Virus record (IMG/VR): IMGVR_UViG_3300020121_000217
Span: 1-47,032 of that record
Length of the DNA stretch: 47,032 nt
DNA from: a virus
Reading direction: 5' to 3' (one strand)
Shown piece by piece: positions 1 to 47,032 of this stretch. The notes beneath the pieces are model-generated. The model did not search any database and was not told the origin of the DNA. It worked only from the letters and a program-made list of their open reading frames with translations. The position numbers were made by a program, and so were the translations under genes. Within the stretch, counting starts at the first letter, position 1; every line of letters begins with the position of its first letter.

Positions 1-127
1 AGGCCGTCGAGGGCCGCGCACGACGACAGGTACAACACCCGGCGCTGACCGGTCCGGATCGCCCAGTCGTACATCGCCGCGTCGAGCATCGCGTTGTACG
101 GGTGCATACCCGGGTCGCCGTCGATCG
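1..127. repeat. Contig-end overlap: 1-127 identical to 46906-47032 (circular closure; unique length 46,905 bp)
   Basis: Both ends compared base by base; the epimerase ORF is complete only when the ends are joined. Confidence 0.95.
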
Positions 128-335
128 CCGTACGGTGCGGCGATCGCGCAGCCGCGTGCACGACCAGGTCATAGGACCAGGCATCTGCCCGGAACATCTC
201 AAGTGCGTCGATACTGGCGCACGCCGGTCCGGGCACGATGTCGCATTCGACCACGCCCCAGCCGCGGGTCGACAGTTCGCGGACCATGTGCCGGCCGACG
301 AACCCGGCCGACCCTGTCACCAGCGCCGTGCTCAC
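1..335 (-). CDS. NAD-dependent epimerase/dehydratase (extended SDR), N-terminal part; same gene as 46389-47032 across the junction (283 aa when the overlap is counted once)
   Basis: GTG at 335 overlaps the stop of the upstream methyltransferase (GTGA). My translation VSTALVTGSAGFVGRHMVREL carries the Rossmann motif TGxxGxxG. The frame runs into MHPYNAMLDAAMYDW of ORF 46389-47012. Confidence 0.8.
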   Translation of the reverse strand, partial: MSTALVTGSAGFVGRHMVRELSTRGWGVVECDIVPGPACASIDALEMFRADAWSYDLVVHAAARSPHRTAIDGDPGMHPYNAMLDAAMYDWAIRTGQRRVLYLSSCAALDG

Positions 336-886
336 AGGCATCCCCAGATCCCGAATGCATAATCCGAGCCGCCGGGGCGCATGTCGAGTTCGGCGTACAT
401 CGCCGCCTTGAAACCGGCGGCGGCGAGCATCTCCTCCACGTCGGCACGTGACCAGGCCCAGTAGTGCTCCGGATTCGTGTCGGCCCACGCATCTACCGGC
501 GTCGACAGCACCATTCGCCGCGTTCGGGCCCGGATCAGGCGCAGCACCAGGCCGGGATCGTCGAGGTGCTCCAGCGTTTCCGTGCACACGTACACGTCCA
601 CCGGATCCAGCGTCTGCAGGGTGCTCTCCAGCGGGCCCGTCACCTCGTAGCCGGGTGCCAGGTCACCGAAAACCTTCCGGGTGACATCCAGGCCCGACAG
701 GATCAGGCCGTCGCCGCACGACAGATCGGCAGCCGAACGCGCCCCCACGGTGCATACGCGGGCTACTACGGCGGTCACCGCGATACGCGGGCCGTGATCC
801 GGGTGATGGCCGCTGTCGTGCGGCCGCGGATACACACGGCCGAGCTCGTCGGCGCCGTAGGCCGGACGCAGCCGCTGCCGCGTCAT
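332..886 (-). CDS. Class I SAM-dependent methyltransferase (184 aa)
   Basis: C-terminal part of ORF 332-1462. ATG at 886 overlaps the upstream stop (ATGA). Motif I is DLSCGDG and CTETLEHLDDP is typical of Methyltransf_11/23-like folds. Confidence 0.85.
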   Translation of the reverse strand: MTRQRLRPAYGADELGRVYPRPHDSGHHPDHGPRIAVTAVVARVCTVGARSAADLSCGDGLILSGLDVTRKVFGDLAPGYEVTGPLESTLQTLDPVDVYVCTETLEHLDDPGLVLRLIRARTRRMVLSTPVDAWADTNPEHYWAWSRADVEEMLAAAGFKAAMYAELDMRPGGSDYAFGIWGCL

Positions 887-2304
887 GATGCCCGCACCGC
901 GGCGATTATCTGGAACGGCCCGCAGTACTGCTGGCGGATCACGGTCAGGCCGGCCTGCTCGACCAGGGCGCGGTAGCCGTCGGTGTCCCAGGCGAAGGTG
1001 TGGAACTCGTAGGCGCTGCCGGGGCGTTCCTGCCACGGCGACGAGCACACCAGCACCCGGGCGTTGCGGGCGATGTGGCGGACGAAGGCGTGCGGGTCGA
1101 CGAGGTGCTCGAGCATCTCGGTGCAGACCGCGATCTCGCCCCACTCGATATCGCCGTCGACGACGTCGCCGTAGCGGACGTCGACACCACGCTGCTTCGC
1201 GACCTGCAGGTTGGTCGGCTGCAGGTCGTAGCCCCAGGCCGTTATCGCCGGGCCGAGTAGCGACAGCAAGCCGCCATCGCCGGCGCCGAGGTCCACGAGC
1301 GTCGACAAGCCCCGCGAGAACGCAGTCTTCGCGACCAGCGAGGCGGTCGCCATCAGCCGTTCCCGGTGGCCTTGCTGCTCCAGGTGCGGGGCGTGGTCCC
1401 GGCCCGCGTACCAGTCCGGGCGGGTGTATTCGGGGACCGTGCCCGCCTCGAATAGCTGCCACTCGTGCGGCATCGCCGCGGCCGCTGCGGCCTCGGCCTC
1501 GTCGGCGGCCGCCATCCTCACGCGCATGTCCGCCAGGAGCTGCTGGCCGGCTTCGGCAAGGTCCGGCAGTTCACCGATAGTGGGGCGTAGCGCGCCAACC
1601 CGTGCGACGTCGGCCGTGAACGCGTTACGCCGGTAGGCGTCGTAGGCCGCGGCGTCGGCCGTGTAGACGGCCTGGTCGTTGACCCGCTGGTGACCTTCGG
1701 TCCACTCGGCCTTGCCGGCGACCGGGTGCATGTGCTCGACCACCACGTCCGGTAGGTAGCGGACACAGCTCGCGGCCCGGCCGAGGTCGAGCCAGAAGTT
1801 GTCGACATACATGTGACGCAGCCCGGTCGGTGCCATGAACCCGAGCGTCCGGATGATGTCGGCGGTCATCGCGCACTGCGTCGGGAGCCGCTCGCCCTGC
1901 AGGAGGTCGTCGCCGTAGACGATGCCGGTCCCCAGCTCGCGTAGCGCGGCGACGTACGCGGCGTCCCAGCCGACCGTACGGGGCCGGTGATCGTCGCCGA
2001 GGAATCCGACCGCGAATGGTGGGTTGGCGTTCTGCGGCTTGACGAGCCACTGCGCCGCGCCGTTGAGCGCGATAACCATGGTGCCCCGTGTGGTGCCGTC
2101 GCCACACGTGAGCCATCCGACCGTCTGTCCGCGATCCTGAGCGGCCTTTATGACCGTCTCGTAGGCGGAGTGATCCGGATCGTCGGCGTCGACCGCGAAC
2201 ACCAGAACGGTGTCAGCGGTACATGTCGCGGCGAACGTCTCGGCAAGGTCGGCGGCAGCGTCTGGCCGACCCCGTGATGGGACAATGACGGCGAGATCAG
2301 GCAT
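883..2304 (-). CDS. Fusion protein: N-terminal GT-A-type glycosyltransferase + C-terminal class I SAM methyltransferase (473 aa)
   Basis: ORF 883-2355; the likely start is ATG 2304 (MPDLAVIVPSRGRP), 8 nt overlapping the upstream stop. Motifs: VIVPSRGRP and VDADD (DxD), then LVDLGAGDGG and CTEMLEHLVDP. Confidence 0.8.
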   Translation of the reverse strand: MPDLAVIVPSRGRPDAAADLAETFAATCTADTVLVFAVDADDPDHSAYETVIKAAQDRGQTVGWLTCGDGTTRGTMVIALNGAAQWLVKPQNANPPFAVGFLGDDHRPRTVGWDAAYVAALRELGTGIVYGDDLLQGERLPTQCAMTADIIRTLGFMAPTGLRHMYVDNFWLDLGRAASCVRYLPDVVVEHMHPVAGKAEWTEGHQRVNDQAVYTADAAAYDAYRRNAFTADVARVGALRPTIGELPDLAEAGQQLLADMRVRMAAADEAEAAAAAAMPHEWQLFEAGTVPEYTRPDWYAGRDHAPHLEQQGHRERLMATASLVAKTAFSRGLSTLVDLGAGDGGLLSLLGPAITAWGYDLQPTNLQVAKQRGVDVRYGDVVDGDIEWGEIAVCTEMLEHLVDPHAFVRHIARNARVLVCSSPWQERPGSAYEFHTFAWDTDGYRALVEQAGLTVIRQQYCGPFQIIAAVRAS

Positions 2305-2551
2305 CGGTCGACCTCCGGGGCGGCGGCGTCCAGCCGAGCGCGACCAGAACGACATGCATGTCCTCGGTCACCACTACCTGCACGTCGCCCGATGTCGACA
2401 GTGAGCGCTGCAGCGGCATGTGCAACACCAGTGTGGGAATGCTGCGCACGTCCGCGTGCAGGTCGAGACCCGAGACGCCCTTGCTCACGTCCTGGCCGTC
2501 GAGGACGACCCGTGTTTTTGCGGCAGCGCCGATGACCAGATCGACGTTCAT
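2297..2551 (-). CDS. Hypothetical protein (84 aa) within the sugar-modification cassette
   Basis: ORF-track ORF with natural composition and ATGA overlap with the upstream gene. Confidence 0.6.
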   Translation of the reverse strand: MNVDLVIGAAAKTRVVLDGQDVSKGVSGLDLHADVRSIPTLVLHMPLQRSLSTSGDVQVVVTEDMHVVLVALGWTPPPRRSTDA

Positions 2552-2805
2552 GAGGGCTCACCAGCCTGCGCGGCAGTTGCCTTGGTTGGCCGCCCACGGC
2601 GTGCTGGCGCTACGGCTTCCGGCGTCTCAGGCTGGACCGGCTCGGATGTGACCGGATCCGGTACGACCGGGGCCGGCTCGTCGAGGGTCACGTCGAACAT
2701 CGGCGCGAACGCCTCGACGATCGGGTCGGCGGCGTCGAGTTCGGTGCCGCCGATGATCGTGCCGCCGCCGTGGTGGAACGTCTCCCGTGCCCGCGCGGTG
2801 CTCAT
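2548..2805 (-). CDS. Hypothetical protein (85 aa) with Pro/Glu/Thr/Val-rich tail and an RRGRPTK (AT-hook-like) motif
   Basis: C-terminal part of ORF 2548-3330. ATG at 2805 (MSTARARETF) overlaps the glycosyltransferase stop (ATGA). Confidence 0.6.
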   Translation of the reverse strand: MSTARARETFHHGGGTIIGGTELDAADPIVEAFAPMFDVTLDEPAPVVPDPVTSEPVQPETPEAVAPARRGRPTKATAAQAGEPS

Positions 2806-3554
2806 ATCTGTGCTCCTACATGCGTCGGGGACAGGAGTCCGTTCGCCACGAAGTAGCTCTCCAGCGTCAAGGTGCGCTGCTTCACGTGGCCCAAATTGAT
2901 GGATGTGTTGACGTACACGGGGATCTCGCACATGCCGGCGCGCCAGCAGAACGTGATGTCCTCGCTGACCGGCCGTCCGTCGGTCTCGGTCTCCTGGAAC
3001 CACGGGTAGGCCTGGTTGAAGCCGGTACGGTCCGGGGTCTTCGGTGACTGGTAGTCGCGGATCCGCTCGAACGCGGACCGGTGGACCAGCAGGCATGCGG
3101 CTCCGGTCGCGGCGACCTGGAACATGGCGTCCGGCTCCCACGTGTGGAACCGGACGACCTGCGTCTTGCCGTCGACGTCGTCGACGCCGTAGAGGGTCGG
3201 CTGGACGTCGCCGTCGGCGTCGAAGCCGAAGCACAGGCCGCCGACGATCGGCGCCTTGTCCGGATCCGCGTACTCGAGGAGCTTCTCGACGATGTCGGCC
3301 CGGAACGTCATGTCCGCGTCGACCATCCACAGCCAGTCGGCGGCGCCGTACTCGAGGAACCGCTCGACGAGGCCGTTGCGGGGGCCGGCGAGGTTGGTGC
3401 CGGCCTTCGCGGCCATGAAGCCGCCGCCATCGACGATCCGCTGGTGCGTCGCCGTGTCGAACATCAGCAGATGGATCATCGACTCCATGAACTCGCCCTG
3501 GACCAGGCCGGGATACAGGTAGCCGACGACCACTTTTTCGGATGGGTCACGCAT
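2802..3554 (-). CDS. GT-A/GT2-like glycosyltransferase (250 aa)
   Basis: ORF 2802-3554 with DxD in WLWMVDADMTF. GGAGG-containing RBS (CCTGGAGGAGTGAGCA) lies upstream of the ATG. Confidence 0.8.
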   Translation of the reverse strand: MRDPSEKVVVGYLYPGLVQGEFMESMIHLLMFDTATHQRIVDGGGFMAAKAGTNLAGPRNGLVERFLEYGAADWLWMVDADMTFRADIVEKLLEYADPDKAPIVGGLCFGFDADGDVQPTLYGVDDVDGKTQVVRFHTWEPDAMFQVAATGAACLLVHRSAFERIRDYQSPKTPDRTGFNQAYPWFQETETDGRPVSEDITFCWRAGMCEIPVYVNTSINLGHVKQRTLTLESYFVANGLLSPTHVGAQI

Positions 3555-3575
3555 TGCTCACTCCTCCAGGTAGGC

Positions 3576-3630
3576 GGAAGCCCCCGATACCTGGATCGGG
3601 GGCTTCCTTCCCGCCAGAGCTACTGGCGGG
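3576..3630 (-). terminator. Two tandem GC-rich hairpins (13-bp stem 3576-3607; 8-bp stem 3610-3630) with no U-tract; attenuator/terminator candidate
   Basis: GGAAGCCCCCGAT/ATCGGGGGCTTCC and CCCGCCAG/CTGGCGGG read directly from the sequence. Confidence 0.45.
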
Positions 3631-3643
3631 CGACGTAGGTGTT

Positions 3644-3841
3644 TCAGCTGCCGGACAGGCCCGGCGTCGGCTGGCGCGGCACGTCCAGGACGGCGTGGTC
3701 GGGTGCGTCCATCGACGCGTCAACGGCCGCCTGGGCCGCGGCGACGACGTCGGGCGACAGCTTCGTCAGGGACACCGGGGCGTCGCCCGGCGGCGGGTTG
3801 ATCGCACCGGACTGGATCTGGTGCGGGCTGTAGGGCTGCAT
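3644..3841 (-). CDS. Hypothetical small protein (65 aa) downstream of the capsid gene
   Basis: ORF-track ORF with a strong RBS (GAGGAGGAAAC-ATG). Confidence 0.6.
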   Translation of the reverse strand: MQPYSPHQIQSGAINPPPGDAPVSLTKLSPDVVAAAQAAVDASMDAPDHAVLDVPRQPTPGLSGS

Positions 3842-3853
3842 GTTTCCTCCTCT

Positions 3854-3904
3854 GCCCCGCGTCGGGGCGGTGATCCCGGCCGCGGACGGCTGTCCGCGGC
3901 CGGG
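3854..3904 (-). terminator. Two hairpins immediately after the major capsid stop (5-bp stem 3854-3868; 13-bp stem 3875-3904)
   Basis: CCCGGCCGCGGAC-GGCT-GTCCGCGGCCGGG is a perfect 13-bp stem with no U-tract. Confidence 0.5.
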
Positions 3905-3911
3905 CCGGGGG

Positions 3912-5396
3912 TCAGGCCAGCGCTGTTGCGGCGGCGACCTGGTTGAGCTGCAGGAGCCGGAACGCGTCGGCGTTCACGACGTCGGCGCCGGTGCGCCAGA
4001 AGCTGTACCAGCCGGACTGGCCGGTGGGCCGGTTGTTGCCGGTGGAGCGGATGATCGGGTCGTAGACCACGCTCATGCCGATCCGGTCGACGATGTAGTA
4101 CTCGGCGAAGTCGCCGACGAGGAGGATGTTCGCGCCGGTCGAGATGACCGCCGTCATCGTGGAGTTCCGGTACGCCGGGGCGCCGATGAGTTCCGGTGGT
4201 TGGCCGGCGCCGATGTTCGCCCAGAAGCTCGAACCGCCGGAGGTGTCGAACTGGCGGATTTTCGAGAAGATCTTCTTGTTCCCCATCCAGGTCAGGTTGT
4301 TTTCCTGGCGCGGGTTGACGGCGTCGATGGTGTTGTAGACGTCACCGACGACGAACGCGTTCGTGGTCGCGGACGTCACGATCGACGCGGTGACCGCGGC
4401 GACCGCGGCAACGACACCGCGGGGCTTCGTCGCACCGGTGTTCGCGGTCGCGAACGCCGCCTCCTCGAGGCGGACCTTCGCGTCCGCGAGGAGCCGGCCG
4501 AGTTCGGCTGCGAAGCCGCTGTCCTGGAACACCTCGTAGGAGCCGAACACCCAGGCGTCGGCCTTCTGCGGTGTGATCGTCGGCTGGACGTACGTCGGGG
4601 TCGCGTCGGCGGCCTCCGTGCCCTCACCGGTCCATTCGGCCGAGACACCGGCCGAGGTGACGCCCTCCCACTCCTTCGTCGCGATCGTCTTCGTCGTCGC
4701 GACGGAGCGGATCGGCCCGGAGATACCGGCGTTCGTGAGGATGATCGTCGGGTCCAGGAAGAACGGGACGAGGACGCCGCCGTTGCCGGCGGTCAGCGAC
4801 ATCGCCGTACGGACCAGGTCGCCCATGTTGTTGCCGGCCGACATGATGTACTGCCCGAACTGCTGGCGGTAGGCCTCGCTGCCGCACATCAGCATGTGCC
4901 GGGCGATCAGCGGCGCGTGCTGATTGTCGAGCTCCAGCAGCCGCGTGATCCGCTCACCGGCGGCATCGGCCTGCGCCGTGGAGTTGAAGGCGCCCTTCGG
5001 CATCTGCTCGACGGCGGCCTTCGCCCGGGCGATGACCGGGTCCGCGTCGAAGTTGACGCGCTCCGGCCCCTGGTAGGCGCTGCGGCGCAGCTCCTCGTAG
5101 GTCTGCTCGTCGTACGGGTCGGTTTTCTTCATGAACTCGGCGCTGCGTCGCACCGGTGCGACGCCTTCCTCCCGGTTACCCGGGTTGAGGGCCGCGCGGA
5201 GGACCTCGTCGACGGCGGCCTCACGCTCGCGGTGCCGCTTGAGTTCCTCGTCCTTGATCTTCCATTCGCCGAGCAGCGCGTCGGCGCGCGTCAGCTCGTC
5301 CTCGGTGGCCTCCTCGCCCTTCTCCGTGATCACGGTGATCTCGGCGCGGAGGACTTCCATCTCCTCGGAGATGACCTCGCTTTGCTTACGTGCCAT
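3912..5396 (-). CDS. Major capsid protein, HK97 family, with N-terminal coiled-coil (delta-like) region (494 aa)
   Basis: Sits after the protease. N-terminal charged heptads (EEMEVLRAEI...). GGVLVPFFLDPTIILT and ILLVGDFAEYYIVDRIGMSVVY are typical of HK97-fold capsid proteins. Confidence 0.9.
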   Translation of the reverse strand: MARKQSEVISEEMEVLRAEITVITEKGEEATEDELTRADALLGEWKIKDEELKRHREREAAVDEVLRAALNPGNREEGVAPVRRSAEFMKKTDPYDEQTYEELRRSAYQGPERVNFDADPVIARAKAAVEQMPKGAFNSTAQADAAGERITRLLELDNQHAPLIARHMLMCGSEAYRQQFGQYIMSAGNNMGDLVRTAMSLTAGNGGVLVPFFLDPTIILTNAGISGPIRSVATTKTIATKEWEGVTSAGVSAEWTGEGTEAADATPTYVQPTITPQKADAWVFGSYEVFQDSGFAAELGRLLADAKVRLEEAAFATANTGATKPRGVVAAVAAVTASIVTSATTNAFVVGDVYNTIDAVNPRQENNLTWMGNKKIFSKIRQFDTSGGSSFWANIGAGQPPELIGAPAYRNSTMTAVISTGANILLVGDFAEYYIVDRIGMSVVYDPIIRSTGNNRPTGQSGWYSFWRTGADVVNADAFRLLQLNQVAAATALA

Positions 5397-6524
5397 TCAG
5401 GACACTCCGTTGAATGCGAGCTCCGCGCGGATGCGGAGCAGCTTCTGCCGAGCGGAGTGCGCGTTTTCTTCGTCGCGCGGGTCCTCGGCGCCGGGTCCAC
5501 GGTGTGGAGTGGCGAGGATCGCCGCTGTCTCCGGGTCCCAGCCGGGAGTGGTGGACAGCGTGCGGATCAGTTCTTCGCGCTGCTCTGCGTCCAGGGCAGC
5601 GAAGTCGTGGGCGATCTCGTCGATCGAGCGGACGGCGGTGATCGCCGCATCCGGGTAGTAGGGCGTCATCGTCGGCCCGTAGTTCCGCAGCCCCAGCTCG
5701 AGGCGGCGTACCTTCGGCAGTGTCGTGCCCGGGCGGGCCCGGCCGGGGGCGCGCTGCGGGTCGGACCGGTAGATCGGGCCCTCGAAACTCTGCGCCGTGT
5801 AGTCCTGGTTGCGGATCCCGGCGAGGACCTGCTCGGCGAGCGGGCTGTCGTTGTACCGGGACACGGTCAGCAGGCCGCGGCTGTCGGCCTTGATGTCGAC
5901 GGGGTGGCCGAGTGGTGTCTGCTGCAGGCCGCCGGTCTTGCCCTGCGGGTCGTAGCCGTGGTTGAGCAGGACCTGGGCGCGGCGTGCGGCACCGCCGTTG
6001 ATCGTGCGGGCGAACGCGGCCGGGTCGACGGTCTCGATGTAGTCGCCGTGCGCGTCGTGGATCTCGGCTGGCGCGTTGAACACCGCGGCGTAGGCCTCGA
6101 CGGTGCGCCCGTCGCCGCCCTTGGCCCGGGACAGGATCTCGATGCCGTCGAGGACGAACACCCGCTGGTAGGTCTGCGGAGCGGACTGGCGCGCCCGGGC
6201 GGTGCCGGCGAGGGCCAGCAGCGACGCCGGCGGCTTGTCGCCGATCTCGCCGTACAGGCCCACGAGCGCCTTTGCCGCCGCCTCGCGCTGCGGTGCGGTG
6301 AGCCCGTCGACGGCGGCGATGCCGTGCGCCCCCGCCGCGGCGTGGACCGCGTTGCTGTTGAGCGTCCCGTCGGGTTCCCGGACGGGCACCTTGTGCAGGT
6401 CCTTGACGTCCGGGTCCTGGCCGGCGGCAGGCTCCATATTGATCAGGCACGCGGAGTGCCACTGCTGGGCCGTGTAGTCGGCCTGCGAAAAATCGGACCA
6501 CGGCTTGTCGGAGACGGATGCCAT
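5397..6524 (-). CDS. Prohead (HK97-type, S78-like) maturation protease with ~120-aa N-terminal extension (375 aa)
   Basis: Lies between portal and capsid. Core: VFVLDGIEILSRAKGGDGRTVEAYAAVFN...HGDYIETVDPAAF...VLLNHG. Confidence 0.8.
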   Translation of the reverse strand: MASVSDKPWSDFSQADYTAQQWHSACLINMEPAAGQDPDVKDLHKVPVREPDGTLNSNAVHAAAGAHGIAAVDGLTAPQREAAAKALVGLYGEIGDKPPASLLALAGTARARQSAPQTYQRVFVLDGIEILSRAKGGDGRTVEAYAAVFNAPAEIHDAHGDYIETVDPAAFARTINGGAARRAQVLLNHGYDPQGKTGGLQQTPLGHPVDIKADSRGLLTVSRYNDSPLAEQVLAGIRNQDYTAQSFEGPIYRSDPQRAPGRARPGTTLPKVRRLELGLRNYGPTMTPYYPDAAITAVRSIDEIAHDFAALDAEQREELIRTLSTTPGWDPETAAILATPHRGPGAEDPRDEENAHSARQKLLRIRAELAFNGVS

Positions 6525-6533
6525 GTCTACTCC

Positions 6534-7925
6534 TCATACCGTCGCGAGTTGCGGAATCGTGCCGTTCGTGCCGAGCGCGGCCGGTGGCGGCCCGGTGACG
6601 ACCGGGACGGCCGGCTGCAGCTTGTCCTCGAGCTTCTGCATCTGCACCGACACCAGACCGGAGTGCACGAGCAGGGTCAGGTCGTTCGCGGTGACGGCGG
6701 TGATGATCGAGTCCGGCGTGTAACCGGCCATGATCAGCTTGTTGATCGTTTCGGCCTGCGCGGCCAGGGTGGCGGCCTTGTCCTGCTCGCCCTGCTGCAG
6801 CGCGGAGACGTCGGTCGTGTCGTACCAGAGCTGCGATCCCGGCGGCACGGCGACGAGTTTCGCCAGCGCCGCGCAGGCGCTGCGCCAGTTCGGGCGCATC
6901 TTCAGATCGGCGAACGACCGCAGCGCCTGGGCGTACTCGCCGATCTGGGAGGCCTGCAGGCCCTCGCGGAGCCCGGCGACGATCGCCGGTACGCCGGCCG
7001 CGACCGCGATCCGGGTCTCGCCGGCGGCCTGCAGCTTGTCGAACGCGGAGCCTTCCATGTCGCGGCCGACGACGGTCAGGTCGGCGCCCTCGTCCAGGAC
7101 GAGCGTGCCGAACGCGCCGTCCGGGCCGGTATGTTTGGCCCGGAGCATCGTCTTGAGCCGCTCGATGCGCTCCGGCGCGATCTTCTGGCTGTACTTGATC
7201 ACGAGGTTCGGCGTCGCGGCGTTTCGAAAGAACGCTTCCCTATACTCTGACATGCGGATATCGGCCGACAGCTCCCGTACGACGGGGGTCAGCCAACTCA
7301 TGCCGCGGAAGTTGGCGAGCGGATCCGGGCACGGTGCCCAGTGCGCAACCTCGTCGACGGGATAGAACTCGGCTTCGCGCTGCATGTCGCCGACCGGGTC
7401 GTACCAGAAGCCGATCACCCGGCGGACCTGCGAACCCAGCGCATCGGTCATGATCTTCGACACGATCGTGACCCAGTCCGGGCGCAGCCGCTCCAGCTGG
7501 TCGCCGCAGTCGCGGACGTAGGCGTTACCGGCCAGGCTAGCGTCCTGCTCCATGCGTGCGAGCAGGTCACCGGTCGTCGCGTCCGGCCACGGCACCTCGA
7601 GTTTGCGCAGGCTCGTGTCGCCGAACATTCTCTTGTCCGACAGGCGCCGGTATTTGAACGTCGCCTCGGTGAACACCGACATGCGCCGGTCGATGAGCCC
7701 GAACACGACCGCGTTGCCGCCGGTCCCGGACACCCCGAAGGACGAGGACGTGTAGCCGGAGCTGCCGTAGGCGTTCGCGGCCAGGAGCTCGAAGTCATAC
7801 AGCGGTGTTTCGGCGTCCGGTGGCCCGTACAGCGACACGAACCGCACCGACTGGGAGCCGGGCGACCCGGCCCGGCGGACCTGGTGGTCAACGGCGAGGC
7901 GGTGCATACGTGCCAGGGACGTCAC
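6534..7925 (-). CDS. Portal protein, HK97 family (about 463 aa)
   Basis: C-terminal natural-composition part of ORF 6534-9323. GTG at 7925 follows a GAGAGG RBS; ATG at ~7907 is an alternative. Lies after TerL. Confidence 0.85.
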   Translation of the reverse strand: MTSLARMHRLAVDHQVRRAGSPGSQSVRFVSLYGPPDAETPLYDFELLAANAYGSSGYTSSSFGVSGTGGNAVVFGLIDRRMSVFTEATFKYRRLSDKRMFGDTSLRKLEVPWPDATTGDLLARMEQDASLAGNAYVRDCGDQLERLRPDWVTIVSKIMTDALGSQVRRVIGFWYDPVGDMQREAEFYPVDEVAHWAPCPDPLANFRGMSWLTPVVRELSADIRMSEYREAFFRNAATPNLVIKYSQKIAPERIERLKTMLRAKHTGPDGAFGTLVLDEGADLTVVGRDMEGSAFDKLQAAGETRIAVAAGVPAIVAGLREGLQASQIGEYAQALRSFADLKMRPNWRSACAALAKLVAVPPGSQLWYDTTDVSALQQGEQDKAATLAAQAETINKLIMAGYTPDSIITAVTANDLTLLVHSGLVSVQMQKLEDKLQPAVPVVTGPPPAALGTNGTIPQLATV

Positions 7926-7942
7926 GCGGTCCGCCTCTCTAC

Positions 7943-9466
7943 TCAGATCCAGAAGGCGCCGGGTTCGGCGTCTTCGTGGTCGGTGATTCCCGGCGCGATC
8001 CGCAGGGCCGCGTAGGTGCCGCCGGTCGCGCCGACGATCGGGGTGATGTCGGTGTTGCCGCGCCGGGCCCACGCGGATCCGTCGCCGAGGTTGCGGATAC
8101 GGGCGCCGCCGAGGGCGGCGTTCAGGGGCGCTTCGTCCATGTGGACGACCTGGCGCTGGTTGACGGCGTCGACGAACACACCCCAGGCGAGCGCTGTCTG
8201 TACGGCGTCGAGGATCAGGAGATTGCCGTGGTGGAGCCGGCCGTCGCCGCCTTCGTCCTCCGGCACCGGTTCGGTGATCCCGACGCCGGCGAGGCCTTCC
8301 CGGAACGTCATGGCCGGCGACTTCCCGCCGTCGATGATCCACAGCACCGGCTTCCACCGGTCGTTGAGCGCCGCGGCGCGATCGACGATCCAGCCGGTAC
8401 CCGGCCGGTGGTCGGCCATCGAGATCAGGACCCGGCCGTCGGCCAGGACACCGGCCATGACGATCGACGCCGACGACCGGTCCGGTGACACGTCGATCAT
8501 GCACACCGGACGTTCCGGGCGTTCGCCGGCCGCGACGATCAGGTCGCGCCACAGCTCGTCGGAGATGACGCCACACCCGCCGGCGCGGGGGAGCCAGACG
8601 CCGAGACGTTCGGCGGGGAACTTCGCGCCGAGGCCGGACGGGCGGTGCTCGCCGGCGACGAACCGCTCCGTGATCCGCACACCGAGGGCCGGGTTCGCCT
8701 GATACCACAGGTCCTGGTCGGCGGTCTGCTCGGTGATGTTCTTGTCGCCGAGGTTGAGGTCCAGGCCCCAGTCGAGCCAGCACACGTCCGGGGCGCCGGC
8801 CTCGCCGTCCTCTTTCAGGTCGTACGCCCACGCTGTCGGCACGTCGGGCGGTGTGCCGAAGATCCAGACCTGCGGATCCGGCTGCGCCGACATCGTCGGG
8901 ATCGCGGCCGCCATCATCAGCGGCTGTAGTTCCTGGCCCTCGTCGAGGACGACCCGAGGTGAGGAGAAACCGCGGCCGCCGGTGCGCGTGCGGGACATGA
9001 ACTTCAGGCGCTGCCCGGATCGCAGGATGATGGCCTGCTCGCCGTTGGTTTCCCGGATCGCGTGGATCTTCGGCCGCAGCCAGTCCGAGCCGTCGAGGAC
9101 GTCTTTCATGCGAAGGAACGCTTCCTGCGCCGTCGGGTACAGGTGCGCGGAGTGCGTGACCAGCGGCACCTGGAAGCCGGGGAGGAACAGCCAGGCGAGT
9201 TCGAGGGCGAGGATGATGTCGCCCTTGCCGTTCTGGCGTGGAACCCAGCAGCCGATCTTCCAGGCCGCCCACTGGTCCTGGTCTATGCGGCCGAGGCCTT
9301 GGCGTAGGACGAACTGCTGCCATTCGTCGAGTTCGCGGCCGACGACCGCCTCGTACAGGTCGATGACCTCATCGGCGTCGGAGTACGCGGCCGGCGGGTA
9401 GTTAGCTACCCGCGGCAGTTGCGAGCCGCGCCGCGCGGCGACGAGCGATCTCGTCAAGCGGGTCAC
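7943..9466 (-). CDS. Terminase large subunit (about 507 aa; start uncertain)
   Basis: Frame of ORF 7943-9883. The first usable starts upstream of DEVIDLYEAVVGRELDEWQQFVL are GTG 9466 and TTG 9457. VPRQNGKGD (Walker A-like) and VVLDEGQE (Walker B-like) are present. Confidence 0.85.
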   Translation of the reverse strand: MTRLTRSLVAARRGSQLPRVANYPPAAYSDADEVIDLYEAVVGRELDEWQQFVLRQGLGRIDQDQWAAWKIGCWVPRQNGKGDIILALELAWLFLPGFQVPLVTHSAHLYPTAQEAFLRMKDVLDGSDWLRPKIHAIRETNGEQAIILRSGQRLKFMSRTRTGGRGFSSPRVVLDEGQELQPLMMAAAIPTMSAQPDPQVWIFGTPPDVPTAWAYDLKEDGEAGAPDVCWLDWGLDLNLGDKNITEQTADQDLWYQANPALGVRITERFVAGEHRPSGLGAKFPAERLGVWLPRAGGCGVISDELWRDLIVAAGERPERPVCMIDVSPDRSSASIVMAGVLADGRVLISMADHRPGTGWIVDRAAALNDRWKPVLWIIDGGKSPAMTFREGLAGVGITEPVPEDEGGDGRLHHGNLLILDAVQTALAWGVFVDAVNQRQVVHMDEAPLNAALGGARIRNLGDGSAWARRGNTDITPIVGATGGTYAALRIAPGITDHEDAEPGAFWI

Positions 9467-9995
9467 CGGCCTTATCCGCGTGGGCGCCGGCTGTGCCGGT
9501 GGCGTTGGACTGGCGGAGCTCGGTGACGAGTCCGCGCAGCGTCGTTGCGTGCATCCGGGCCTGGGACAGCGCGTTGTCGATGACGATGACCATCGGCGCG
9601 TCGTCGTCGGCGCCGGCGCGGAGTTCCATCCAGGTGATCTGGTCGCCGGCGAGGACGGCGTCCAGGAGGTCGAGCCGGTCGGCGATCCGGCATGTCTCCT
9701 CGATGAGCACGACCTCCGCCGGATTCCTTCGGCCGTCGTTGAGCTGCGCCCAGAGGCGCCGGCCGCGCGGGCCGAACCGCGGCGGTTCCGCCGGCGCGGC
9801 CGCGGCCGTGACCGGCGGCGTGACCGGATCCGGTGAGGCGGCGGGTGTGACAGGTGTGACCGCCGGTGTGACGGGTGGGGCATCCACCGTGGTCGTCACG
9901 GTCGCGAAGGCCGGACACCTCGCCGGATCGCACAGGAGGTGATTGCCGGCGCGGTGTGCTCGGGAGCGCCGTTGCCGCTCGGCCGGGGTCGACAT
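9402..9995 (-). CDS. Putative terminase small subunit (197 aa)
   Basis: Lies between HNH and TerL and has a basic N-terminus. The call rests on position only. Confidence 0.55.
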   Translation of the reverse strand: MSTPAERQRRSRAHRAGNHLLCDPARCPAFATVTTTVDAPPVTPAVTPVTPAASPDPVTPPVTAAAAPAEPPRFGPRGRRLWAQLNDGRRNPAEVVLIEETCRIADRLDLLDAVLAGDQITWMELRAGADDDAPMVIVIDNALSQARMHATTLRGLVTELRQSNATGTAGAHADKAGDPLDEIARRRAARLATAAGS

Positions 9996-10106
9996 GGTTA
10001 CCGCCTCCCGGCCGGGGGTGAAGATCCATCGCGGAGGGAGAAAAAGGTGTCTTGGCGTGAGGTCACCAAGAGAAAATCGACATTATGGCCGACCGCCCCC
10101 CTAGTT

Positions 10107-10388
10107 TCACCAGGTCAGAGCAGGCCGGAACATCACGAAGTCGATCTTGTTGCTGCGCTCCCGGTTGCAGGCGCGGCCACAGGTCGGGCACCTGCCATTG
10201 CTGCCGTGGCTCGGCCGCATGGCGTGCGGGTCGACCGGCTGGTCCGGATCCAGGCTGACCGGCATGATGTGGTCGGCCTCGATCGAGCCATCGTGTCCGC
10301 AGTGGATACAGACCCGGCCGTAGATCGCGAACATCTGCGCCCGGGCGGTGCGGTAGGCATGGCCGCTACGGTGCGGACTACGGGGCAT
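10107..10388 (-). CDS. HNH endonuclease (93 aa), terminase-associated
   Basis: ATG 10388 lies 5 nt after GGAGG. CIHCGHDGSIEADHIMP...HGSNGRCPTCGRACN fits the HNH/zinc pattern. Adjacent to terS as in HK97-like cos phages. Confidence 0.8.
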   Translation of the reverse strand: MPRSPHRSGHAYRTARAQMFAIYGRVCIHCGHDGSIEADHIMPVSLDPDQPVDPHAMRPSHGSNGRCPTCGRACNRERSNKIDFVMFRPALTW

Positions 10389-10410
10389 GACGGCCTCCGG
10401 ATACACGGAA

Positions 10411-10442
10411 AGCCAGAACGTGCGCTAGGCACACTTCTGGCT
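10411..10442 (-). terminator. Hairpin at the early/late operon boundary (8-bp outer stem plus inner GTGC/GCAC)
   Basis: AGCCAGAA...TTCTGGCT read directly; weak T tail. Confidence 0.35.
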
Positions 10443-10511
10443 CCGTCTGAATCATGGCGTCTATAGGACGTTTCCGCAAGCCACCGGCTGTGTGATCTTG
10501 GCTGTGTATCG

Positions 10512-10883
10512 CTACCGGTTCTTCCGCTGCTTACGACCGTAGGCGGTGTGCATACGGCGGATGCGGATCCGCTTCTCCTGGTCGACCTCGGTCCTGAGGC
10601 CGGATAGCAACCTGACGGCCTTGGCCATAGCCTCCATGAACGGACTCACGTCGGCGACAAACCTGACCATCGCGGTATTCACCTGCCGTGCAGCGCGGTC
10701 CCACCGTTGCCGGATCAACTCGGCCTGCCATCCGGTCAGGACGACGCCATTCGTAGCCATCCAGCGGACAGCCTGCAGGCCATCCACTGGACGGCTGTGG
10801 AGGTCCGGGGTCCAGCGCATCGCGTCGGAGCTGAGCACATCGTCGAGCGTGTGATCGATCGTGTCGAGAATGTCCTGCGTCAT
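10512..10883 (-). CDS. Hypothetical early protein (123 aa)
   Basis: ATG 10883 (MTQDILD) overlaps the upstream stop (ATGA); natural composition. Confidence 0.65.
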   Translation of the reverse strand: MTQDILDTIDHTLDDVLSSDAMRWTPDLHSRPVDGLQAVRWMATNGVVLTGWQAELIRQRWDRAARQVNTAMVRFVADVSPFMEAMAKAVRLLSGLRTEVDQEKRIRIRRMHTAYGRKQRKNR

Positions 10884-11299
10884 GCTGGCCGCCACTCTTC
10901 GCGGTAGTCGGAATGACTGGCGTACGGAAGCGCGAGCAGGCGGACAGTCTTGCACCAACCGTTGACCTCGTAGTAGGTCTCATCCCGGTCATGGGCGCAG
11001 ATCCAGCAGGCGATCGCCGCAGGATTGAAGCGGTCGGGGTGGTGCTCGTGCTCGTCGAGGATGGCCCGCTTGGCTGCGACTTCGTCCCGGACTCGCTTCG
11101 GATGCCACCGGGCGATGTGCGGACCACGATCGACACCTCCTAGCGACGGTCCGACCGGAATGCCACCGTCATTCACCACGGTGGTACGCGAGTCCTTCCG
11201 CCACACCCATTCGCCCGGATGCTTCGGATCGAACGCTGCGTCTGCGATCAGCGCATCCTCGGCGAGACGGGCTCGGATGAAATCCTCTAAGGCGGTCAT
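10880..11299 (-). CDS. Hypothetical protein, DUF6221-like pattern (139 aa)
   Basis: ATGA overlap. HIARWHPKRVRDEVAAKRAILDEH...CWIC...LLALPYASHSDYREEW resembles a family common in actinophages (recalled from memory, not searched). Confidence 0.65.
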   Translation of the reverse strand: MTALEDFIRARLAEDALIADAAFDPKHPGEWVWRKDSRTTVVNDGGIPVGPSLGGVDRGPHIARWHPKRVRDEVAAKRAILDEHEHHPDRFNPAAIACWICAHDRDETYYEVNGWCKTVRLLALPYASHSDYREEWRPA

Positions 11300-11565
11300 G
11301 GGCGTTCGATCTCGGCCAGGCGACGCGCCCACATCGCGATCGCGGCGTCGAGAGCGGCGAGCGTCGATGGGCTCGATGCGACGGCTGGGCGTAGCTCGAG
11401 CAGCGAGGCGATGCGTCGGCGTGCCTCCCGGCGCTCAAACGGGCGCAGGATCGGTGAAAGCCACGGTTCGAAGAGACGCCGGGCAATCCAGTTGAAGATT
11501 TGCGTCAGCCAACTGAATGGCGGTGTCCGTTCCATCCAGCGACTACACGCGGCGAGCGCGCTCAT
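11296..11565 (-). CDS. Hypothetical protein (89 aa)
   Basis: ATG 11565 overlaps the upstream stop (ATGA). Confidence 0.6.
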   Translation of the reverse strand: MSALAACSRWMERTPPFSWLTQIFNWIARRLFEPWLSPILRPFERREARRRIASLLELRPAVASSPSTLAALDAAIAMWARRLAEIERP

Positions 11566-11840
11566 CCTGCTCCTCCGGCTGCGTTCATTGCGTTCTGCAC
11601 GATGATTGTGTCGTAGAGCACGCCGCCGCATCCGCAGAGAATCCGGCCGTCCGTAAGCTCCGAAGACCAACCAGCATGATCGGCGTGCTCGGGCTGCAGC
11701 CGTTTCAGCTCGTCGACGATGGCGTCGAGTTCGGTGAAGATTTCGCGGTGAGCTTCGGGCATTGTGTCGAGTGGGCCCGTGAAGGAAATAGAACTGGCCG
11801 GGATGGTGAAGGATCCAGTCGTGACGTCGGTTCTGTTCAT
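11562..11840 (-). CDS. Hypothetical protein (92 aa)
   Basis: ATG 11840 overlaps the upstream stop (ATGA). Confidence 0.6.
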   Translation of the reverse strand: MNRTDVTTGSFTIPASSISFTGPLDTMPEAHREIFTELDAIVDELKRLQPEHADHAGWSSELTDGRILCGCGGVLYDTIIVQNAMNAAGGAG

Positions 11841-12022
11841 CGGATTGTTAGGGCCTTGATGCAGTTTGTCGAGCAGACATCCCATTCCGTACGCGGATCG
11901 TCGCCGAGCATTCGGGTGTCTATGCCGTCAGGATGGCGCCGAATCTGGAACCAGCCTACGAGGCCCCGGATCGGTCCGGTCGCGCCGCAGTTGTCGCAGG
12001 TGATCGCCGTCGTGATGGTCAT
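11837..12022 (-). CDS. Hypothetical small Cys-containing protein (61 aa; CDNCG...CSTNC)
   Basis: ORF-track ORF with a 4-nt overlap with the upstream gene. Confidence 0.6.
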   Translation of the reverse strand: MTITTAITCDNCGATGPIRGLVGWFQIRRHPDGIDTRMLGDDPRTEWDVCSTNCIKALTIR

Positions 12023-12339
12023 CGTTCAATCTCCAGCACTTCCCTGGCGGCTACGGCCGCAGGACCGCGTCCGAGCGTCTTCCGCTGCCGGCTGGCGCCC
12101 ATATCGGCGCCGAACCGCGCCACCTTTCGGCCAATGCCTCTGACGGAGACGTTGACATGCATATCGCCGCCCTTATAGGTGCGAAATGTGTCAGATGGAC
12201 CGGTCGTTTCGATCTGCTCGACGTCCACCTTGATGATGGCTTCGATCTCGTCGTCGATCTCAACGGCGAACAGTGTGCCGTCCGCCATCCGGATCGCAAC
12301 GCCGGCCCAGACGGGCACTGCGAAGAGTTTACTGCTCAT
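12019..12339 (-). CDS. Hypothetical protein (106 aa)
   Basis: ATG 12339 overlaps the upstream stop (ATGA). Confidence 0.6.
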   Translation of the reverse strand: MSSKLFAVPVWAGVAIRMADGTLFAVEIDDEIEAIIKVDVEQIETTGPSDTFRTYKGGDMHVNVSVRGIGRKVARFGADMGASRQRKTLGRGPAAVAAREVLEIER

Positions 12340-12956
12340 GGCTGCTCCGAGTTGTTGTAGTGGCGGACGTATTCGGCAAGAAGGCCGATGGTGCCGGTGG
12401 CGGACTCCCAGACGGTTCGGCATTCGATGCAGACGGCCTCCTGGGGGTCGAGGCGTACGCGGATGGTGCCTCGCTGCGTACAGACGGGGCACGGGACACG
12501 GAGGCGGCGTGGTGGCGTGTCCCAGCCGGTCGTAATCCGCGCCCACGTGGTCCAGGTGCCGACGTCGCGCAGGAGCCGGACCCGGGACCGGTCGGTGAGC
12601 GAGTCGTCGCCGACGAGACGCCGGAGTGCGCGGCGTGGGTCTCGGTAGGTGTTGGTCCAGGAGGCGATGCCTTCGAGGATCGAGGCGAGCATGTCGATCG
12701 CCTCGATCCTCGCCGCCGGCGCGGATTCGTAGCCGCGGGCGACGCCTACGCCGGTTGATGGTTCGACGGCAAGCGCGAGCTGGTCGAGGAGGCTGGGGAA
12801 GCGGACGCGGTGGATGCGGACGGTCTGGGCGGGCCGTCCGTTGGGGATGGGGCTGCGGAGCTGGATGGTTTCGGCGTGTTCGTAGGGGTCGGCGAGTGCG
12901 GCGATGCGGTCGGCGAGTTCGGTACGTGGGTCGGTATGCGGGTCGGTCATGATCAT
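12336..12956 (-). CDS. Hypothetical protein with C-terminal CxxC...CxxC zinc-ribbon-like motif (about 206 aa)
   Basis: Natural-composition part of ORF 12336-13109. Starts at ATG 12956 or 12950. Motif: CPVCTQRG...CIECRT. Confidence 0.6.
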   Translation of the reverse strand: MIMTDPHTDPRTELADRIAALADPYEHAETIQLRSPIPNGRPAQTVRIHRVRFPSLLDQLALAVEPSTGVGVARGYESAPAARIEAIDMLASILEGIASWTNTYRDPRRALRRLVGDDSLTDRSRVRLLRDVGTWTTWARITTGWDTPPRRLRVPCPVCTQRGTIRVRLDPQEAVCIECRTVWESATGTIGLLAEYVRHYNNSEQP

Positions 12957-12987
12957 TCTTCCAGCCCGGCTTTTTCTGTGACTTTGA

Positions 12988-13470
12988 TCATTGGTTGTGC
13001 CGGTCAGCGGTTTTTGAGTTTGGTGGCAATGGCTGGTTGGCCGCACGGGCTGATACCTGGTCGGCCTGGGCGGCCGCGAGTTGGTCGGCGAGGTCACGCA
13101 TTTCGTCACGTAGCCGTGCCTCGCTGGCGGCGAGTTCGGTGTTCTCGGCTTCGAGCTGCCGGCACGTGAGCTTGCCGGGGCCGCCGGCGAACGCGATGTG
13201 CGCGGCGGCGAGGCGGTCGCGGAGCCGTGCGTTTTCGGCGGCCATCGCGGTGCCGCAGGGGTCGCCGATGACGTCGCGGAGTGATCCGATGTAGGCGCGT
13301 AGGCGCAGGATCCGGTCGCCGGCGTGCCGGAGGTCGGTTTCGCCGGCGACGATCGCCGATTCGGCGAATGCGAGCCGGGTGCGGAGGTCGGCGAGTTCGC
13401 TGAGGTGGGTGACGCACACGCTGTGGCGGTGCTGTTCGCGTCGGGCCCGGATCCCGAAGAGCGTGATCAT
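12988..13470 (-). CDS. Hypothetical coiled-coil protein (160 aa)
   Basis: ORF-track ORF with heptad-like Leu/Ala/Arg/Glu-rich sequence. Confidence 0.6.
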   Translation of the reverse strand: MITLFGIRARREQHRHSVCVTHLSELADLRTRLAFAESAIVAGETDLRHAGDRILRLRAYIGSLRDVIGDPCGTAMAAENARLRDRLAAAHIAFAGGPGKLTCRQLEAENTELAASEARLRDEMRDLADQLAAAQADQVSARAANQPLPPNSKTADRHNQ

Positions 13471-13601
13471 GATTGGTTCCCTGGTGTGGCTACGGTGGCC
13501 AGCGTGGACAGCGGCGAGCGCTGGCCGGGTTTCAGTGTGCGCAGGATGTCCCAGCTGATTCCGCCGACGTCTTCGCGGGCGGCGAGCCGGTCGAGGTCGC
13601 C

Positions 13602-14138
13602 CTATCGGTAGAGGCCGATGTAGTGGCCGCCGTAGCCCTTGATGGAGTGGGCGACGGCGATGATGCCGGTGCGGTCGAGGTGGTCGAGGTCGGTGCGGCG
13701 GATGTGGAGTTCGGCGGCGGCCTGGTCGGGTCCGAGGAGCCAGCCGGTGTGGTTCGCGGTCCGGAGTGCTGCCGCGGATCGGAACGCGGCGATGGCGTGG
13801 CCGTCGAAGACCGGGGTGTCGCGGCTGTAGTGGTGGACGGCGAGGCGGCCTTGGCGGTCGAGTTCGTGGACGGCGTGGGGTTTGACGTCGAATCCGAACC
13901 GTGAGGTGAAGAATTTCGCGGTGTCGAAGGCGCCCATGTCGGGGACGTTGCCGATCGCGCGCCGGAGCTCGGCCTGGTCGCGGAGGGCGATGGTGTCAGC
14001 GAGGTCGGCGGACCAGCCGCGGCTGCGGTCGCGTTCCGGGATCAGCTTGTCGCGTTCGGCGCGGTGGATCTGCCATTCGGCGAGGTGCAGGCGTTCGCCG
14101 AGTGCGGCCGCGGTGAGTGCTGCTCTTCTACCAGCCAT
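13602..14138 (-). CDS. Hypothetical protein (178 aa)
   Basis: ORF-track ORF with an 11-nt overlap with the upstream gene. Confidence 0.6.
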   Translation of the reverse strand: MAGRRAALTAAALGERLHLAEWQIHRAERDKLIPERDRSRGWSADLADTIALRDQAELRRAIGNVPDMGAFDTAKFFTSRFGFDVKPHAVHELDRQGRLAVHHYSRDTPVFDGHAIAAFRSAAALRTANHTGWLLGPDQAAAELHIRRTDLDHLDRTGIIAVAHSIKGYGGHYIGLYR

Positions 14139-14781
14139 GGTCGTCCTCGTCGGCGTCGACGCGGTTGTCGACGATGGTCACGATGGCGGAGACGCGGCGG
14201 TTGACGAGTTCGCGGCGGCCGGGCCATTTGGCGACGTCTTCGCGGGCTTCGGCTTCCGAGCCGCACCAGGTGTAGGACCAGTTCCCGGAGCCGGCGCCGA
14301 TGTCGTGGCGCACACCCCATTCGGTTTCGACGCCGGCGAGGGCTTCGGCGGCCGCGGTCGCGCGGAACGTGGCGTCGGGGCCGATGCGCGTGTTCTCGAT
14401 TTCGCCGAGGACCTGGGCGCGGATGACGTCGACGCCGATGCGGAATTCGCGGTTCGCGGCCATCTCGGGGGCTTCGGCGCTGCGGCCGGTGAGGACGGCG
14501 ATGCGGTGGGCGGCGTTGGTGTAGACGGCGTTGGCGGCGTTGGCGCGGGTGACGGGTGCGGAGCGCCAGTACCAGCGGGGTACGACATCGCCGCCGTAGG
14601 TCGCGGCCCACAGTTGGGCGTCGTCGGCGTCGCCGCATTCGATCCAGCCCCAGACGGTTGCGACGCCGTATCGCAGCCACCATTCGCCGGCGGCGGCGAG
14701 GCCTTGGCAGCGGTCGCATTCGGTGAGCGGCGTGACGGATGCCTCGGTGGTGGCCGTGGCGAGTCCTGGTGGTTCGGTCAT
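14128..14781 (-). CDS. Hypothetical protein (217 aa)
   Basis: ATG 14781 overlaps the upstream stop (ATGA). Confidence 0.6.
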   Translation of the reverse strand: MTEPPGLATATTEASVTPLTECDRCQGLAAAGEWWLRYGVATVWGWIECGDADDAQLWAATYGGDVVPRWYWRSAPVTRANAANAVYTNAAHRIAVLTGRSAEAPEMAANREFRIGVDVIRAQVLGEIENTRIGPDATFRATAAAEALAGVETEWGVRHDIGAGSGNWSYTWCGSEAEAREDVAKWPGRRELVNRRVSAIVTIVDNRVDADEDDHGW

Positions 14782-15638
14782 GAGGCTCTCCGATCTGGAC
14801 GGCGAAACGGAATGATCTTGGCGGTCGGTTCTGCGGGTTCGGGAGTATGAACCATCGGCGGATCGGGATCTCGGTTCGGTGGTGTTTCGCGCGTATCACC
14901 GTGAGGTTCGGTCAAAAGCTCAGCCGTCGGATGGTTGGTCGGTTCTAAGGTGGTAGGTCTCTGGTAGGTAGCACCCCGTCCGGTGGGGTGCAGATCGGTC
15001 GTCAAACGGGGTGCAGATCGGTTTTCGGGCACCGTCAAATGGGGTGCAGATCGGTCTGGTGGCCCGGTTTCTGCACCCCGTGCGGTGGGGTGCAGGTCGG
15101 TGTTGTCCACAGGGGCCGGATCCGTCGTCCCCAGGTTGTCCACAACTCCTGGCGTTTCTGCACCCCGTGCGGTGGGGTGCAGATCATCCGCGTCGGTGTC
15201 TTCCGCACCCTGTCCGGTGGGGTGCAGGTCGGCGCTATCGGTGGTGTATTCGCCTTTTTTCGCGGCCCGGATCTTCTCGATCGCGAGGTCCGCGGCCGCG
15301 GGTGTCGGGACATCGATGCGTTCCATGACGTCGGGGTGCAGGATCAGCTGGTATCGGGTTGCGGGCGTGATCGTGCGGCCGTTGATGCGCCGCCCTGAGC
15401 CCCGGCGGACGACGCCGAGGAGGCCGGCGTTGCGCAGGATCGCCGTGTGTTTCTGGACGGTGTTGTACGACATGCTGCCGTCGTAGGCGACGCGGGCGAT
15501 GCCGGGACGGACGTTCGTGCCGTCGGGGTCGGCGTAGCTGGCGTAGATCAGCGCCACCAGCTTGGTGGTCTTGTCGAGGCGCGACCGGCGGACGATGTTG
15601 ATCCAGCCGAATGTCGCTACGCCGTAGTCGTCGGGCAC
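14778..15638 (-). CDS. Putative replication initiator-like winged-helix/HTH protein containing its own iteron array (286 aa)
   Basis: GTG 15638 lies 7 nt after AGGAG. The N-terminus (LVALIYASYADPDGTNVRPGIARVAYDGSMSYNTVQKHTAILRNAGLL) looks like a wHTH. The middle has DLHPTxxGAE peptide repeats caused by DNA iterons. Confidence 0.55.
   Translation of the reverse strand: MPDDYGVATFGWINIVRRSRLDKTTKLVALIYASYADPDGTNVRPGIARVAYDGSMSYNTVQKHTAILRNAGLLGVVRRGSGRRINGRTITPATRYQLILHPDVMERIDVPTPAAADLAIEKIRAAKKGEYTTDSADLHPTGQGAEDTDADDLHPTARGAETPGVVDNLGTTDPAPVDNTDLHPTARGAETGPPDRSAPHLTVPENRSAPRLTTDLHPTGRGATYQRPTTLEPTNHPTAELLTEPHGDTRETPPNRDPDPPMVHTPEPAEPTAKIIPFRRPDRRAS
14971..15233. repeat. Iteron/palindrome array: GGGGTGCAG(A/G)TC boxes, four of them paired as TGCACCCC-N7-GGGGTGCA palindromes (candidate ori)
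   Basis: Boxes start at 14985, 15008, 15041, 15087, 15174 and 15219, plus 15333 outside this span. Palindromes lie at 14971, 15072, 15159 and 15205. TTGTCCACA occurs at 15103 and 15136. Confidence 0.8.
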
Positions 15639-15642
15639 GTGC

Positions 15643-15852
15643 TCACTCCTGTCGGGATTCGCCGAGGATCCGCGCGGTGAGGGCGGCGGTGTCGGCCGGA
15701 GGGGCTGGGGGCGGTGTGGGGTGGCAGATGTTGGTCGGCCCGAGGGTGCAGATGGCGCAGCTTTTCGGCCGGCCGTGGGCGTCGACGACGTTCGGGTCGG
15801 GGATGAACGTGTGCGGCCGGACTTTCGGGTGGGATGCCCGGCGGCGGCTCAT
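15643..15852 (-). CDS. Hypothetical protein (69 aa)
   Basis: ORF-track ORF with ATG start. Confidence 0.5.
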   Translation of the reverse strand: MSRRRASHPKVRPHTFIPDPNVVDAHGRPKSCAICTLGPTNICHPTPPPAPPADTAALTARILGESRQE

Positions 15853-15987
15853 ACCGGCGCCCGGGCGTGGTCGTACCGGCTGTACGGGTGGTGCGGGTGG
15901 GTCACGGCGCCGGCCTCCTTCTCAGATGGCGATGGGTGTGCCGCCCCGGCCGTGGTGGCCCGGGGCGGCGTGGTGTGCGGGTGGCGG

Positions 15988-16416
15988 CTAGTCCTGGACG
16001 AGGCGGATTTCGTCGGCCTGCTCGCGCTGGCGGCGGATCACGTAGGTGCCGGTGCCGACGCCGGCGTAGCCGTGTTCGGGGTGGGCGAGGAACGCGGTCG
16101 CGCCGTCGGCGACGGTCAGGATCCCGAGGTCGAGACCGTTCGCGGGGCGGTCGACGACGTCCCACGACACGGCGCCGTCGGCGAGGAGCGTGTGGGTGTT
16201 GCCGCCGTTCTCGCCGCGTACGACGGCGACGCCGCCGGCCGGGACCGGGTTCGACGCGACGTGCGTGCCGATCCCGGCTTTGTAGCCGGGGACGACGATG
16301 ATGTCGCCCTGGGCTTGCAGGCCGGTGAGGACGGGGACCTCCAGCTGCCGGTCAAGGTGGTCGAGGACGTCGACGCCGTGGCGGCCGATGACGTCGGCGA
16401 GGGTTGCGTTGCTCAT
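15988..16416 (-). CDS. Hypothetical protein (142 aa)
   Basis: ORF-track ORF with AAGGAA upstream of the ATG. Confidence 0.65.
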   Translation of the reverse strand: MSNATLADVIGRHGVDVLDHLDRQLEVPVLTGLQAQGDIIVVPGYKAGIGTHVASNPVPAGGVAVVRGENGGNTHTLLADGAVSWDVVDRPANGLDLGILTVADGATAFLAHPEHGYAGVGTGTYVIRRQREQADEIRLVQD

Positions 16417-16485
16417 TTGTGTTCCTTTCGTTGCCGGCCGGGTGGCCGGACGGTTGGGTGGGAGATGCGCGGCGTGTTGCGCGTC

Positions 16486-17742
16486 TCAGGTGCGCCGCTG
16501 CAGCTGGGCGTAGTCGGACGGGTTGAGGCCGTAGCCCCATGCGGCGGCGGCGATCGGTGTCGGGATCGATCCGGGGACGGTTAGCCCGAACTGGTGGCGG
16601 GTGCCGTCGCGTTCGGGGGTGCCGTTGGTGCACAGCAGCACCCGGACGGGTTCGTCGAAGATCTGCTCGGGCAGGTCGTAGAGGGTGAGGGTGTGGCCGG
16701 GGTTGCCGGGGTCTTCGGCGGTGCCGCCGATCTGGGCGAAGCGGCCGGCTGCGATGAACTCGGGCCAGCCCATGCGCTCGATCGCGCAGCGGCGGATTTC
16801 GGCGTTGCGTTCGCGGATGATCCGTTCGACGGTCCAGCCGGGGCCTTCGATGAGGTCGCCGGGTACCTGGGTGCCGTGCCAGTACCAGACTGCCCAGCCG
16901 TCGGCCCAGGTCCGTGCGGGACCTGTGGCGTTGTGGGGGTCGTTGTTCGGGTCCATGTGGACGGACGTCTGCCGGTCGACGAGGATCGCGAACTTGGGGT
17001 GCTCGATGCGGCCGGCGGTCTGGCGGGCGAGGGTCTCGTAGTGCTGCCATTTGTCGTAGACGGGTAGGTTGAGCTCGGCGATGTGGCGGAAGAACGACAG
17101 GTAGGCGCACCAGCCGGACCAGTCGGATCCGCTGGCGTACATGCGGTACCACTTCGGCAGGCAGGCCAGGTAGAAGCGAACCAGCGCCCCGGTCGCCGCC
17201 CCGGTCGCCGCGTAGGTCGCCGCGCGGGTCGCCGCGTAGGTCGCCGCGTCGGTCGCCGCGTCGGTCGCCGCGTAGGTCGCCGCGTAGGTCGCCACGTCGG
17301 TCGCCGCGTCGGTCGCCGCGTCGGTCGCCGCGTCGGTCGCCGCTCCGGTCGCCGCTCCGGTCGCCGGTGGTGGTGGCGGTGGGGTGGTGCCGGTGAGTGC
17401 GGCTTGGCCTCTGGTGACGGCGAGGTGGCATGTTGGGGCGATCGCGGCGAGCATTTCGGCTTCGGTGACGGTGCGGCCGAAGAGCTGTGCGTGGGTGGCG
17501 GGGTTGTCTCGTAGGTACCAGATGGATGCGGCGATGGTTCCCGCGATGGCTGCGGTCATGGGTGAGGAGACGTGGGCGATGCGTGCGGGTGGTGTGAGTT
17601 TTGCGGCGGCGTAGAGGCCGCGGATGGCTGTTACGGCTGTTGTGTGGTCGGCGGGCGTCGTCGATAGGGCGTTGTCGATCCACGTCTGTGCCCAGTCGTC
17701 GAGTTGTTTTTTGTGTTCCGGATGGTCGTCGAAGCTGTACAT
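16486..17742 (-). CDS. Hypothetical two-domain protein with central Pro6 + (x-A-A-T)15 repeat linker (418 aa)
   Basis: ORF-track ORF. C-terminal domain: WYWHGTQVP...[16 protein letters not shown]. Function unknown. Confidence 0.75.
17191..17370. repeat. 15 x 12-nt perfect-period tandem repeat GGTCGCC(G/A)C-NNN (in frame)
   Basis: Counted unit by unit from 17191 (17191 + 14 x 12 = 17359 for the last unit). Confidence 0.95.
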
Positions 17743-17815
17743 ATCGTTACTTTCTGGTTGGAGGTCTGGGGCCGGATTGGTGGATGCGTGCGGGTTTCGC
17801 GCAGCGTGCGCGGCT

Positions 17816-18241
17816 TCACGCCTGGGTGGATCTGGCGGTGAGGTTGGTTGTGGTGGGTGGGGCGTGAAGCCGCTCGGTCTTGTGGTGGTCGGTGTGCGGC
17901 TCGTCGACGACGTGGTCGTCGGCGGCGTGGAGTTCGGTGAGTGGGCCGTGGAAGATGTCGATTTCGTGGCGGGTGAGGGCGCCGTTGTGTTCGCCGAGTG
18001 AGTACAGGGGTGCGTGGGGTTGGCCGACGGGGTACCAGGTGAGTCCGGCGTTGTCGCGTAGTGCCGGGGTCTCGGGTGGTAGTGCGAGGGCGAGGACGGC
18101 GTGGGCGGCGATGGTGACGGCTTTGTCGGGGTCCTGGCCGATGAGGTCGAGGAGCGAGGTGAGGGCGCAGTTCGGGAGGGCGGCCGCGGTGGGCCGGATG
18201 ATGTCGGCGAGTTCGTGGACGAGGCGGCGGGTGTCGGTCAT
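17816..18241 (-). CDS. Hypothetical protein (141 aa)
   Basis: ATG 18241 overlaps the LuxR-type gene stop (ATGA). Confidence 0.6.
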   Translation of the reverse strand: MTDTRRLVHELADIIRPTAAALPNCALTSLLDLIGQDPDKAVTIAAHAVLALALPPETPALRDNAGLTWYPVGQPHAPLYSLGEHNGALTRHEIDIFHGPLTELHAADDHVVDEPHTDHHKTERLHAPPTTTNLTARSTQA

Positions 18242-18720
18242 GCCGCGCCGCCGGCTGTGGGTGACGGCGTGATGATGCCGCGGTCGAGGCATATGGCGAC
18301 GGCGGCCGCCCGGTCGTGGACGCCGAGGCGCCGGTAGACGCGTCTCATGACGGTCCGGACGGTTGCCGGTGTGAGGCCGACCCGGGTCGCGATCGTCTGG
18401 TTGGTGAGGCCGAGGGCAGCGAACTCGAGGAGCTGCTGTTCGCGCGCCGATACCGGTAGCCCGGTCGGTGGCCCCGACCGCGGTGCCGTGGCGGCCTGGT
18501 ACGGCCGGGGGGTGGCGCCGGCGTAGACGGTCATGGGTGCGGTTCCGGTGCGCCACACGTTGCGGGCGCGCTGCCGGTCGTAGCCGCAGAGGCGGCTGAT
18601 GATTTCGCCGATGAGGTCGGGTCGCATGTGGAGCTGGGCGGCGATCGCGGCGATGTCCCGGCCGGATCCGTACATGTGGGCGATCTTCGATTCGGTTGGG
18701 GTGATCGTGACGGTGGACAT
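18238..18720 (-). CDS. LuxR/GerE-family HTH transcriptional regulator (160 aa)
   Basis: The C-terminus (SAREQQLLEFAALGLTNQTIATRVGLTPATVRTVMRRVYRRLGV) fits the GerE-type HTH. Confidence 0.8.
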   Translation of the reverse strand: MSTVTITPTESKIAHMYGSGRDIAAIAAQLHMRPDLIGEIISRLCGYDRQRARNVWRTGTAPMTVYAGATPRPYQAATAPRSGPPTGLPVSAREQQLLEFAALGLTNQTIATRVGLTPATVRTVMRRVYRRLGVHDRAAAVAICLDRGIITPSPTAGGAA

Positions 18721-18726
18721 TGCGGT

Positions 18727-18948
18727 TCACCTGCTCGGGTTCGTGGGGGCGTTCATGGGACGGGTGGTCAGATGCCAGCCGTTACGGCGTGGGCACCGGT
18801 AGACGCGGCTGGCGTGGCCGTGCTCGGTTGAGTAGTGCAGGGCCATCCGGTACGCCCATTTCGGCGTCGCGTAGGTGACCTTGCGGCAGTGGCCGCAGAA
18901 GTCCGGGTCCGGCGGTGGGCGGCGTTTCTTCGGGCGGCGGCGGCCCAT
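18727..18948 (-). CDS. Small basic Cys/His protein (73 aa; CGHC...C)
   Basis: ATG 18948 overlaps the upstream stop by 1 nt (TGATG). Confidence 0.55.
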   Translation of the reverse strand: MGRRRPKKRRPPPDPDFCGHCRKVTYATPKWAYRMALHYSTEHGHASRVYRCPRRNGWHLTTRPMNAPTNPSR

Positions 18949-19355
18949 CAGATCTCGCCCAGGCCGTGGGTGAAGTCCGGCAGCACCGGCAGGCCGTCGG
19001 CGCGGCCGAACAGGTGCAGGCACGTCTCGTGGCCGTTGACGTGCTCGGCCGGCGGCGCGAACACCTGGTACGCCCAGCCGTCGCCGAACACCGCTTGGTG
19101 CAGGTGCTTGAGGTCCTCGTAGTCCGGCATCCGGTCCGGGCGGGACAGCGACGCGTGTATCCAGACGGTCAGGGTCCCGGCCGGGCGTGTCGCGGGCAGC
19201 TCGTCGGTCGAGACGATCACCCGCCGGGCCGCCTTGCCCCCGACGGCCAGGAACGAGTCGATCCACCCCATGCCGGCGCCGATCTGGCGCGGCTTCATGA
19301 AACTCAGCGGGCCGAGGCGATCACGGATCCGCCGCGCGTCCCCAAGTCGGATCAC
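18948..19355 (-). CDS. Hypothetical protein (135 aa)
   Basis: ORF-track ORF with a 4-nt overlap with the upstream gene. Confidence 0.65.
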   Translation of the reverse strand: MIRLGDARRIRDRLGPLSFMKPRQIGAGMGWIDSFLAVGGKAARRVIVSTDELPATRPAGTLTVWIHASLSRPDRMPDYEDLKHLHQAVFGDGWAYQVFAPPAEHVNGHETCLHLFGRADGLPVLPDFTHGLGEI

Positions 19356-19483
19356 CTTCCGCCCCGTGCCTGGACGGTGAGGCGTCCCATCCAGCCGAGG
19401 TAGGCGAGCGCGATCAGGCAGACGACGACGGCCGCGGTGGTGACGGCGGATCCGAACGCCAGTACGGCGAGGAGGTCAGGCAT
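19352..19483 (-). CDS. Small single-TM protein (43 aa)
   Basis: ATG 19483. MPDLLAVLAFGSAVTTAAVVVCLIALAYLGW is hydrophobic. Below the ORF-track length cut-off as a stand-alone ORF. Confidence 0.45.
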   Translation of the reverse strand: MPDLLAVLAFGSAVTTAAVVVCLIALAYLGWMGRLTVQARGGR

Positions 19484-20108
19484 GCGCCACCTCCGGCAGC
19501 TGCAGCTCGTCGACGTCGACGTCCATGTCCACGCCGTCGACGGGGTCGCCGGGGTCGACGGCGGGTGCGGTGTCGTCGGTGGGCGTGACGATGCCGGGAT
19601 CCGCTTCCGCAGTAGCCAGCTCGGGTACGTCCCACACGGGCGCCCACTCCTGGGTCGGTAGCTCCTCGGAGGCGCCGACGATCCGGTTCTCGGCGGTGGT
19701 CGTCTCGCGGTAGATCGGCAGCGCGGCCGACGGCTCGTCGACGGCGGCCGCGGCGAGTGCGGCGAGTGCGGCACCGTCGGGGATACGTAGGTCGCGGAGC
19801 CGCTCGCCCAGGAGGTAGTCGCGTTCGAACCGCAGCTGGTCGGTGACGCGGTTCTGCCGGGTAATGACCCGCTCGGCGCGGGCCAGGTCGCGGGCGAGAG
19901 TCTCGGCGTGGGTCTTCCAGTCGCGGGCACACCGTTCGGTGCGGCTGTTGTCGTCGGCGAGTTGCGCGTTCTCGTCCTGCAGCTCCTCGGCGAGGGCGCG
20001 CCATTGGCCGTAGAAGGTGTAGAGCTGGTCGTAGTCGTCGGCTTTGCGTTTGGCGTCCAGGCGGGCGGCGACATGTGAGTGGTACTGGGCACGCAGATTC
20101 AGATTCAT
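19476..20108 (-). CDS. Hypothetical coiled-coil protein with acidic C-terminus (210 aa)
   Basis: ATG 20108 (MNLNLRAQYH) overlaps the upstream stop by 1 nt. Confidence 0.65.
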   Translation of the reverse strand: MNLNLRAQYHSHVAARLDAKRKADDYDQLYTFYGQWRALAEELQDENAQLADDNSRTERCARDWKTHAETLARDLARAERVITRQNRVTDQLRFERDYLLGERLRDLRIPDGAALAALAAAAVDEPSAALPIYRETTTAENRIVGASEELPTQEWAPVWDVPELATAEADPGIVTPTDDTAPAVDPGDPVDGVDMDVDVDELQLPEVAHA

Positions 20109-20722
20109 CAGCTGGCCTCTCTCGGGATGGACTGGGCGGCGGCCGCGGCCAGGGCGTGGCGGCGGCGCCGTTTGAACTCGCGCAGGGCAATCCGGTTCGC
20201 GGTACGGCACGGGTCGCACTTCGGCAGACCGCGCCGGTGTTCCTGTAGGTAGCCGCCACGGGTGCCGTGCCGGATCGGCCGGAGCCGGCGGCCGGTCCAG
20301 CCGCGCTGGGCCTGCATCACCCGGTAGCGGGCGTGCCGCGCCGTACGCTCGGCCTCCCGGCACACCGGGCACGGGTCCTCGCCGCGGCGCTTGTGGGCGT
20401 AGAACCCACCCTCGGTGCCGTGGTTAACAGGAGGTAGCCGCCGCGCCCGCGCCGGTGACCGCTTCCGTACCGGCGCGGGCGCGGGCTCGGGTGCCTGCTC
20501 GCCGGTCTCGGATGCGTCGGCCGGCTCCGGCGGCTCGGCCAGGTCGAGCATGTCCCGGACCTCGCGTAGCGCCGCCCGGGCCGCGGGCTCGTCACCGAGG
20601 TCGTCGAGCGCGGTCTGGGCGAGCTTGAGCCCGGCAGCGCGGCGCCGGGCGCGTAGGCCCTCGATGTCGGAGGTGTCGACATGGGTGGTGAGGAAGCCGC
20701 CGTCGATGAGGGACATCGTCAC
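20108..20722 (-). CDS. Hypothetical protein with two HGTxGG(F/Y)-x(8-9)-C-x2-C-R repeats (204 aa)
   Basis: GTG 20722 overlaps the upstream stop (GTGA). Repeats: HGTEGGFYAHKRRGEDPCPVCREA and HGTRGGYLQEHRRGLPKCDPCRTA. Confidence 0.65.
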   Translation of the reverse strand: MTMSLIDGGFLTTHVDTSDIEGLRARRRAAGLKLAQTALDDLGDEPAARAALREVRDMLDLAEPPEPADASETGEQAPEPAPAPVRKRSPARARRLPPVNHGTEGGFYAHKRRGEDPCPVCREAERTARHARYRVMQAQRGWTGRRLRPIRHGTRGGYLQEHRRGLPKCDPCRTANRIALREFKRRRRHALAAAAAQSIPREAS

Positions 20723-20883
20723 CGCCCCGGCCGCGACGGCGTGGAGCCGGTCGACGGCGCGTAGGTGACACCACGTAGATCCGGGCCGTGCAAACCGGAC
20801 GGTGCCGGCGCGGCCATGAGCGCGGGCGCGACCATGGCGGCGGCCATGAGCGCGGCGAGCGCGGCCGCGGCCGCCCGGCGCAT
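20719..20883 (-). CDS. Small protein with N-terminal hydrophobic Ala/Leu/Met segment (54 aa; signal peptide or TM)
   Basis: ATG 20883 overlaps the upstream stop by 1 nt. Sequence: MRRAAAAALAALMAAAMVAPALMAAPAP. Confidence 0.45.
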   Translation of the reverse strand: MRRAAAAALAALMAAAMVAPALMAAPAPSGLHGPDLRGVTYAPSTGSTPSRPGR

Positions 20884-21662
20884 CACCGGCGCCGTTTCAG
20901 GTCGTCGACGGCTGCGGCGGCGGCGGTCTGCGCGGCTTCGGCGTCCTGCTCGTTGGCGTAGTCGATGAGGTGACCGATCGCCGCGGTGACGGCGATACCG
21001 CAGCCGATGATCTGGCTGCTGCCGGCTGGCCCGATGCCGGCGGCCGCGGCGATCGCCCGGCGGGTGAACCGGGCGGCGCTTTCGAGGTCGGCGAGTAGCG
21101 GATGCAGCGCGCCGGGCACGTCGATGTCGTCGGGCTCGTAGTCCCAGCGGTCGATGTCGTAGTAGGTGTTCGGGGCGCTCAGGAGCGAGTCGGCGTCGAA
21201 TCCGATCCGTTCCCTGCGGTCGGTGGCGACGATTTCGGCAGCGTGCTGGGTCGTGCACGCGTACCGGGGCGTCTGCCGCTGGACCGAGTCACCGAGATGC
21301 ACATATCCGTTGTCGCCCGTGGCCGGGTCGCCGTCGGACGCGGCCCGGTAGGTGCCGTCGCGGTGCACGCACCACGGAACGACCCGGTAGCGGGTCCGCT
21401 GATAGCAGCCGCCTACCGAGCAGACGCGGGCCCGGGCGTGCCAGTAGTGGACGCACCTCGGGCAGATGCAGTTACCGGCGCAGTTGCAGTATGGCGTGCC
21501 GTCGTCGTCCTCGCCGCCGCAATCGCAGCCATCGTCTTGCTCGTCGACGGGCTCCGCCGGCGGCGCCGTGTATGGCGCCCACGCACGCACGAACACGTCC
21601 AGGGCGGCGCGCATCTCGTCACGGGTCGGCGCGGCCGGGATCGCGCCAATCAGCGGGCTCAT
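20883..21662 (-). CDS. Hypothetical Cys-rich protein (259 aa)
   Basis: ORF-track ORF with a CDCGG...CNCAGNCICPRC cluster. Confidence 0.65.
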   Translation of the reverse strand: MSPLIGAIPAAPTRDEMRAALDVFVRAWAPYTAPPAEPVDEQDDGCDCGGEDDDGTPYCNCAGNCICPRCVHYWHARARVCSVGGCYQRTRYRVVPWCVHRDGTYRAASDGDPATGDNGYVHLGDSVQRQTPRYACTTQHAAEIVATDRRERIGFDADSLLSAPNTYYDIDRWDYEPDDIDVPGALHPLLADLESAARFTRRAIAAAAGIGPAGSSQIIGCGIAVTAAIGHLIDYANEQDAEAAQTAAAAAVDDLKRRR

Positions 21663-22138
21663 AGGACCGCCGCCGCGTCTGCGGCCAGGCGTGCCGGCAT
21701 CGTGCCAGGCATCAGCTCGTCGACGATCCGTTCAGGTAGGCTCCGCTCGTCCGCTGCCAGCTCGTTCTCTTCGGCGGCGATCGCGTCGATCAGTACGCGG
21801 GTCTCCTCGTCAATCGAGGGTTCAGCGCTCTCGTAGGCCGTCAGGTTGACGTCGTAGCCGTTCCAGCCCCGGATCCAAGGACTGATCGCCCGCGTGCCGT
21901 CCGGGAGGGTGCACATGTCGCGGCCTTTGAGGATTAGGCCGAAGAACTCGGACCACTTACGCAGGGCCGCGTGGGAGACGAAATAAAGACTGAGCATCTC
22001 GCGCTCGCCGCCCGTATTGGGGACGTCGCCGTGGAAGATGAACTTCGTCGGCCAGGACAGGTCGCTCCGGCGTGCGGCGATCAGCATCAGCGTCGTGATC
22101 TTGATCGGAGGCAGCTTGGACTCGATGACGGCCATCAC
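21659..22138 (-). CDS. Hypothetical protein (159 aa)
   Basis: ORF-track ORF. GTG 22138 or ATG 22135 overlaps the upstream stop. Confidence 0.65.
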   Translation of the reverse strand: MMAVIESKLPPIKITTLMLIAARRSDLSWPTKFIFHGDVPNTGGEREMLSLYFVSHAALRKWSEFFGLILKGRDMCTLPDGTRAISPWIRGWNGYDVNLTAYESAEPSIDEETRVLIDAIAAEENELAADERSLPERIVDELMPGTMPARLAADAAAVL

Positions 22139-22323
22139 TTCACCGCCGTGATCTTTACCCGGCCGGGACCGGTAACCGCGTACAGGTCACGGTCGGGGCC
22201 GCTGGTGATCTGGCCCATCGCGGCGAGCGCGGGCTCCAGGGTGGCGAAGCGGACTTCCAGCGGCGGCCACGGGCGACCGTCATGGACTGTCAGCTGATAC
22301 CGGTAGACTGTCTGTCGGGACAT
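22135..22323 (-). CDS. Hypothetical protein (62 aa)
   Basis: ATG 22323 lies 8 nt after AAGGAG. The ORF-track start at 22332 is a GTG inside the RBS. Confidence 0.6.
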   Translation of the reverse strand: MSRQTVYRYQLTVHDGRPWPPLEVRFATLEPALAAMGQITSGPDRDLYAVTGPGRVKITAVK

Positions 22324-22353
22324 GGAACGCACTCCTTGTCTTGATCTTCAGGG

Positions 22354-22565
22354 AGCCTCAGCCGGTCACACGGCTGAGGCTTCTTGCTGTAGACCGGGGC
22401 CCCGGCCCGCGAAAGCCGGAGTGAGGTGGTCCGGCCGGCCGGGACCCCGGTTCCCCGCACGGGTAGCGCGGGGGTTTTGCTCCGGACCGGCTGGCGGAGC
22501 CCTAAGTCACGCCAGCCGGCCCCGGACTTCTGTGAGCCGCCCCTGGGACCGACCGGTCGGGGCGG
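22354..22565. promoter_or_regulatory. Four GC-rich hairpins in a ~290-nt non-coding spacer of the early operon
   Basis: Stems at 22354-22381 (11 bp), 22453-22473 (6 bp, followed by GTTTTG on the + strand), 22487-22519 (10 bp) and 22537-22565 (7 bp). Confidence 0.4.
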
Positions 22566-22621
22566 TTGAGCCGGACCAGCAGGTGGCCGCGGCGCAGGCG
22601 GCGGAGCGGACGGGCGAGCCG

Positions 22622-22873
22622 TCAAGTCGACGAGGTGAGCGAGCGCCGCAGATTTCGTTCTTCCTCGACGAGCCCGTCGATATAGGCCATCAGGTCGATC
22701 ATGCGGATCAGTCGTCGCTTACCGCTCTTGAAGGACGGCAGCTCCTCGCGCTCGACGAGCATGTAGACGTAGCGTTCTGTGACCCGCAGCTGTTCTGCGA
22801 CCTCGGCGAGCGTGAGCGCGAGAGGTGCGATAGTCCCAGCGGCGGGATCGGTTAGTGTTTCAATCCCACGCAT
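22622..22873 (-). CDS. xis: Excisionase-family (MerR-like) HTH DNA-binding protein; first gene of the leftward early operon (83 aa)
   Basis: LTLAEVAEQLRVTERYVYMLVEREELPSFKSGKRRLI fits the excisionase-type HTH. Divergent from the int operon. Confidence 0.7.
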   Translation of the reverse strand: MRGIETLTDPAAGTIAPLALTLAEVAEQLRVTERYVYMLVEREELPSFKSGKRRLIRMIDLMAYIDGLVEEERNLRRSLTSST

Positions 22874-22905
22874 GGGACTGAACGTAACAGATCCCGTTCA
22901 TGGGA
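22864..22905. promoter_or_regulatory. Two related inverted-repeat boxes (TCCCA-CGCA-TGGGA and GATCCC-GTTCAT-GGGATC) overlapping the xis start; operator candidates
   Basis: Read directly. The 8-mer ATGGGACT recurs at 23062-23069. Confidence 0.4.
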
Positions 22906-23123
22906 TCGCATCATCCGTTCGGACGATGACTGAAAGAATGAATCTGAATAGGCTCCCGTCTATGCAGCGCTATTCATTCCCAAGAAAAGGGCGCCGGAGG
23001 GTCTGCAAGAGCCGGTCCCGTCCGTGGTACCAGTCCCGCGAGCAGCACCGCAGGCCCACGAATGGGACTTATGGTGACCGTGTGCCCACCGCGAAAACTG
23101 CCGCTAGCACCCGATTTCCGCCG

Positions 23124-23495
23124 ATGGTCGCGGAACTCCTCATCGAAGCGCACGAACGAGGCCTGACCGACCAGGAAATCGAGACACTGACAACGGTTAG
23201 TACCTCGACGTTTCACCGGTGGAAGGGCGGAAAGCTCGGGGTCAACGGCCCGAATCCGGAGAAGGTCCGGGCGTTTTTCGTAGGCCTGGGCAAGGATCCC
23301 GCCGTCGCCTACGAGGCGCTCGGGTGGACAGTGGCCGGCGAGACGCAGGTGGCATCCGAGCCCGAGATCCCGGCCCACGTGCGCGAACTTCTGCGACGGC
23401 TACGCGATCCCAACGTCGATGATCGCGAGAAGGACTTCATCACCGAGACGCTGAAATCTCTGGTTGCCCGCCGTCTGATACGGCCACCCCGCTAG
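23124..23495 (+). CDS. HTH DNA-binding protein upstream of int (123 aa; possible repressor; GTG 23082 is an alternative start)
   Basis: Natural-composition part of ORF 22779-23495. LTDQEIETLTTVSTSTFHRWKGG is HTH-like. The stop lies 9 nt before int. Confidence 0.6.
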   Translation: MVAELLIEAHERGLTDQEIETLTTVSTSTFHRWKGGKLGVNGPNPEKVRAFFVGLGKDPAVAYEALGWTVAGETQVASEPEIPAHVRELLRRLRDPNVDDREKDFITETLKSLVARRLIRPPR

Positions 23496-23504
23496 GAGGA
23501 ATGT

Positions 23505-24758
23505 ATGGCGAGTCGACGCAAACGCCCTACGGCCCGCCTCGGCGCAGATGGTTACTGGCACGTGTGGGTCACGGTCGGGACCAAGCCGAACGGCCGGCCG
23601 GACCAGCGCCATATCAGCCGCGAAACCCAGGACGCAGCCGAGGACGATGCCGACGAGGTGCTCGATCAGCTCAAGGTCGGCCAGGTTCTCAAACCTGGCG
23701 CGAAGCCAACCGTCAAGAGCTGGATGACGATATACCTGGCGACCGTCGCGCCACGTCGATGCAACCCCAGCACCATCTACGACTACGGCTCCAAGATGAA
23801 GAATTGGGTCTACCCGAACTACGGTGCGAAGCGGCTCGACCGCCTGGCGCCGGAAGACCTGGACGCGATCTACCTCGCCATGAACGAAGCCGGGAAGGCA
23901 CAGTCACACCAGCTCAAGGTGCACCGCATCCTGTCTCGCGCCCTCGATATCGCACTGCGCCGCGGACACGTGACCCGAAACGTGGCGAAACTCGTGGACG
24001 CACCATCAGTCGACCCGGTGAGTACGAAAGCACTCGCCGAGCCGGTCGCGCGAGCGATTCTCCAGGTGACGGCGAAGCGTCGCCACTCGGAACGATGGGA
24101 TGTGGCGTTCGCCCTCGGGCTGCGCCAGGGCGAGGCGCTGGGCCTGCGGTGGGAAGACGACGACGGCACCGTGCTGGTCGACCTGGACGCCGGCATGCTT
24201 CACGTCTGGTACCAGCTTCGGCGCCTCATCTATGTCCACGGCTGCGGCGGGAAATGCGGCCGGGCGAGGGCCGCCGAGTGCCCCCAGGCCTCGGCCGGCG
24301 GTCTCATGTATCGAAAATGCAAAGGTAAGAGCAAGCGGTCAATTCCGATCCCGCCCGAACTCCTTCCGAAGCTCGCCGCGGCCAAGAAGCGGCAGGCGGC
24401 TGAGAAGCTGGCGCACGCGGGGCCGTGGGCAGCCGGCAACGCCGTGTTCACAACGATCGATGGCCGCCTCGTCGATCCGCGGGACGACTACGACGAATGG
24501 GTGTCGATTCTCGAAGAAGCCGGCGTCAAGAAGGTCAAGCCGCACATCATGCGCCACACCGCCGCGACTCTGCTCCTCGCACAGGGAGTTGACGTCCGCG
24601 TCGTCCAGGAGCTGCTGGGCCACAGGGACATCCGCACGACGCAGGGCTACACCCAAGACGTCGACGTGCTACTCGTGGAGGCGATGAAAAAGACGGTTCT
24701 ACGCACCCCGACGAAGATCAACAGTGTACAAAACCGTGTACTGAAGGCGGTTGAATGA
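23505..24758 (+). CDS. int: Tyrosine integrase (417 aa)
   Basis: AGGAGGA RBS. GLRQGE (Arg I), HIMRHTAAT (H-x-x-R), LLGH and TTQGYTQ (catalytic Tyr region). Confidence 0.9.
24714..24742 (+). repeat. 29-bp direct repeat copy 1 (AAGATCAACAGTGTACAAAACCGTGTACT); arm-type site candidate
   Basis: 27/29 identical to 24940-24968. Contains GTGTAC twice. Confidence 0.8.
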
Positions 24759-24818
24759 GCCTGAATAGACATGAACAGATAGCCCCTGTTCAGGCACTTT
24801 CATGATCGTTCAGACAAC

Positions 24819-24869
24819 AGCGTCGCACTCGTAATGCGTAGGTCCCGAGTTCGATTCTCGGAGGCGGCT
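24819..24869 (+). other. attP core: 3' portion of a tRNA-Thr(CGU) gene (anticodon arm, variable loop, T-arm, 3' acceptor strand)
   Basis: Anticodon loop CTCGTAA (anticodon CGT). T-arm CCGAG-TTCGATT-CTCGG. 3' acceptor strand AGGCGGC. No matching 5' acceptor strand or D-arm upstream. Confidence 0.75.
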
Positions 24870-24878
24870 CGGCAACAC

Positions 24879-24926
24879 GAAACGGTCCGCTACCAGGCTT
24901 TTCAGCCAACGGTAGCGGGCCGTTTC
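24879..24926 (+). terminator. 16-bp-stem hairpin directly after the tRNA fragment (probable tRNA terminator carried in attP)
   Basis: GAAACGGTCCGCTACC / GGTAGCGGGCCGTTTC with one mismatch. Confidence 0.55.
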
Positions 24927-24939
24927 CATGTCCCTATAC

Positions 24940-24968
24940 AAGATCAACAGTGTACGAATCCGTGTACT
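24940..24968 (+). repeat. 29-bp direct repeat copy 2 (AAGATCAACAGTGTACGAATCCGTGTACT)
   Basis: See copy 1; the pair flanks the attP core. Confidence 0.8.
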
Positions 24969-25405
24969 CAGCGTGGCGGCGGGTCGTCGTTCCTCTCCTC
25001 GAGCAAGCTCTCGAAGATGTCCGCCGTGGAGTCCCAGTACGCCTGATCTCTGGGCGGGAATAGCCGATCCGTCGCGTCGGCGCCCCGCATTGCCGGGACC
25101 GGCACGCGGGCGGGCGCCGACGTGACAGACCGCGCCGTCTCCCCACCCTCATGGCCCGAGTGGGGCTGTCGGGGGTGCAGTCGGATCAGGAGTGCCGCGA
25201 CGACGCCGGCCGCGCCGATGGTCGTCAGGTACGACGCGAGCGGTGCGGGAGTCTCGCCTTCGATCTGTGTGATGAGCAGGACTGACCCGGCGGCCAGACA
25301 CAGCGCGGACAATGTGGCGAGGATCGGTACGCCGGCGATCCTGATGTGGAAATACTTGGGGTTGGGCTCTCTGCTCCGGGCGGGTTGGGACACATGGACC
25401 TCCAT
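24968..25405 (-). CDS. Membrane protein, two predicted TM segments, next to attP (145 aa)
   Basis: ORF-track ORF with hydrophobic stretches VPILATLSALCLAAGSVLLI and LTTIGAAGVVAALLI. Confidence 0.65.
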   Translation of the reverse strand: MEVHVSQPARSREPNPKYFHIRIAGVPILATLSALCLAAGSVLLITQIEGETPAPLASYLTTIGAAGVVAALLIRLHPRQPHSGHEGGETARSVTSAPARVPVPAMRGADATDRLFPPRDQAYWDSTADIFESLLEERNDDPPPR

Positions 25406-25601
25406 GGGTTGGGGTCATGTGCTCTGGCGTCTCGCAGGCCACCGGGGCACCTGAAACGCCAACGTATGCCGCCGCGGTCCCGAGCAGGACTGGGCCGTTC
25501 AGCCGGAACGGACAGTACGTGCGTCGCTGTTCGTAATCCGACAATTACGCATTGTGGTTGACGTGGTGGCGCAGACACTCACGGTAGAGAATGCATTTAG
25601 G

Positions 25602-25655
25602 CCCGTGGCCAGGGTTGCGCTGCGAGTCACAGACCCTGGCCACGGGTTCTTTGTG
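25602..25655 (+). terminator. 13-bp perfect stem hairpin followed by TTCTTTGTG (intrinsic-terminator-like on the + strand) in a non-coding region
   Basis: CCCGTGGCCAGGG...CCCTGGCCACGGG read directly. Confidence 0.4.
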
Positions 25656-25797
25656 CGCGGCCGGACGCGCGGTCTTCGCGGATGAGGCTTCACATTCTCA
25701 ACCTGAGAATCCACTTTCGGGTTACGCGGATCGGCCGATCCTGGCGCACCGTTCGGCGTCCGTGCCCGATCGTGGAGAGTCCATGATCGCCGCGAGG

Positions 25798-26199
25798 CTA
25801 GCGGACGGTGAAGGTTTTACCGAGGGATGAGATTAATTCGGTTTCGCCGCCGCGGTGTATGACGAGGATCGGCACGCCCTGGGCGAGCCCGTGCGCCTCG
25901 CACTCGGCCGACGTCGGCATCCGCACCTCGAAGTCGGTCCCGCGCATCAGTGGCTGGATCTCGCTGGGCACGTCAGCACGCACCCAGGTGCCGCGGCCTG
26001 GCTCTACGCGGATTAGGCCTTCGATGCGCAGCTCGCGCAGGGCGCGCCGTACGGTCTCGCGCGCCAGCCCGTAGGTCTGCATCAGCCTGTTCTCGCTGGG
26101 TATCAACGTGCCCGACGGCAGCCGGCCGTCGGTGATCTGCGCGCGCAGCTCGGCCGCCAGTTGCCGGTAGACGGCGGCGTCCGGGTTGCGCTTGATCAC
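25798..26199 (-). CDS. Short GntR-family transcriptional regulator (133 aa from GTG 26199; ATG 26364 is the longest alternative)
   Basis: YRQLAAELRAQITDGRLPSGTLIPSENRLMQTYGLARETVRRALRELRIEGLI is a GntR wHTH. The 26364 start would overlap the DUF397 gene by 49 nt. Confidence 0.7.
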   Translation of the reverse strand: MIKRNPDAAVYRQLAAELRAQITDGRLPSGTLIPSENRLMQTYGLARETVRRALRELRIEGLIRVEPGRGTWVRADVPSEIQPLMRGTDFEVRMPTSAECEAHGLAQGVPILVIHRGGETELISSLGKTFTVR

Positions 26200-26210
26200 G
26201 TAGCGGGACG

Positions 26211-26229
26211 GTAGACGCTCCGGTAGACC
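26211..26229 (-). promoter_or_regulatory. Two GTCTAC boxes (minus-strand reading) upstream of the GntR start
   Basis: GGTCTACCGGAGCGTCTACC on the minus strand. A related CTAGAC lies at 26249. Confidence 0.35.
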
Positions 26230-26315
26230 TGTCCACTTGTGTACCTCTCTAGACGAGTACGCGCGGATGGCGCCGCCCTCGGGTCGGCGCCATCCGTAGA
26301 TCCTGTAGCGGAGTG

Positions 26316-26513
26316 CTACTCGTCGAACTCGCCGGCGCGCACGCCCTGGGTGAACGCCAGCCATTCGGCGGCGCTGAAGACGAGCAGGGGCCCCTCAGGG
26401 TTCTTGCTGTCGCGGACGGCGAACGCGCCGCCGGTCGCCTTCATCTCGACACAGTTGCCGGACTCTCCACTGAAGGAGGACTTCCGCCAGCCGTCTTCGG
26501 TTTCGTTTTCCAC
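26316..26513 (-). CDS. DUF397-domain protein (BldB-like small protein, 65 aa)
   Basis: WRKSSFSGESGNCVEMKATGGAFAVRDSKNPEGPLLVFSAAEWLAFTQGVRAGEFD matches the DUF397 signature. Confidence 0.85.
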   Translation of the reverse strand: MENETEDGWRKSSFSGESGNCVEMKATGGAFAVRDSKNPEGPLLVFSAAEWLAFTQGVRAGEFDE

Positions 26514-26977
26514 TATGGCTCCTCTGTGTGTGTTACGCCCGAGCTGGTCAGCGTCGGGACATCTGCGGCCGTATCCGGGTACAACTCTGCGGCGAGCACG
26601 TCCAGGGCGGCCTGCTCCGTTGCGAGGCGCTCCCGGAGTTCCGGCAGGCTGTCCTGCAGGCGCTGGAATTCACCTTCCCGTTTCGTGATCTCGTCGCGGA
26701 GCCACCGGACCCGGTCGGCCTTCGTCTGTAGGGCGTGAGCCCGCTCGTGGCGCTGCGTCCGGTAGTTGGTGCCGGCGACGCCGCCGCAGAGCTTCCCCTC
26801 GCGGACGAGGCGGTCGAGGATGTTCCTGACGGTGATCTCCAGGAATTCACGGCCGTAGGCGGCGGTCAGTGAGCAGCTGAGCTTCGTTACTCCGGCCCCG
26901 ATTGGCCCGGCCGCGTCGATCTCGTCGAGCAGGCGCCCCTGGAGGCCGGGGGTGTCTGGATAGCGTTCGTCGGTCAT
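26513..26977 (-). CDS. Hypothetical protein, N-terminal wHTH-like region plus C-terminal coiled coil (154 aa)
   Basis: ORF-track ORF; its stop overlaps the DUF397 start by 1 nt. Confidence 0.65.
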   Translation of the reverse strand: MTDERYPDTPGLQGRLLDEIDAAGPIGAGVTKLSCSLTAAYGREFLEITVRNILDRLVREGKLCGGVAGTNYRTQRHERAHALQTKADRVRWLRDEITKREGEFQRLQDSLPELRERLATEQAALDVLAAELYPDTAADVPTLTSSGVTHTEEP

Positions 26978-27206
26978 CGCAATCCCATCGTTCGCGCGAA
27001 GTCAGCGGCGTGGAGTTCCTGCCTGAGATATCCGACGCATGGGAACGGGCGGCAGCAGGTACACAGCCAGCGCAGTGGCCACCTAAGCCGATGGTGAAGA
27101 ACATTCACGATCGTCTACCCCCTACCTTCCGCCGTGGATCCGGACATACATTGATGTGCAGGACTACAGCGTCGCCAGGCATCCACGACCGTTGAAGTAC
27201 CTAGCC

Positions 27207-27222
27207 GTCTACACCCGTCTAC
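27207..27222 (+). promoter_or_regulatory. Tandem CCGTCTACA boxes 10 bp apart, 14 nt upstream of the XRE gene start
   Basis: GTCTAC at 27207 and 27217, plus a third at 27113. Confidence 0.35.
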
Positions 27223-27236
27223 AGATCGCGCAGCCA

Positions 27237-28442
27237 ATGGCCGAAACGTTCGCCGAAGTGCTCAAATCAGTCCGGGAGGCAACCGGGCTGAGTCTCAGCG
27301 CGATCGCGGCCCGAACACACTTCGGCAAGTCCACGCTCGGGCACATCGAGAACGGCATACGTCAACCGTCGGCCGAGATCGCCGCCGCGTGCGACAAGGC
27401 GCTCGGCACGTCGCCGCTGCTCGCGCGACTGTTCGACCTCGACGGAAAAGGGGACACCGTGCAACGGCGGACGCTGATGAGAGGCATTGCAGCCGGCCTA
27501 GGCGGCGGCGGAATCGGCATGGACTTCTTCGCCGCGCAGGTCCAAGCCGGACTGCTAGAGGCAATCGGTGAACCCCACGACTGGGACTCGATCGTCGACA
27601 CCTACCGGCGGCGCCTGGTCCAGGAGCCATCGGCGGAGTACGGGGAGTCGCTGCTCACGGAAGTGACGCTCGCGCATTATCTGGTGGTCGACGCCGGTGG
27701 CGACGACAAGACCATGCTGCGGGCGGCCGCCGAGCTTTCGCATCTCTACGGCCTGTGGCTCGGTAACCAGAGCCGGATCGTCGCGGCGCACGGCTGGTAC
27801 AAGACGTCGATCATGCTGGCCGACCGCAGTACCGACCTCGAACTGACGACCTACATGATCGGCCGGACCGCATCCCGCGAGGTCTATGAAGGAGCGACGC
27901 TCAGCGAGACGATCGCGGCCGCGGAGAAAACGCTGGCGTTGTCACGGACCGCGACCCGCGGTGTGCTCGAGGCGAACTCGGCCTTAGCCCATGCGTGGGC
28001 CCTAACCGGCGACCTTGCGAAGGGCCGCACGGCGATCATCGGGATGGAGAACGTCGCCGGCGAGCTCGCGGACGCGGACGCGATCGCCGGCCCGGTTCAG
28101 CGGACATGGAGCGTCCGGACGTTCTTCGAGTGCCGCACCGCGCCGATAGACGACGCGTACGAGGTGTTCAACCAAGCGGAGCGGATGTTGCGGTCTGCGC
28201 CGGTGTGGCTGGTCGAGGCCCGCATGTACTGGGCCCGCGCCCAGGTCGCCGCCGGCGATGTCACCGGCGGGATCCGGTACGCGTTGGAGGCGATCCGCAC
28301 GAGCGGGCAGGATGCGCGGATAATCGGGGTAGCAGTCCGCGACATCCTCTTCGTCGTCCCGGCCGGTTACCGGTCGGAGGAGCTGGACGAGCTGCGTCTG
28401 TACGCCGCCAAGGGCGCGATGCCATGGGAGATGCTCGTATGA
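27237..28442 (+). CDS. XRE-family HTH regulator with long helical (TPR-like) C-terminal domain, WhiJ-like (401 aa)
   Basis: MAETFAEVLKSVREATGLSLSAIAARTHFGKSTLGHIENGIRQPS is an XRE-type HTH. The C-terminal ~330 aa is Ala/Leu-rich and helical. ORF-track start 27156 is possible. Confidence 0.75.
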   Translation: MAETFAEVLKSVREATGLSLSAIAARTHFGKSTLGHIENGIRQPSAEIAAACDKALGTSPLLARLFDLDGKGDTVQRRTLMRGIAAGLGGGGIGMDFFAAQVQAGLLEAIGEPHDWDSIVDTYRRRLVQEPSAEYGESLLTEVTLAHYLVVDAGGDDKTMLRAAAELSHLYGLWLGNQSRIVAAHGWYKTSIMLADRSTDLELTTYMIGRTASREVYEGATLSETIAAAEKTLALSRTATRGVLEANSALAHAWALTGDLAKGRTAIIGMENVAGELADADAIAGPVQRTWSVRTFFECRTAPIDDAYEVFNQAERMLRSAPVWLVEARMYWARAQVAAGDVTGGIRYALEAIRTSGQDARIIGVAVRDILFVVPAGYRSEELDELRLYAAKGAMPWEMLV

Positions 28443-28609
28443 CGAAGCCACGGAAGTCGACCGCCGAGGAACGCGAGCTGGTTGAGCGGCGCACCGAGGA
28501 ACACGCGGAGCGGATCGCCGAAGAACGCGCCTGGATGGATGAGGACGCCGTCAGCCATGGCGAGGATCCCGATCCGGAGGCCGAGCCACCGAGGCGGTTA
28601 CATCCCTAG
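28439..28609 (+). CDS. Small highly charged protein (56 aa)
   Basis: ATG 28439 overlaps the XRE stop (ATGA). Sequence: MTKPRKSTAEERELVERRTEEH... Confidence 0.45.
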   Translation: MTKPRKSTAEERELVERRTEEHAERIAEERAWMDEDAVSHGEDPDPEAEPPRRLHP

Positions 28610-28646
28610 CTAGACGGCGGGCCAGAGCCGGGACACCCGGGTATGG

Positions 28647-28880
28647 CTACTTACCGTTGCCGATCTGCCAGGCGCGGGCCGGCTCGACGTGGAGACGCTC
28701 GGCGATCTTCTCGTACGTCATCCCGCTCGCATGCATCTGCTCAACGGCTGCCCGGCGCATCGCCTTCAGCTGAGCCTGGATGTCCGGGAGTGCGTTGAGC
28801 ACCCGGCCGATCTCGATGGCCCGCTCGGCTGGATCGGCGATCGCCCCGATCCGTTCGATGTCAGCCAAGGGGTTCTCCAT
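28647..28880 (-). CDS. Small HTH protein (77 aa), divergent from the transfer-like operon
   Basis: MTYEKIAERLHVEPARAWQIGNG is HTH-like. TAAGAT lies 6 nt upstream of the ATG. Confidence 0.6.
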   Translation of the reverse strand: MENPLADIERIGAIADPAERAIEIGRVLNALPDIQAQLKAMRRAAVEQMHASGMTYEKIAERLHVEPARAWQIGNGK

Positions 28881-28936
28881 TCCGTGATCTTAATGGCGTG
28901 GTAACGAGAGCGTAAGGGGTGGGTTCGTGAGCGCGC

Positions 28937-28976
28937 AATGCCACCCCTTGTGAAAATACTATGGGTGGCATTAGAT
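28937..28976 (+). promoter_or_regulatory. Promoter TTGTGA-17 nt-TTAGAT ending 7 nt before ATG 28984 (leaderless-type), bracketed by a 10-bp inverted repeat
   Basis: AATGCCACCC (28937-28946) and GGGTGGCATT (28963-28972) read directly. Confidence 0.5.
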
Positions 28977-28983
28977 TGACGGC

Positions 28984-29754
28984 ATGACCTCATCGACCGT
29001 CCTCACAGAGGACACCGGACAACTGGTTGTCCTGACCGACCTCAACGCCGACCCGGACCCGCTCCTCACTGCGGCCGAGGCCCTGACCGACACGCTCGGA
29101 TGTATCCCCAGCCGCAACGTGCTGATGCAAAAACTTCACGTCGGCGTCCCGCGAGCGAACAGGATCCGCGAACAGCTCATCACCAGACACCCGGATGTCC
29201 CGGTATCCGGTGGAGCGCCGGCTACCTACCCCATGCCGGCCACCTATACCCGGCCCGACCAGCCGGGACAACCGGCCGAGCCGGTGGGTGTCCCGAAGCC
29301 GCACCGCCGCGCACGGCGGGTCCGTTCCTGGCCGCTGATCCTGATCGCGCTGCCGGCGTTCGTGGCGATCTGGTCCGGCTGGGTCGGCCTCGGCGGCCTC
29401 ACCGGATTCGGGATCGTGCATCCGTTCCCGGGCATCGATGACGGGATCCAGCTGAACACAGCGATCACGCTCCCGATCGGGGTCGAGGTCTATGCCGCGT
29501 ACGCGATCCGCGTCTGGTTGTCCCCCTGGGTGTCCGACCGCGCCCGTAAGTTCGCCCGCCGGACATCGGTCGCCGCGCTGGTCCTCGGCGCCGGTGGCCA
29601 GATCGCCTACCACCTGATGGCGGCCGCACACATGACCCGCGCGCCGTGGGAGGTCACGACCGCCGTGTCCGCGCTACCGGTCGCTGTCGTCTTCGCCGGA
29701 TCCGCACTCGCGCATCTGGTCCACAAAGACCAGCCGACGACTACGTCGGCCTGA
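28984..29754 (+). CDS. Polytopic membrane protein, DUF2637-like (256 aa)
   Basis: Soluble N-terminal ~110 aa followed by 4-5 hydrophobic segments (WPLILIALPAFVAIWSGWVGL ...). Sits upstream of an FtsK-like gene as in AICEs. Confidence 0.6.
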   Translation: MTSSTVLTEDTGQLVVLTDLNADPDPLLTAAEALTDTLGCIPSRNVLMQKLHVGVPRANRIREQLITRHPDVPVSGGAPATYPMPATYTRPDQPGQPAEPVGVPKPHRRARRVRSWPLILIALPAFVAIWSGWVGLGGLTGFGIVHPFPGIDDGIQLNTAITLPIGVEVYAAYAIRVWLSPWVSDRARKFARRTSVAALVLGAGGQIAYHLMAAAHMTRAPWEVTTAVSALPVAVVFAGSALAHLVHKDQPTTTSA

Positions 29755-29769
29755 CGGAAGGAGATCCAC

Positions 29770-29919
29770 ATGACCGAGAACAACACCATCACCGACAAGC
29801 AGATGGCTGACTTGACCCGCCGAGCGCAGAAAGCCGCGACCGGATCGATGTTCTCGAAGGACGCGGTCGACCGCCGCAACGCCAGTAACGCGCAGGCCGC
29901 GAAGGCAGACCAGTCCTAG
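29770..29919 (+). CDS. Small protein (49 aa), not in the ORF track
   Basis: GGAAGGAG RBS 6 nt before ATG 29770. My translation: MTENNTITDKQMADLTRRAQKAATGSMFSKDAVDRRNASNAQAAKADQS. Confidence 0.5.
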   Translation: MTENNTITDKQMADLTRRAQKAATGSMFSKDAVDRRNASNAQAAKADQS

Positions 29920-30007
29920 ATGCGCCCGGCGCGCGGCCTGCCGGCCTAGGAACCTCGGCCGCGCGCCGGTCCCCTCCGTACCTCGCAGCACATCGGGAGA
30001 CCACAGT

Positions 30008-31768
30008 ATGACCTGGAAGACCGTTGCCTACCGCTATCTGGCCGGCCGGCCGCTCGACGGCCGCGCCGGCTATCCGTACCTTCGACCCGGCGCGGGCCGG
30101 CTGGCGGGCTGGCAGCGCCAGATCGCCCGGGTGGCGATCCCCGCCGCCACCGTGCTCGCCGCGGCCGAGCCGCACAACGCCGCAGTCGCCGCCACGATGG
30201 CCGGCATTGTCGCCGTCGTCGGGGTCCGCCGGCGGCTGCTGCGGCGCCGGTTCCGGCGCGAATACATCGCCCCGACCCTCGCGGCGGTCACCGCCCCGCT
30301 CGGGGGCGTACCCGTGAAGCTTCACGTCGACCCGGGCCTCGGGAACCTCACGCCGCGGCTGGCGAAGCCACTCAGCCCGGCCGAGCGGCACCTGCGCCGC
30401 GTCTACGGCGAACACGTCGAGCCGGTACTGCGGTGGCCGGCGGACCGGGCGATGCGCGGCCTGTGGCTGCTGCAGCGCATCGCGATACCGGTGACGTCGC
30501 GGGTCGCCGCGGCGGTCCGCCGGCCGGGGGAGAAGCCGGGCCCGCGGATCGAGCTGACGGCGTCGACGCCGTACCTGACCGCGGAGCAGCGCAAGCTGAT
30601 CTCGTCGATCATCACCAGCAAGCTGCCCGTCTCCGATCTCGTCGAGACGTGGGACCAGGTCGGCGCGAAAGTCACCGGCACCTGGGTCGTACGGAAGCGG
30701 CCGCCGTCACAGGTCGGCTACGACGAACTCGTCGCGGCGATGCCACGCCTCGCCGAATGGGAGTTCTACATCGGCCAGGGCCCCGGCAACACCGCGGTGA
30801 CGATCAGCCTGAAAGACGACTCGCCACACATCGCCGTGTCCGCCGGATCCGGCGCCGGCAAGTCCGTGCTCGCGCAGCTCCTCGCCGTCCAGGTCCTCGC
30901 CCGCGGCGGCCGCGTCACGATCCTCGACCGCAAGGGCAGCCACCGGTGGGCCCTCGGCCTACCGGGAGTCGACTACTGCACCAAGCCGGCCGCGATGCAC
31001 AACGCGCTGATCCGCCTCGCCGGTCTCGCCGACCAGCGCAACACCGATGCGCTCGACGAGCCGGAGGACTGGGACCCGGGCGTACGGCATCTCGTCATCG
31101 TCGAGGAGCTCAACGCGACGATCGGGCAGCTCATGACGTACTGGGCCGACATTCGGGAGAAGTCCGACCCGAAGAAGTCGCCGGGCGTGACGAGCCTCGC
31201 CGAGATTCTGTTCATGGGACGCGCGGCGAAAATCAACGCCCTCGCGATCGCGCAGATGCTGACCGCCCGGGCGATCGGCGGCCCGGAGGCGCGCGAGAAC
31301 TTCGGCATCCGGTTCCTCGCACGGTTCACCTCGAACGCGTGGAAGATGCTCGTCCCCGAGGCCGCGCAGCCGCGCGCTTCACGGACCCTCGGACGGTGGC
31401 AGGTCGTCATCGGCGGCACGGCGGTCGAGGTCCAGGTGTGTTACCTGACGGGTGCGCAGGCACGTGCGATCGCAGCGCCCGTTACCGGTCGCGCAGAAGA
31501 CCCTGATAGCGGCTTGAGCAGCACTGTCACCGGTAACGGCGGGGAAACCGGTAACACGGTCGACCCCCTCGCTGAGCCGATCACGATCCGCGAGGCGATC
31601 GCCGAAGGCGTCCTGCCGTGGGGCAAAGACGCCGTGAAGATGCGGATGCTACGGGCACGGAAGGCCGGACGGCCGGTGCCGGCCGTCGTCGGCAAACGCG
31701 GCATGCAGACGGCCCTGTACCGCCGCGGGGACCTGATCATCTGGGCCGAATCGGAGAAGGTGTCATGA
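30008..31768 (+). CDS. FtsK/SpoIIIE-family DNA translocase ATPase, TraB/TraSA-like (586 aa)
   Basis: Walker A in VSAGSGAGKSVLAQLL, Walker B-like HLVIVEEL, N-terminal hydrophobic segments. Confidence 0.8.
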   Translation: MTWKTVAYRYLAGRPLDGRAGYPYLRPGAGRLAGWQRQIARVAIPAATVLAAAEPHNAAVAATMAGIVAVVGVRRRLLRRRFRREYIAPTLAAVTAPLGGVPVKLHVDPGLGNLTPRLAKPLSPAERHLRRVYGEHVEPVLRWPADRAMRGLWLLQRIAIPVTSRVAAAVRRPGEKPGPRIELTASTPYLTAEQRKLISSIITSKLPVSDLVETWDQVGAKVTGTWVVRKRPPSQVGYDELVAAMPRLAEWEFYIGQGPGNTAVTISLKDDSPHIAVSAGSGAGKSVLAQLLAVQVLARGGRVTILDRKGSHRWALGLPGVDYCTKPAAMHNALIRLAGLADQRNTDALDEPEDWDPGVRHLVIVEELNATIGQLMTYWADIREKSDPKKSPGVTSLAEILFMGRAAKINALAIAQMLTARAIGGPEARENFGIRFLARFTSNAWKMLVPEAAQPRASRTLGRWQVVIGGTAVEVQVCYLTGAQARAIAAPVTGRAEDPDSGLSSTVTGNGGETGNTVDPLAEPITIREAIAEGVLPWGKDAVKMRMLRARKAGRPVPAVVGKRGMQTALYRRGDLIIWAESEKVS

Positions 31769-32016
31769 CACCCGCCCAGCACGCCCACAACATCCACGTC
31801 GTCCTGTGCCTCCTCGCCGTCGCCGCCGTCGTGCTGCTCGCCGTCCGGCTCGGCGGCGTGTTCCGGTTCCCGCTCGGACGGTGCCGGCGATGCCACGGCG
31901 CCGGCGTCCTCGCCGATCGGTCCGGGCAGCACTTCCGCTCCTGCCCGCGCTGCAGCGGCAACCGGCCACTGCGGCCCGAGCGCCGCGCCATCAACCGACT
32001 CACCCGTAAGGACTGA
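31765..32016 (+). CDS. Small TM + CxxC...CxxC protein (83 aa)
   Basis: ATG 31765 overlaps the FtsK-like stop (ATGA). VVLCLLAVAAVVLLAV, then CRRCHG...CPRCSG. Confidence 0.6.
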   Translation: MTPAQHAHNIHVVLCLLAVAAVVLLAVRLGGVFRFPLGRCRRCHGAGVLADRSGQHFRSCPRCSGNRPLRPERRAINRLTRKD

Positions 32017-32018
32017 CA

Positions 32019-32447
32019 ATGGCCGAACTACAGCCGTACCGCCCGGCCCGCGTCGAGTGGGAGGAGCAGATCCTGTCCGGCCGCCGCGATGCCGTCGAGG
32101 CCGAGCTGCAGCGCCTCGACCGGGCGGGCCAGCTCGTCAGCCGCGCCGGCGCGGTCGTCGAGAGCCGGGGCGTCATCTCGGTGAAGATCCGGCGCCGGGT
32201 GGAGATCGCTGGTGAGAGCCTGCCCGGCCCGCGCCGCGGACACCACCCCGGCTGGTACATCGGCATCCTGCTGTCGGCAACGGCGCTCGTCGGCGTCTGC
32301 GGCTGGATGGTGCTCGCGATCGTGTCCGCCGCGGCCGCGATCGGCACGCTCGTCCTGGGCGTCCTCGTCGTGGCCGGCGCGGTCGTCGTGCTGCCGAAGA
32401 TGCTCAGCGGTGACCGCTTCACCCAGATCATGAACATCCGCCGCTAA
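32019..32447 (+). CDS. Membrane protein (142 aa), Spd-like position
   Basis: ORF-track ORF. The C-terminal half is hydrophobic (WYIGILLSATALVGVCGWMVLAIVSAAAAIGTLVLGVLVVAGAVVVL). Confidence 0.65.
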   Translation: MAELQPYRPARVEWEEQILSGRRDAVEAELQRLDRAGQLVSRAGAVVESRGVISVKIRRRVEIAGESLPGPRRGHHPGWYIGILLSATALVGVCGWMVLAIVSAAAAIGTLVLGVLVVAGAVVVLPKMLSGDRFTQIMNIRR

Positions 32448-32464
32448 CCGCGACGGCGTACTAA

Positions 32465-32496
32465 GGATCCGGCCGCCATCGATGGCGGCCGGATCC
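32465..32496. terminator. 32-bp perfect palindrome (16-bp stem) between convergent genes
   Basis: GGATCCGGCCGCCATC|GATGGCGGCCGGATCC read directly. Confidence 0.6.
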
Positions 32497-32528
32497 GTGT
32501 GTATGGGATACCGTAATTGTTAACAAAC

Positions 32529-32756
32529 CTATGTATTTGTGACGATTGCCGATGCCCGTCTGGACGGCGTCGTCGCCTCACCAGTGATCACTCGTACCTG
32601 CTGGATCGTCTTGTATCCGCTGCGGATCATGATGTCGCTCTGCGTGGCGCCCGCGGCGCGTTCCTTGCGCATCTCGGCGTGAAGGTCGTCTTTGATCGCT
32701 GCGATTTCGGCAAGCGCCGCCTTGTGGCGTGCGCCGAGTTCGTCCAGTCTGCTCAT
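32529..32756 (-). CDS. Small hypothetical protein (75 aa), candidate regulator of the adjacent operator region
   Basis: ATG 32756 (MSRLDELGARH). The longer ORF-track N-terminus runs into the palindrome and is mirrored on the other strand. Confidence 0.55.
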   Translation of the reverse strand: MSRLDELGARHKAALAEIAAIKDDLHAEMRKERAAGATQSDIMIRSGYKTIQQVRVITGEATTPSRRASAIVTNT

Positions 32757-32773
32757 GACGCTAATGCTATCAG

Positions 32774-32811
32774 TAGTACTATGAATGGGAGCGCTCCCAT
32801 TCATAGTACTA
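32774..32811. promoter_or_regulatory. 38-bp perfect palindrome TAGTACTATGAATGGGAGC|GCTCCCATTCATAGTACTA within a field of AGTACTA boxes
   Basis: Verified arm by arm. AGTACTA occurs at 32775, 32805, 32834 and 32864. A 16-bp direct repeat GCTATCAGTAGTACTA lies at 32766 and 32855. Confidence 0.8.
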
Positions 32812-32850
32812 GCGCTAGTATATTCTGACCGAAAGTACTAGCCGTATCAC

Positions 32851-32880
32851 TTGTGCTATCAGTAGTACTAGCGCTATAAT
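32851..32880 (+). promoter_or_regulatory. Promoter TTGTGC-18 nt-TATAAT, with -10 ending 6 nt before ATG 32887 (leaderless-type); AGTACTA box in the spacer
   Basis: Hexamers and spacing counted from the sequence. Confidence 0.55.
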
Positions 32881-32886
32881 TACAGT

Positions 32887-33165
32887 ATGGACAACGCGGG
32901 AACCACCCAGACGATCGAAGACCTCGACGAGGCCATCTACCTCGAAGAGCAGGCCGTAGTCCTCGGACACCGCGCCCTCTACCTGGAACTGGTCGAGATC
33001 GTCCGGGCCGGATGGGTCGCCACCCTCGCCGACGTCCTGGACATCCTCCACAAGACCGGCGGCGACGCAGCCGAAGACTTCATCTGCGACCTGGACGACG
33101 CCAGCGAGTACGGCGAGCCGGCCACCCTGGCGATCGAGACCATCGAAGCCAACTACTCGATCTAG
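32887..33165 (+). CDS. Very acidic small protein (92 aa)
   Basis: ORF-track ORF with many Asp/Glu and very few Lys/Arg. Lower GC than its surroundings. Confidence 0.65.
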   Translation: MDNAGTTQTIEDLDEAIYLEEQAVVLGHRALYLELVEIVRAGWVATLADVLDILHKTGGDAAEDFICDLDDASEYGEPATLAIETIEANYSI

Positions 33166-33307
33166 ACGCCACGGGCGCCCGGACTGGGCGCTTAAAAGAT
33201 CGACAGACATGAATAGTACATATGAGACTCGAACAAAGGTCGTGTATCTTTCCGGGTCGATCTAACGGCCGACTCCCCTGCGAGGCGCCAGGACGTACCG
33301 TCGCCGA

Positions 33308-33667
33308 ATGGGATTCGTCGAATCAATGAACGCTGCCGCCGAACGCAGCGAGACCGCGCTGATGGGCTTCACAATCCACGATGGCCAGATCTCAGCGAAG
33401 AAGTTCTCCGAGCGGTCCATAGCCGGGCCGGTCGCCGGCGCCCGGGCCGAGGTCGTCCACGGCGCCGACAGCGCCCGGTTCACGGCTACCCGCATCGCCG
33501 CGTTCGGGCCGATCGGTCTGCTGATGAAGAAGAACACGACCAGCATCTTCATCATCGTCACGTGCACGAACGGTGTTGAGATCGTGGCCGAGCATAATGC
33601 CAAGAAGATGGAGGCGAAAGCACGGAAGTGGATCTCGAAGTTCAACTCGAAGCACCACGCGCCGTAG
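33308..33667 (+). CDS. Hypothetical protein (119 aa; ATG 33326 is an alternative start), moron-like
   Basis: ORF-track ORF with lower GC and Lys-rich composition, followed by a long hairpin. Confidence 0.65.
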   Translation: MGFVESMNAAAERSETALMGFTIHDGQISAKKFSERSIAGPVAGARAEVVHGADSARFTATRIAAFGPIGLLMKKNTTSIFIIVTCTNGVEIVAEHNAKKMEAKARKWISKFNSKHHAP

Positions 33668-33671
33668 CACG

Positions 33672-33716
33672 CAAGAAACGGCCCCGGACCTCGTGAGAGG
33701 CCGGGGCCGTTTCTTG
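33672..33716. terminator. 16-bp perfect stem hairpin between convergent genes (bidirectional terminator candidate)
   Basis: CAAGAAACGGCCCCGG ... CCGGGGCCGTTTCTTG read directly. Confidence 0.65.
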
Positions 33717-33786
33717 TCCGTATCCGCTCGGACCGCACGCCCGGAGCCGATCCCGGGTTCGTGGCTAGAGGAGCTTGCAGCCGATC

Positions 33787-34617
33787 CTATGCGGCGAGTA
33801 CGAACAGTGCCCGTAGTGTCGCGATCTCGGCGTCCGTCGACCAGGTCGACGCCAGCGTCGAGGTCTGCTCCCAGAAGCACACCGACTCGAGTGCGGCGGC
33901 CTGGAACTGGGTAGCCCAGTGCAGCGCCCATAATGCCCGCGCCGTGCCGGCGGGGTCGAAGGCGCCGCGGTTGGCACCGAACTCGCCGACGCTCATGGTC
34001 AGCCCGTATTTCTGGCCGAACGCGACGACGGCGGCGAGTTCGTGGGAGTAGTCGTGGTAGGCGATGCTAGTAGCGGACGGGGAGATTCCGTCGAAGTCGA
34101 CCGACCAGTGGGTTACCCCGTCGACGAGGAACCGTGTCGGGTCCTTGTCCGGGTTAACGAAGCAGTCGGCGGTCACGCAGACCTGCAGTCCCTGGACACC
34201 GGCCCTGACGAGTGAACCCATCTGGGCCTGCCACTGCAGCCGCACCGCGTCGTTGTCCTTGGCGGCCTTATCGATCTCGTGCCGCAGTGACTTGCGCCAG
34301 TATCCGGCCAGGATGGCCGCCACGGCGCCGAGATCGGCCGGCAGGGTGTTAAACGAGCCGACGACCTTGCGATCCGTCACCGGTACCGCGACGGGGTCGC
34401 CAGTACTGAACAACCGCACCACGGACGTCTTGGCGCCGTAGGTCTTGTCCATCGCGGACACGCCGGCCGCGGTCGAGGCGCCACGCGGCGTTCCGCCGAC
34501 CAGTGTCCGCACGGCCGGCGGTGGCGGCGTGTACGTGTAGGTGATATCGACGGACGAGCCGTCATCGTTGACGAACCCCATGCTGTGCGGGCCGTCCGGT
34601 AGCGCCTGGGTGGTCAT
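33787..34617 (-). CDS. Putative glycoside-hydrolase-like protein (276 aa), last gene of the late operon
   Basis: ATG 34617 overlaps the upstream stop by 1 nt. The alternating pattern with SVGEFG resembles TIM-barrel hydrolases. This is a weak call. Confidence 0.4.
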   Translation of the reverse strand: MTTQALPDGPHSMGFVNDDGSSVDITYTYTPPPPAVRTLVGGTPRGASTAAGVSAMDKTYGAKTSVVRLFSTGDPVAVPVTDRKVVGSFNTLPADLGAVAAILAGYWRKSLRHEIDKAAKDNDAVRLQWQAQMGSLVRAGVQGLQVCVTADCFVNPDKDPTRFLVDGVTHWSVDFDGISPSATSIAYHDYSHELAAVVAFGQKYGLTMSVGEFGANRGAFDPAGTARALWALHWATQFQAAALESVCFWEQTSTLASTWSTDAEIATLRALFVLAA

Positions 34618-34964
34618 CAGACCCGCGCAGGCCATGCGTAGTGGTACGGACCTTCGCCGACGCTCGCGGAGGTCGCCCAGAACGTGTCATTGCCGTCGAG
34701 GTGCACCTGCAGATTGACGGCCGACTCGGGCTTGTCGCCCCAGACACGGACAATGGTCGCTGGAAAGACGTCGCCGGCGCTGGCACTGTTGCCGACGTGC
34801 CCGACGTGGCCCGTACGGCCGGCCGCGCCGGGACTGACGACAACACCGGGCTCCGGGATGTTCGCGCGGGCATGCGCGTTGAAGTCGGAGCGGCGCTGGT
34901 TGATCACGTCGGCGTCCTGCTGGCCGAGCGTGTAATGAACGATACGTCCGATGGTGGGGATCAT
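34617..34964 (-). CDS. Hypothetical protein (115 aa)
   Basis: ORF-track ORF with ATG start. Confidence 0.6.
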   Translation of the reverse strand: MIPTIGRIVHYTLGQQDADVINQRRSDFNAHARANIPEPGVVVSPGAAGRTGHVGHVGNSASAGDVFPATIVRVWGDKPESAVNLQVHLDGNDTFWATSASVGEGPYHYAWPARV

Positions 34965-34992
34965 GATGCCTGCTCTCTGGGTAGATGGCGGT

Positions 34993-35030
34993 GAGCCACC
35001 CCGGGCCGCCTCGCGCGGCCGGGGTGGCTC
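34993..35030 (-). terminator. 12-bp perfect stem hairpin inside the late operon (attenuator candidate)
   Basis: GAGCCACCCCGG ... CCGGGGTGGCTC read directly; no U-tract. Confidence 0.4.
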
Positions 35031-35044
35031 GGCTGTTACGGGCC

Positions 35045-35395
35045 TCAGGCCGTCGGCGGGGCCGGTGCCGGGTCAGCCGTGTCGATCGCCGCGTCCGCGG
35101 CAGTGATCCGGGCGGTCAGCGAGTCGAACCTCGCCTCCTGGTCCGCGGTCAATGTCTGACCCGCGTCCTTCAGCGCCTGCAGGTCCGCGAGTTCGCGGGC
35201 CTCATCGGCCTCCAGCGCGGTCAATGCGGCGCCTTCGGCGGCGAGCTTGTCGTCGATCTCAGACATGTCGTTCCTCAGCTCTCTTTCGGTGATTCCCAGC
35301 GCCCGCTCGATGCGGGCGAGTCTGTCGTCGAGGCGGTGCCACTCGCCCGCCGGAACGGTGAGGATGACGACCTCGATGCGGCCGGGGGACGCCAT
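35045..35395 (-). CDS. Hypothetical coiled-coil protein (116 aa) in the lysis cassette
   Basis: ATG 35395 overlaps the upstream stop by 1 nt. Confidence 0.6.
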   Translation of the reverse strand: MASPGRIEVVILTVPAGEWHRLDDRLARIERALGITERELRNDMSEIDDKLAAEGAALTALEADEARELADLQALKDAGQTLTADQEARFDSLTARITAADAAIDTADPAPAPPTA

Positions 35396-35634
35396 TACGG
35401 CTTGGCCCCGTGCCGTCGTACCTGCTGCGCCTTGAGCGCGTCGATCGCGCCGGCGAGCTCGGCCGCGGCGGTGTTCGGTACGCGCCAGATGCCGAACGTG
35501 GTGCCGGCGGCGAGCGCGAGGGTGATCAGCTGGCCGATGGTGCCAGCTGGCCCGTACCAGGCGGAGGCGACGGTCAAGAGGATGCCGAGGGCGCCGACGA
35601 TCGCCTTCGCATACTTTTTGATCTTGGGTGTCAT
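35395..35634 (-). CDS. Holin candidate, two TM segments (79 aa)
   Basis: AIVGALGILLTVASAWYG and LITLALAAGTTFGIW. ATGA overlap. Sits after the lysin. Confidence 0.55.
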   Translation of the reverse strand: MTPKIKKYAKAIVGALGILLTVASAWYGPAGTIGQLITLALAAGTTFGIWRVPNTAAAELAGAIDALKAQQVRRHGAKP

Positions 35635-35969
35635 GTCGGGGTTACCCCTTGGTTGGCTTCGACGCGGGCGACGGCGTCGGCCATGGATGAGCCGCCGTTA
35701 CGGGTGACGGCTCCGCGTACGGTGCCCACGGCCGACTCCAGCGCGGTGATCCGCTCTAGGGCACCCGGGCGCGGCTGGATGCCCTTCGCCGGTTGCCCTG
35801 GGTCTCCTGTCCACTCCTCGACCATTCGCCGGTTCGGCTCGAGGTAGCGCCTCACGACCCAGCGGCCGACGCCGAGGATCGCGGTCACGATGCCGATCGC
35901 GGAGATGACGATCGCGAGGAGCGTCTGGGTGTGTTCGGCCGAGGCGCTGGCCGCCGCAAGGACCGTCAT
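35631..35969 (-). CDS. Single-TM membrane protein (112 aa), holin/lysis-accessory candidate
   Basis: ATG 35969 overlaps the lysin stop (ATGA). TM segment: TLLAIVISAIGIVTAILGV. Confidence 0.5.
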   Translation of the reverse strand: MTVLAAASASAEHTQTLLAIVISAIGIVTAILGVGRWVVRRYLEPNRRMVEEWTGDPGQPAKGIQPRPGALERITALESAVGTVRGAVTRNGGSSMADAVARVEANQGVTPT

Positions 35970-36889
35970 GGCGCCACGGTCACCGCGATACCGAGCTTGC
36001 CGAGTGCGGCGTGTACGGCCGCCTCGACGTCGGTCCCGGTCAGGCCACCGGTCGCCGGGGCCGGCAGCTCGGCGAGAACGGCTGCGGCGATGACCGCCGG
36101 GCTGGCGATCGCCTTCACCGCGGCGATCGCAGCGAGCGCGTTGACGTTGGCGGTGTTGGCCATCTCGTAGGTTTCCGTGATCGCGGATTCCAGGGTGATC
36201 CATAGGTTCGTCTTCACGTCGAACCGTGACGGGAAGTTGCGGAACTTGCCGTCGGTGTGGAGCATCACGTCGAGGTCGTCGGCGGTGAATCCCATAGCGT
36301 CTCCCGGGTTCCAGGCTGTGATTGCGGATAGGTCGATGCGGCACAGGTCGACGGTGCCGCCGGCGAGCGCGACGCCGTTGTGGTACTGCTCGATCGGCGC
36401 CTGCGCGGACGGTAGCCAGCGGCCGGCGGACCAGGCGTAGGTCTGGAACAGGCGCCCGACGTCTTGCTGGTGGGCGACGAGCCAGCCGAGCTGGTTGTAG
36501 CCGCCGTATTCGCCGTCTAGTCCGGCGACCGCGTGGAGGCCGTCGACGAACGCGGACACGGGCCCGGCCATCTCGGTGTCGGTGTAGTTGCTGTCGAGGG
36601 CGTAGATGATCGGCACATCGGGGGGCAGGCCGAGGCGACGGCCGATCGCGGTCGCGGTATTCGCCGCGGTGATGCCGCCGGTGCGGCCAGCGAGGGCCAT
36701 CCTCGAGGTTGTCTCGTACAGCGGTAGTAGTTTCACGCCGGCGGCGGCGGCGCGCTGGATGTAGGCGGCGGTGAGGCCTTTGCCGGGGGTGTCGGACAGG
36801 TAGCCCATGATGACGGCGATGTTCGCGGCGGCGGCCGCGGCCGGGTCGGGCATGTCGTAGGAGGCGTCGACGGCCAGGGACCAGGTCAT
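35966..36889 (-). CDS. Endolysin candidate with DUF1906/glycoside-hydrolase-like domain (307 aa)
   Basis: AGGAGGAGACATCGT-ATG RBS at 36889. The pattern LTAAYIQRAAAAGVKLLPLYE...PIIYALDSNY...EYGGY...QTYAW recalls Rv2525c-like/GH25-like lysin domains (from memory). Confidence 0.6.
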   Translation of the reverse strand: MTWSLAVDASYDMPDPAAAAAANIAVIMGYLSDTPGKGLTAAYIQRAAAAGVKLLPLYETTSRMALAGRTGGITAANTATAIGRRLGLPPDVPIIYALDSNYTDTEMAGPVSAFVDGLHAVAGLDGEYGGYNQLGWLVAHQQDVGRLFQTYAWSAGRWLPSAQAPIEQYHNGVALAGGTVDLCRIDLSAITAWNPGDAMGFTADDLDVMLHTDGKFRNFPSRFDVKTNLWITLESAITETYEMANTANVNALAAIAAVKAIASPAVIAAAVLAELPAPATGGLTGTDVEAAVHAALGKLGIAVTVAP

Positions 36890-36902
36890 ACGATGTCTCC
36901 TC

Positions 36903-37418
36903 CTATGCGGGCTGTGGGATGAGCCTGAGCCACGATCCGGCCTTGAGGATCGTGTTCGCCGCGTTGGACACGTTCTGTGCCCACTGCAGGGTTGCGAATC
37001 CGGCGGTGGAACCGTTGAGGACGGTGCCGCGCAGTGGTGCGCCGGTGATGCTTCCGGCACCGGCGGTGCCGAGGGCGTTGACCTTGTCGCTGAGCCGGAC
37101 GACGCCGTCGCCCGTGGCGGTCACGCTTGTGGCCAGGCCGTTGAAGACCCAGTAGCGGGTGGCGCCGGACGGTACGGTCAGCTGGAACTTGATCAGCGGT
37201 GTCGCGGCGGTGTCGTAGAGCAGCATCGCGTCCACGTAGTAGTTGATGTTCGCGGCGACCGGAACGGTGAGGTCCGGGTCGTCGGCGAACGTGGTGGTGC
37301 TGCTGCGGGTGGTGTCGGAGACTTTGATCGCGGTCACGGGCATGATGTTGTTGATCGCGTTGTTGAGCGCCAGGGCGGTGAGGGCCTGGCCGGCGGTGAA
37401 CGCGTAGATCGACGTCAT
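36903..37418 (-). CDS. Minor tail protein (171 aa)
   Basis: Sits after the large tail protein. Thr/Ala/Asn-rich beta-type sequence. Confidence 0.55.
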   Translation of the reverse strand: MTSIYAFTAGQALTALALNNAINNIMPVTAIKVSDTTRSSTTTFADDPDLTVPVAANINYYVDAMLLYDTAATPLIKFQLTVPSGATRYWVFNGLATSVTATGDGVVRLSDKVNALGTAGAGSITGAPLRGTVLNGSTAGFATLQWAQNVSNAANTILKAGSWLRLIPQPA

Positions 37419-37428
37419 GGGCGTGTCC

Positions 37429-39675
37429 TCACAGGGCCAGGATCAGCGGGGACCACAGCGACAGGGCATCGCCGGGCGAATGGAACTTGGCCACGCCGTT
37501 GACGGACGCCACGGACACGGTGAACGTCTGCGGGTTCGACGCCCCGGTGCAGCCGGACACGGTGACCCGCTGGCCGCCGACGTTGAGGTCGAACGGGTAG
37601 TCGGCGCCGCTGGTCGTCCACAGCGGCCCGGTCGTCGTCGTAACGGCGAAGGTCGCGGAGGTGCCGTCCCAGCCGCCGGCGGCGATGACGCAGCCGGCGG
37701 TGTCGAGGTGCCCGAGGACCGGGTCGTCGAGGGCGCCGACCTGCCATGGCGCGTACTGGGAGCAGGCTGCGGTCGCGGTCCACCGGTTGGTGTCGAGGGT
37801 CATCGTGTAGCCCTCGACGATCAGGGCGACGTCGTCGGGCGGGTGCTGGGTGGCTTTCTGGTCGATGTTGACGACGTCGGCCCGGTAGGAGATGTTCGGG
37901 GCGTCGAGCCATTTCTGGGCGAGCGTAGGGGTGGCAGTGAAGTCGAGCGGCAGCGTCGGGTAGCGCAGGCCTTGGACGGTGCCGAGGTGGGCGTTCCAGC
38001 CGGCGATGTTCAGCAGAGGGGTGTCGTCGGAGGTGTTGACCTGTACCGACGTGTCGTAGGTGCCGATGGTGTCGGTGCCGAGCGGCCCGGTGGTGGCGAT
38101 GTAGCGGGCGGTGGCGCCGCCGGTGCGGGAGACGGTAACATCGTTGCGGTTGCGCTGGTCGTCGTCGACGGGCGCGAACGGCGTCGACAGCTGCCCCAGG
38201 GCGACGTCGACGGTCAGGGCCGCGGTGAGGTTGTAGCGGGCGGTGCGGCAGGTGTAGGCGAGGCCCGCGGTGAAGCCGTCGTAGAGGACACCGCCATCGG
38301 CGGTTTCGCACTCACGCAGGACGTCGAGTATCGCGGCAACAGGCTGCGCACCCATCGCCATCGTCGATGTTCCGGTGATCGTGAACGGGATGCTTTCCTC
38401 GGCGCAGAGCCGGATCAGGCGCTCGTCGGCGGTTTCACCGGCCCAGCCGGCGGCCGGGGACCACAGGTTGTCGGACGGGTTCGAGGCCCACACCGCCAGG
38501 TGCGCGGCCAGGAACGCCGACGACGTTTTCGTCAGGAACGCCGGCGTGGCCGGGTTGACGACGATCGAGGTGATCGCGCCGAGCTGCTGGGCGGTGAACG
38601 CGGACGGGTCGACGAACGGGGAGCCGTCGACGGTCATCGTGAAGCCCATGTCGGCGCCGGTCTGGACCCCGTCGAGGATGATCGAATGCCACGTGCCGGC
38701 GGCCCACGCGCCACCGGAGTGCGTGTAGGAGACCGAGTTCGAGACCAGGCCGGGTGCCTCCGTGCCGACGTGGATCGTCGGCCCGTTGGAGCTGGTCGTG
38801 TCGATCTCGACCTCCCACACGGTGCCGGTGGCCGTCTCAATGTGCAGCGGCACGAAGTCCCCGGACGCGACCGACGACGAGAACGACAGCGCGACCCGCC
38901 ACGCGGACGCGGTCCCGGCGGGGACGGGCAGCGCGGCGGCCACGGAGCCGCCGCCGGAGAAGTCAGCGGACGCCGCCGTGCCGGGGCCGGCGGCGGCGCC
39001 GATCCCGACCGTGCCGGTGATAGCGAGCGCGGCGACGCCGGCGATCGTGGAGGCGAAGTTCACGGCGGTGCTCCCGTCCTCCATCGTCCAGTACGCGTAC
39101 GGGGCTATGGCCGTGGTGGTGATCGCCCGGTATGACGCGGAGCGCAGGGGTGTCTTGCCCTGGCCGAGGCGGCGCAGGGTGCCGCCCGCGGTGACGGACA
39201 CGATCGCGAGTTTCGCGGAGGTGTCCCAGCCGGGTGTGAACCCGACCGTGTTACCGACATACAGGACGGTCGGGCCGGAGCCGAGGTCCACGCGCACACG
39301 TACCGGCGTGTTGCGGCGCACGTTCGGGTAGTACATCGACGCCGGGTTGTACGCCGAGTACGCAGCGTGGCTGTTGAGGAGCGTGAACCCGAGGCCGGCC
39401 GCGGCGGCCTTCGATGTTTCGTCGCCGCGGCCCAGCGAGATCGCGACCCGGGTGGCGTACATGACGTCGGCTGTGACATCCGTCCACGACCAGAAGTCCG
39501 GCAGGCCGTTGGGGTCGGCACCGAACGCGAACTCGACCCAGATCCGGGCGGTCGGCCCGAAGATCCCGGTCATGAACGGCATGCCACCCAGCGACGCACC
39601 GTACTGCGGGCCGGGCAGGTTCCGGGACCGCAGTCCCCACGACGCCGCCCGGGCCGCTACCGATCCGGCCGGCAC
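37429..39675 (-). CDS. Large minor tail protein, Dit-like N-terminus fused to a Tal/receptor-binding-like body (up to 748 aa; start uncertain)
   Basis: IWVEFAFGADPNG...WTDVTADVMYATRVAISLGRGDE...YYPNVRRNTPVRVRV is typical of siphovirus distal tail proteins. GTG 39675 or ATG 39582. Confidence 0.7.
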   Translation of the reverse strand: MPAGSVAARAASWGLRSRNLPGPQYGASLGGMPFMTGIFGPTARIWVEFAFGADPNGLPDFWSWTDVTADVMYATRVAISLGRGDETSKAAAAGLGFTLLNSHAAYSAYNPASMYYPNVRRNTPVRVRVDLGSGPTVLYVGNTVGFTPGWDTSAKLAIVSVTAGGTLRRLGQGKTPLRSASYRAITTTAIAPYAYWTMEDGSTAVNFASTIAGVAALAITGTVGIGAAAGPGTAASADFSGGGSVAAALPVPAGTASAWRVALSFSSSVASGDFVPLHIETATGTVWEVEIDTTSSNGPTIHVGTEAPGLVSNSVSYTHSGGAWAAGTWHSIILDGVQTGADMGFTMTVDGSPFVDPSAFTAQQLGAITSIVVNPATPAFLTKTSSAFLAAHLAVWASNPSDNLWSPAAGWAGETADERLIRLCAEESIPFTITGTSTMAMGAQPVAAILDVLRECETADGGVLYDGFTAGLAYTCRTARYNLTAALTVDVALGQLSTPFAPVDDDQRNRNDVTVSRTGGATARYIATTGPLGTDTIGTYDTSVQVNTSDDTPLLNIAGWNAHLGTVQGLRYPTLPLDFTATPTLAQKWLDAPNISYRADVVNIDQKATQHPPDDVALIVEGYTMTLDTNRWTATAACSQYAPWQVGALDDPVLGHLDTAGCVIAAGGWDGTSATFAVTTTTGPLWTTSGADYPFDLNVGGQRVTVSGCTGASNPQTFTVSVASVNGVAKFHSPGDALSLWSPLILAL

Positions 39676-39678
39676 AGG

Positions 39679-40185
39679 TCACTCGTCATACGTCACCCAG
39701 CACAGCATGTTGACCGCGGCCGCGAACGTCACCCGCACGCGCAGGAACTTCGACACGGCGATGATCGGCCGCTCGTCGGGCATGAACTGGTAGTCGTAGG
39801 ACACCGGTGCCGCGCCGGCGGTCGGAATGGCGAAGTTCGCGTCGAACGTCCGCACCGCGGCGACGGTGCCCTCGACGGTCGCGGTGTATCCGGTCGCCGC
39901 GGTGCCGAGGGTCATCAGCGACGCCGGCGCGTTCGGATCCAGGGGCTGGACTCCGGAGGCGACGTGCGCGGTCACAGTCGCGGCGACATCGGTCTGGATC
40001 AGCTCGATGATGCCGCCGGTGGATCCGGGGACGGCGTCGAGTTCGTAGCCCCAGGAGATCAGCTGGCACTGCCGGGTCGCCGGGGTCGCGATCTGCAGCA
40101 TCGTCTTGATCGCCGTGCCGGTCGTGACCTTCGCGAGCGCGGCCGTGGTCTGCATCGGCGCGTTGAAAATCTTGTAGCGGTGCAC
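39679..40185 (-). CDS. Hypothetical virion-module protein (168 aa) between tape measure and Dit-like gene
   Basis: ORF-track ORF with beta-rich composition. Confidence 0.6.
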   Translation of the reverse strand: MHRYKIFNAPMQTTAALAKVTTGTAIKTMLQIATPATRQCQLISWGYELDAVPGSTGGIIELIQTDVAATVTAHVASGVQPLDPNAPASLMTLGTAATGYTATVEGTVAAVRTFDANFAIPTAGAAPVSYDYQFMPDERPIIAVSKFLRVRVTFAAAVNMLCWVTYDE

Positions 40186-40207
40186 AGCGGATCCCCGATC
40201 TGGTGGG

Positions 40208-42811
40208 TTAGCGGAAGCCGGCGAGGGCGTCGTCGACGCTGCCGCCGTACGGGCCGCGGATGACGGGACGCAGGAGCGCCAGGAGCATCTCGGCGACCTG
40301 GTCGCCGGGGGCTGCCCGGAATTCGACGACGGTGCGCTGCGGTCCGCCGGCGGCCCGGCCGGATCCGGACAGCGGGGTGACCATCTCGTCGCGGCCGGCT
40401 TCGCCGAGGACGGCGAGGGTGCCGCCGGGCCGGGCGTGGACGATGCCGCCGGCGGCGAGGTGCGGGATCTTCGGCAGCTTCGGCAGGTTCACGCCGGGCA
40501 GGCTGTTGGCCTTGGTGATGATGCTGTCGATGCCGCCGATGGCGCCGTTGACCAGGTCGATGATCGTGTTGATCGCGCTTTTGACGAATCCGACCGCGGC
40601 GGAGAAGGCGCCGGAGATGAAGCCGCCGACCGCGCCGAACACCGATTTGAAGGTGGATCCGACGGCGGAGACGCCTTTCTTGATGCCGTTCCAGGCCGGG
40701 TCGAGGATGTTGTGCCACACCCACAGGGCCGCGGCCGCGATACCGTGGACGGCGGGTTCGACCGCGGTGTGCCACAGCCACGCGAATCCGGCACCGACAT
40801 CCTTGATGATCTTGATTTCGAGGAATCCGATCGGCAGGATCACGCTGTGGTACAGCCACGAGATGGCGGCGCCGATGAGGTTCCAGACCGGCATCACGAT
40901 GTCGTGGTAGATCCACATGAACCAGCCGCCGAGGAGTTTCAGGCCTGATATGACCAGGTCGAAGGTCGGCTTCAGGATTGTGTTCCACAGCCACAGGCCG
41001 GCGGCGGCGAACGCGTCGAACACGGGTCTGATGACCGTCACCCATACGGCCTGGATCGCCATGCCGACGAGGTCGCGCCACAGGTTCGCGAGCGATGTGA
41101 GGATCCGCATCACGAACTTGACGCTGGCGACGGTTGCCCGCCACAGCGGGTCGAGGATGTTGTGCCACAGCCACAGGGCCGGCGCCGCGATGTCGTGCCA
41201 GGCCTGGACGAAGAAGTCGACGAACGGGCCGGCGAACCAGGCACCGACCGCTTTCAGGAAGCCCCAGATCGCGAGGCCCCAGGAGCGGATGTGCTGCCAG
41301 GCCGCGACGAAGAATCCGGCGAACGGGCCGGCGAACCAGGCACCGACGGTCTTGAGGAATCCCCATATGTCGTGCCACATGCCGATGAAGAAGTTCCGGA
41401 ATCCGGCGCTGTGGGTCCACAGGTAGTAGATGCCGGCGGCGAGTGCCGCGACCGCGATGACGATCAGGCCGATCGGGTTGGCGTCCATGGCCGCGTCGAG
41501 GAGTGTCTGCAGGCCGAGCCAGATCTTCATCGGCAGCTCGATCGCGAGGACCGTCAGTTTGTACAGCTCGAACGCGGCGACGATCAGGCCGACCGCGATC
41601 GCGACGTCCTTGACGACGGTTTTGTTCTTGGCGAGCCAGCCGACGAACTGCATCGTCACGTCGAGGGCCTTCGTCGCGTACGGCAGCAGGACCTGGCCGA
41701 GTTTGATCCCGTAGGCCTCGATGAGGCCCTTGCCCTCGGCGAGTTTCTGGTTGAACGACTTCTGTACCAGCGACCAGCCCTCGATCTGGCTGCCGCCGTC
41801 CTTGACGTGTTTGGCGACCGCGGCCGTGTTCGCCTGGAACGTCTTCATGTTCGAGCCGGTGAGTTCCAGGGCGCCCTGCATCGACTTGGTGCCGCCGACC
41901 ATCGTCGCCAGGGCGCCGACGTAGGTCTGCTGGGTCGGGTTCAGGTTGGCGAGGACTTTCTGGAACGCGGTCGTGTTCTTCGACGCCGACTGCAGCTTGT
42001 CGATCAGGACGGTGCCGGCCGGGCCCATCTTCGCCGTGATCGCGGTGGTGAGCATCGTCAGCGTGGACGCGAGACCGTTCTTCCCGAGGTTCTGCGCCAC
42101 CGTGATCGCGTTGAGGCCGAGTGATTTCATTTCGTCGGTCGCCTTCGCCGACGGGTTTTCCAGCATGGCGATCGTCTGCCGCAGGTATGTGGCCGCCTGG
42201 GCGGCCGGGGTGCCTTCGGCGGTCATCGTCGACATGGCGCCCAGGACCTCGTTGAGGCCGACGTGCGCGGCCGCGGCGGTCGGCAGGACGGTGGCCAGAG
42301 ACCCGGCGAGGGCTTCCATGTTCGTCTTGCCCTGGGCCTCGGCGCCGATGAGCGCGTTTGTGACCTGGACGGCTTTGCTCGCGGACAGGTGGTAGGCGTT
42401 GAGGCCGGTGGTGACGGCGTCGCCGACGGTGGCGAGCTCGGCGTTGCCGACCTTCGCACCCTCGGCCGCGTTTTTCAGGACCGTCAGCGCCTCGGCGCCG
42501 TGGTAGCCGGCCGACTCGACCGTGTACAGGGCCGATGTCAGCGACGTCGTCGACTGCCCCACCAGGCCGGCCATGGACAGCACACCGTTGCCGACCATCT
42601 TCATGTTGCCGCTGAACTCGCCGGCACCGGTCTGTACCCGGTTCATCTGGGTCTGGAAGTTCGCGGCCATCATGGTGGCTTTGGCCCCGATGGCCAGGAA
42701 CGCCGCCGACGCGACCAGGCCGACCTTCGTCAGCTTCGACCCGAACGAGCCGAGGGCACCTCCGGAGCGGTCGATGGCCAGGATCGAATACAGAACGGAG
42801 GTGTCGGACAC
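40208..42811 (-). CDS. Tape measure protein (867 aa)
   Basis: GTG 42811 after a GGGGG RBS. Length, position after the chaperones, and Trp/Phe-periodic repeats. Confidence 0.9.
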   Translation of the reverse strand: MSDTSVLYSILAIDRSGGALGSFGSKLTKVGLVASAAFLAIGAKATMMAANFQTQMNRVQTGAGEFSGNMKMVGNGVLSMAGLVGQSTTSLTSALYTVESAGYHGAEALTVLKNAAEGAKVGNAELATVGDAVTTGLNAYHLSASKAVQVTNALIGAEAQGKTNMEALAGSLATVLPTAAAAHVGLNEVLGAMSTMTAEGTPAAQAATYLRQTIAMLENPSAKATDEMKSLGLNAITVAQNLGKNGLASTLTMLTTAITAKMGPAGTVLIDKLQSASKNTTAFQKVLANLNPTQQTYVGALATMVGGTKSMQGALELTGSNMKTFQANTAAVAKHVKDGGSQIEGWSLVQKSFNQKLAEGKGLIEAYGIKLGQVLLPYATKALDVTMQFVGWLAKNKTVVKDVAIAVGLIVAAFELYKLTVLAIELPMKIWLGLQTLLDAAMDANPIGLIVIAVAALAAGIYYLWTHSAGFRNFFIGMWHDIWGFLKTVGAWFAGPFAGFFVAAWQHIRSWGLAIWGFLKAVGAWFAGPFVDFFVQAWHDIAAPALWLWHNILDPLWRATVASVKFVMRILTSLANLWRDLVGMAIQAVWVTVIRPVFDAFAAAGLWLWNTILKPTFDLVISGLKLLGGWFMWIYHDIVMPVWNLIGAAISWLYHSVILPIGFLEIKIIKDVGAGFAWLWHTAVEPAVHGIAAAALWVWHNILDPAWNGIKKGVSAVGSTFKSVFGAVGGFISGAFSAAVGFVKSAINTIIDLVNGAIGGIDSIITKANSLPGVNLPKLPKIPHLAAGGIVHARPGGTLAVLGEAGRDEMVTPLSGSGRAAGGPQRTVVEFRAAPGDQVAEMLLALLRPVIRGPYGGSVDDALAGFR
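41207..41404. repeat. 99-nt (33-codon) tandem duplication inside the tape measure gene
   Basis: GACGAAGAA..GAACGGGCCGGCGAACCAGGCACCGAC occurs at 41207 and 41306. The peptide WGFLK(T/A)VGAWFAGPF occurs twice. Confidence 0.8.
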
Positions 42812-42830
42812 GCGGCACCCCCGTCTCTAT

Positions 42831-43411
42831 TCAGGATTTTTCGTTGGCCTGCCGGTCGAATTCGGCGATCGCCGCATAGAACTGGGCCGAGGTCAGGTCA
42901 CCGATCTCCCACGGCCGAATGTGGAGCTGGGCGGCGAAGTTCATCCAGTGCCGGTCGGCGAGCTCCTGCGCGGTCGGATCTCTTTTCCCTCCACCAGCTC
43001 GCCGGCGACGACACCGGGATCCGGCGACAGGCCCTCACGCTCGCGGGCCTCGGCGACCTGCGCGGCGAACACCGCCTCGAACTGGCCGCGAAGGTGCTCC
43101 GGCACCGCGGCCACGGCCTCGTCGTGCATATCGGCGAGTTCCGTCGACGTCTGCTCGACCACGAGTTCCTCCTGATAGAAGTCAGGGGTATCGCGGAACG
43201 CGAGCTTCGGATGCACCTGGGTCAGCAGGTACCACAGCAGGACCCGGCGGGCCCGGGCCTCGTCCTTGAGCACCGCGACATAGAAGTCGGCCCAGGGGGC
43301 GTGGTACTGCTCCTCCAGCGCCGTCTGCTGCGACACCCGCAGACGCTTCGGGTTGAAATCCCACGTCTGCTTGTCGGCCGGGTTGTCCTCGGGCGTATAG
43401 GTGACGATCAT
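42831..43411 (-). CDS. Tail assembly chaperone, -1 frameshift (GT-like) product, predicted 193 aa
   Basis: After a slip at G GGA AAA, the -1 frame reads RDPTAQELADRHWMNFAAQLHIRPWEIGDLTSAQFYAAIAEFDRQANEKS and stops 19 nt before the TMP start. Confidence 0.7.
42941..43411 (-). CDS. Tail assembly chaperone (G-like, 156 aa)
   Basis: ORF-track ORF immediately upstream of the tape measure. Confidence 0.75.
   Translation of the reverse strand: MIVTYTPEDNPADKQTWDFNPKRLRVSQQTALEEQYHAPWADFYVAVLKDEARARRVLLWYLLTQVHPKLAFRDTPDFYQEELVVEQTSTELADMHDEAVAAVPEHLRGQFEAVFAAQVAEAREREGLSPDPGVVAGELVEGKEIRPRRSSPTGTG
42983..42989 (-). other. -1 programmed ribosomal frameshift slippery heptamer G GGA AAA
   Basis: Minus strand reads GAG GGA AAA GAG in the zero frame. 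Confidence 0.7.
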
Positions 43412-43476
43412 CGGTTCTCCTCAGGGAGGATCAGGGAGACCCGGCGGCACGCTCCCTGACGCACCGCCGGGCGTTT

Positions 43477-43989
43477 CTATGGGTGCCCGCGCAGGAACTG
43501 GCGGGCAGTCAGGCGCCGGCTCATCTTCGACAGGGCCTCGAGGACCGCGGCCCGGTAGCGTTCGCGGCCCTCGGCGAGGGTGTCCTCGAAGTAGCCGGGG
43601 ATAGGGCTTTGCTGCTCGACCCACACGTCGTGGCCGAACACCGGATGCCGCCACGAGCCGCGGTCGAGGCGCCGGGACGCGAACGCGAAACCGCGCAGCC
43701 TCGGCGTCTTCGCGATCCGGATCGCGACACCGGTTTTGCGGCCGCTGAAGCGGACCTGCGGCTTCACCCGGGCGGCGAGATACGTGCCCATGGCGGGGCT
43801 CGGCTCGGCGGCCGAAGTGTGCGGGATGGACCGCAGACGGCCCTGGACTGCCGAGACACCGGGCTCGACGGCGACGCGGAGGTTGGCGGCGAGGTCCTTG
43901 CGCAGCGCTGCGCCGTCGGATTCCTTGCGCATCAGGCGGGCGAGGGCCTGCAGTTCCCGCCCGTCACCGGTGATCTCGACTACGGCCAT
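43477..43989 (-). CDS. Neck/tail-completion protein, HK97 gp10-like pattern (170 aa)
   Basis: ORF-track ORF. Resembles gp10-family proteins from memory only. Unusual position after the tail tube genes. Confidence 0.45.
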   Translation of the reverse strand: MAVVEITGDGRELQALARLMRKESDGAALRKDLAANLRVAVEPGVSAVQGRLRSIPHTSAAEPSPAMGTYLAARVKPQVRFSGRKTGVAIRIAKTPRLRGFAFASRRLDRGSWRHPVFGHDVWVEQQSPIPGYFEDTLAEGRERYRAAVLEALSKMSRRLTARQFLRGHP

Positions 43990-44405
43990 CAGGACGTGCC
44001 GCGGGTCGTCGCCCCCGAGGTCGGGAAGCTCGATGACGCCTCGGCGAGTTTGCCGACGTCACCGCCGACACCCGTCCATTTATTGATCAGGATGCTGCCG
44101 GTGAATTTCGGGTTCGCGGTCGTGACCGATCCGGCGACGGGCTGGATCTGGAACGCGACGACCGTGCCGCGCAGCGGCCACATGATCGCGTCGAGACCGG
44201 TCGCCGCGGTGTAGTCGTTGATCCAGTCGATGTCGATCGAGCCGTCCTCGAGGCCACCGACACGGGTGTGGGCCGTCTGCCCGAACGTCGTCGTGTCGAG
44301 ATCCTCGTACTCGGTGTTGATCGTGATCTTTTTCGCGAAGGCCGACAGGTCAGTCGAGTTGATGAAGATGTAGGCGTTCTTCAGGACGGTGGGTACCAGA
44401 GCCAT
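43989..44405 (-). CDS. Tail-tube paralogue (138 aa), homologous to residues 1-135 of the 247-aa major tail protein
   Basis: Aligned by eye: LK-A-I...FA-KI...EYEDLD-TTFG...GL...GGD(I/V)GKL. GAGGAGG RBS. Confidence 0.65.
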   Translation of the reverse strand: MALVPTVLKNAYIFINSTDLSAFAKKITINTEYEDLDTTTFGQTAHTRVGGLEDGSIDIDWINDYTAATGLDAIMWPLRGTVVAFQIQPVAGSVTTANPKFTGSILINKWTGVGGDVGKLAEASSSFPTSGATTRGTS

Positions 44406-44425
44406 GGAGCCCTCCTCGGGGCATG

Positions 44426-44446
44426 AAAAAACCGCCCCTCAGGCGG
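44426..44446 (-). terminator. Intrinsic terminator after the major tail gene (CCGCC-TGAGG-GGCGG + T6 on the minus strand)
   Basis: Read directly; short 5-bp GC stem. Confidence 0.5.
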
Positions 44447-44479
44447 CCTGGTCAACGGTTGCTGAACTGCTGTTACGTG

Positions 44480-45223
44480 CTATGCGACCCCGGCGGATAC
44501 CGCGAACAGGAACGACGGCGTCGACCCGGTGATCGTGTAGACCACCCGCCACCACGTGTCCGTGACCGCGCCGGCCACCGACTTGCACTCGGCGGTCAGA
44601 CCGGTCGCGGCCGTGAACGTGACCCGATCAGTCGGAGACCCGAACGTGTTGTCCACGCTCGACTGGAGTTTCACGGTCAGCGACTGGGCGCCGGCACCGA
44701 CGGAGAACACGTGCAGGTTCGCGTACAGGGACTGGGCTGCGAGGATCGCGCCGACCTGAACGCCGGTGCCGTTGCCCGTCGCCGTCCGGGCGGTGCCCTG
44801 CGGATGCAGGATCGCCCCGCGCGCCAGCGGCTGGTTCCCCGACCACGTCACATCGGCGGCCAGGAGCTTCCCGATGTCGCCGCCGGGCTTCCACGACGGC
44901 TGGAACACCTTCGTCAGGTAGGCGACCGAGCCGACCGTGCCCGCGGTCGGGCACACCGTCAGCGGCTGCGTATTCGCCCCGAGGTTCGCCCAGAACACGT
45001 CATCGGGATACGACAGGTCACCGGCCTGCCAGAAGATCGTCGCACCAGCCGCCATGTCCGCGAGGCCGGAGACACGCTCGCGGGCGCCGCCGGACCCGAA
45101 TGTCGTCTTGTCGAGGTCCTCGTACTCATCGTCGAGGCTGATCTTGTTAGCGAAGCCGGTGGCGTCGAGGGTCGCGTAGTAGATCCTGGCGTCCTTCAGT
45201 GCCAGCGGTGCCAGCGTCGTCAT
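44480..45223 (-). CDS. Major tail (tube) protein with ~110-aa C-terminal extension (247 aa)
   Basis: Position, size and the terminator after it; a paralogue lies downstream. Confidence 0.7.
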   Translation of the reverse strand: MTTLAPLALKDARIYYATLDATGFANKISLDDEYEDLDKTTFGSGGARERVSGLADMAAGATIFWQAGDLSYPDDVFWANLGANTQPLTVCPTAGTVGSVAYLTKVFQPSWKPGGDIGKLLAADVTWSGNQPLARGAILHPQGTARTATGNGTGVQVGAILAAQSLYANLHVFSVGAGAQSLTVKLQSSVDNTFGSPTDRVTFTAATGLTAECKSVAGAVTDTWWRVVYTITGSTPSFLFAVSAGVA

Positions 45224-45399
45224 GACTCATCTCCGGGTTCTTCGTCGTCGGCCGGCTCATCGGCGTCCACAAAGGCCGCCGGGTAGGTCTGGACGAGCAG
45301 ATCGCCGGCGTCGAACACGTCGTCCGGGTCCGGCATGACCGCCATTCCCGACTGCGGATGCACCATGGATTTGCCGGATCGGAACCGGTAGACGGTCAT
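45220..45399 (-). CDS. Small acidic protein (59 aa)
   Basis: ATG 45399 overlaps the upstream stop by 1 nt. C-terminal part of ORF 45220-46125. Confidence 0.45.
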   Translation of the reverse strand: MTVYRFRSGKSMVHPQSGMAVMPDPDDVFDAGDLLVQTYPAAFVDADEPADDEEPGDES

Positions 45400-45800
45400 C
45401 AGGCCCACACCCTCACGTCGAACATCGCACCCATGTAGTCGCTCCCTCCGACCGTGTAGAGCCGGTACGCGCCACGGACCCGTTCGACGATGATGTCGCC
45501 GCAGACGCCACCGAGGGTCTTGTTCGCCTCCAGCGCCGCCGGGATCGACGACGACCCCGACTCGGCCATATAGCCAGCGAGCAGGACACGTCCGGCATCG
45601 GTATAGCCGGCGGACACGTACGCGCCGCAGGTGAACAGCTGATTGGTGAGGCCCCGGAATGCCTGGTGGTATTCGATGCCCAGGTCGACCGGGGCGAACG
45701 TCGGCGGGTTGATCGAGTCCGGCAGTGTCGGGAAGCACCGAAGCCCCGTGATCGCGGCTGCCGCGTTCGCGAGGCCCTGCTCGATCGCCTGGACGTCCAT
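45399..45800 (-). CDS. Neck / head-tail joining protein (133 aa)
   Basis: Sits directly after the connector, with abutting stop and start. Confidence 0.5.
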   Translation of the reverse strand: MDVQAIEQGLANAAAAITGLRCFPTLPDSINPPTFAPVDLGIEYHQAFRGLTNQLFTCGAYVSAGYTDAGRVLLAGYMAESGSSSIPAALEANKTLGGVCGDIIVERVRGAYRLYTVGGSDYMGAMFDVRVWA

Positions 45801-46379
45801 CTACTTCACGTCCTTGACGTAGCGGTTGATCAGCCAGTCGTAGTCCGGGTCGTACCGGGACACGTACACCTGGCCGAGATCCGTGGACCCCTTCACACCC
45901 TCCGGGGAGTCCTTGCGCCGGAACAGCCGCGCGGCAACCAGCAGCGTCGCCGCCTTGATGTTGTCGGGCACCGCCGGCCACCCGAACGTCGCCGTCACCC
46001 GCACCTGGTGGATGCCCCACAGCGGCCAGAAACCGTTGATCCTTTTGATCGCCTCGATCGCCCGGCCGTCCGCTACCGCGTTCGGCGGCAGCAGATCGTA
46101 GGAGTTCGAGTCGACCGTCGACCATCCGGTGCCGCGGCCGATCTCGACAACCAGCGCGGTCGCGGTGGCGATGTCGTCGACGAGGAGCAGCGTTTCGTGG
46201 TCGGGGGTGTAGATCCGCTGGGACGTGGACACGTCCAGGCCGTAACCCCGGATCCGTCCGGTGTCCCCGTCGACCCGGCGGGACGCCGCGGTCAGCTTCG
46301 CCGACAGCTCCGTGTCGTCGGTGGAGTTCGTGATCCGCAAGTGCGTCTTCAGCTCGGTCAGGGTCGCGTAGTCGGTCAT
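45801..46379 (-). CDS. Head-tail connector (gp6-like adaptor) protein (192 aa)
   Basis: TLTELKTHLRITNSTDDTELSAKLTAASRRVDGDTGR is the typical N-terminal signature. Confidence 0.75.
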   Translation of the reverse strand: MTDYATLTELKTHLRITNSTDDTELSAKLTAASRRVDGDTGRIRGYGLDVSTSQRIYTPDHETLLLVDDIATATALVVEIGRGTGWSTVDSNSYDLLPPNAVADGRAIEAIKRINGFWPLWGIHQVRVTATFGWPAVPDNIKAATLLVAARLFRRKDSPEGVKGSTDLGQVYVSRYDPDYDWLINRYVKDVK

Positions 46380-46388
46380 GGCGGCCGC

Positions 46389-47032
46389 CTATCCGAGTGC
46401 CCGTTTGATGCCCGCGGCCAGGTCGACCGTCGGCGTGTAGCAGCGCAGCATCGACGTCGGGTCACCGACCCGGTACGGGACGCCGACGCCGGGTCCCTTA
46501 TCCAGGAAGTTGAACCTGCGCGGAATCCCGGCCGGGTCGCACATCATGCAGGCAAGATCGAACATCGACGTGCCGACGCCGGTGCACAGGCTGACCGCTT
46601 CCTCGGTACCGGACTCGACAACCGCCAGCGCGCCGGCGACCACGTCATCGACGTGGATCCAGTCGCGGACCTGGTTACCGTCGCCCCAGATCTCGAACAA
46701 CTCGACATCGTCCGAGTTCATCGCCGTGACATATGCCTCGCGGATACGCCGGGCCCTGGCGGCGAAGGCGCCGAACGGCCAGTCAGTGCCCTGATCCTCG
46801 CCGTATCCGGAGTACGGCCGCACGACCGTCACCGGCACGCCGGCGGCGCGCGCGTTCGCGGCCAGCCGCTCACCGGTCAGCTTCGTCGCCGCATAGTCAT
46901 CGACCAGGCCGTCGAGGGCCGCGCACGACGACAGGTACAACACCCGGCGCTGACCGGTCCGGATCGCCCAGTCGTACATCGCCGCGTCGAGCATCGCGTT
47001 GTACGGGTGCATACCCGGGTCGCCGTCGATCG
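46389..47032 (-). CDS. NAD-dependent epimerase/dehydratase, C-terminal part (continues from 1-335 across the junction)
   Basis: YAATK (YxxxK) catalytic motif. ORF-track ORF 46389-47012 starts at an internal Met. Confidence 0.8.
   Translation of the reverse strand, partial: IDGDPGMHPYNAMLDAAMYDWAIRTGQRRVLYLSSCAALDGLVDDYAATKLTGERLAANARAAGVPVTVVRPYSGYGEDQGTDWPFGAFAARARRIREAYVTAMNSDDVELFEIWGDGNQVRDWIHVDDVVAGALAVVESGTEEAVSLCTGVGTSMFDLACMMCDPAGIPRRFNFLDKGPGVGVPYRVGDPTSMLRCYTPTVDLAAGIKRALG
46906..47032. repeat. Contig-end overlap, second copy (identical to 1-127)
   Basis: See feature 1-127. Confidence 0.95.

Follow-up and report, generated by a model that had tools for sequence, protein, structure and literature searches.

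The phage genome described here carries a cassette of glycan-building genes inside its head module. Our favored reading, at a probability of roughly 0.55, is that late in infection, while heads and tails are being assembled, these cytoplasmic enzymes O-link a short and partly O-methylated glycan to virion proteins. To our knowledge, sugar decoration of phage particles has so far been shown for just a few mycobacteriophages. The window, meaning the whole 47,032-nucleotide stretch analyzed (positions 1-47,032 of IMG/VR record IMGVR_UViG_3300020121_000217), belongs to a temperate siphophage of actinobacteria from soil. Its lineage is uncultured, with Micromonosporaceae-type hosts and prophage relatives in Micromonospora and Krasilnikovia. 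Bases 1-127 are exactly identical to 46906-47032, so the true genome is a circle of 46,905 bp. A sequence-only reading had the SDR gene crossing a contig junction; the gene does cross the contig ends, but the junction itself results from a 127-nt overlap in the assembly of a circular genome. The features of the locus, in order of transcription, are as follows.

3912..5396, minus strand: major capsid protein, HK97-type, 494 aa, with an N-terminal scaffold-like region (Pfam Phage_capsid 1.4e-37)
3915..3950, minus strand: codons of the capsid C-terminal tail, QLNQVAAATALA, the proposed glycan acceptor
3842..3911, minus strand: GC-rich hairpin with a 13-bp stem, 3' of the capsid stop codon (MFE -46.9 kcal/mol, z = -3.98)
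3644..3841, minus strand: orf65, 65 aa (GC3 0.94; GGAGGA ribosome-binding site)
3555..3643, minus strand: two tandem hairpins (8-bp and 13-bp stems) directly upstream of the GT1 ribosome-binding site (MFE -47.5 kcal/mol, z = -4.27)
2802..3554, minus strand: GT1, GT-A glycosyltransferase, 250 aa (phrog_34859 5e-13, PHROG glycosyltransferase)
2548..2805, minus strand: orfA, small conserved protein, 85 aa, with a Pro/Glu/Thr-rich, AT-hook-like basic tail containing RRGRPTK
2297..2551, minus strand: orfB, 84 aa (phrog_16729 1e-9)
883..2304, minus strand: GT-MT fusion, 473 aa (phrog_2675 9e-51 and phrog_14945 5e-37, PHROG glycosyltransferase; Methyltransf_23 5e-8 at residues 316-423)
332..886, minus strand: stand-alone class I methyltransferase (MT), 184 aa (Methyltransf_23 1.9e-5, below threshold)
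1..335, minus strand: SDR nucleotide-sugar epimerase gene, 5' part, joined to the rest across the circular junction; GTG start at 335-333
46906..47032, no strand: second copy of bases 1-127 (127 nt), which stems from assembly overlap, the mark of a circular contig, and is not a biological repeat
46389..46905, minus strand: remainder (3' part) of the SDR gene, with its stop codon at 46389-46391
45801..46379, minus strand: head-tail connector/adaptor gene, the downstream cassette boundary (Pfam Phage_connect_1 1.4e-7; phrog_442 2.9e-16)
43989..44405, minus strand: 138-aa major tail protein paralogue with a Ser/Thr-rich conserved C-terminus, FPTSGATTRGTS (phrog_4574 3.5e-29)

The cassette and the flanking capsid and connector genes all lie on the minus strand, and the order 3' of the capsid gene is orf65, GT1, orfA, orfB, GT-MT fusion, MT, SDR epimerase and then connector. 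The sequence-only reading had located its genes correctly and named their enzymes correctly (GT-A glycosyltransferase domains and class I methyltransferase domains, two of each, and one extended-SDR epimerase), but its count of six overlooked a seventh gene, orf65, with its good ribosome-binding site. From GT1 through SDR the genes overlap as it described, by ATGA at GT1/orfA, orfA/orfB and GT-MT/MT, by 8 nt at orfB/GT-MT and by GTGA at MT/SDR, and the cassette is indeed embedded in the late structural operon. No sigma-70-like promoter was found within it. The arrangement is not chance: dozens of independent contigs share this gene order. The strong hairpins 3' of the capsid gene also proved real (z about -4), with orf65 positioned between the two hairpin regions. 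The hairpin next to the capsid stop codon has no T-tract and is probably an attenuator or mRNA stabilizer that lowers expression of the downstream enzymes.

GT1, the conserved cassette anchor, is proposed to be the initiating, protein-directed transferase. It contains WLWMVDADMTF, and D79-x-D81 is invariant; the match to Pfam GT2 reaches only 0.002, under the family threshold. The top PDB matches to its AF2 model (pLDDT 78) in Foldseek are COLGALT1, LH3, ppGalNAc-T2 and STIV A197. The nearest solved folds are thus protein O-glycosyltransferases and a viral glycosyltransferase, as loose matches (TM 0.45-0.53 of query). GT-A folds do not disclose the acceptor.

The fusion (AF2 model pLDDT 91) joins its GT-A domain (residues 1-240) through a helical linker to a class I SAM methyltransferase domain (approximately residues 280-473). 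Its invariant residues are D104, D105 and H106; E190, H191 and H193; and D338, G342 and D343. The invariant G-D104-D105-H106 is a likelier metal-binding DxD than VDADD. By Foldseek, the GT domain resembles the WrtF fucosyltransferase and K4CP, both polysaccharide-building enzymes, and the fold nearest to the MT domain is EvdMO1, a sugar O-methyltransferase with bound fucose (1e-9). The stand-alone MT, which most related cassettes have and some lack, is a distant paralogue of this domain, as had been suggested (34% identity over 64 aa, E=4e-7, BLASTP). The SDR protein is 283 aa in all (Pfam Epimerase 2.1e-28), and its family profile hits GDP-mannose 3,5-epimerase at 5e-32, with UDP-sugar 4-epimerases and GDP-fucose synthase next. 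GxxGxxG, S104/S105 and Y116xxxK120 are invariant in this family, and the dehydratase TDE motif sought there is absent.

These enzymes could build the glycan stepwise. The SDR epimerase would turn a host nucleotide-sugar into the donor sugar required by the phage, and GT1 would put the first sugar on a structural protein at Ser/Thr, with the capsid Thr four residues from the C-terminus, in the tail NQVAAATALA, as the leading candidate. The GT-A domain of the fusion would attach a further sugar, and the fused MT domain and stand-alone MT would O-methylate the glycan, as their fold suggests. The hairpins 3' of the capsid gene would cut read-through, so that the enzymes would be made in catalytic rather than structural amounts. 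The fold neighbors of GT1 and of the MT domain argue for this scheme. A phage-built glycan on the virion, which had already been proposed, is one that we infer from context (head-module position, soluble enzymes, GT1 folds, tail co-variation and precedent) and not from homology to validated enzymes.

In ~50 distinct loci, GT1 is the first glycosyltransferase to follow the capsid gene, and prophages of Micromonospora, Krasilnikovia and a Jiangellaceae MAG are among them; capsid homologues that precede GT1 in related loci are 55-76% identical. The genes after GT1 vary, from 0-2 methyltransferases to complete replacement by genes for 4,6-dehydratase, sugar C-methyltransferase or 2OG-oxygenase. 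Two minimal cassettes (L005 and L035) consist of the capsid gene, GT1, a second GT, SDR and connector only, and L034 matches this layout as far as its contig extends. In L033, the GT1 and second-GT pair lies inside a different, non-homologous head module, flanked by an SPP1-type portal gene and by lambda gpD-like decoration and gpE-like capsid genes. This position inside head modules, kept even in L033, supports modification of the virion.

Alternatively, soluble glycosyltransferases may modify cytoplasmic lipid-linked cell-wall precursors late in infection and alter the phage receptor, so that debris would not trap the progeny or superinfection of the dying cell would be blocked. GT-A enzymes often use polyprenyl-linked acceptors without transmembrane segments, the fusion GT domain is like the polysaccharide builders WrtF and K4CP, and the relatives' cassettes, which hold 4,6-dehydratases, C-methyltransferases and a deacetylase, look like polysaccharide/deoxysugar loci. 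However, none of the cassette proteins contains a hydrophobic stretch (19-residue Kyte-Doolittle maximum < 1.5), and the cassette encodes no flippase, polymerase, ligase or membrane protein; such soluble enzymes argue instead for virion glycosylation. Translational coupling within the late head operon, from which the cassette should be silent in lysogens, further weakens this alternative, which the sequence-only reading had raised. Moreover, late infection would leave little time for wall turnover, the head-module position is kept across two unrelated capsid types, and the GT1 family is almost restricted to phage-sized contigs and prophages. We consider modification of the host envelope unlikely. 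In prophage serotype conversion, by GtrABC-type O-antigen modification or prophage wall-teichoic-acid glycosyltransferases, the enzymes are likewise encoded by temperate phage. Those systems are prophage-expressed, adjoin the integrase/attachment site and need membrane proteins (flippase, integral glycosyltransferase), whereas this cassette lies in a late operon without a membrane protein, ~20 kb away from the integrase (23505-24758).

Another target could be DNA, if the glycosyltransferases act on genome bases before or during packaging to evade restriction and the MTs modify the sugar or base. Some phage glycosyltransferases are known to hypermodify DNA post-replication, among them those of 5hmC-glycan systems (bioRxiv 10.1101/2023.12.21.572611). 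These enzymes and the T4 alpha/beta-glucosyltransferases are likewise phage sugar transferases of the cytoplasm. A homologue of the fusion GT domain (37% identical) is found among DNA replication/nucleotide-metabolism genes of Streptomyces phage Blueeyedbeauty, adjoining a nucleotidyltransferase, a dNMP kinase and replication genes, and the L028 cassette includes an AlkB-like 2OG oxygenase. Such distant homologues among DNA-metabolism genes of Streptomyces phages count against the virion as target. Unlike in known DNA glycosylation, however, no hydroxymethyl-base-generating enzyme was found, as the cassette and the 17 non-structural ORFs scanned contain no thymidylate-synthase-like hydroxymethylase, C5-cytosine methyltransferase or TET/JBP oxygenase. 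The MTs are of a small-molecule/sugar type (Methyltransf_23, nearest fold EvdMO1) and not DNA methylases, the cassette sits in the head module away from replication genes, and the NDP-sugar epimerase and the relatives' deoxysugar C-methyltransferases indicate elaborate glycans. DNA hypermodification appears highly improbable.

For virion glycosylation, the capsid protein is the prime candidate acceptor. Its tail, 12 conserved residues with a single Thr, is near-identical in 29 loci, though the capsid bodies are just 54-85% identical, and turns into Thr-rich variants where the cassette differs. The tail and GT1 occur together in 42 loci, the tail without GT1 in 1 and a GT1 homologue without the tail in 8. 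The canonical tail accompanies a GTn+SDR cassette in 29/29 loci, compared with 1/14 for other long tails, and at least 3-4 independent tail switches map to the capsid-body tree. L005 has a full cassette, yet Val replaces the tail Thr. Co-variation of tail and cassette type argues for the capsid as acceptor but is confounded by shared ancestry and physical linkage; the tail lies 74-1950 bp from GT1, and the nucleotide signal at the boundary is weak. The 138-aa tail protein paralogue, whose C-terminus PT[ST]GA[VT][ST]R[AG][TE]S is kept in 5 loci, is a possible second acceptor.

Some other phage protein may be glycosylated instead, such as the small Pro/Thr-rich orfA protein, orf65 or the decoration or fiber protein adjacent to relatives' cassettes, or the cassette may be a mobile "moron" island without a virion role. 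The capsid/connector slot is a hotspot, occupied in relatives by HNH endonucleases, an IS element, decoration-like proteins and a 1206-aa fiber-like protein. OrfA-type proteins with Pro/Thr-rich tails always lie 3' of GT1; the motif D-x-x-[HD]-P-[ILV]-V-x-A-x-P-x-x-F plus a basic tail links orfA to 61-84-aa ORFs at that place in L002, L006, L009, L019, L023, L026, L027 and L065. On the other hand, the minimal cassettes L005 and L035 lack an accessory structural gene, the GT1/GT/SDR core is conserved long-term at 40-65% identity in a fixed position, and orf65 and orfB are not conserved. Orf65 has no family match in Pfam or PHROG and has YSPHQ[IV]xSG in common with a same-position 76-aa ORF of L003, and the sole locus homologue of orfB lies among Micromonospora prophage tail genes (L015, 19368-19601). 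Either version of this alternative seems quite unlikely.

Virion O-glycosylation is described for Che8 (gp108-110), Corndog (gp35-38) and Myrna by Freeman et al. 2023 (Cell Host Microbe 31:1216), as summarized in PMC12363180, PMC11600133 and PMC12619734. Capsid glycosylation requires Che8 gp110 and Corndog gp38 (PMC12363180), and PMC12619734, which cites Freeman 2023, locates the glycans at the C-terminal ends of both the capsid and the tail-tube subunits. As in these phages of actinobacterial hosts, GT-A-type glycosyltransferases are paired here with SAM methyltransferases (Che8 gp108 is also a GT-methyltransferase fusion), and the capsid and tail protein have short conserved Thr/Ser-bearing C-termini. 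In the Corndog head operon, the portal and protease genes flank an O-methyltransferase and three GTs (PMC4351075); this phage's cassette is likewise inside the head operon, but at another point, between capsid and connector. However, BLASTP finds nothing homologous to the validated Che8 and Corndog enzymes, hhalign of the GT1 family against Che8 gp110/Corndog gp38/pas35 gives a probability of 0.75%, and mycobacteriophage GTs are absent from GT1's top 50 viral fold matches, which argues against the virion reading. The methyltransferases are Methyltransf_23/11 here versus TylF/Methyltransf_24 there, this cassette adds a nucleotide-sugar epimerase, and this lineage is uncultured and temperate, its glycosylation being a prediction from its genes.

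The closest cultured-phage homologue of the fusion GT domain is pas34 of Actinoplanes phage phiAsp2 (NC_005885; 39.7% identity, 1e-37), whose host also belongs to the Micromonosporaceae. Like the fusion here, pas34 joins a GT to a methyltransferase, in a translationally coupled run that ends the structural genes and includes Che8 gp108N and gp110 homologues. As its MT domain belongs instead to Methyltransf_24 (TylF-like), the two fusions have independent origins. Unlike this cassette, phiAsp2 has pas33 and pas35 of the Che8 gp108N and gp110 families, absent here, and lacks a GT1 homologue and an SDR; its function is likewise predicted.

The chlorovirus PBCV-1 protein A064R, a capsid-glycan enzyme, combines several domains, two of them rhamnosyltransferases and one a 2-O-methyltransferase. 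PBCV-1 differs from this phage as a eukaryotic giant virus with N-linked glycans, and there is no homology evidence between them, a PBCV-1 protein coming up only at rank 20 among GT1 viral fold matches. The likeness would lie in a virus-encoded, cytoplasmic, host-independent pathway with a GT-A/methyltransferase fusion, which in PBCV-1 decorates the major capsid protein with a methylated glycan.

Bases 1-127 of the window are an exact copy of bases 46906-47032. This terminal direct repeat arises where the ends of a circular assembly overlap; the genome therefore measures 46,905 bp, and the SDR gene is intact over the junction. The G+C content of the genome is 68%, and the late genes all lie on the minus strand. 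From the protease/scaffold gene to the connector gene they are arranged as follows (GT, glycosyltransferase; MT, methyltransferase).

Features of the capsid-connector region
5397-6524, minus: protease/scaffold gene, upstream of the capsid gene
3912-5396, minus: HK97-type major capsid gene (Pfam Phage_capsid, 1.4e-37)
Directly after the capsid gene, minus: GC hairpin with a 13-bp stem (folding)
3644-3841, minus: 65-aa ORF flanked by strong hairpins, lying after the capsid gene and before GT1
Between the 65-aa ORF and GT1, minus: two further hairpins (folding)
2802-3554, minus: GT1, a 250-aa GT-A glycosyltransferase (PHROG glycosyltransferase family, 5e-13)
2548-2805, minus: orfA, a small ORF after GT1
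2297-2551, minus: orfB (phrog_16729)
883-2304, minus: GT-MT fusion, 473 aa, with GT-A and class I methyltransferase domains
332-886, minus: stand-alone MT, 184 aa, a distant paralogue of the fused MT domain
GTG start at 335, over the junction to 46389, minus: extended-SDR gene, 283 aa (Pfam Epimerase, 2e-28)
45801-46379, minus: head-tail connector gene, at the downstream end of the cassette

The cassette is embedded among virion structural genes, with overlapping stop and start codons. The junctions are, in order, ATGA, ATGA, an 8-nt overlap, ATGA and GTGA, exactly as an earlier reading of the sequence alone had described them. Its placement of the cassette between the capsid and connector genes is upheld by the gene order and by the recurrence of this position and context in about 50 related loci. 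Every gene in its list is present, although the 65-aa ORF had been left out, and the strong hairpins it noted after the capsid gene have folding energies of -47 kcal/mol, some 4 SD more stable than shuffled sequence. The hairpins between the capsid gene and GT1 have no T-tract. A scan of 1-6600 for sigma-70 promoters and T-tract terminators gave nothing better than shuffles and no sigma-70-type promoter in the cassette; its model does not cover actinobacterial promoter types, making this weak evidence against an internal promoter.

The small ORFs differ in how they recur. The 65-aa ORF (3644-3841) has no family match and shares the motif YSPHQ[IV]xSG with a 76-aa ORF at the same position in one related locus, L003, where the motif occurs twice. 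An orfA-type small protein always lies behind GT1 (L002 2143-2397, L006 5083-5277, L009 1232-1417, L019 7402-7587, L023 1762-1992, L026 5949-6140 and L065 10257-10496 among related loci). It combines a conserved motif, D-x-x-[HD]-P-[ILV]-V-x-A-x-P-x-x-F, with a basic, Pro/Thr/Glu-rich tail carrying AT-hook-like GRP cores (RRGRPTK in the window, RRGPGRPPGSRNK in L023), and could be DNA-binding or an acceptor. The sole orfB homologue among the loci (L015 19368-19601) lies between tail genes of a Micromonospora prophage, which suggests that orfB is a mobile small gene and not a fixed part of the cassette.

The phage is temperate. Outside the structural region its genome encodes a DUF6745 protein (16486-17742, minus) and a HerA/FtsK-like ATPase (30008-31768, plus), and no phage DNA polymerase was found among the ORFs scanned. 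Three further genes are:

23505-24758: tyrosine integrase, about 20 kb from the cassette
27156-28442: HTH repressor-like gene
35966-37060: glycoside-hydrolase-type lysin

Both glycosyltransferase domains of the cassette combine the alpha/beta/alpha Rossmann-like fold with the DxD metal-binding motif that defines GT-A enzymes. GT1 falls below threshold against Pfam GT2 (E 0.002, score 18.4 against a cutoff of 23.3), and D79-x-D81 is invariant among 36 homologues. Searches of PDB sequences with phmmer were uninformative, giving no match for GT1 and only marginal methyltransferase matches for the fusion, and AF2 models with Foldseek were used for both proteins instead. In line with the GT-A and class I methyltransferase domains named in the sequence-only reading, these comparisons returned GT-A folds and, in the fusion, an MT domain resembling sugar O-methyltransferases. 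The GT1 model (pLDDT 78) has a GT-A fold and matches GT-A enzymes at E 8e-9. Its best solved neighbours are protein O-glycosyltransferases and viral GTs, namely COLGALT1 (the human collagen hydroxylysine galactosyltransferase), the LH3 glycosyltransferase domain, polypeptide GalNAc-T2, STIV A197 and Mimivirus R699. Because the TM-scores are only 0.45-0.53, these neighbours are a lead towards a protein acceptor rather than proof of one.

The fusion is modelled with higher confidence (pLDDT 91) as two domains joined by a helical linker, GT-A (residues 1-240) and class I methyltransferase. Its GT domain has no Pfam GT match, retains invariant G-D104-D105-H106 and E190-H191-x-H193, and structurally matches oligosaccharide-building GT-A enzymes such as the WrtF fucosyltransferase and K4CP. 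The MT domain scores above cutoff as Methyltransf_23 (5e-8), with invariant D338, G342 and D343 within VDLGAGDGG, the SAM-binding motif I. Structurally, this domain comes closest to EvdMO1, the everninomicin sugar O-methyltransferase, in a structure that contains bound fucose (1e-9); TcaB9 and TylM1, which methylate sugars on C and N, come next. The stand-alone MT, itself under the Pfam cutoff, is 34% identical to this domain over 64 aa (E 4e-7) and is a distant paralogue of it; both are class I SAM methyltransferase domains with the glycine-rich motif I and Rossmann fold.

The SDR protein has TGSAGFVG (GxxGxxG), S104/S105 and Y116-A-A-T-K120 invariant in 17 homologues. Its family profile matches GDP-mannose 3,5-epimerase best in the PDB (5e-32), then MoeE5 (UDP-GlcA 4-epimerase), with GalE (UDP-Glc 4-epimerase) and GDP-fucose synthase among further matches. 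At the position of the dehydratase Thr-Asp-Glu signature (TDEVYG) it reads LSSCAAL. The missing signature and the epimerase matches rule out an NDP-hexose 4,6-dehydratase and point to an epimerase or epimerase/reductase. Dehydratase-type SDRs occur only in the alternative cassettes of relatives (VSTDEVYG in L065; GDP_Man_Dehyd, 6e-58, in L025). The window protein also carries a 12-residue insertion at residues ~167-180 (EAYVTAMNSDDVEL), present in none of 16 homologues. Between the catalytic Ser104 and Tyr116, the majority of homologues carry a loop of ~22-39 residues, which is absent from this protein and from its counterparts in L003, L007 and L008. Either change may have altered substrate specificity.

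The enzymes, their order and their late-operon embedding thus bear out the sugar-modification cassette proposed from sequence, while the virion glycan that completed that proposal stands as a reading with a probability of about 0.55. The cassette most probably acts late and in the cytoplasm, glycosylating virion proteins with a glycan that is methylated. The SDR would supply the donor sugar, GT1 would act as the initiating transferase, the fused GT domain would extend the glycan and the two methyltransferases would tailor it. The leading acceptor candidate would be the capsid C-terminal tail, with a predicted site at the Thr four residues from the C-terminus.

Other readings have been weighed. 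That the acceptor is another phage protein, or the cassette a passenger island, is unlikely. Modification of lipid-linked envelope precursors by the cassette is an unlikely alternative; none of the seven cassette products contains a hydrophobic stretch compatible with a membrane span. Gtr-type lysogenic conversion depends on a membrane flippase and an integral-membrane GT, is located beside the integrase and is expressed in the lysogen, whereas the window cassette has no hydrophobic segment and lies in the late operon. Gtr-like serotype conversion is rejected on this location, about 20 kb from the integrase, and on the lack of membrane proteins. DNA glycosylation is very unlikely. A Pfam scan that covered the cassette and 17 non-structural ORFs, with only part of the small ORFs, and that divergent enzymes could escape, found no hydroxymethyl-pyrimidine enzyme (dCMP/dUMP hydroxymethylase, or C5-MT with TET/JBP). 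In Streptomyces phage Blueeyedbeauty, a homologue of the fusion GT domain (37% identical) has genes for replication and nucleotide metabolism as neighbours. The Blueeyedbeauty region (L114 6375-8081) holds two GTs and a nucleotidyltransferase among DnaE, RecA, dUTPase, dNMP kinase and exonuclease genes, a context that suggests DNA rather than virion modification in that phage.

The cassette belongs to a lineage sampled mainly through uncultured genomes. Megablast of 1-6600 against 50,697 phage records gave no match, which leaves the window without a close relative in culture. With GT1 as the query, tblastn returned just four weak matches from the phage records, all uncultured, and an exact-sequence look-up of GT1 found no record. 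Metagenomic data contain 683 GT1 homologues at E<1e-3, many on 45-62 kb contigs, and 170 fusion homologues with extensively shuffled domains. The same layout is seen in chromosomal prophages of Micromonospora sp. WMMA1363 (L015) and of Krasilnikovia sp. MM14-A1259 (L018), the latter prophage being intact, and also in a Jiangellaceae MAG. The lineage thus belongs with Actinomycetota, mainly with the Micromonosporaceae.

Some 50 distinct loci code for a capsid protein with 40-85% identity to that of the window and extend far enough downstream for comparison; an alignment-based scan recovered related capsids where a single-sequence pattern scan had found nothing. In these loci GT1 is always the first glycosyltransferase behind the capsid gene, 74-2726 bp from the capsid stop. 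The minimal cassette is GT1, a second GT, the SDR and the connector (L005 and L035; L034 likewise up to its contig end). The methyltransferase of relatives may be absent, separate, fused or present in two copies, and extra genes ahead of the connector encode GT2 enzymes, methyltransferases, decoration- or fibre-like proteins and a possible sulfotransferase (weak Pfam match). Several sub-lineages have swapped the GT/SDR set for other genes. The replacements include a divergent GT, a Glyco_tranf_2_5 GT, an NDP-hexose C-methyltransferase (Methyltransf_13/14), SDRs of dTDP-glucose- or GDP-mannose-4,6-dehydratase type, 2OG-Fe(II) oxygenases and a polysaccharide deacetylase. In L033, GT1 and a second GT occupy a non-homologous head module, with an SPP1-type portal gene on one side and lambda gpD-like decoration and gpE-like capsid genes on the other. 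Brujita and Gordonia phage Agueybana, whose capsid proteins are the nearest relatives among cultured phages, have the adaptor gene almost directly behind the capsid gene, without a cassette. The capsid-connector interval is an insertion hotspot.

Other genes in these intervals are of several kinds. HNH/Endonuclease VII-type genes recur between the capsid gene and GT1 (L004 5449-6321, L015 9104-9730, L018 9223-9936, L030 556-1227 and an upstream ORF in L034), and a DDE transposase (IS) lies inside the Micromonospora prophage cassette (L015 12430-13872). Between the SDR and connector genes, large or Ser/Thr/Gly-rich proteins are encoded in L018 (13207-16827), L028 (6599-8614) and L003 (11332-12628), and proteins of the same class in L004 (10749-11270), L009 (3680-4108) and L010 (3802-4212). 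One of them, of 1206 aa with a Gly-rich C-terminus, matches tail-fibre and minor-tail PHROGs; these proteins may be head fibres or decoration proteins. Several connector proteins of relatives have an additional N-terminal extension of ~100 aa. The cassettes of L061 (10065-10688), L028 (5153-5602) and L030 (4367-5044) encode 2OG-Fe(II) oxygenases of the P4H-like 2OG-FeII_Oxy_3, AlkB-like 2OG-FeII_Oxy_2 and PhyH types. Together with the fold resemblance of GT1 to collagen hydroxylysine glycosyltransferases, they make it conceivable that some relatives glycosylate proteins in a hydroxylation-dependent way.

Capsid proteins that accompany the cassette carry a 12-residue tail after a conserved FRLL motif, the C-terminal peptide of the window being ...FRLLQLNQVAAATALA. 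A canonical tail, QLN[QTE]VAA[AS][TV]AL[AG], is shared by 29 loci, even though the capsid bodies there have just 54-85% identity to that of the window. All 29 have a window-type cassette, with GT1, the fusion-type GT family and, wherever the contig reaches, the SDR. Fourteen loci have other long tails, mostly richer in Thr (NTTAAFTAKAS, HTTPGFTALG, ATTATAIPLA, SPTVAITALG), and 13 of these lack the window-type second GT and have a different cassette instead. Tail type and cassette type are associated at p = 4e-10 (Fisher), with loci counted without phylogenetic correction. In a neighbour-joining tree of capsid bodies, the two switch jointly at least 3-4 separate times (L025, L061, L067/L077 and the L063 clade). 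Where GT1 is missing, the more distant capsids stop immediately after the FRxL motif, and L087, the only capsid with a long tail but no GT1, lacks Thr in the C-terminal part of that tail.

Strict presence or absence of the tail with the cassette is rejected, as eight loci have a GT1 homologue but no capsid tail and L005 has Val at the Thr position. Nucleotide identity over the tail falls modestly, from 72-79% within a cassette type to 51-69% between types, and at 39 nt the tail is too short for this drop to separate recombination from selection. Given the counter-examples, the physical linkage of tail and cassette and the weak nucleotide signal for a module boundary, the co-variation is suggestive, not decisive.

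The genome has two paralogous major tail protein genes, a tandem pair that is kept in relatives:

44480-45223, minus: major tail protein paralogue, 247 aa (phrog_9522)
43989-44405, minus: major tail protein paralogue, 138 aa (phrog_4574)

Like the capsid protein, the 138-aa protein has a conserved C-terminus, here Ser/Thr-rich, PTSGA[VT][ST]RA[TE]S. Rhodococcus cluster CB phages have a similar tail-gene duplication and also encode a GT and a methyltransferase (PMC13313380).

Within the favoured reading, glycosylation of virion proteins, a more specific and tentative proposal is that the last 10-12 capsid residues and the adjoining cassette form one co-evolving module of acceptor and enzymes. 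GT1 would be the fixed initiator and the genes behind it would be swapped as in an O-antigen locus, giving soil actinophages capsid "glycan serotypes" built from natural-product-type sugars. An epimerase with O-methyltransferases would be exchanged, for example, for 4,6-dehydratases (dTDP-glucose/GDP-mannose), NDP-hexose C-methyltransferases, 2OG oxygenases and a deacetylase. If so, virion glycosylation would be widespread, reaching across hundreds of metagenomic relatives, and would experience diversifying selection in surroundings free of antibodies. Such selection would imply that the glycans serve some ecological purpose different from immune shielding, for instance guarding against proteases or predators, adhesion, or escape from surface traps of the host.

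To our knowledge, covalent glycosylation of bacteriophage particles has been demonstrated in only a few mycobacteriophages, and the published analyses we know of from outside Mycobacterium give only gene-content hints, in some Gordonia, Streptomyces and Rhodococcus phages. New here is a non-orthologous cassette that includes sugar-nucleotide synthesis, in a large uncultured temperate lineage. Should its product sit on the virion, phage glycosylation would be far more widespread than thought and of more than one origin, and mammalian antibodies would not be its main reason. The lineage would then be a natural library of compact glycosylation toolkits (initiating GT, acceptor tag and tailoring enzymes) usable for glyco-engineering. 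The cultured hosts of prophage relatives, Micromonospora and Krasilnikovia, make the question directly testable by experiment.

The validated systems are those of the mycobacteriophages Che8, Corndog and Myrna. According to secondary accounts of Freeman et al. 2023 (PMC12363180, PMC11600133, PMC12619734), the capsid and tail-tube subunits of their virions bear O-linked glycans C-terminally, and this glycosylation requires Che8 gp110 and Corndog gp38. In Corndog, three GT genes and one for an O-methyltransferase separate the portal gene from the protease gene, and mass spectrometry under-detected the peptides of the capsid (PMC4351075). Like Che8 and Corndog, the window combines phage glycosyltransferases with SAM methyltransferases (two GT-A and two class I MT domains) and embeds their genes among virion structural genes.

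The enzymes themselves are of other families. Those of the window have no BLASTP match to Che8 gp108-110 or Corndog gp35-38 and share no PHROG or Pfam family with them, the validated enzymes belonging to phrog_854, 1721, 4447, 8858 and 6608. Comparison of GT1 with gp110 and gp38 by hhalign was negative, giving a probability of 0.75% against a gp110/gp38/pas35 profile built from only three sequences. Che8 gp108 is also a GT-methyltransferase fusion, but with a TylF-type methyltransferase. A partner of this type recurs in the Actinoplanes phage phiAsp2, whose pas34, among cultured phages the nearest homologue of the fusion's GT domain, is likewise fused to a TylF-type methyltransferase; homologues of Che8 gp108N and gp110 accompany it where the structural operon ends. 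This co-occurrence is the sole, indirect link to the Che8 and Corndog enzymes; with the separate protein families, it indicates that the GT-methyltransferase architecture is convergent and the functional association indirect. On paper, the cassette resembles the known virion-glycosylation systems in its working, yet lies outside their protein families. It differs from them in its non-orthologous enzymes, added nucleotide-sugar enzyme, insertion point and host clade, and belongs to a large lineage with O-antigen-like cassette variability.

Follow-up and report, generated by a model that had tools for sequence, protein, structure and literature searches.

A candidate DNA-translocation operon of plasmid/AICE type on an integrating tailed phage of a Micromonospora-like host

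On the 20-kb Streptomyces linear plasmid pRL2, the Tra-like ATPase pRL2-11 is preceded by a DUF2637 membrane protein, with a GntR gene also upstream. This pair recurs on pFRL6, where the annotation reads "DUF2637 - Tra protein - conjugal transfer protein", and on SLP2 the analogous pair consists of a spdB2-like protein with an FtsK/SpoIIIE protein; the "Tra" names on plasmid proteins are annotations, not tests. Among integrative elements, pSE211 is listed as a conjugative element (PMC2440964). A conjugal transfer locus is also present on pZL12, a plasmid-phage of Streptomyces, as stated in a passage of PMC3583192 citing Zhong et al. 2010, and the pZL12 record shows a GntR gene and a membrane protein along with an FtsK-like gene. 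Genes of FtsK type are common among actinophages, where their function is unknown (bioRxiv 10.1101/2024.02.16.580700; PMC13587820), and lytic Streptomyces phages also carry them (bioRxiv 10.1101/2024.02.16.580700).

Here we compare with these systems an operon in a 47,032-nt stretch of viral DNA (IMG/VR record IMGVR_UViG_3300020121_000217; hereafter the window). We tentatively read this operon as a plasmid/AICE-type double-stranded-DNA translocation (Tra/Spd-like) module, long resident in temperate phages of Micromonosporaceae. The window contig closes as a 46.9-kb circle and bears a complete virion module of siphovirus type; its 127-bp exact terminal direct repeat supports the circular replicon proposed in an initial annotation. 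That annotation had also placed int/xis and a tRNA attP near the operon. The tyrosine integrase is present, but no xis was confirmed; the tRNA was recovered as a partial Rfam match of 23.6 bits, under the gathering score of 29, and ARAGORN made zero tRNA calls on the window. Neither a Rep protein nor a homologue of the ParA of sister elements was found in the element. The window represents a complete tailed phage of the integrating kind, with a Micromonospora-like host. The operon comprises the five plus-strand ORFs described initially (28984-32447; Table 1), all intact and with a strong coding signal; high third-position GC backs the coding of the 256-, 49-, 586- and 142-aa ORFs. It lies in the lysogeny-side region, between immunity genes and lysis cassette, in the orientation opposite to all lytic genes.

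Table 1. Coordinates of the operon and associated features in the window
Feature	Position	Strand	Remarks
Tyrosine integrase	23505-24758	+	Phage_integrase 1.4e-18 (Pfam)
Partial tRNA, candidate attP core	24808-24861	+	3' of integrase; Rfam tRNA model positions 10-63
GntR-family regulator, short C-terminal part	25798-26364	-	Pfam GntR 4.4e-18
Helix-turn-helix protein, 77 aa, divergent from operon	28647-28880	-	GC3 0.85
Divergent promoter/operator region (putative)	28881-28983		Intergenic; inverted repeat and readable hexamers
Membrane protein, 256 aa	28984-29754	+	Soluble N-terminal part, four C-terminal hydrophobic segments
Hydrophilic ORF, 49 aa, coding status uncertain	29770-29919	+	GC3 0.86
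FtsK/TcpA-fold P-loop motor ATPase, 586 aa	30008-31768	+	Pfam DUF87 3.8e-7, AAA_10; fold
TM + CxxCxGxG...CxxCxG protein (zinc-ribbon-like), 83 aa	31765-32016	+	GC3 0.92
Last operon gene, 142 aa	32019-32447	+	GC3 0.94; soluble N-terminal part, C-terminal TM segments
Perfect palindrome, 32 bp	32465-32496		16-nt arms, 100% complementary

An operator-flanked promoter had been proposed upstream of the operon. The intergenic region contains an inverted repeat with 15-nt arms, 87% complementary (ATGCCACCC at 28938-28946 and GGGTGGCAT at 28963-28971), whose exact 9-mers occur in the window only here and in one copy at 39581. The repeat overlaps hexamers that can be read by eye, a -35 TTGTGA (28948-28953) and, after an 18-nt spacer, a -10 TAGATT (28972-28977); the consensus promoter scanner did not call this promoter, so the operator-flanked arrangement is plausible only. 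The -10 hexamer ends 6 nt upstream of the operon's first ATG, a gap which suggests that the mRNA would be leaderless or near-leaderless. Both regulators noted initially are present. The 77-aa protein gave weak matches to Sigma70_r4_2, HTH_23 and HTH_31 and a PHROG match to an HTH protein (5.7e-5), has homologues of 42-46% identity in three sister loci (L019, L024 and L025) and is, by its position, a candidate local repressor at the shared operator. The GntR protein is a candidate Kor-like repressor: in tblastn searches it was 45% identical to the GntR of an AICE in Kribbella (L036), 42-45% identical to matches in three sister phages (L023, L025 and L032) and 42% identical to a pZL12 match whose location, in the record's second half, is also that of the GntR gene pZL12.80. 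The perfect palindrome at the operon's end was confirmed, starting 18 nt past the last stop codon. Its RNA folds into a stem of 14 bp closed by a 4-nt loop (fold z = -5.06; none of 200 shuffles equally stable). It has no U-tract and was not called by a T-run-based terminator scanner; it is likely a factor-independent terminator without U-tract, bidirectional by symmetry.

The 256-aa membrane protein had been called DUF2637-like, an assignment we rejected since no sequence support was found for it, including with hhalign; the protein had no Pfam, PHROG or NCBIfam match. Its hydrophobic segments are predicted at residues 118-136, 157-179, 196-214 and 228-246. Its 2638 homologues include SACE_7022 of pSE211, and it is 48% identical (E 2e-75) to a protein of the same Kribbella AICE. 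In AICEs, the relatives occur with GntR, Prim-Pol, DUF3631, xis and int, and in those of pSE211 type they lie directly upstream of a large Tra-like gene. Relatives of the 256-aa protein and DUF2637 proteins fill one and the same slot in sister loci, and in plasmids DUF2637 proteins take the corresponding position. The 49-aa ORF has no family match and no tblastn homologue in sister loci, and small ORFs of 51-64 aa stand in its slot in L001 and L032. The 83-aa protein, whose start codon (ATG at 31765) shares nucleotides with the ATPase stop codon (31766-31768), has one strong N-terminal TM segment (residues 12-30), the CRRC...CPRC motif and a weak DnaJ_CXXCXGXG match (0.0022); resembling proteins of 70-86 aa come after the ATPase in five loci (L019, L023, L024, L025 and L032). 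The 142-aa protein, also correctly described as a membrane protein, has a TM segment at residues 107-125 with a second hydrophobic stretch before it, no family match and no homologue in sister loci.

The ATPase consists of a helical N-terminal region, a motor (about aa 180-490), a disordered linker and a conserved C-terminal domain (aa 527-585) with a helix-turn-helix and a beta-hairpin (model pLDDT 94.6). Its initial assignment to FtsK/SpoIIIE holds by fold but not by Pfam. Using an AF2 model (pLDDT 81), Foldseek returned the conjugation coupling protein TcpA as the best match (8e-17) and the FtsK motor as the second (5e-13), with EccC/EssC also among the matches. Pfam sees only DUF87/AAA_10 in the window protein, with no match to FtsK_SpoIIIE; PF01580 is matched by 24 of 78 distant family members. 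The key residues of Walker A (SAGSGAGKSV, aa 278-287) and Walker B (LVIVEE, aa 362-367), both reported initially, are invariant across 39 homologues, as are many motor residues. The family comprises 1061 clusters at 50% identity, with matches in 67 plasmid records, and homologues across Micromonosporaceae are 60-68% identical. The plasmid matches include pRL2-11 and a "Tra protein", both located after a DUF2637 protein on linear plasmids of Streptomyces. Against the translocation reading we count this missing Pfam match, a weak membrane anchor (a single weakly hydrophobic segment at aa 55-73 of the N-terminal region), a C-terminal domain for which structural search gave no significant match, the absence of a clt-like repeat cluster inside or adjoining the gene, the lack of a detectable relationship to the transfer-locus ATPases of SLP2 and pZL12, and the frequency of FtsK-like genes among actinophages.

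A search of related genomes, as the initial annotation had proposed, recovered the same order: GntR, membrane protein, ATPase and small membrane proteins, followed by converging lysis and tail genes. It recurs in prophages of Micromonospora, Actinoplanes, Krasilnikovia and Dactylosporangium, among them isolate genomes of Micromonospora chersina, Actinoplanes and Krasilnikovia and two independent assemblies of Dactylosporangium matsuzakiense, and also in another metagenome contig of 47,025 bp, in 45.5-kb contigs carrying ParA, and in integrated elements of about 13 kb without virion genes. The whole module had been considered the unusual point; because the arrangement recurs in many related prophages, comparison of these genomes instead indicates that the transfer-type operon is a real trait of this phage lineage and not unusual within it. 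In a neighbour-joining tree of the ATPase, the window sequence falls among prophage-borne ones and plasmid sequences form the outgroup, so the gene may have gained a phage-specific role. This comes near the phage-restricted clade that the initial annotation had set against transfer, but the clade also holds the 13-kb elements.

If the operon is a translocation module, a repressor could shut off its promoter via the inverted repeat; given the opposite orientation and this repressible promoter, the genes would be expressed from the prophage, or from the circle after excision, whether or not the lytic programme runs. At the membrane or septum the ATPase would assemble as a ring of FtsK/TcpA type, aided there by the polytopic protein and the small TM proteins as Spd-like partners, and its helix-turn-helix domain would pick DNA with a recognition site. 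This ring would pump the phage circle, and perhaps host DNA as well, through cross-walls or into an adjacent hypha, where the integrase would insert the phage genome at a tRNA attB. The element would then spread as virions and also, without lysis, by mycelial contact. Transfer of an integrated prophage without lysis would need excision uncoupled from induction.

An unlikely alternative is exclusion or defence: the membrane-associated ATPase and its partners, expressed from the prophage, would block incoming DNA, either of related phages (superinfection exclusion) or of plasmids and AICEs using the same transfer route (entry exclusion), to the benefit of the lysogen and not of phage spread. The lysogeny-side location against the lytic genes is consistent with this, as are the strong variation of accessory genes around the ATPase from locus to locus and the pairing of the same ATPase with AbiTii in 13-kb elements at the rpsT-holA site. 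The ATPase also gave a weak PADLOC match to mad8 of MADS (6.7e-7), but this is limited to some 70 residues surrounding Walker A, and none of the remaining operon proteins matches any defence family. Defence cargo typically turns over fast, whereas the ATPase is better conserved (60-68% identical) than any other gene of the sister loci, the others being mostly unrecognisable, and relatives of both large proteins lie in transfer loci, not defence islands.

Somewhat less probable is segregation or intramycelial maintenance, in which the ATPase would clear or distribute excised or episomal phage genomes across cross-walls and into spores, securing vertical inheritance and not transfer between individuals. 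The host family is mycelial and spore-forming, and chromosomal FtsK/SpoIIIE-type pumps act at sporulation septa; the FtsK motor is the second structural match, and the 45.5-kb ParA contigs, with no integrase in the stretch seen, are probably episomal. The window element, however, lacks the sister ParA and carries an integrase plus an attP-like site; once integrated, a prophage has no need of such a device. This alternative overlaps the "spread" half of the translocation model, and sequence can hardly tell the two apart.

We consider it improbable that the ATPase aids DNA entry or replication-compartment handling in the lytic cycle, or that a captured AICE has left the operon as a decaying remnant. 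FtsK-like genes in lytic Streptomyces phages and the 309-aa homologue of phage Dagobah, which lacks both terminal regions, would fit, but the intact ORFs, the invariant motor residues and the orientation against the lytic genes do not. A role tied to virion production is unlikely because the clade occurs in the virion-less 13-kb elements and the 45.5-kb ParA contigs. Finally, although the window comes from one JGI metagenome contig, a misjoined AICE or plasmid fragment is close to refuted, since independent genomes share the synteny, GC content runs on unbroken across the module borders and the contig closes on itself through its terminal repeat.

For the translocation reading we count the fold, the transfer-locus relatives of both large proteins, the slot shared by the membrane protein and DUF2637 proteins in sister loci, the conservation of the ATPase, its virion-less occurrence, the limitation of the defence match to the P-loop and the pZL12 precedent. 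Sequence comparison supports the view that the non-phage relatives of both large proteins belong to transfer loci of conjugative elements, as the same adjacent pair, and to that extent the reading from homology, a phage that carries a DNA-translocation module of plasmid/AICE type, has support. The AICE-type transfer module proposed initially thus stands in these relatives, but its pSAM2-type backbone does not, no Rep having been found and the ATPase showing no detectable relationship to the SLP2 FtsK/SpoIIIE protein or pZL12.71c. The window motor is 42% identical over 283 aa (E 3e-60) to the plasmid protein pRL2-11, and pZL12 already provides a known case of a phage with a conjugal transfer locus.

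The operon consists of five plus-strand ORFs, and its Walker motifs, hydrophobic segments, CxxC pairs and 32-bp perfect palindrome are all as described in the initial annotation. As RNA, the palindrome forms a 14-bp stem that lies far above shuffled sequences in stability (z -5.1), without a U-tract. In the intergenic region upstream of the operon, the inverted repeat ATGCCACCC/GGGTGGCAT overlaps a readable TTGTGA-18-TAGATT promoter, the end of which is 6 nt ahead of the ATG. Of the operator-flanked promoter that had been proposed, the inverted repeat over readable hexamers was recovered, but a consensus scanner made no call. The operon is read in the opposite direction to the lytic genes, with a promoter, a terminator and a candidate operator of its own. 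A possible attenuator between the 49-aa ORF and the ATPase gene was rejected, the stability of its stem-loop being no better than that of shuffles (z -0.72). Just downstream of the operon, an AT-rich intergenic region between two divergent ORFs possibly serves as a set of operators or as some other array for DNA binding; the motif TAGTACTA found there is absent elsewhere in the window, and its three copies were reached in 0/100 shuffles.

Coordinates of the operon and of the other features discussed in the window
Feature	Position	Strand	Description
Direct terminal repeat	1-127 = 46906-47032		exact, 127 bp
Glycosyltransferase-like gene	883-2355		glycosyltransferase PHROG 4.8e-37; also methyltransferase PHROG 1e-50
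Glycosyltransferase-like gene	2802-3554		glycosyltransferase PHROG 5e-13
Stretch without convincing ORF	14782-15640		860 bp
Repeat array	14970-15225		8-9 copies of GGGGTGCAGATC(GG), both orientations; several as inverted pairs GCACCCCGTnCGGTGGGGTGC
Early-region ORF	16486-17742	-	418 aa
Tandem repeats	17190-17370		~15 units of 12 bp (containing CGGCGACC) within the 418-aa ORF
GC-rich hairpin	24886-24922		GGTCCGCTACC...GGTAGCGGGCC
GntR regulator	25798-26364	-	
DUF397 protein	26316-26513		6.8e-23
XRE-type HTH protein	27156-28442		428 aa; long C-terminal domain
HTH protein	28647-28880	-	77 aa
Operon	28984-32447	+	256-aa membrane protein, 49-aa, 586-aa ATPase, 83-aa and 142-aa proteins
Rejected attenuator	29919-29976		stem-loop
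ATPase gene	30008-31768	+	586 aa
ORF	32529-32804	-	91 aa
Divergent intergenic region	32765-32877		AT-rich; three exact TAGTACTA (four AGTACTA) and a 29-nt near-palindrome
ORF	32887-33165	+	92 aa

The window is one entire JGI contig, with a G+C content of ~63-74% per kb that shows no break in composition at the module. Because its first and last 127 bases are identical, the contig closes into a 46,905-bp circle; alternatively, it is a terminally redundant genome. The majority of genes lie on the minus strand, and a siphovirus-type virion module spanning the contig ends encodes TerS, TerL, a head protease, the major head protein, the tape measure, a large tail protein and an endolysin. The virion genes from TerS to endolysin, together with the terminal repeat, uphold the claim of a complete tailed-phage virion module on a circular replicon. 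Within the virion operon, the major head protein gene is closely followed by two glycosyltransferase-like genes that may serve virion surface modification. A tyrosine integrase (Phage_integrase 1.4e-18) is encoded on the plus strand, and 50 nt past it lies a partial tRNA (Rfam 23.6 bits, under the gathering score), which together fit an attP. The integrase with a tRNA attP that had been annotated therefore holds for the integrase and, below the gathering score, for the partial tRNA, whereas ARAGORN called no tRNA in the window. Right behind the partial tRNA, at the attP-like site, a GC-rich hairpin was read by eye.

A megablast search with the region gave no match in 50,697 phage records, and we found no near relative among isolated phages, the best large-terminase match being 34% identical. 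Homologues of the operon proteins come overwhelmingly from Micromonospora, Actinoplanes, Dactylosporangium and their relatives; judging from this taxonomy, the host probably belongs to the Micromonosporaceae. No Rep family was recognised among ten early-region ORFs scanned with PHROGs. The repeat array in the long stretch without a convincing ORF is iteron-like, making it a candidate origin of replication; it might also be the clt, the site recognised by the translocase. Elsewhere in the early region, the 12-bp repeat within the 418-aa ORF encodes a tetrapeptide repeat. The DUF397 protein is encoded near the XRE-type HTH protein; the sister prophages of Actinoplanes (L031) and Micromonospora chersina (L032) have XRE-type HTH proteins of 412-420 aa, and a small plasmid (L005) has a DUF397/DUF5753 pair.

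Pfam recognises DUF87 (the HerA central domain) and AAA_10 in the ATPase and nothing else, with no match to FtsK_SpoIIIE (PF01580) at E<0.01, and the NCBIfam matches, to TraC, TraD and CedD, are short and confined to the P-loop. The AlphaFold model (pLDDT 81) has the pCW3 coupling protein TcpA as its best structural match (8e-17), followed by the FtsK motor (5e-13) and EccC/EssC, the fold matches to TcpA and the FtsK motor spanning 1e-16 to 1e-12. The initial annotation of the product as an FtsK/SpoIIIE ATPase finds support in the fold but none in Pfam. The protein opens with a helical N-terminal region, followed by the motor, which a disordered linker joins to a conserved C-terminal domain. 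Its N-terminal region contains one weakly hydrophobic segment (aa 55-73, mean Kyte-Doolittle 1.49); the model places long helices at 34-95, and a crude scan predicts one TM segment in many homologues. The C-terminal domain, modelled at pLDDT 94.6 with a helix, helix, beta-hairpin, helix topology, looks in this model like a winged or MerR-type DNA-binding domain. Foldseek returned no significant match for it (best E 0.66, in a list made up mostly of wHTH and MerR-type regulators), Pfam no match and a PDB profile search noise only. No clt-like 8-bp repeat array was found in or beside the gene.

The ATPase family comprises 1,061 clusters at 50% identity in a library of 1.84 billion representatives. 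Among 78 distant members, DUF87 is recognised in 41 and FtsK_SpoIIIE in 24. We conclude that this subfamily, which is always paired with a polytopic membrane protein, lies on the FtsK/HerA border and is barely recognised by Pfam. As to the proposed relationship with TraB/TraSA-type proteins, the fold points to an FtsK-type motor, but no kinship in sequence was detected to the transfer-locus ATPases compared, those of SLP2 and pZL12. The SLP2 FtsK/SpoIIIE protein gave no significant alignment beyond the P-loop, pZL12.71c gave an hhalign probability of 1% and no tblastn match, and the SLP2 spdB2-like protein is unrelated both to the membrane-protein family of the window and to the DUF2637 family. 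In the 50,697 phage records, the sole match to the ATPase is a motor-only 309-aa protein of the Streptomyces phage Dagobah (MT711977; L004, 2547-3476). This version is devoid of the N-terminal and C-terminal regions and sits among small hypothetical genes near the terminal repeat.

The description of the 256-aa membrane protein as DUF2637-like had to be abandoned: it has no Pfam match, no BLASTP similarity to the DUF2637 proteins of the Krasilnikovia locus (L001) and pRL2, and an hhalign probability of 0.4%, although DUF2637 (PF10935) does fill the upstream slot in sister loci. Its 2,638 homologues include SACE_7022 of the AICE (actinomycete integrative and conjugative element) pSE211. In AICEs of Saccharopolyspora gloriosae and Kribbella, the homologue (48% identity to the protein of the window, E 2e-75) lies directly upstream of a 724-734-aa P-loop protein, in the company of GntR, Prim-Pol, DUF3631, xis and int, as in textbook AICEs. 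The 724-734-aa protein was rejected as a homologue of the ATPase; it belongs to a different clade and shares nothing beyond the P-loop. The AICE transfer-module layout, a Tra ATPase with small hydrophobic proteins and a GntR-type Kor, is matched by homology and gene order only. We conclude that a unit of polytopic membrane protein, FtsK-like ATPase and small proteins is common to AICEs, plasmids and this phage, and that families with no or only very distant kinship replace one another in its positions.

On plasmids, 67 records (58 from Streptomyces) match the ATPase across the motor domain at 37-46% identity, under annotations such as pRL2-11, DUF87, "Tra protein" or FtsK. The match to pRL2-11 (42% identity over 283 aa, E 3e-60) places the ATPase in the pRL2-11 subfamily. 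In pRL2, a 20-kb linear plasmid, a DUF2637 membrane protein gene precedes the ATPase homologue, with a GntR gene farther upstream; the order in pFRL6 is DUF2637, "Tra protein" and "conjugal transfer protein", and in SLP2 a spdB2-like membrane protein gene precedes the FtsK/SpoIIIE gene. Classical plasmids are absent among the 60 matches listed of the 67 plasmid records. SAP1, for which a two-gene transfer system has reportedly been published, is absent among the plasmid matches listed. We found no published transfer test of the pRL2-11-type ATPase subfamily.

Homologues of the ATPase at 60-68% identity are abundant, many of them on contigs of 42-49 kb. In M. chersina, GntR, a 412-aa XRE protein, a 261-aa membrane protein, the ATPase and a 73-aa protein are followed by converging GH25 lysin and tail genes. 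Gene maps and Pfam labels reveal the architecture of the window in an Actinoplanes isolate and in Krasilnikovia as well, and a second metagenome contig (47,025 bp) has it together with genes for an integrase, a GntR regulator and a small, divergently oriented HTH protein. The search of related genomes for synteny thus returned the same order from several independent sources. As far as can be told from sequence, this recurrence in independent isolate genomes and a second contig excludes a chimeric join, and an assembly artefact is scarcely credible. Two independent assemblies of Dactylosporangium matsuzakiense, L002 (45,521 bp) and L003 (45,424 bp), contain a DUF2637-ATPase pair followed by a ParA (CbiA) gene, with lysis and tail genes and no integrase within the stretch seen; they are a possible phage-plasmid member of the lineage.

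We compared 29 loci, in a census that was seeded with the ATPase itself and so says nothing on related phages without the module; a census via the tail protein, using single-sequence patterns, gave no relatives. Gene calls in the loci were crude and GC3-based, save where supplied by a tool. The ATPase is by far the best conserved gene, and the upstream membrane protein is either of the type in the window or DUF2637, never both. In six loci, the window being one, the ATPase gene is translationally coupled to that of a 70-86-aa protein which has a single TM segment and a pair of CxxC motifs. Nine loci, L039 among them, have the chromosomal flank lepA-rpsT-holA in common. Elements of the ATPase clade at the rpsT-holA site occur in Micromonospora and Plantactinospora (L039, L010, L012, L014-L018, L020, L030); the ~13-kb L039 (6454-19976) encodes HTH_36, DUF2637, the ATPase, HNH, Terminase_7, AbiTii and a large serine recombinase, without virion genes, and other loci at this site have the membrane protein type of the window in place of DUF2637. 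These elements are a mix of AICE-like or phage-satellite-like features. By Pfam, the cargo of the non-phage islands is limited to methylase, HNH and hydrolase. In a neighbour-joining tree, a simple distance tree without support values, the rpsT-holA elements group in a derived clade that lies within the prophage-borne sequences, the ATPase of the window branches deeply beside the ParA-bearing contigs, and the plasmid sequences are the outgroup.

It is likely that the operon is homologous to conjugative transfer modules. As to its function, we tentatively favour a DNA-translocation module, whose cargo would be the phage genome, excised or episomal, carried from one hyphal compartment or hypha to another. 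This reading follows from the fit of parts, order and families, from the orientation of the operon against the lytic genes, from its own promoter, terminator and candidate operator, and from the occurrence of the clade in virion-less elements. Weighed against it are the missing kinship to the SLP2 and pZL12 ATPases and the lack of clt-like repeats at the gene, the weak membrane anchor and the mostly phage-borne phylogeny; excision of a prophage without lysis induction also remains a problem. That the operon is instead an exclusion or defence module seems unlikely: PADLOC returned only a 27-bit mad8 match to aa 263-334 of the ATPase and nothing for the other four operon proteins. A segregation device is less likely again. 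Even if exclusion or segregation were the function, the "DUF87"-only ATPase subfamily would gain a context as a mobile-element protein. A lytic role, or decay of the operon, is improbable.

The DNA-translocation reading can be extended into a broader one, possible if rather doubtful, in which a temperate phage lineage of the Micromonosporaceae, with integrative and ParA-bearing episomal forms, is "conjugative". With its FtsK-like translocase and interchangeable Spd-like partners, the lineage would pass its excised genome, as dsDNA, from hypha to hypha and across cross-walls without virions or lysis, and so would have two routes of horizontal spread. On this view the 13-kb elements, which have the ATPase next to HNH, a small-terminase-like gene and a serine recombinase, descend from it by reduction and would be able to use conjugation and possibly packaging by a helper phage.

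It is usual to regard phages and conjugative elements as distinct vehicles of gene flow, and in mycelial actinomycetes conjugation needs just one FtsK-like pump. If the module works, an integrative prophage of ordinary appearance could reach hosts lacking its receptor, evade adsorption-level resistance and spread through a colony without killing; in antibiotic-producing Micromonosporaceae, current estimates of prophage host range and of gene flow would then be too low. With a single operon and a single ATPase, the module lends itself to testing, and since it is widespread in sequenced isolates a culturable lysogen should exist. We found no paper on this module in Micromonosporaceae prophages. 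A phage with a conjugal transfer locus is already on record in the 90-kb pZL12, going by its mention in PMC3583192 and PMC4487206. What is new is an integrative 47-kb phage lineage, in another actinomycete family, with a stably maintained AICE/plasmid-type translocation module that has a poorly annotated ATPase subfamily at its centre.

In Streptomyces plasmids and AICEs, unprocessed dsDNA is moved between hyphae by one FtsK-like protein, small hydrophobic Spd proteins spread DNA across cross-walls, and GntR-type regulators control transfer (PMC2440964, PMC3218068, PMC3583192). The TraB/TraSA-type systems accordingly combine a single FtsK-fold motor for dsDNA translocation with small hydrophobic partners and kor-type GntR control (PMC2440964; PMC3218068). 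The window resembles the TraB/TraSA and Spd systems of pSVH1, pSG5, pSAM2 and SLP2 in a motor that is FtsK-like by fold, in small hydrophobic partner proteins and in a GntR regulator, but differs from them in the absence of sequence kinship to SLP2, of Pfam FtsK_SpoIIIE and of a clt-like array at the gene. With pRL2, pFRL6 and ~60 other plasmids it shares a polytopic membrane protein encoded immediately upstream of the ATPase on the same strand, with pRL2 an upstream GntR gene, and with the pRL2-11-type ATPases a C-terminal domain motif kept in the wider family. In contrast, the N-terminal 180 residues of these ATPases cannot be aligned with those of the window, whose membrane protein, unlike that of the DUF2637 and pRL2-11 pair and of those sister phages that have DUF2637 in this slot, is not a DUF2637 protein.

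AICEs are 9-24 kb in size and have Prim-Pol/RepAM replication genes and no virion genes (PMC2440964), whereas the window is a 46.9-kb circle with a complete set of virion genes, and no Rep was recognised among the early-region ORFs scanned. The likeness to pSE211-type (pMEA-like) AICEs lies in the tyrosine integrase with a tRNA-type attachment site, in the GntR regulator (45% identical to that of the Kribbella AICE, L036) and in a homologous membrane protein encoded immediately ahead of a large P-loop protein, with small genes after the pair. The Clostridium perfringens protein TcpA works with a multi-protein Tcp secretion apparatus, a counterpart of which is not seen in the operon, where the other products are one 4-TM and three small proteins. 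TcpA of pCW3 (PDB 6o1w-6o1z) is the best solved-structure match to the ATPase by both structure and sequence, but at an identity of 17-18%.

The plasmid-phage pZL12 / phage ZL12 (GQ919031; Zhong et al. 2010), described as having a conjugal transfer locus in the papers that cite it (PMC3583192, PMC4487206), resembles the window in uniting a tailed-phage virion module and a transfer-type locus on one replicon. Its record includes the FtsK/SpoIIIE-like pZL12.71c, the membrane protein pZL12.73c and the GntR protein pZL12.80. However, pZL12 is a 90-kb autonomous Streptomyces plasmid with ParAB, and the window a 47-kb integrative phage with int and attP, in which no homologue of the ParA of the sister elements was found; the host genus differs, and pZL12.71c has no detectable kinship to the ATPase of the window. 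Single FtsK-like genes of unknown role are common in actinophages, for example Mandalore, Naboo, Jaresh and AndoPrime (bioRxiv 10.1101/2024.02.16.580700; PMC13587820), whereas the ATPase of the window comes in an operon with AICE-type membrane partners.
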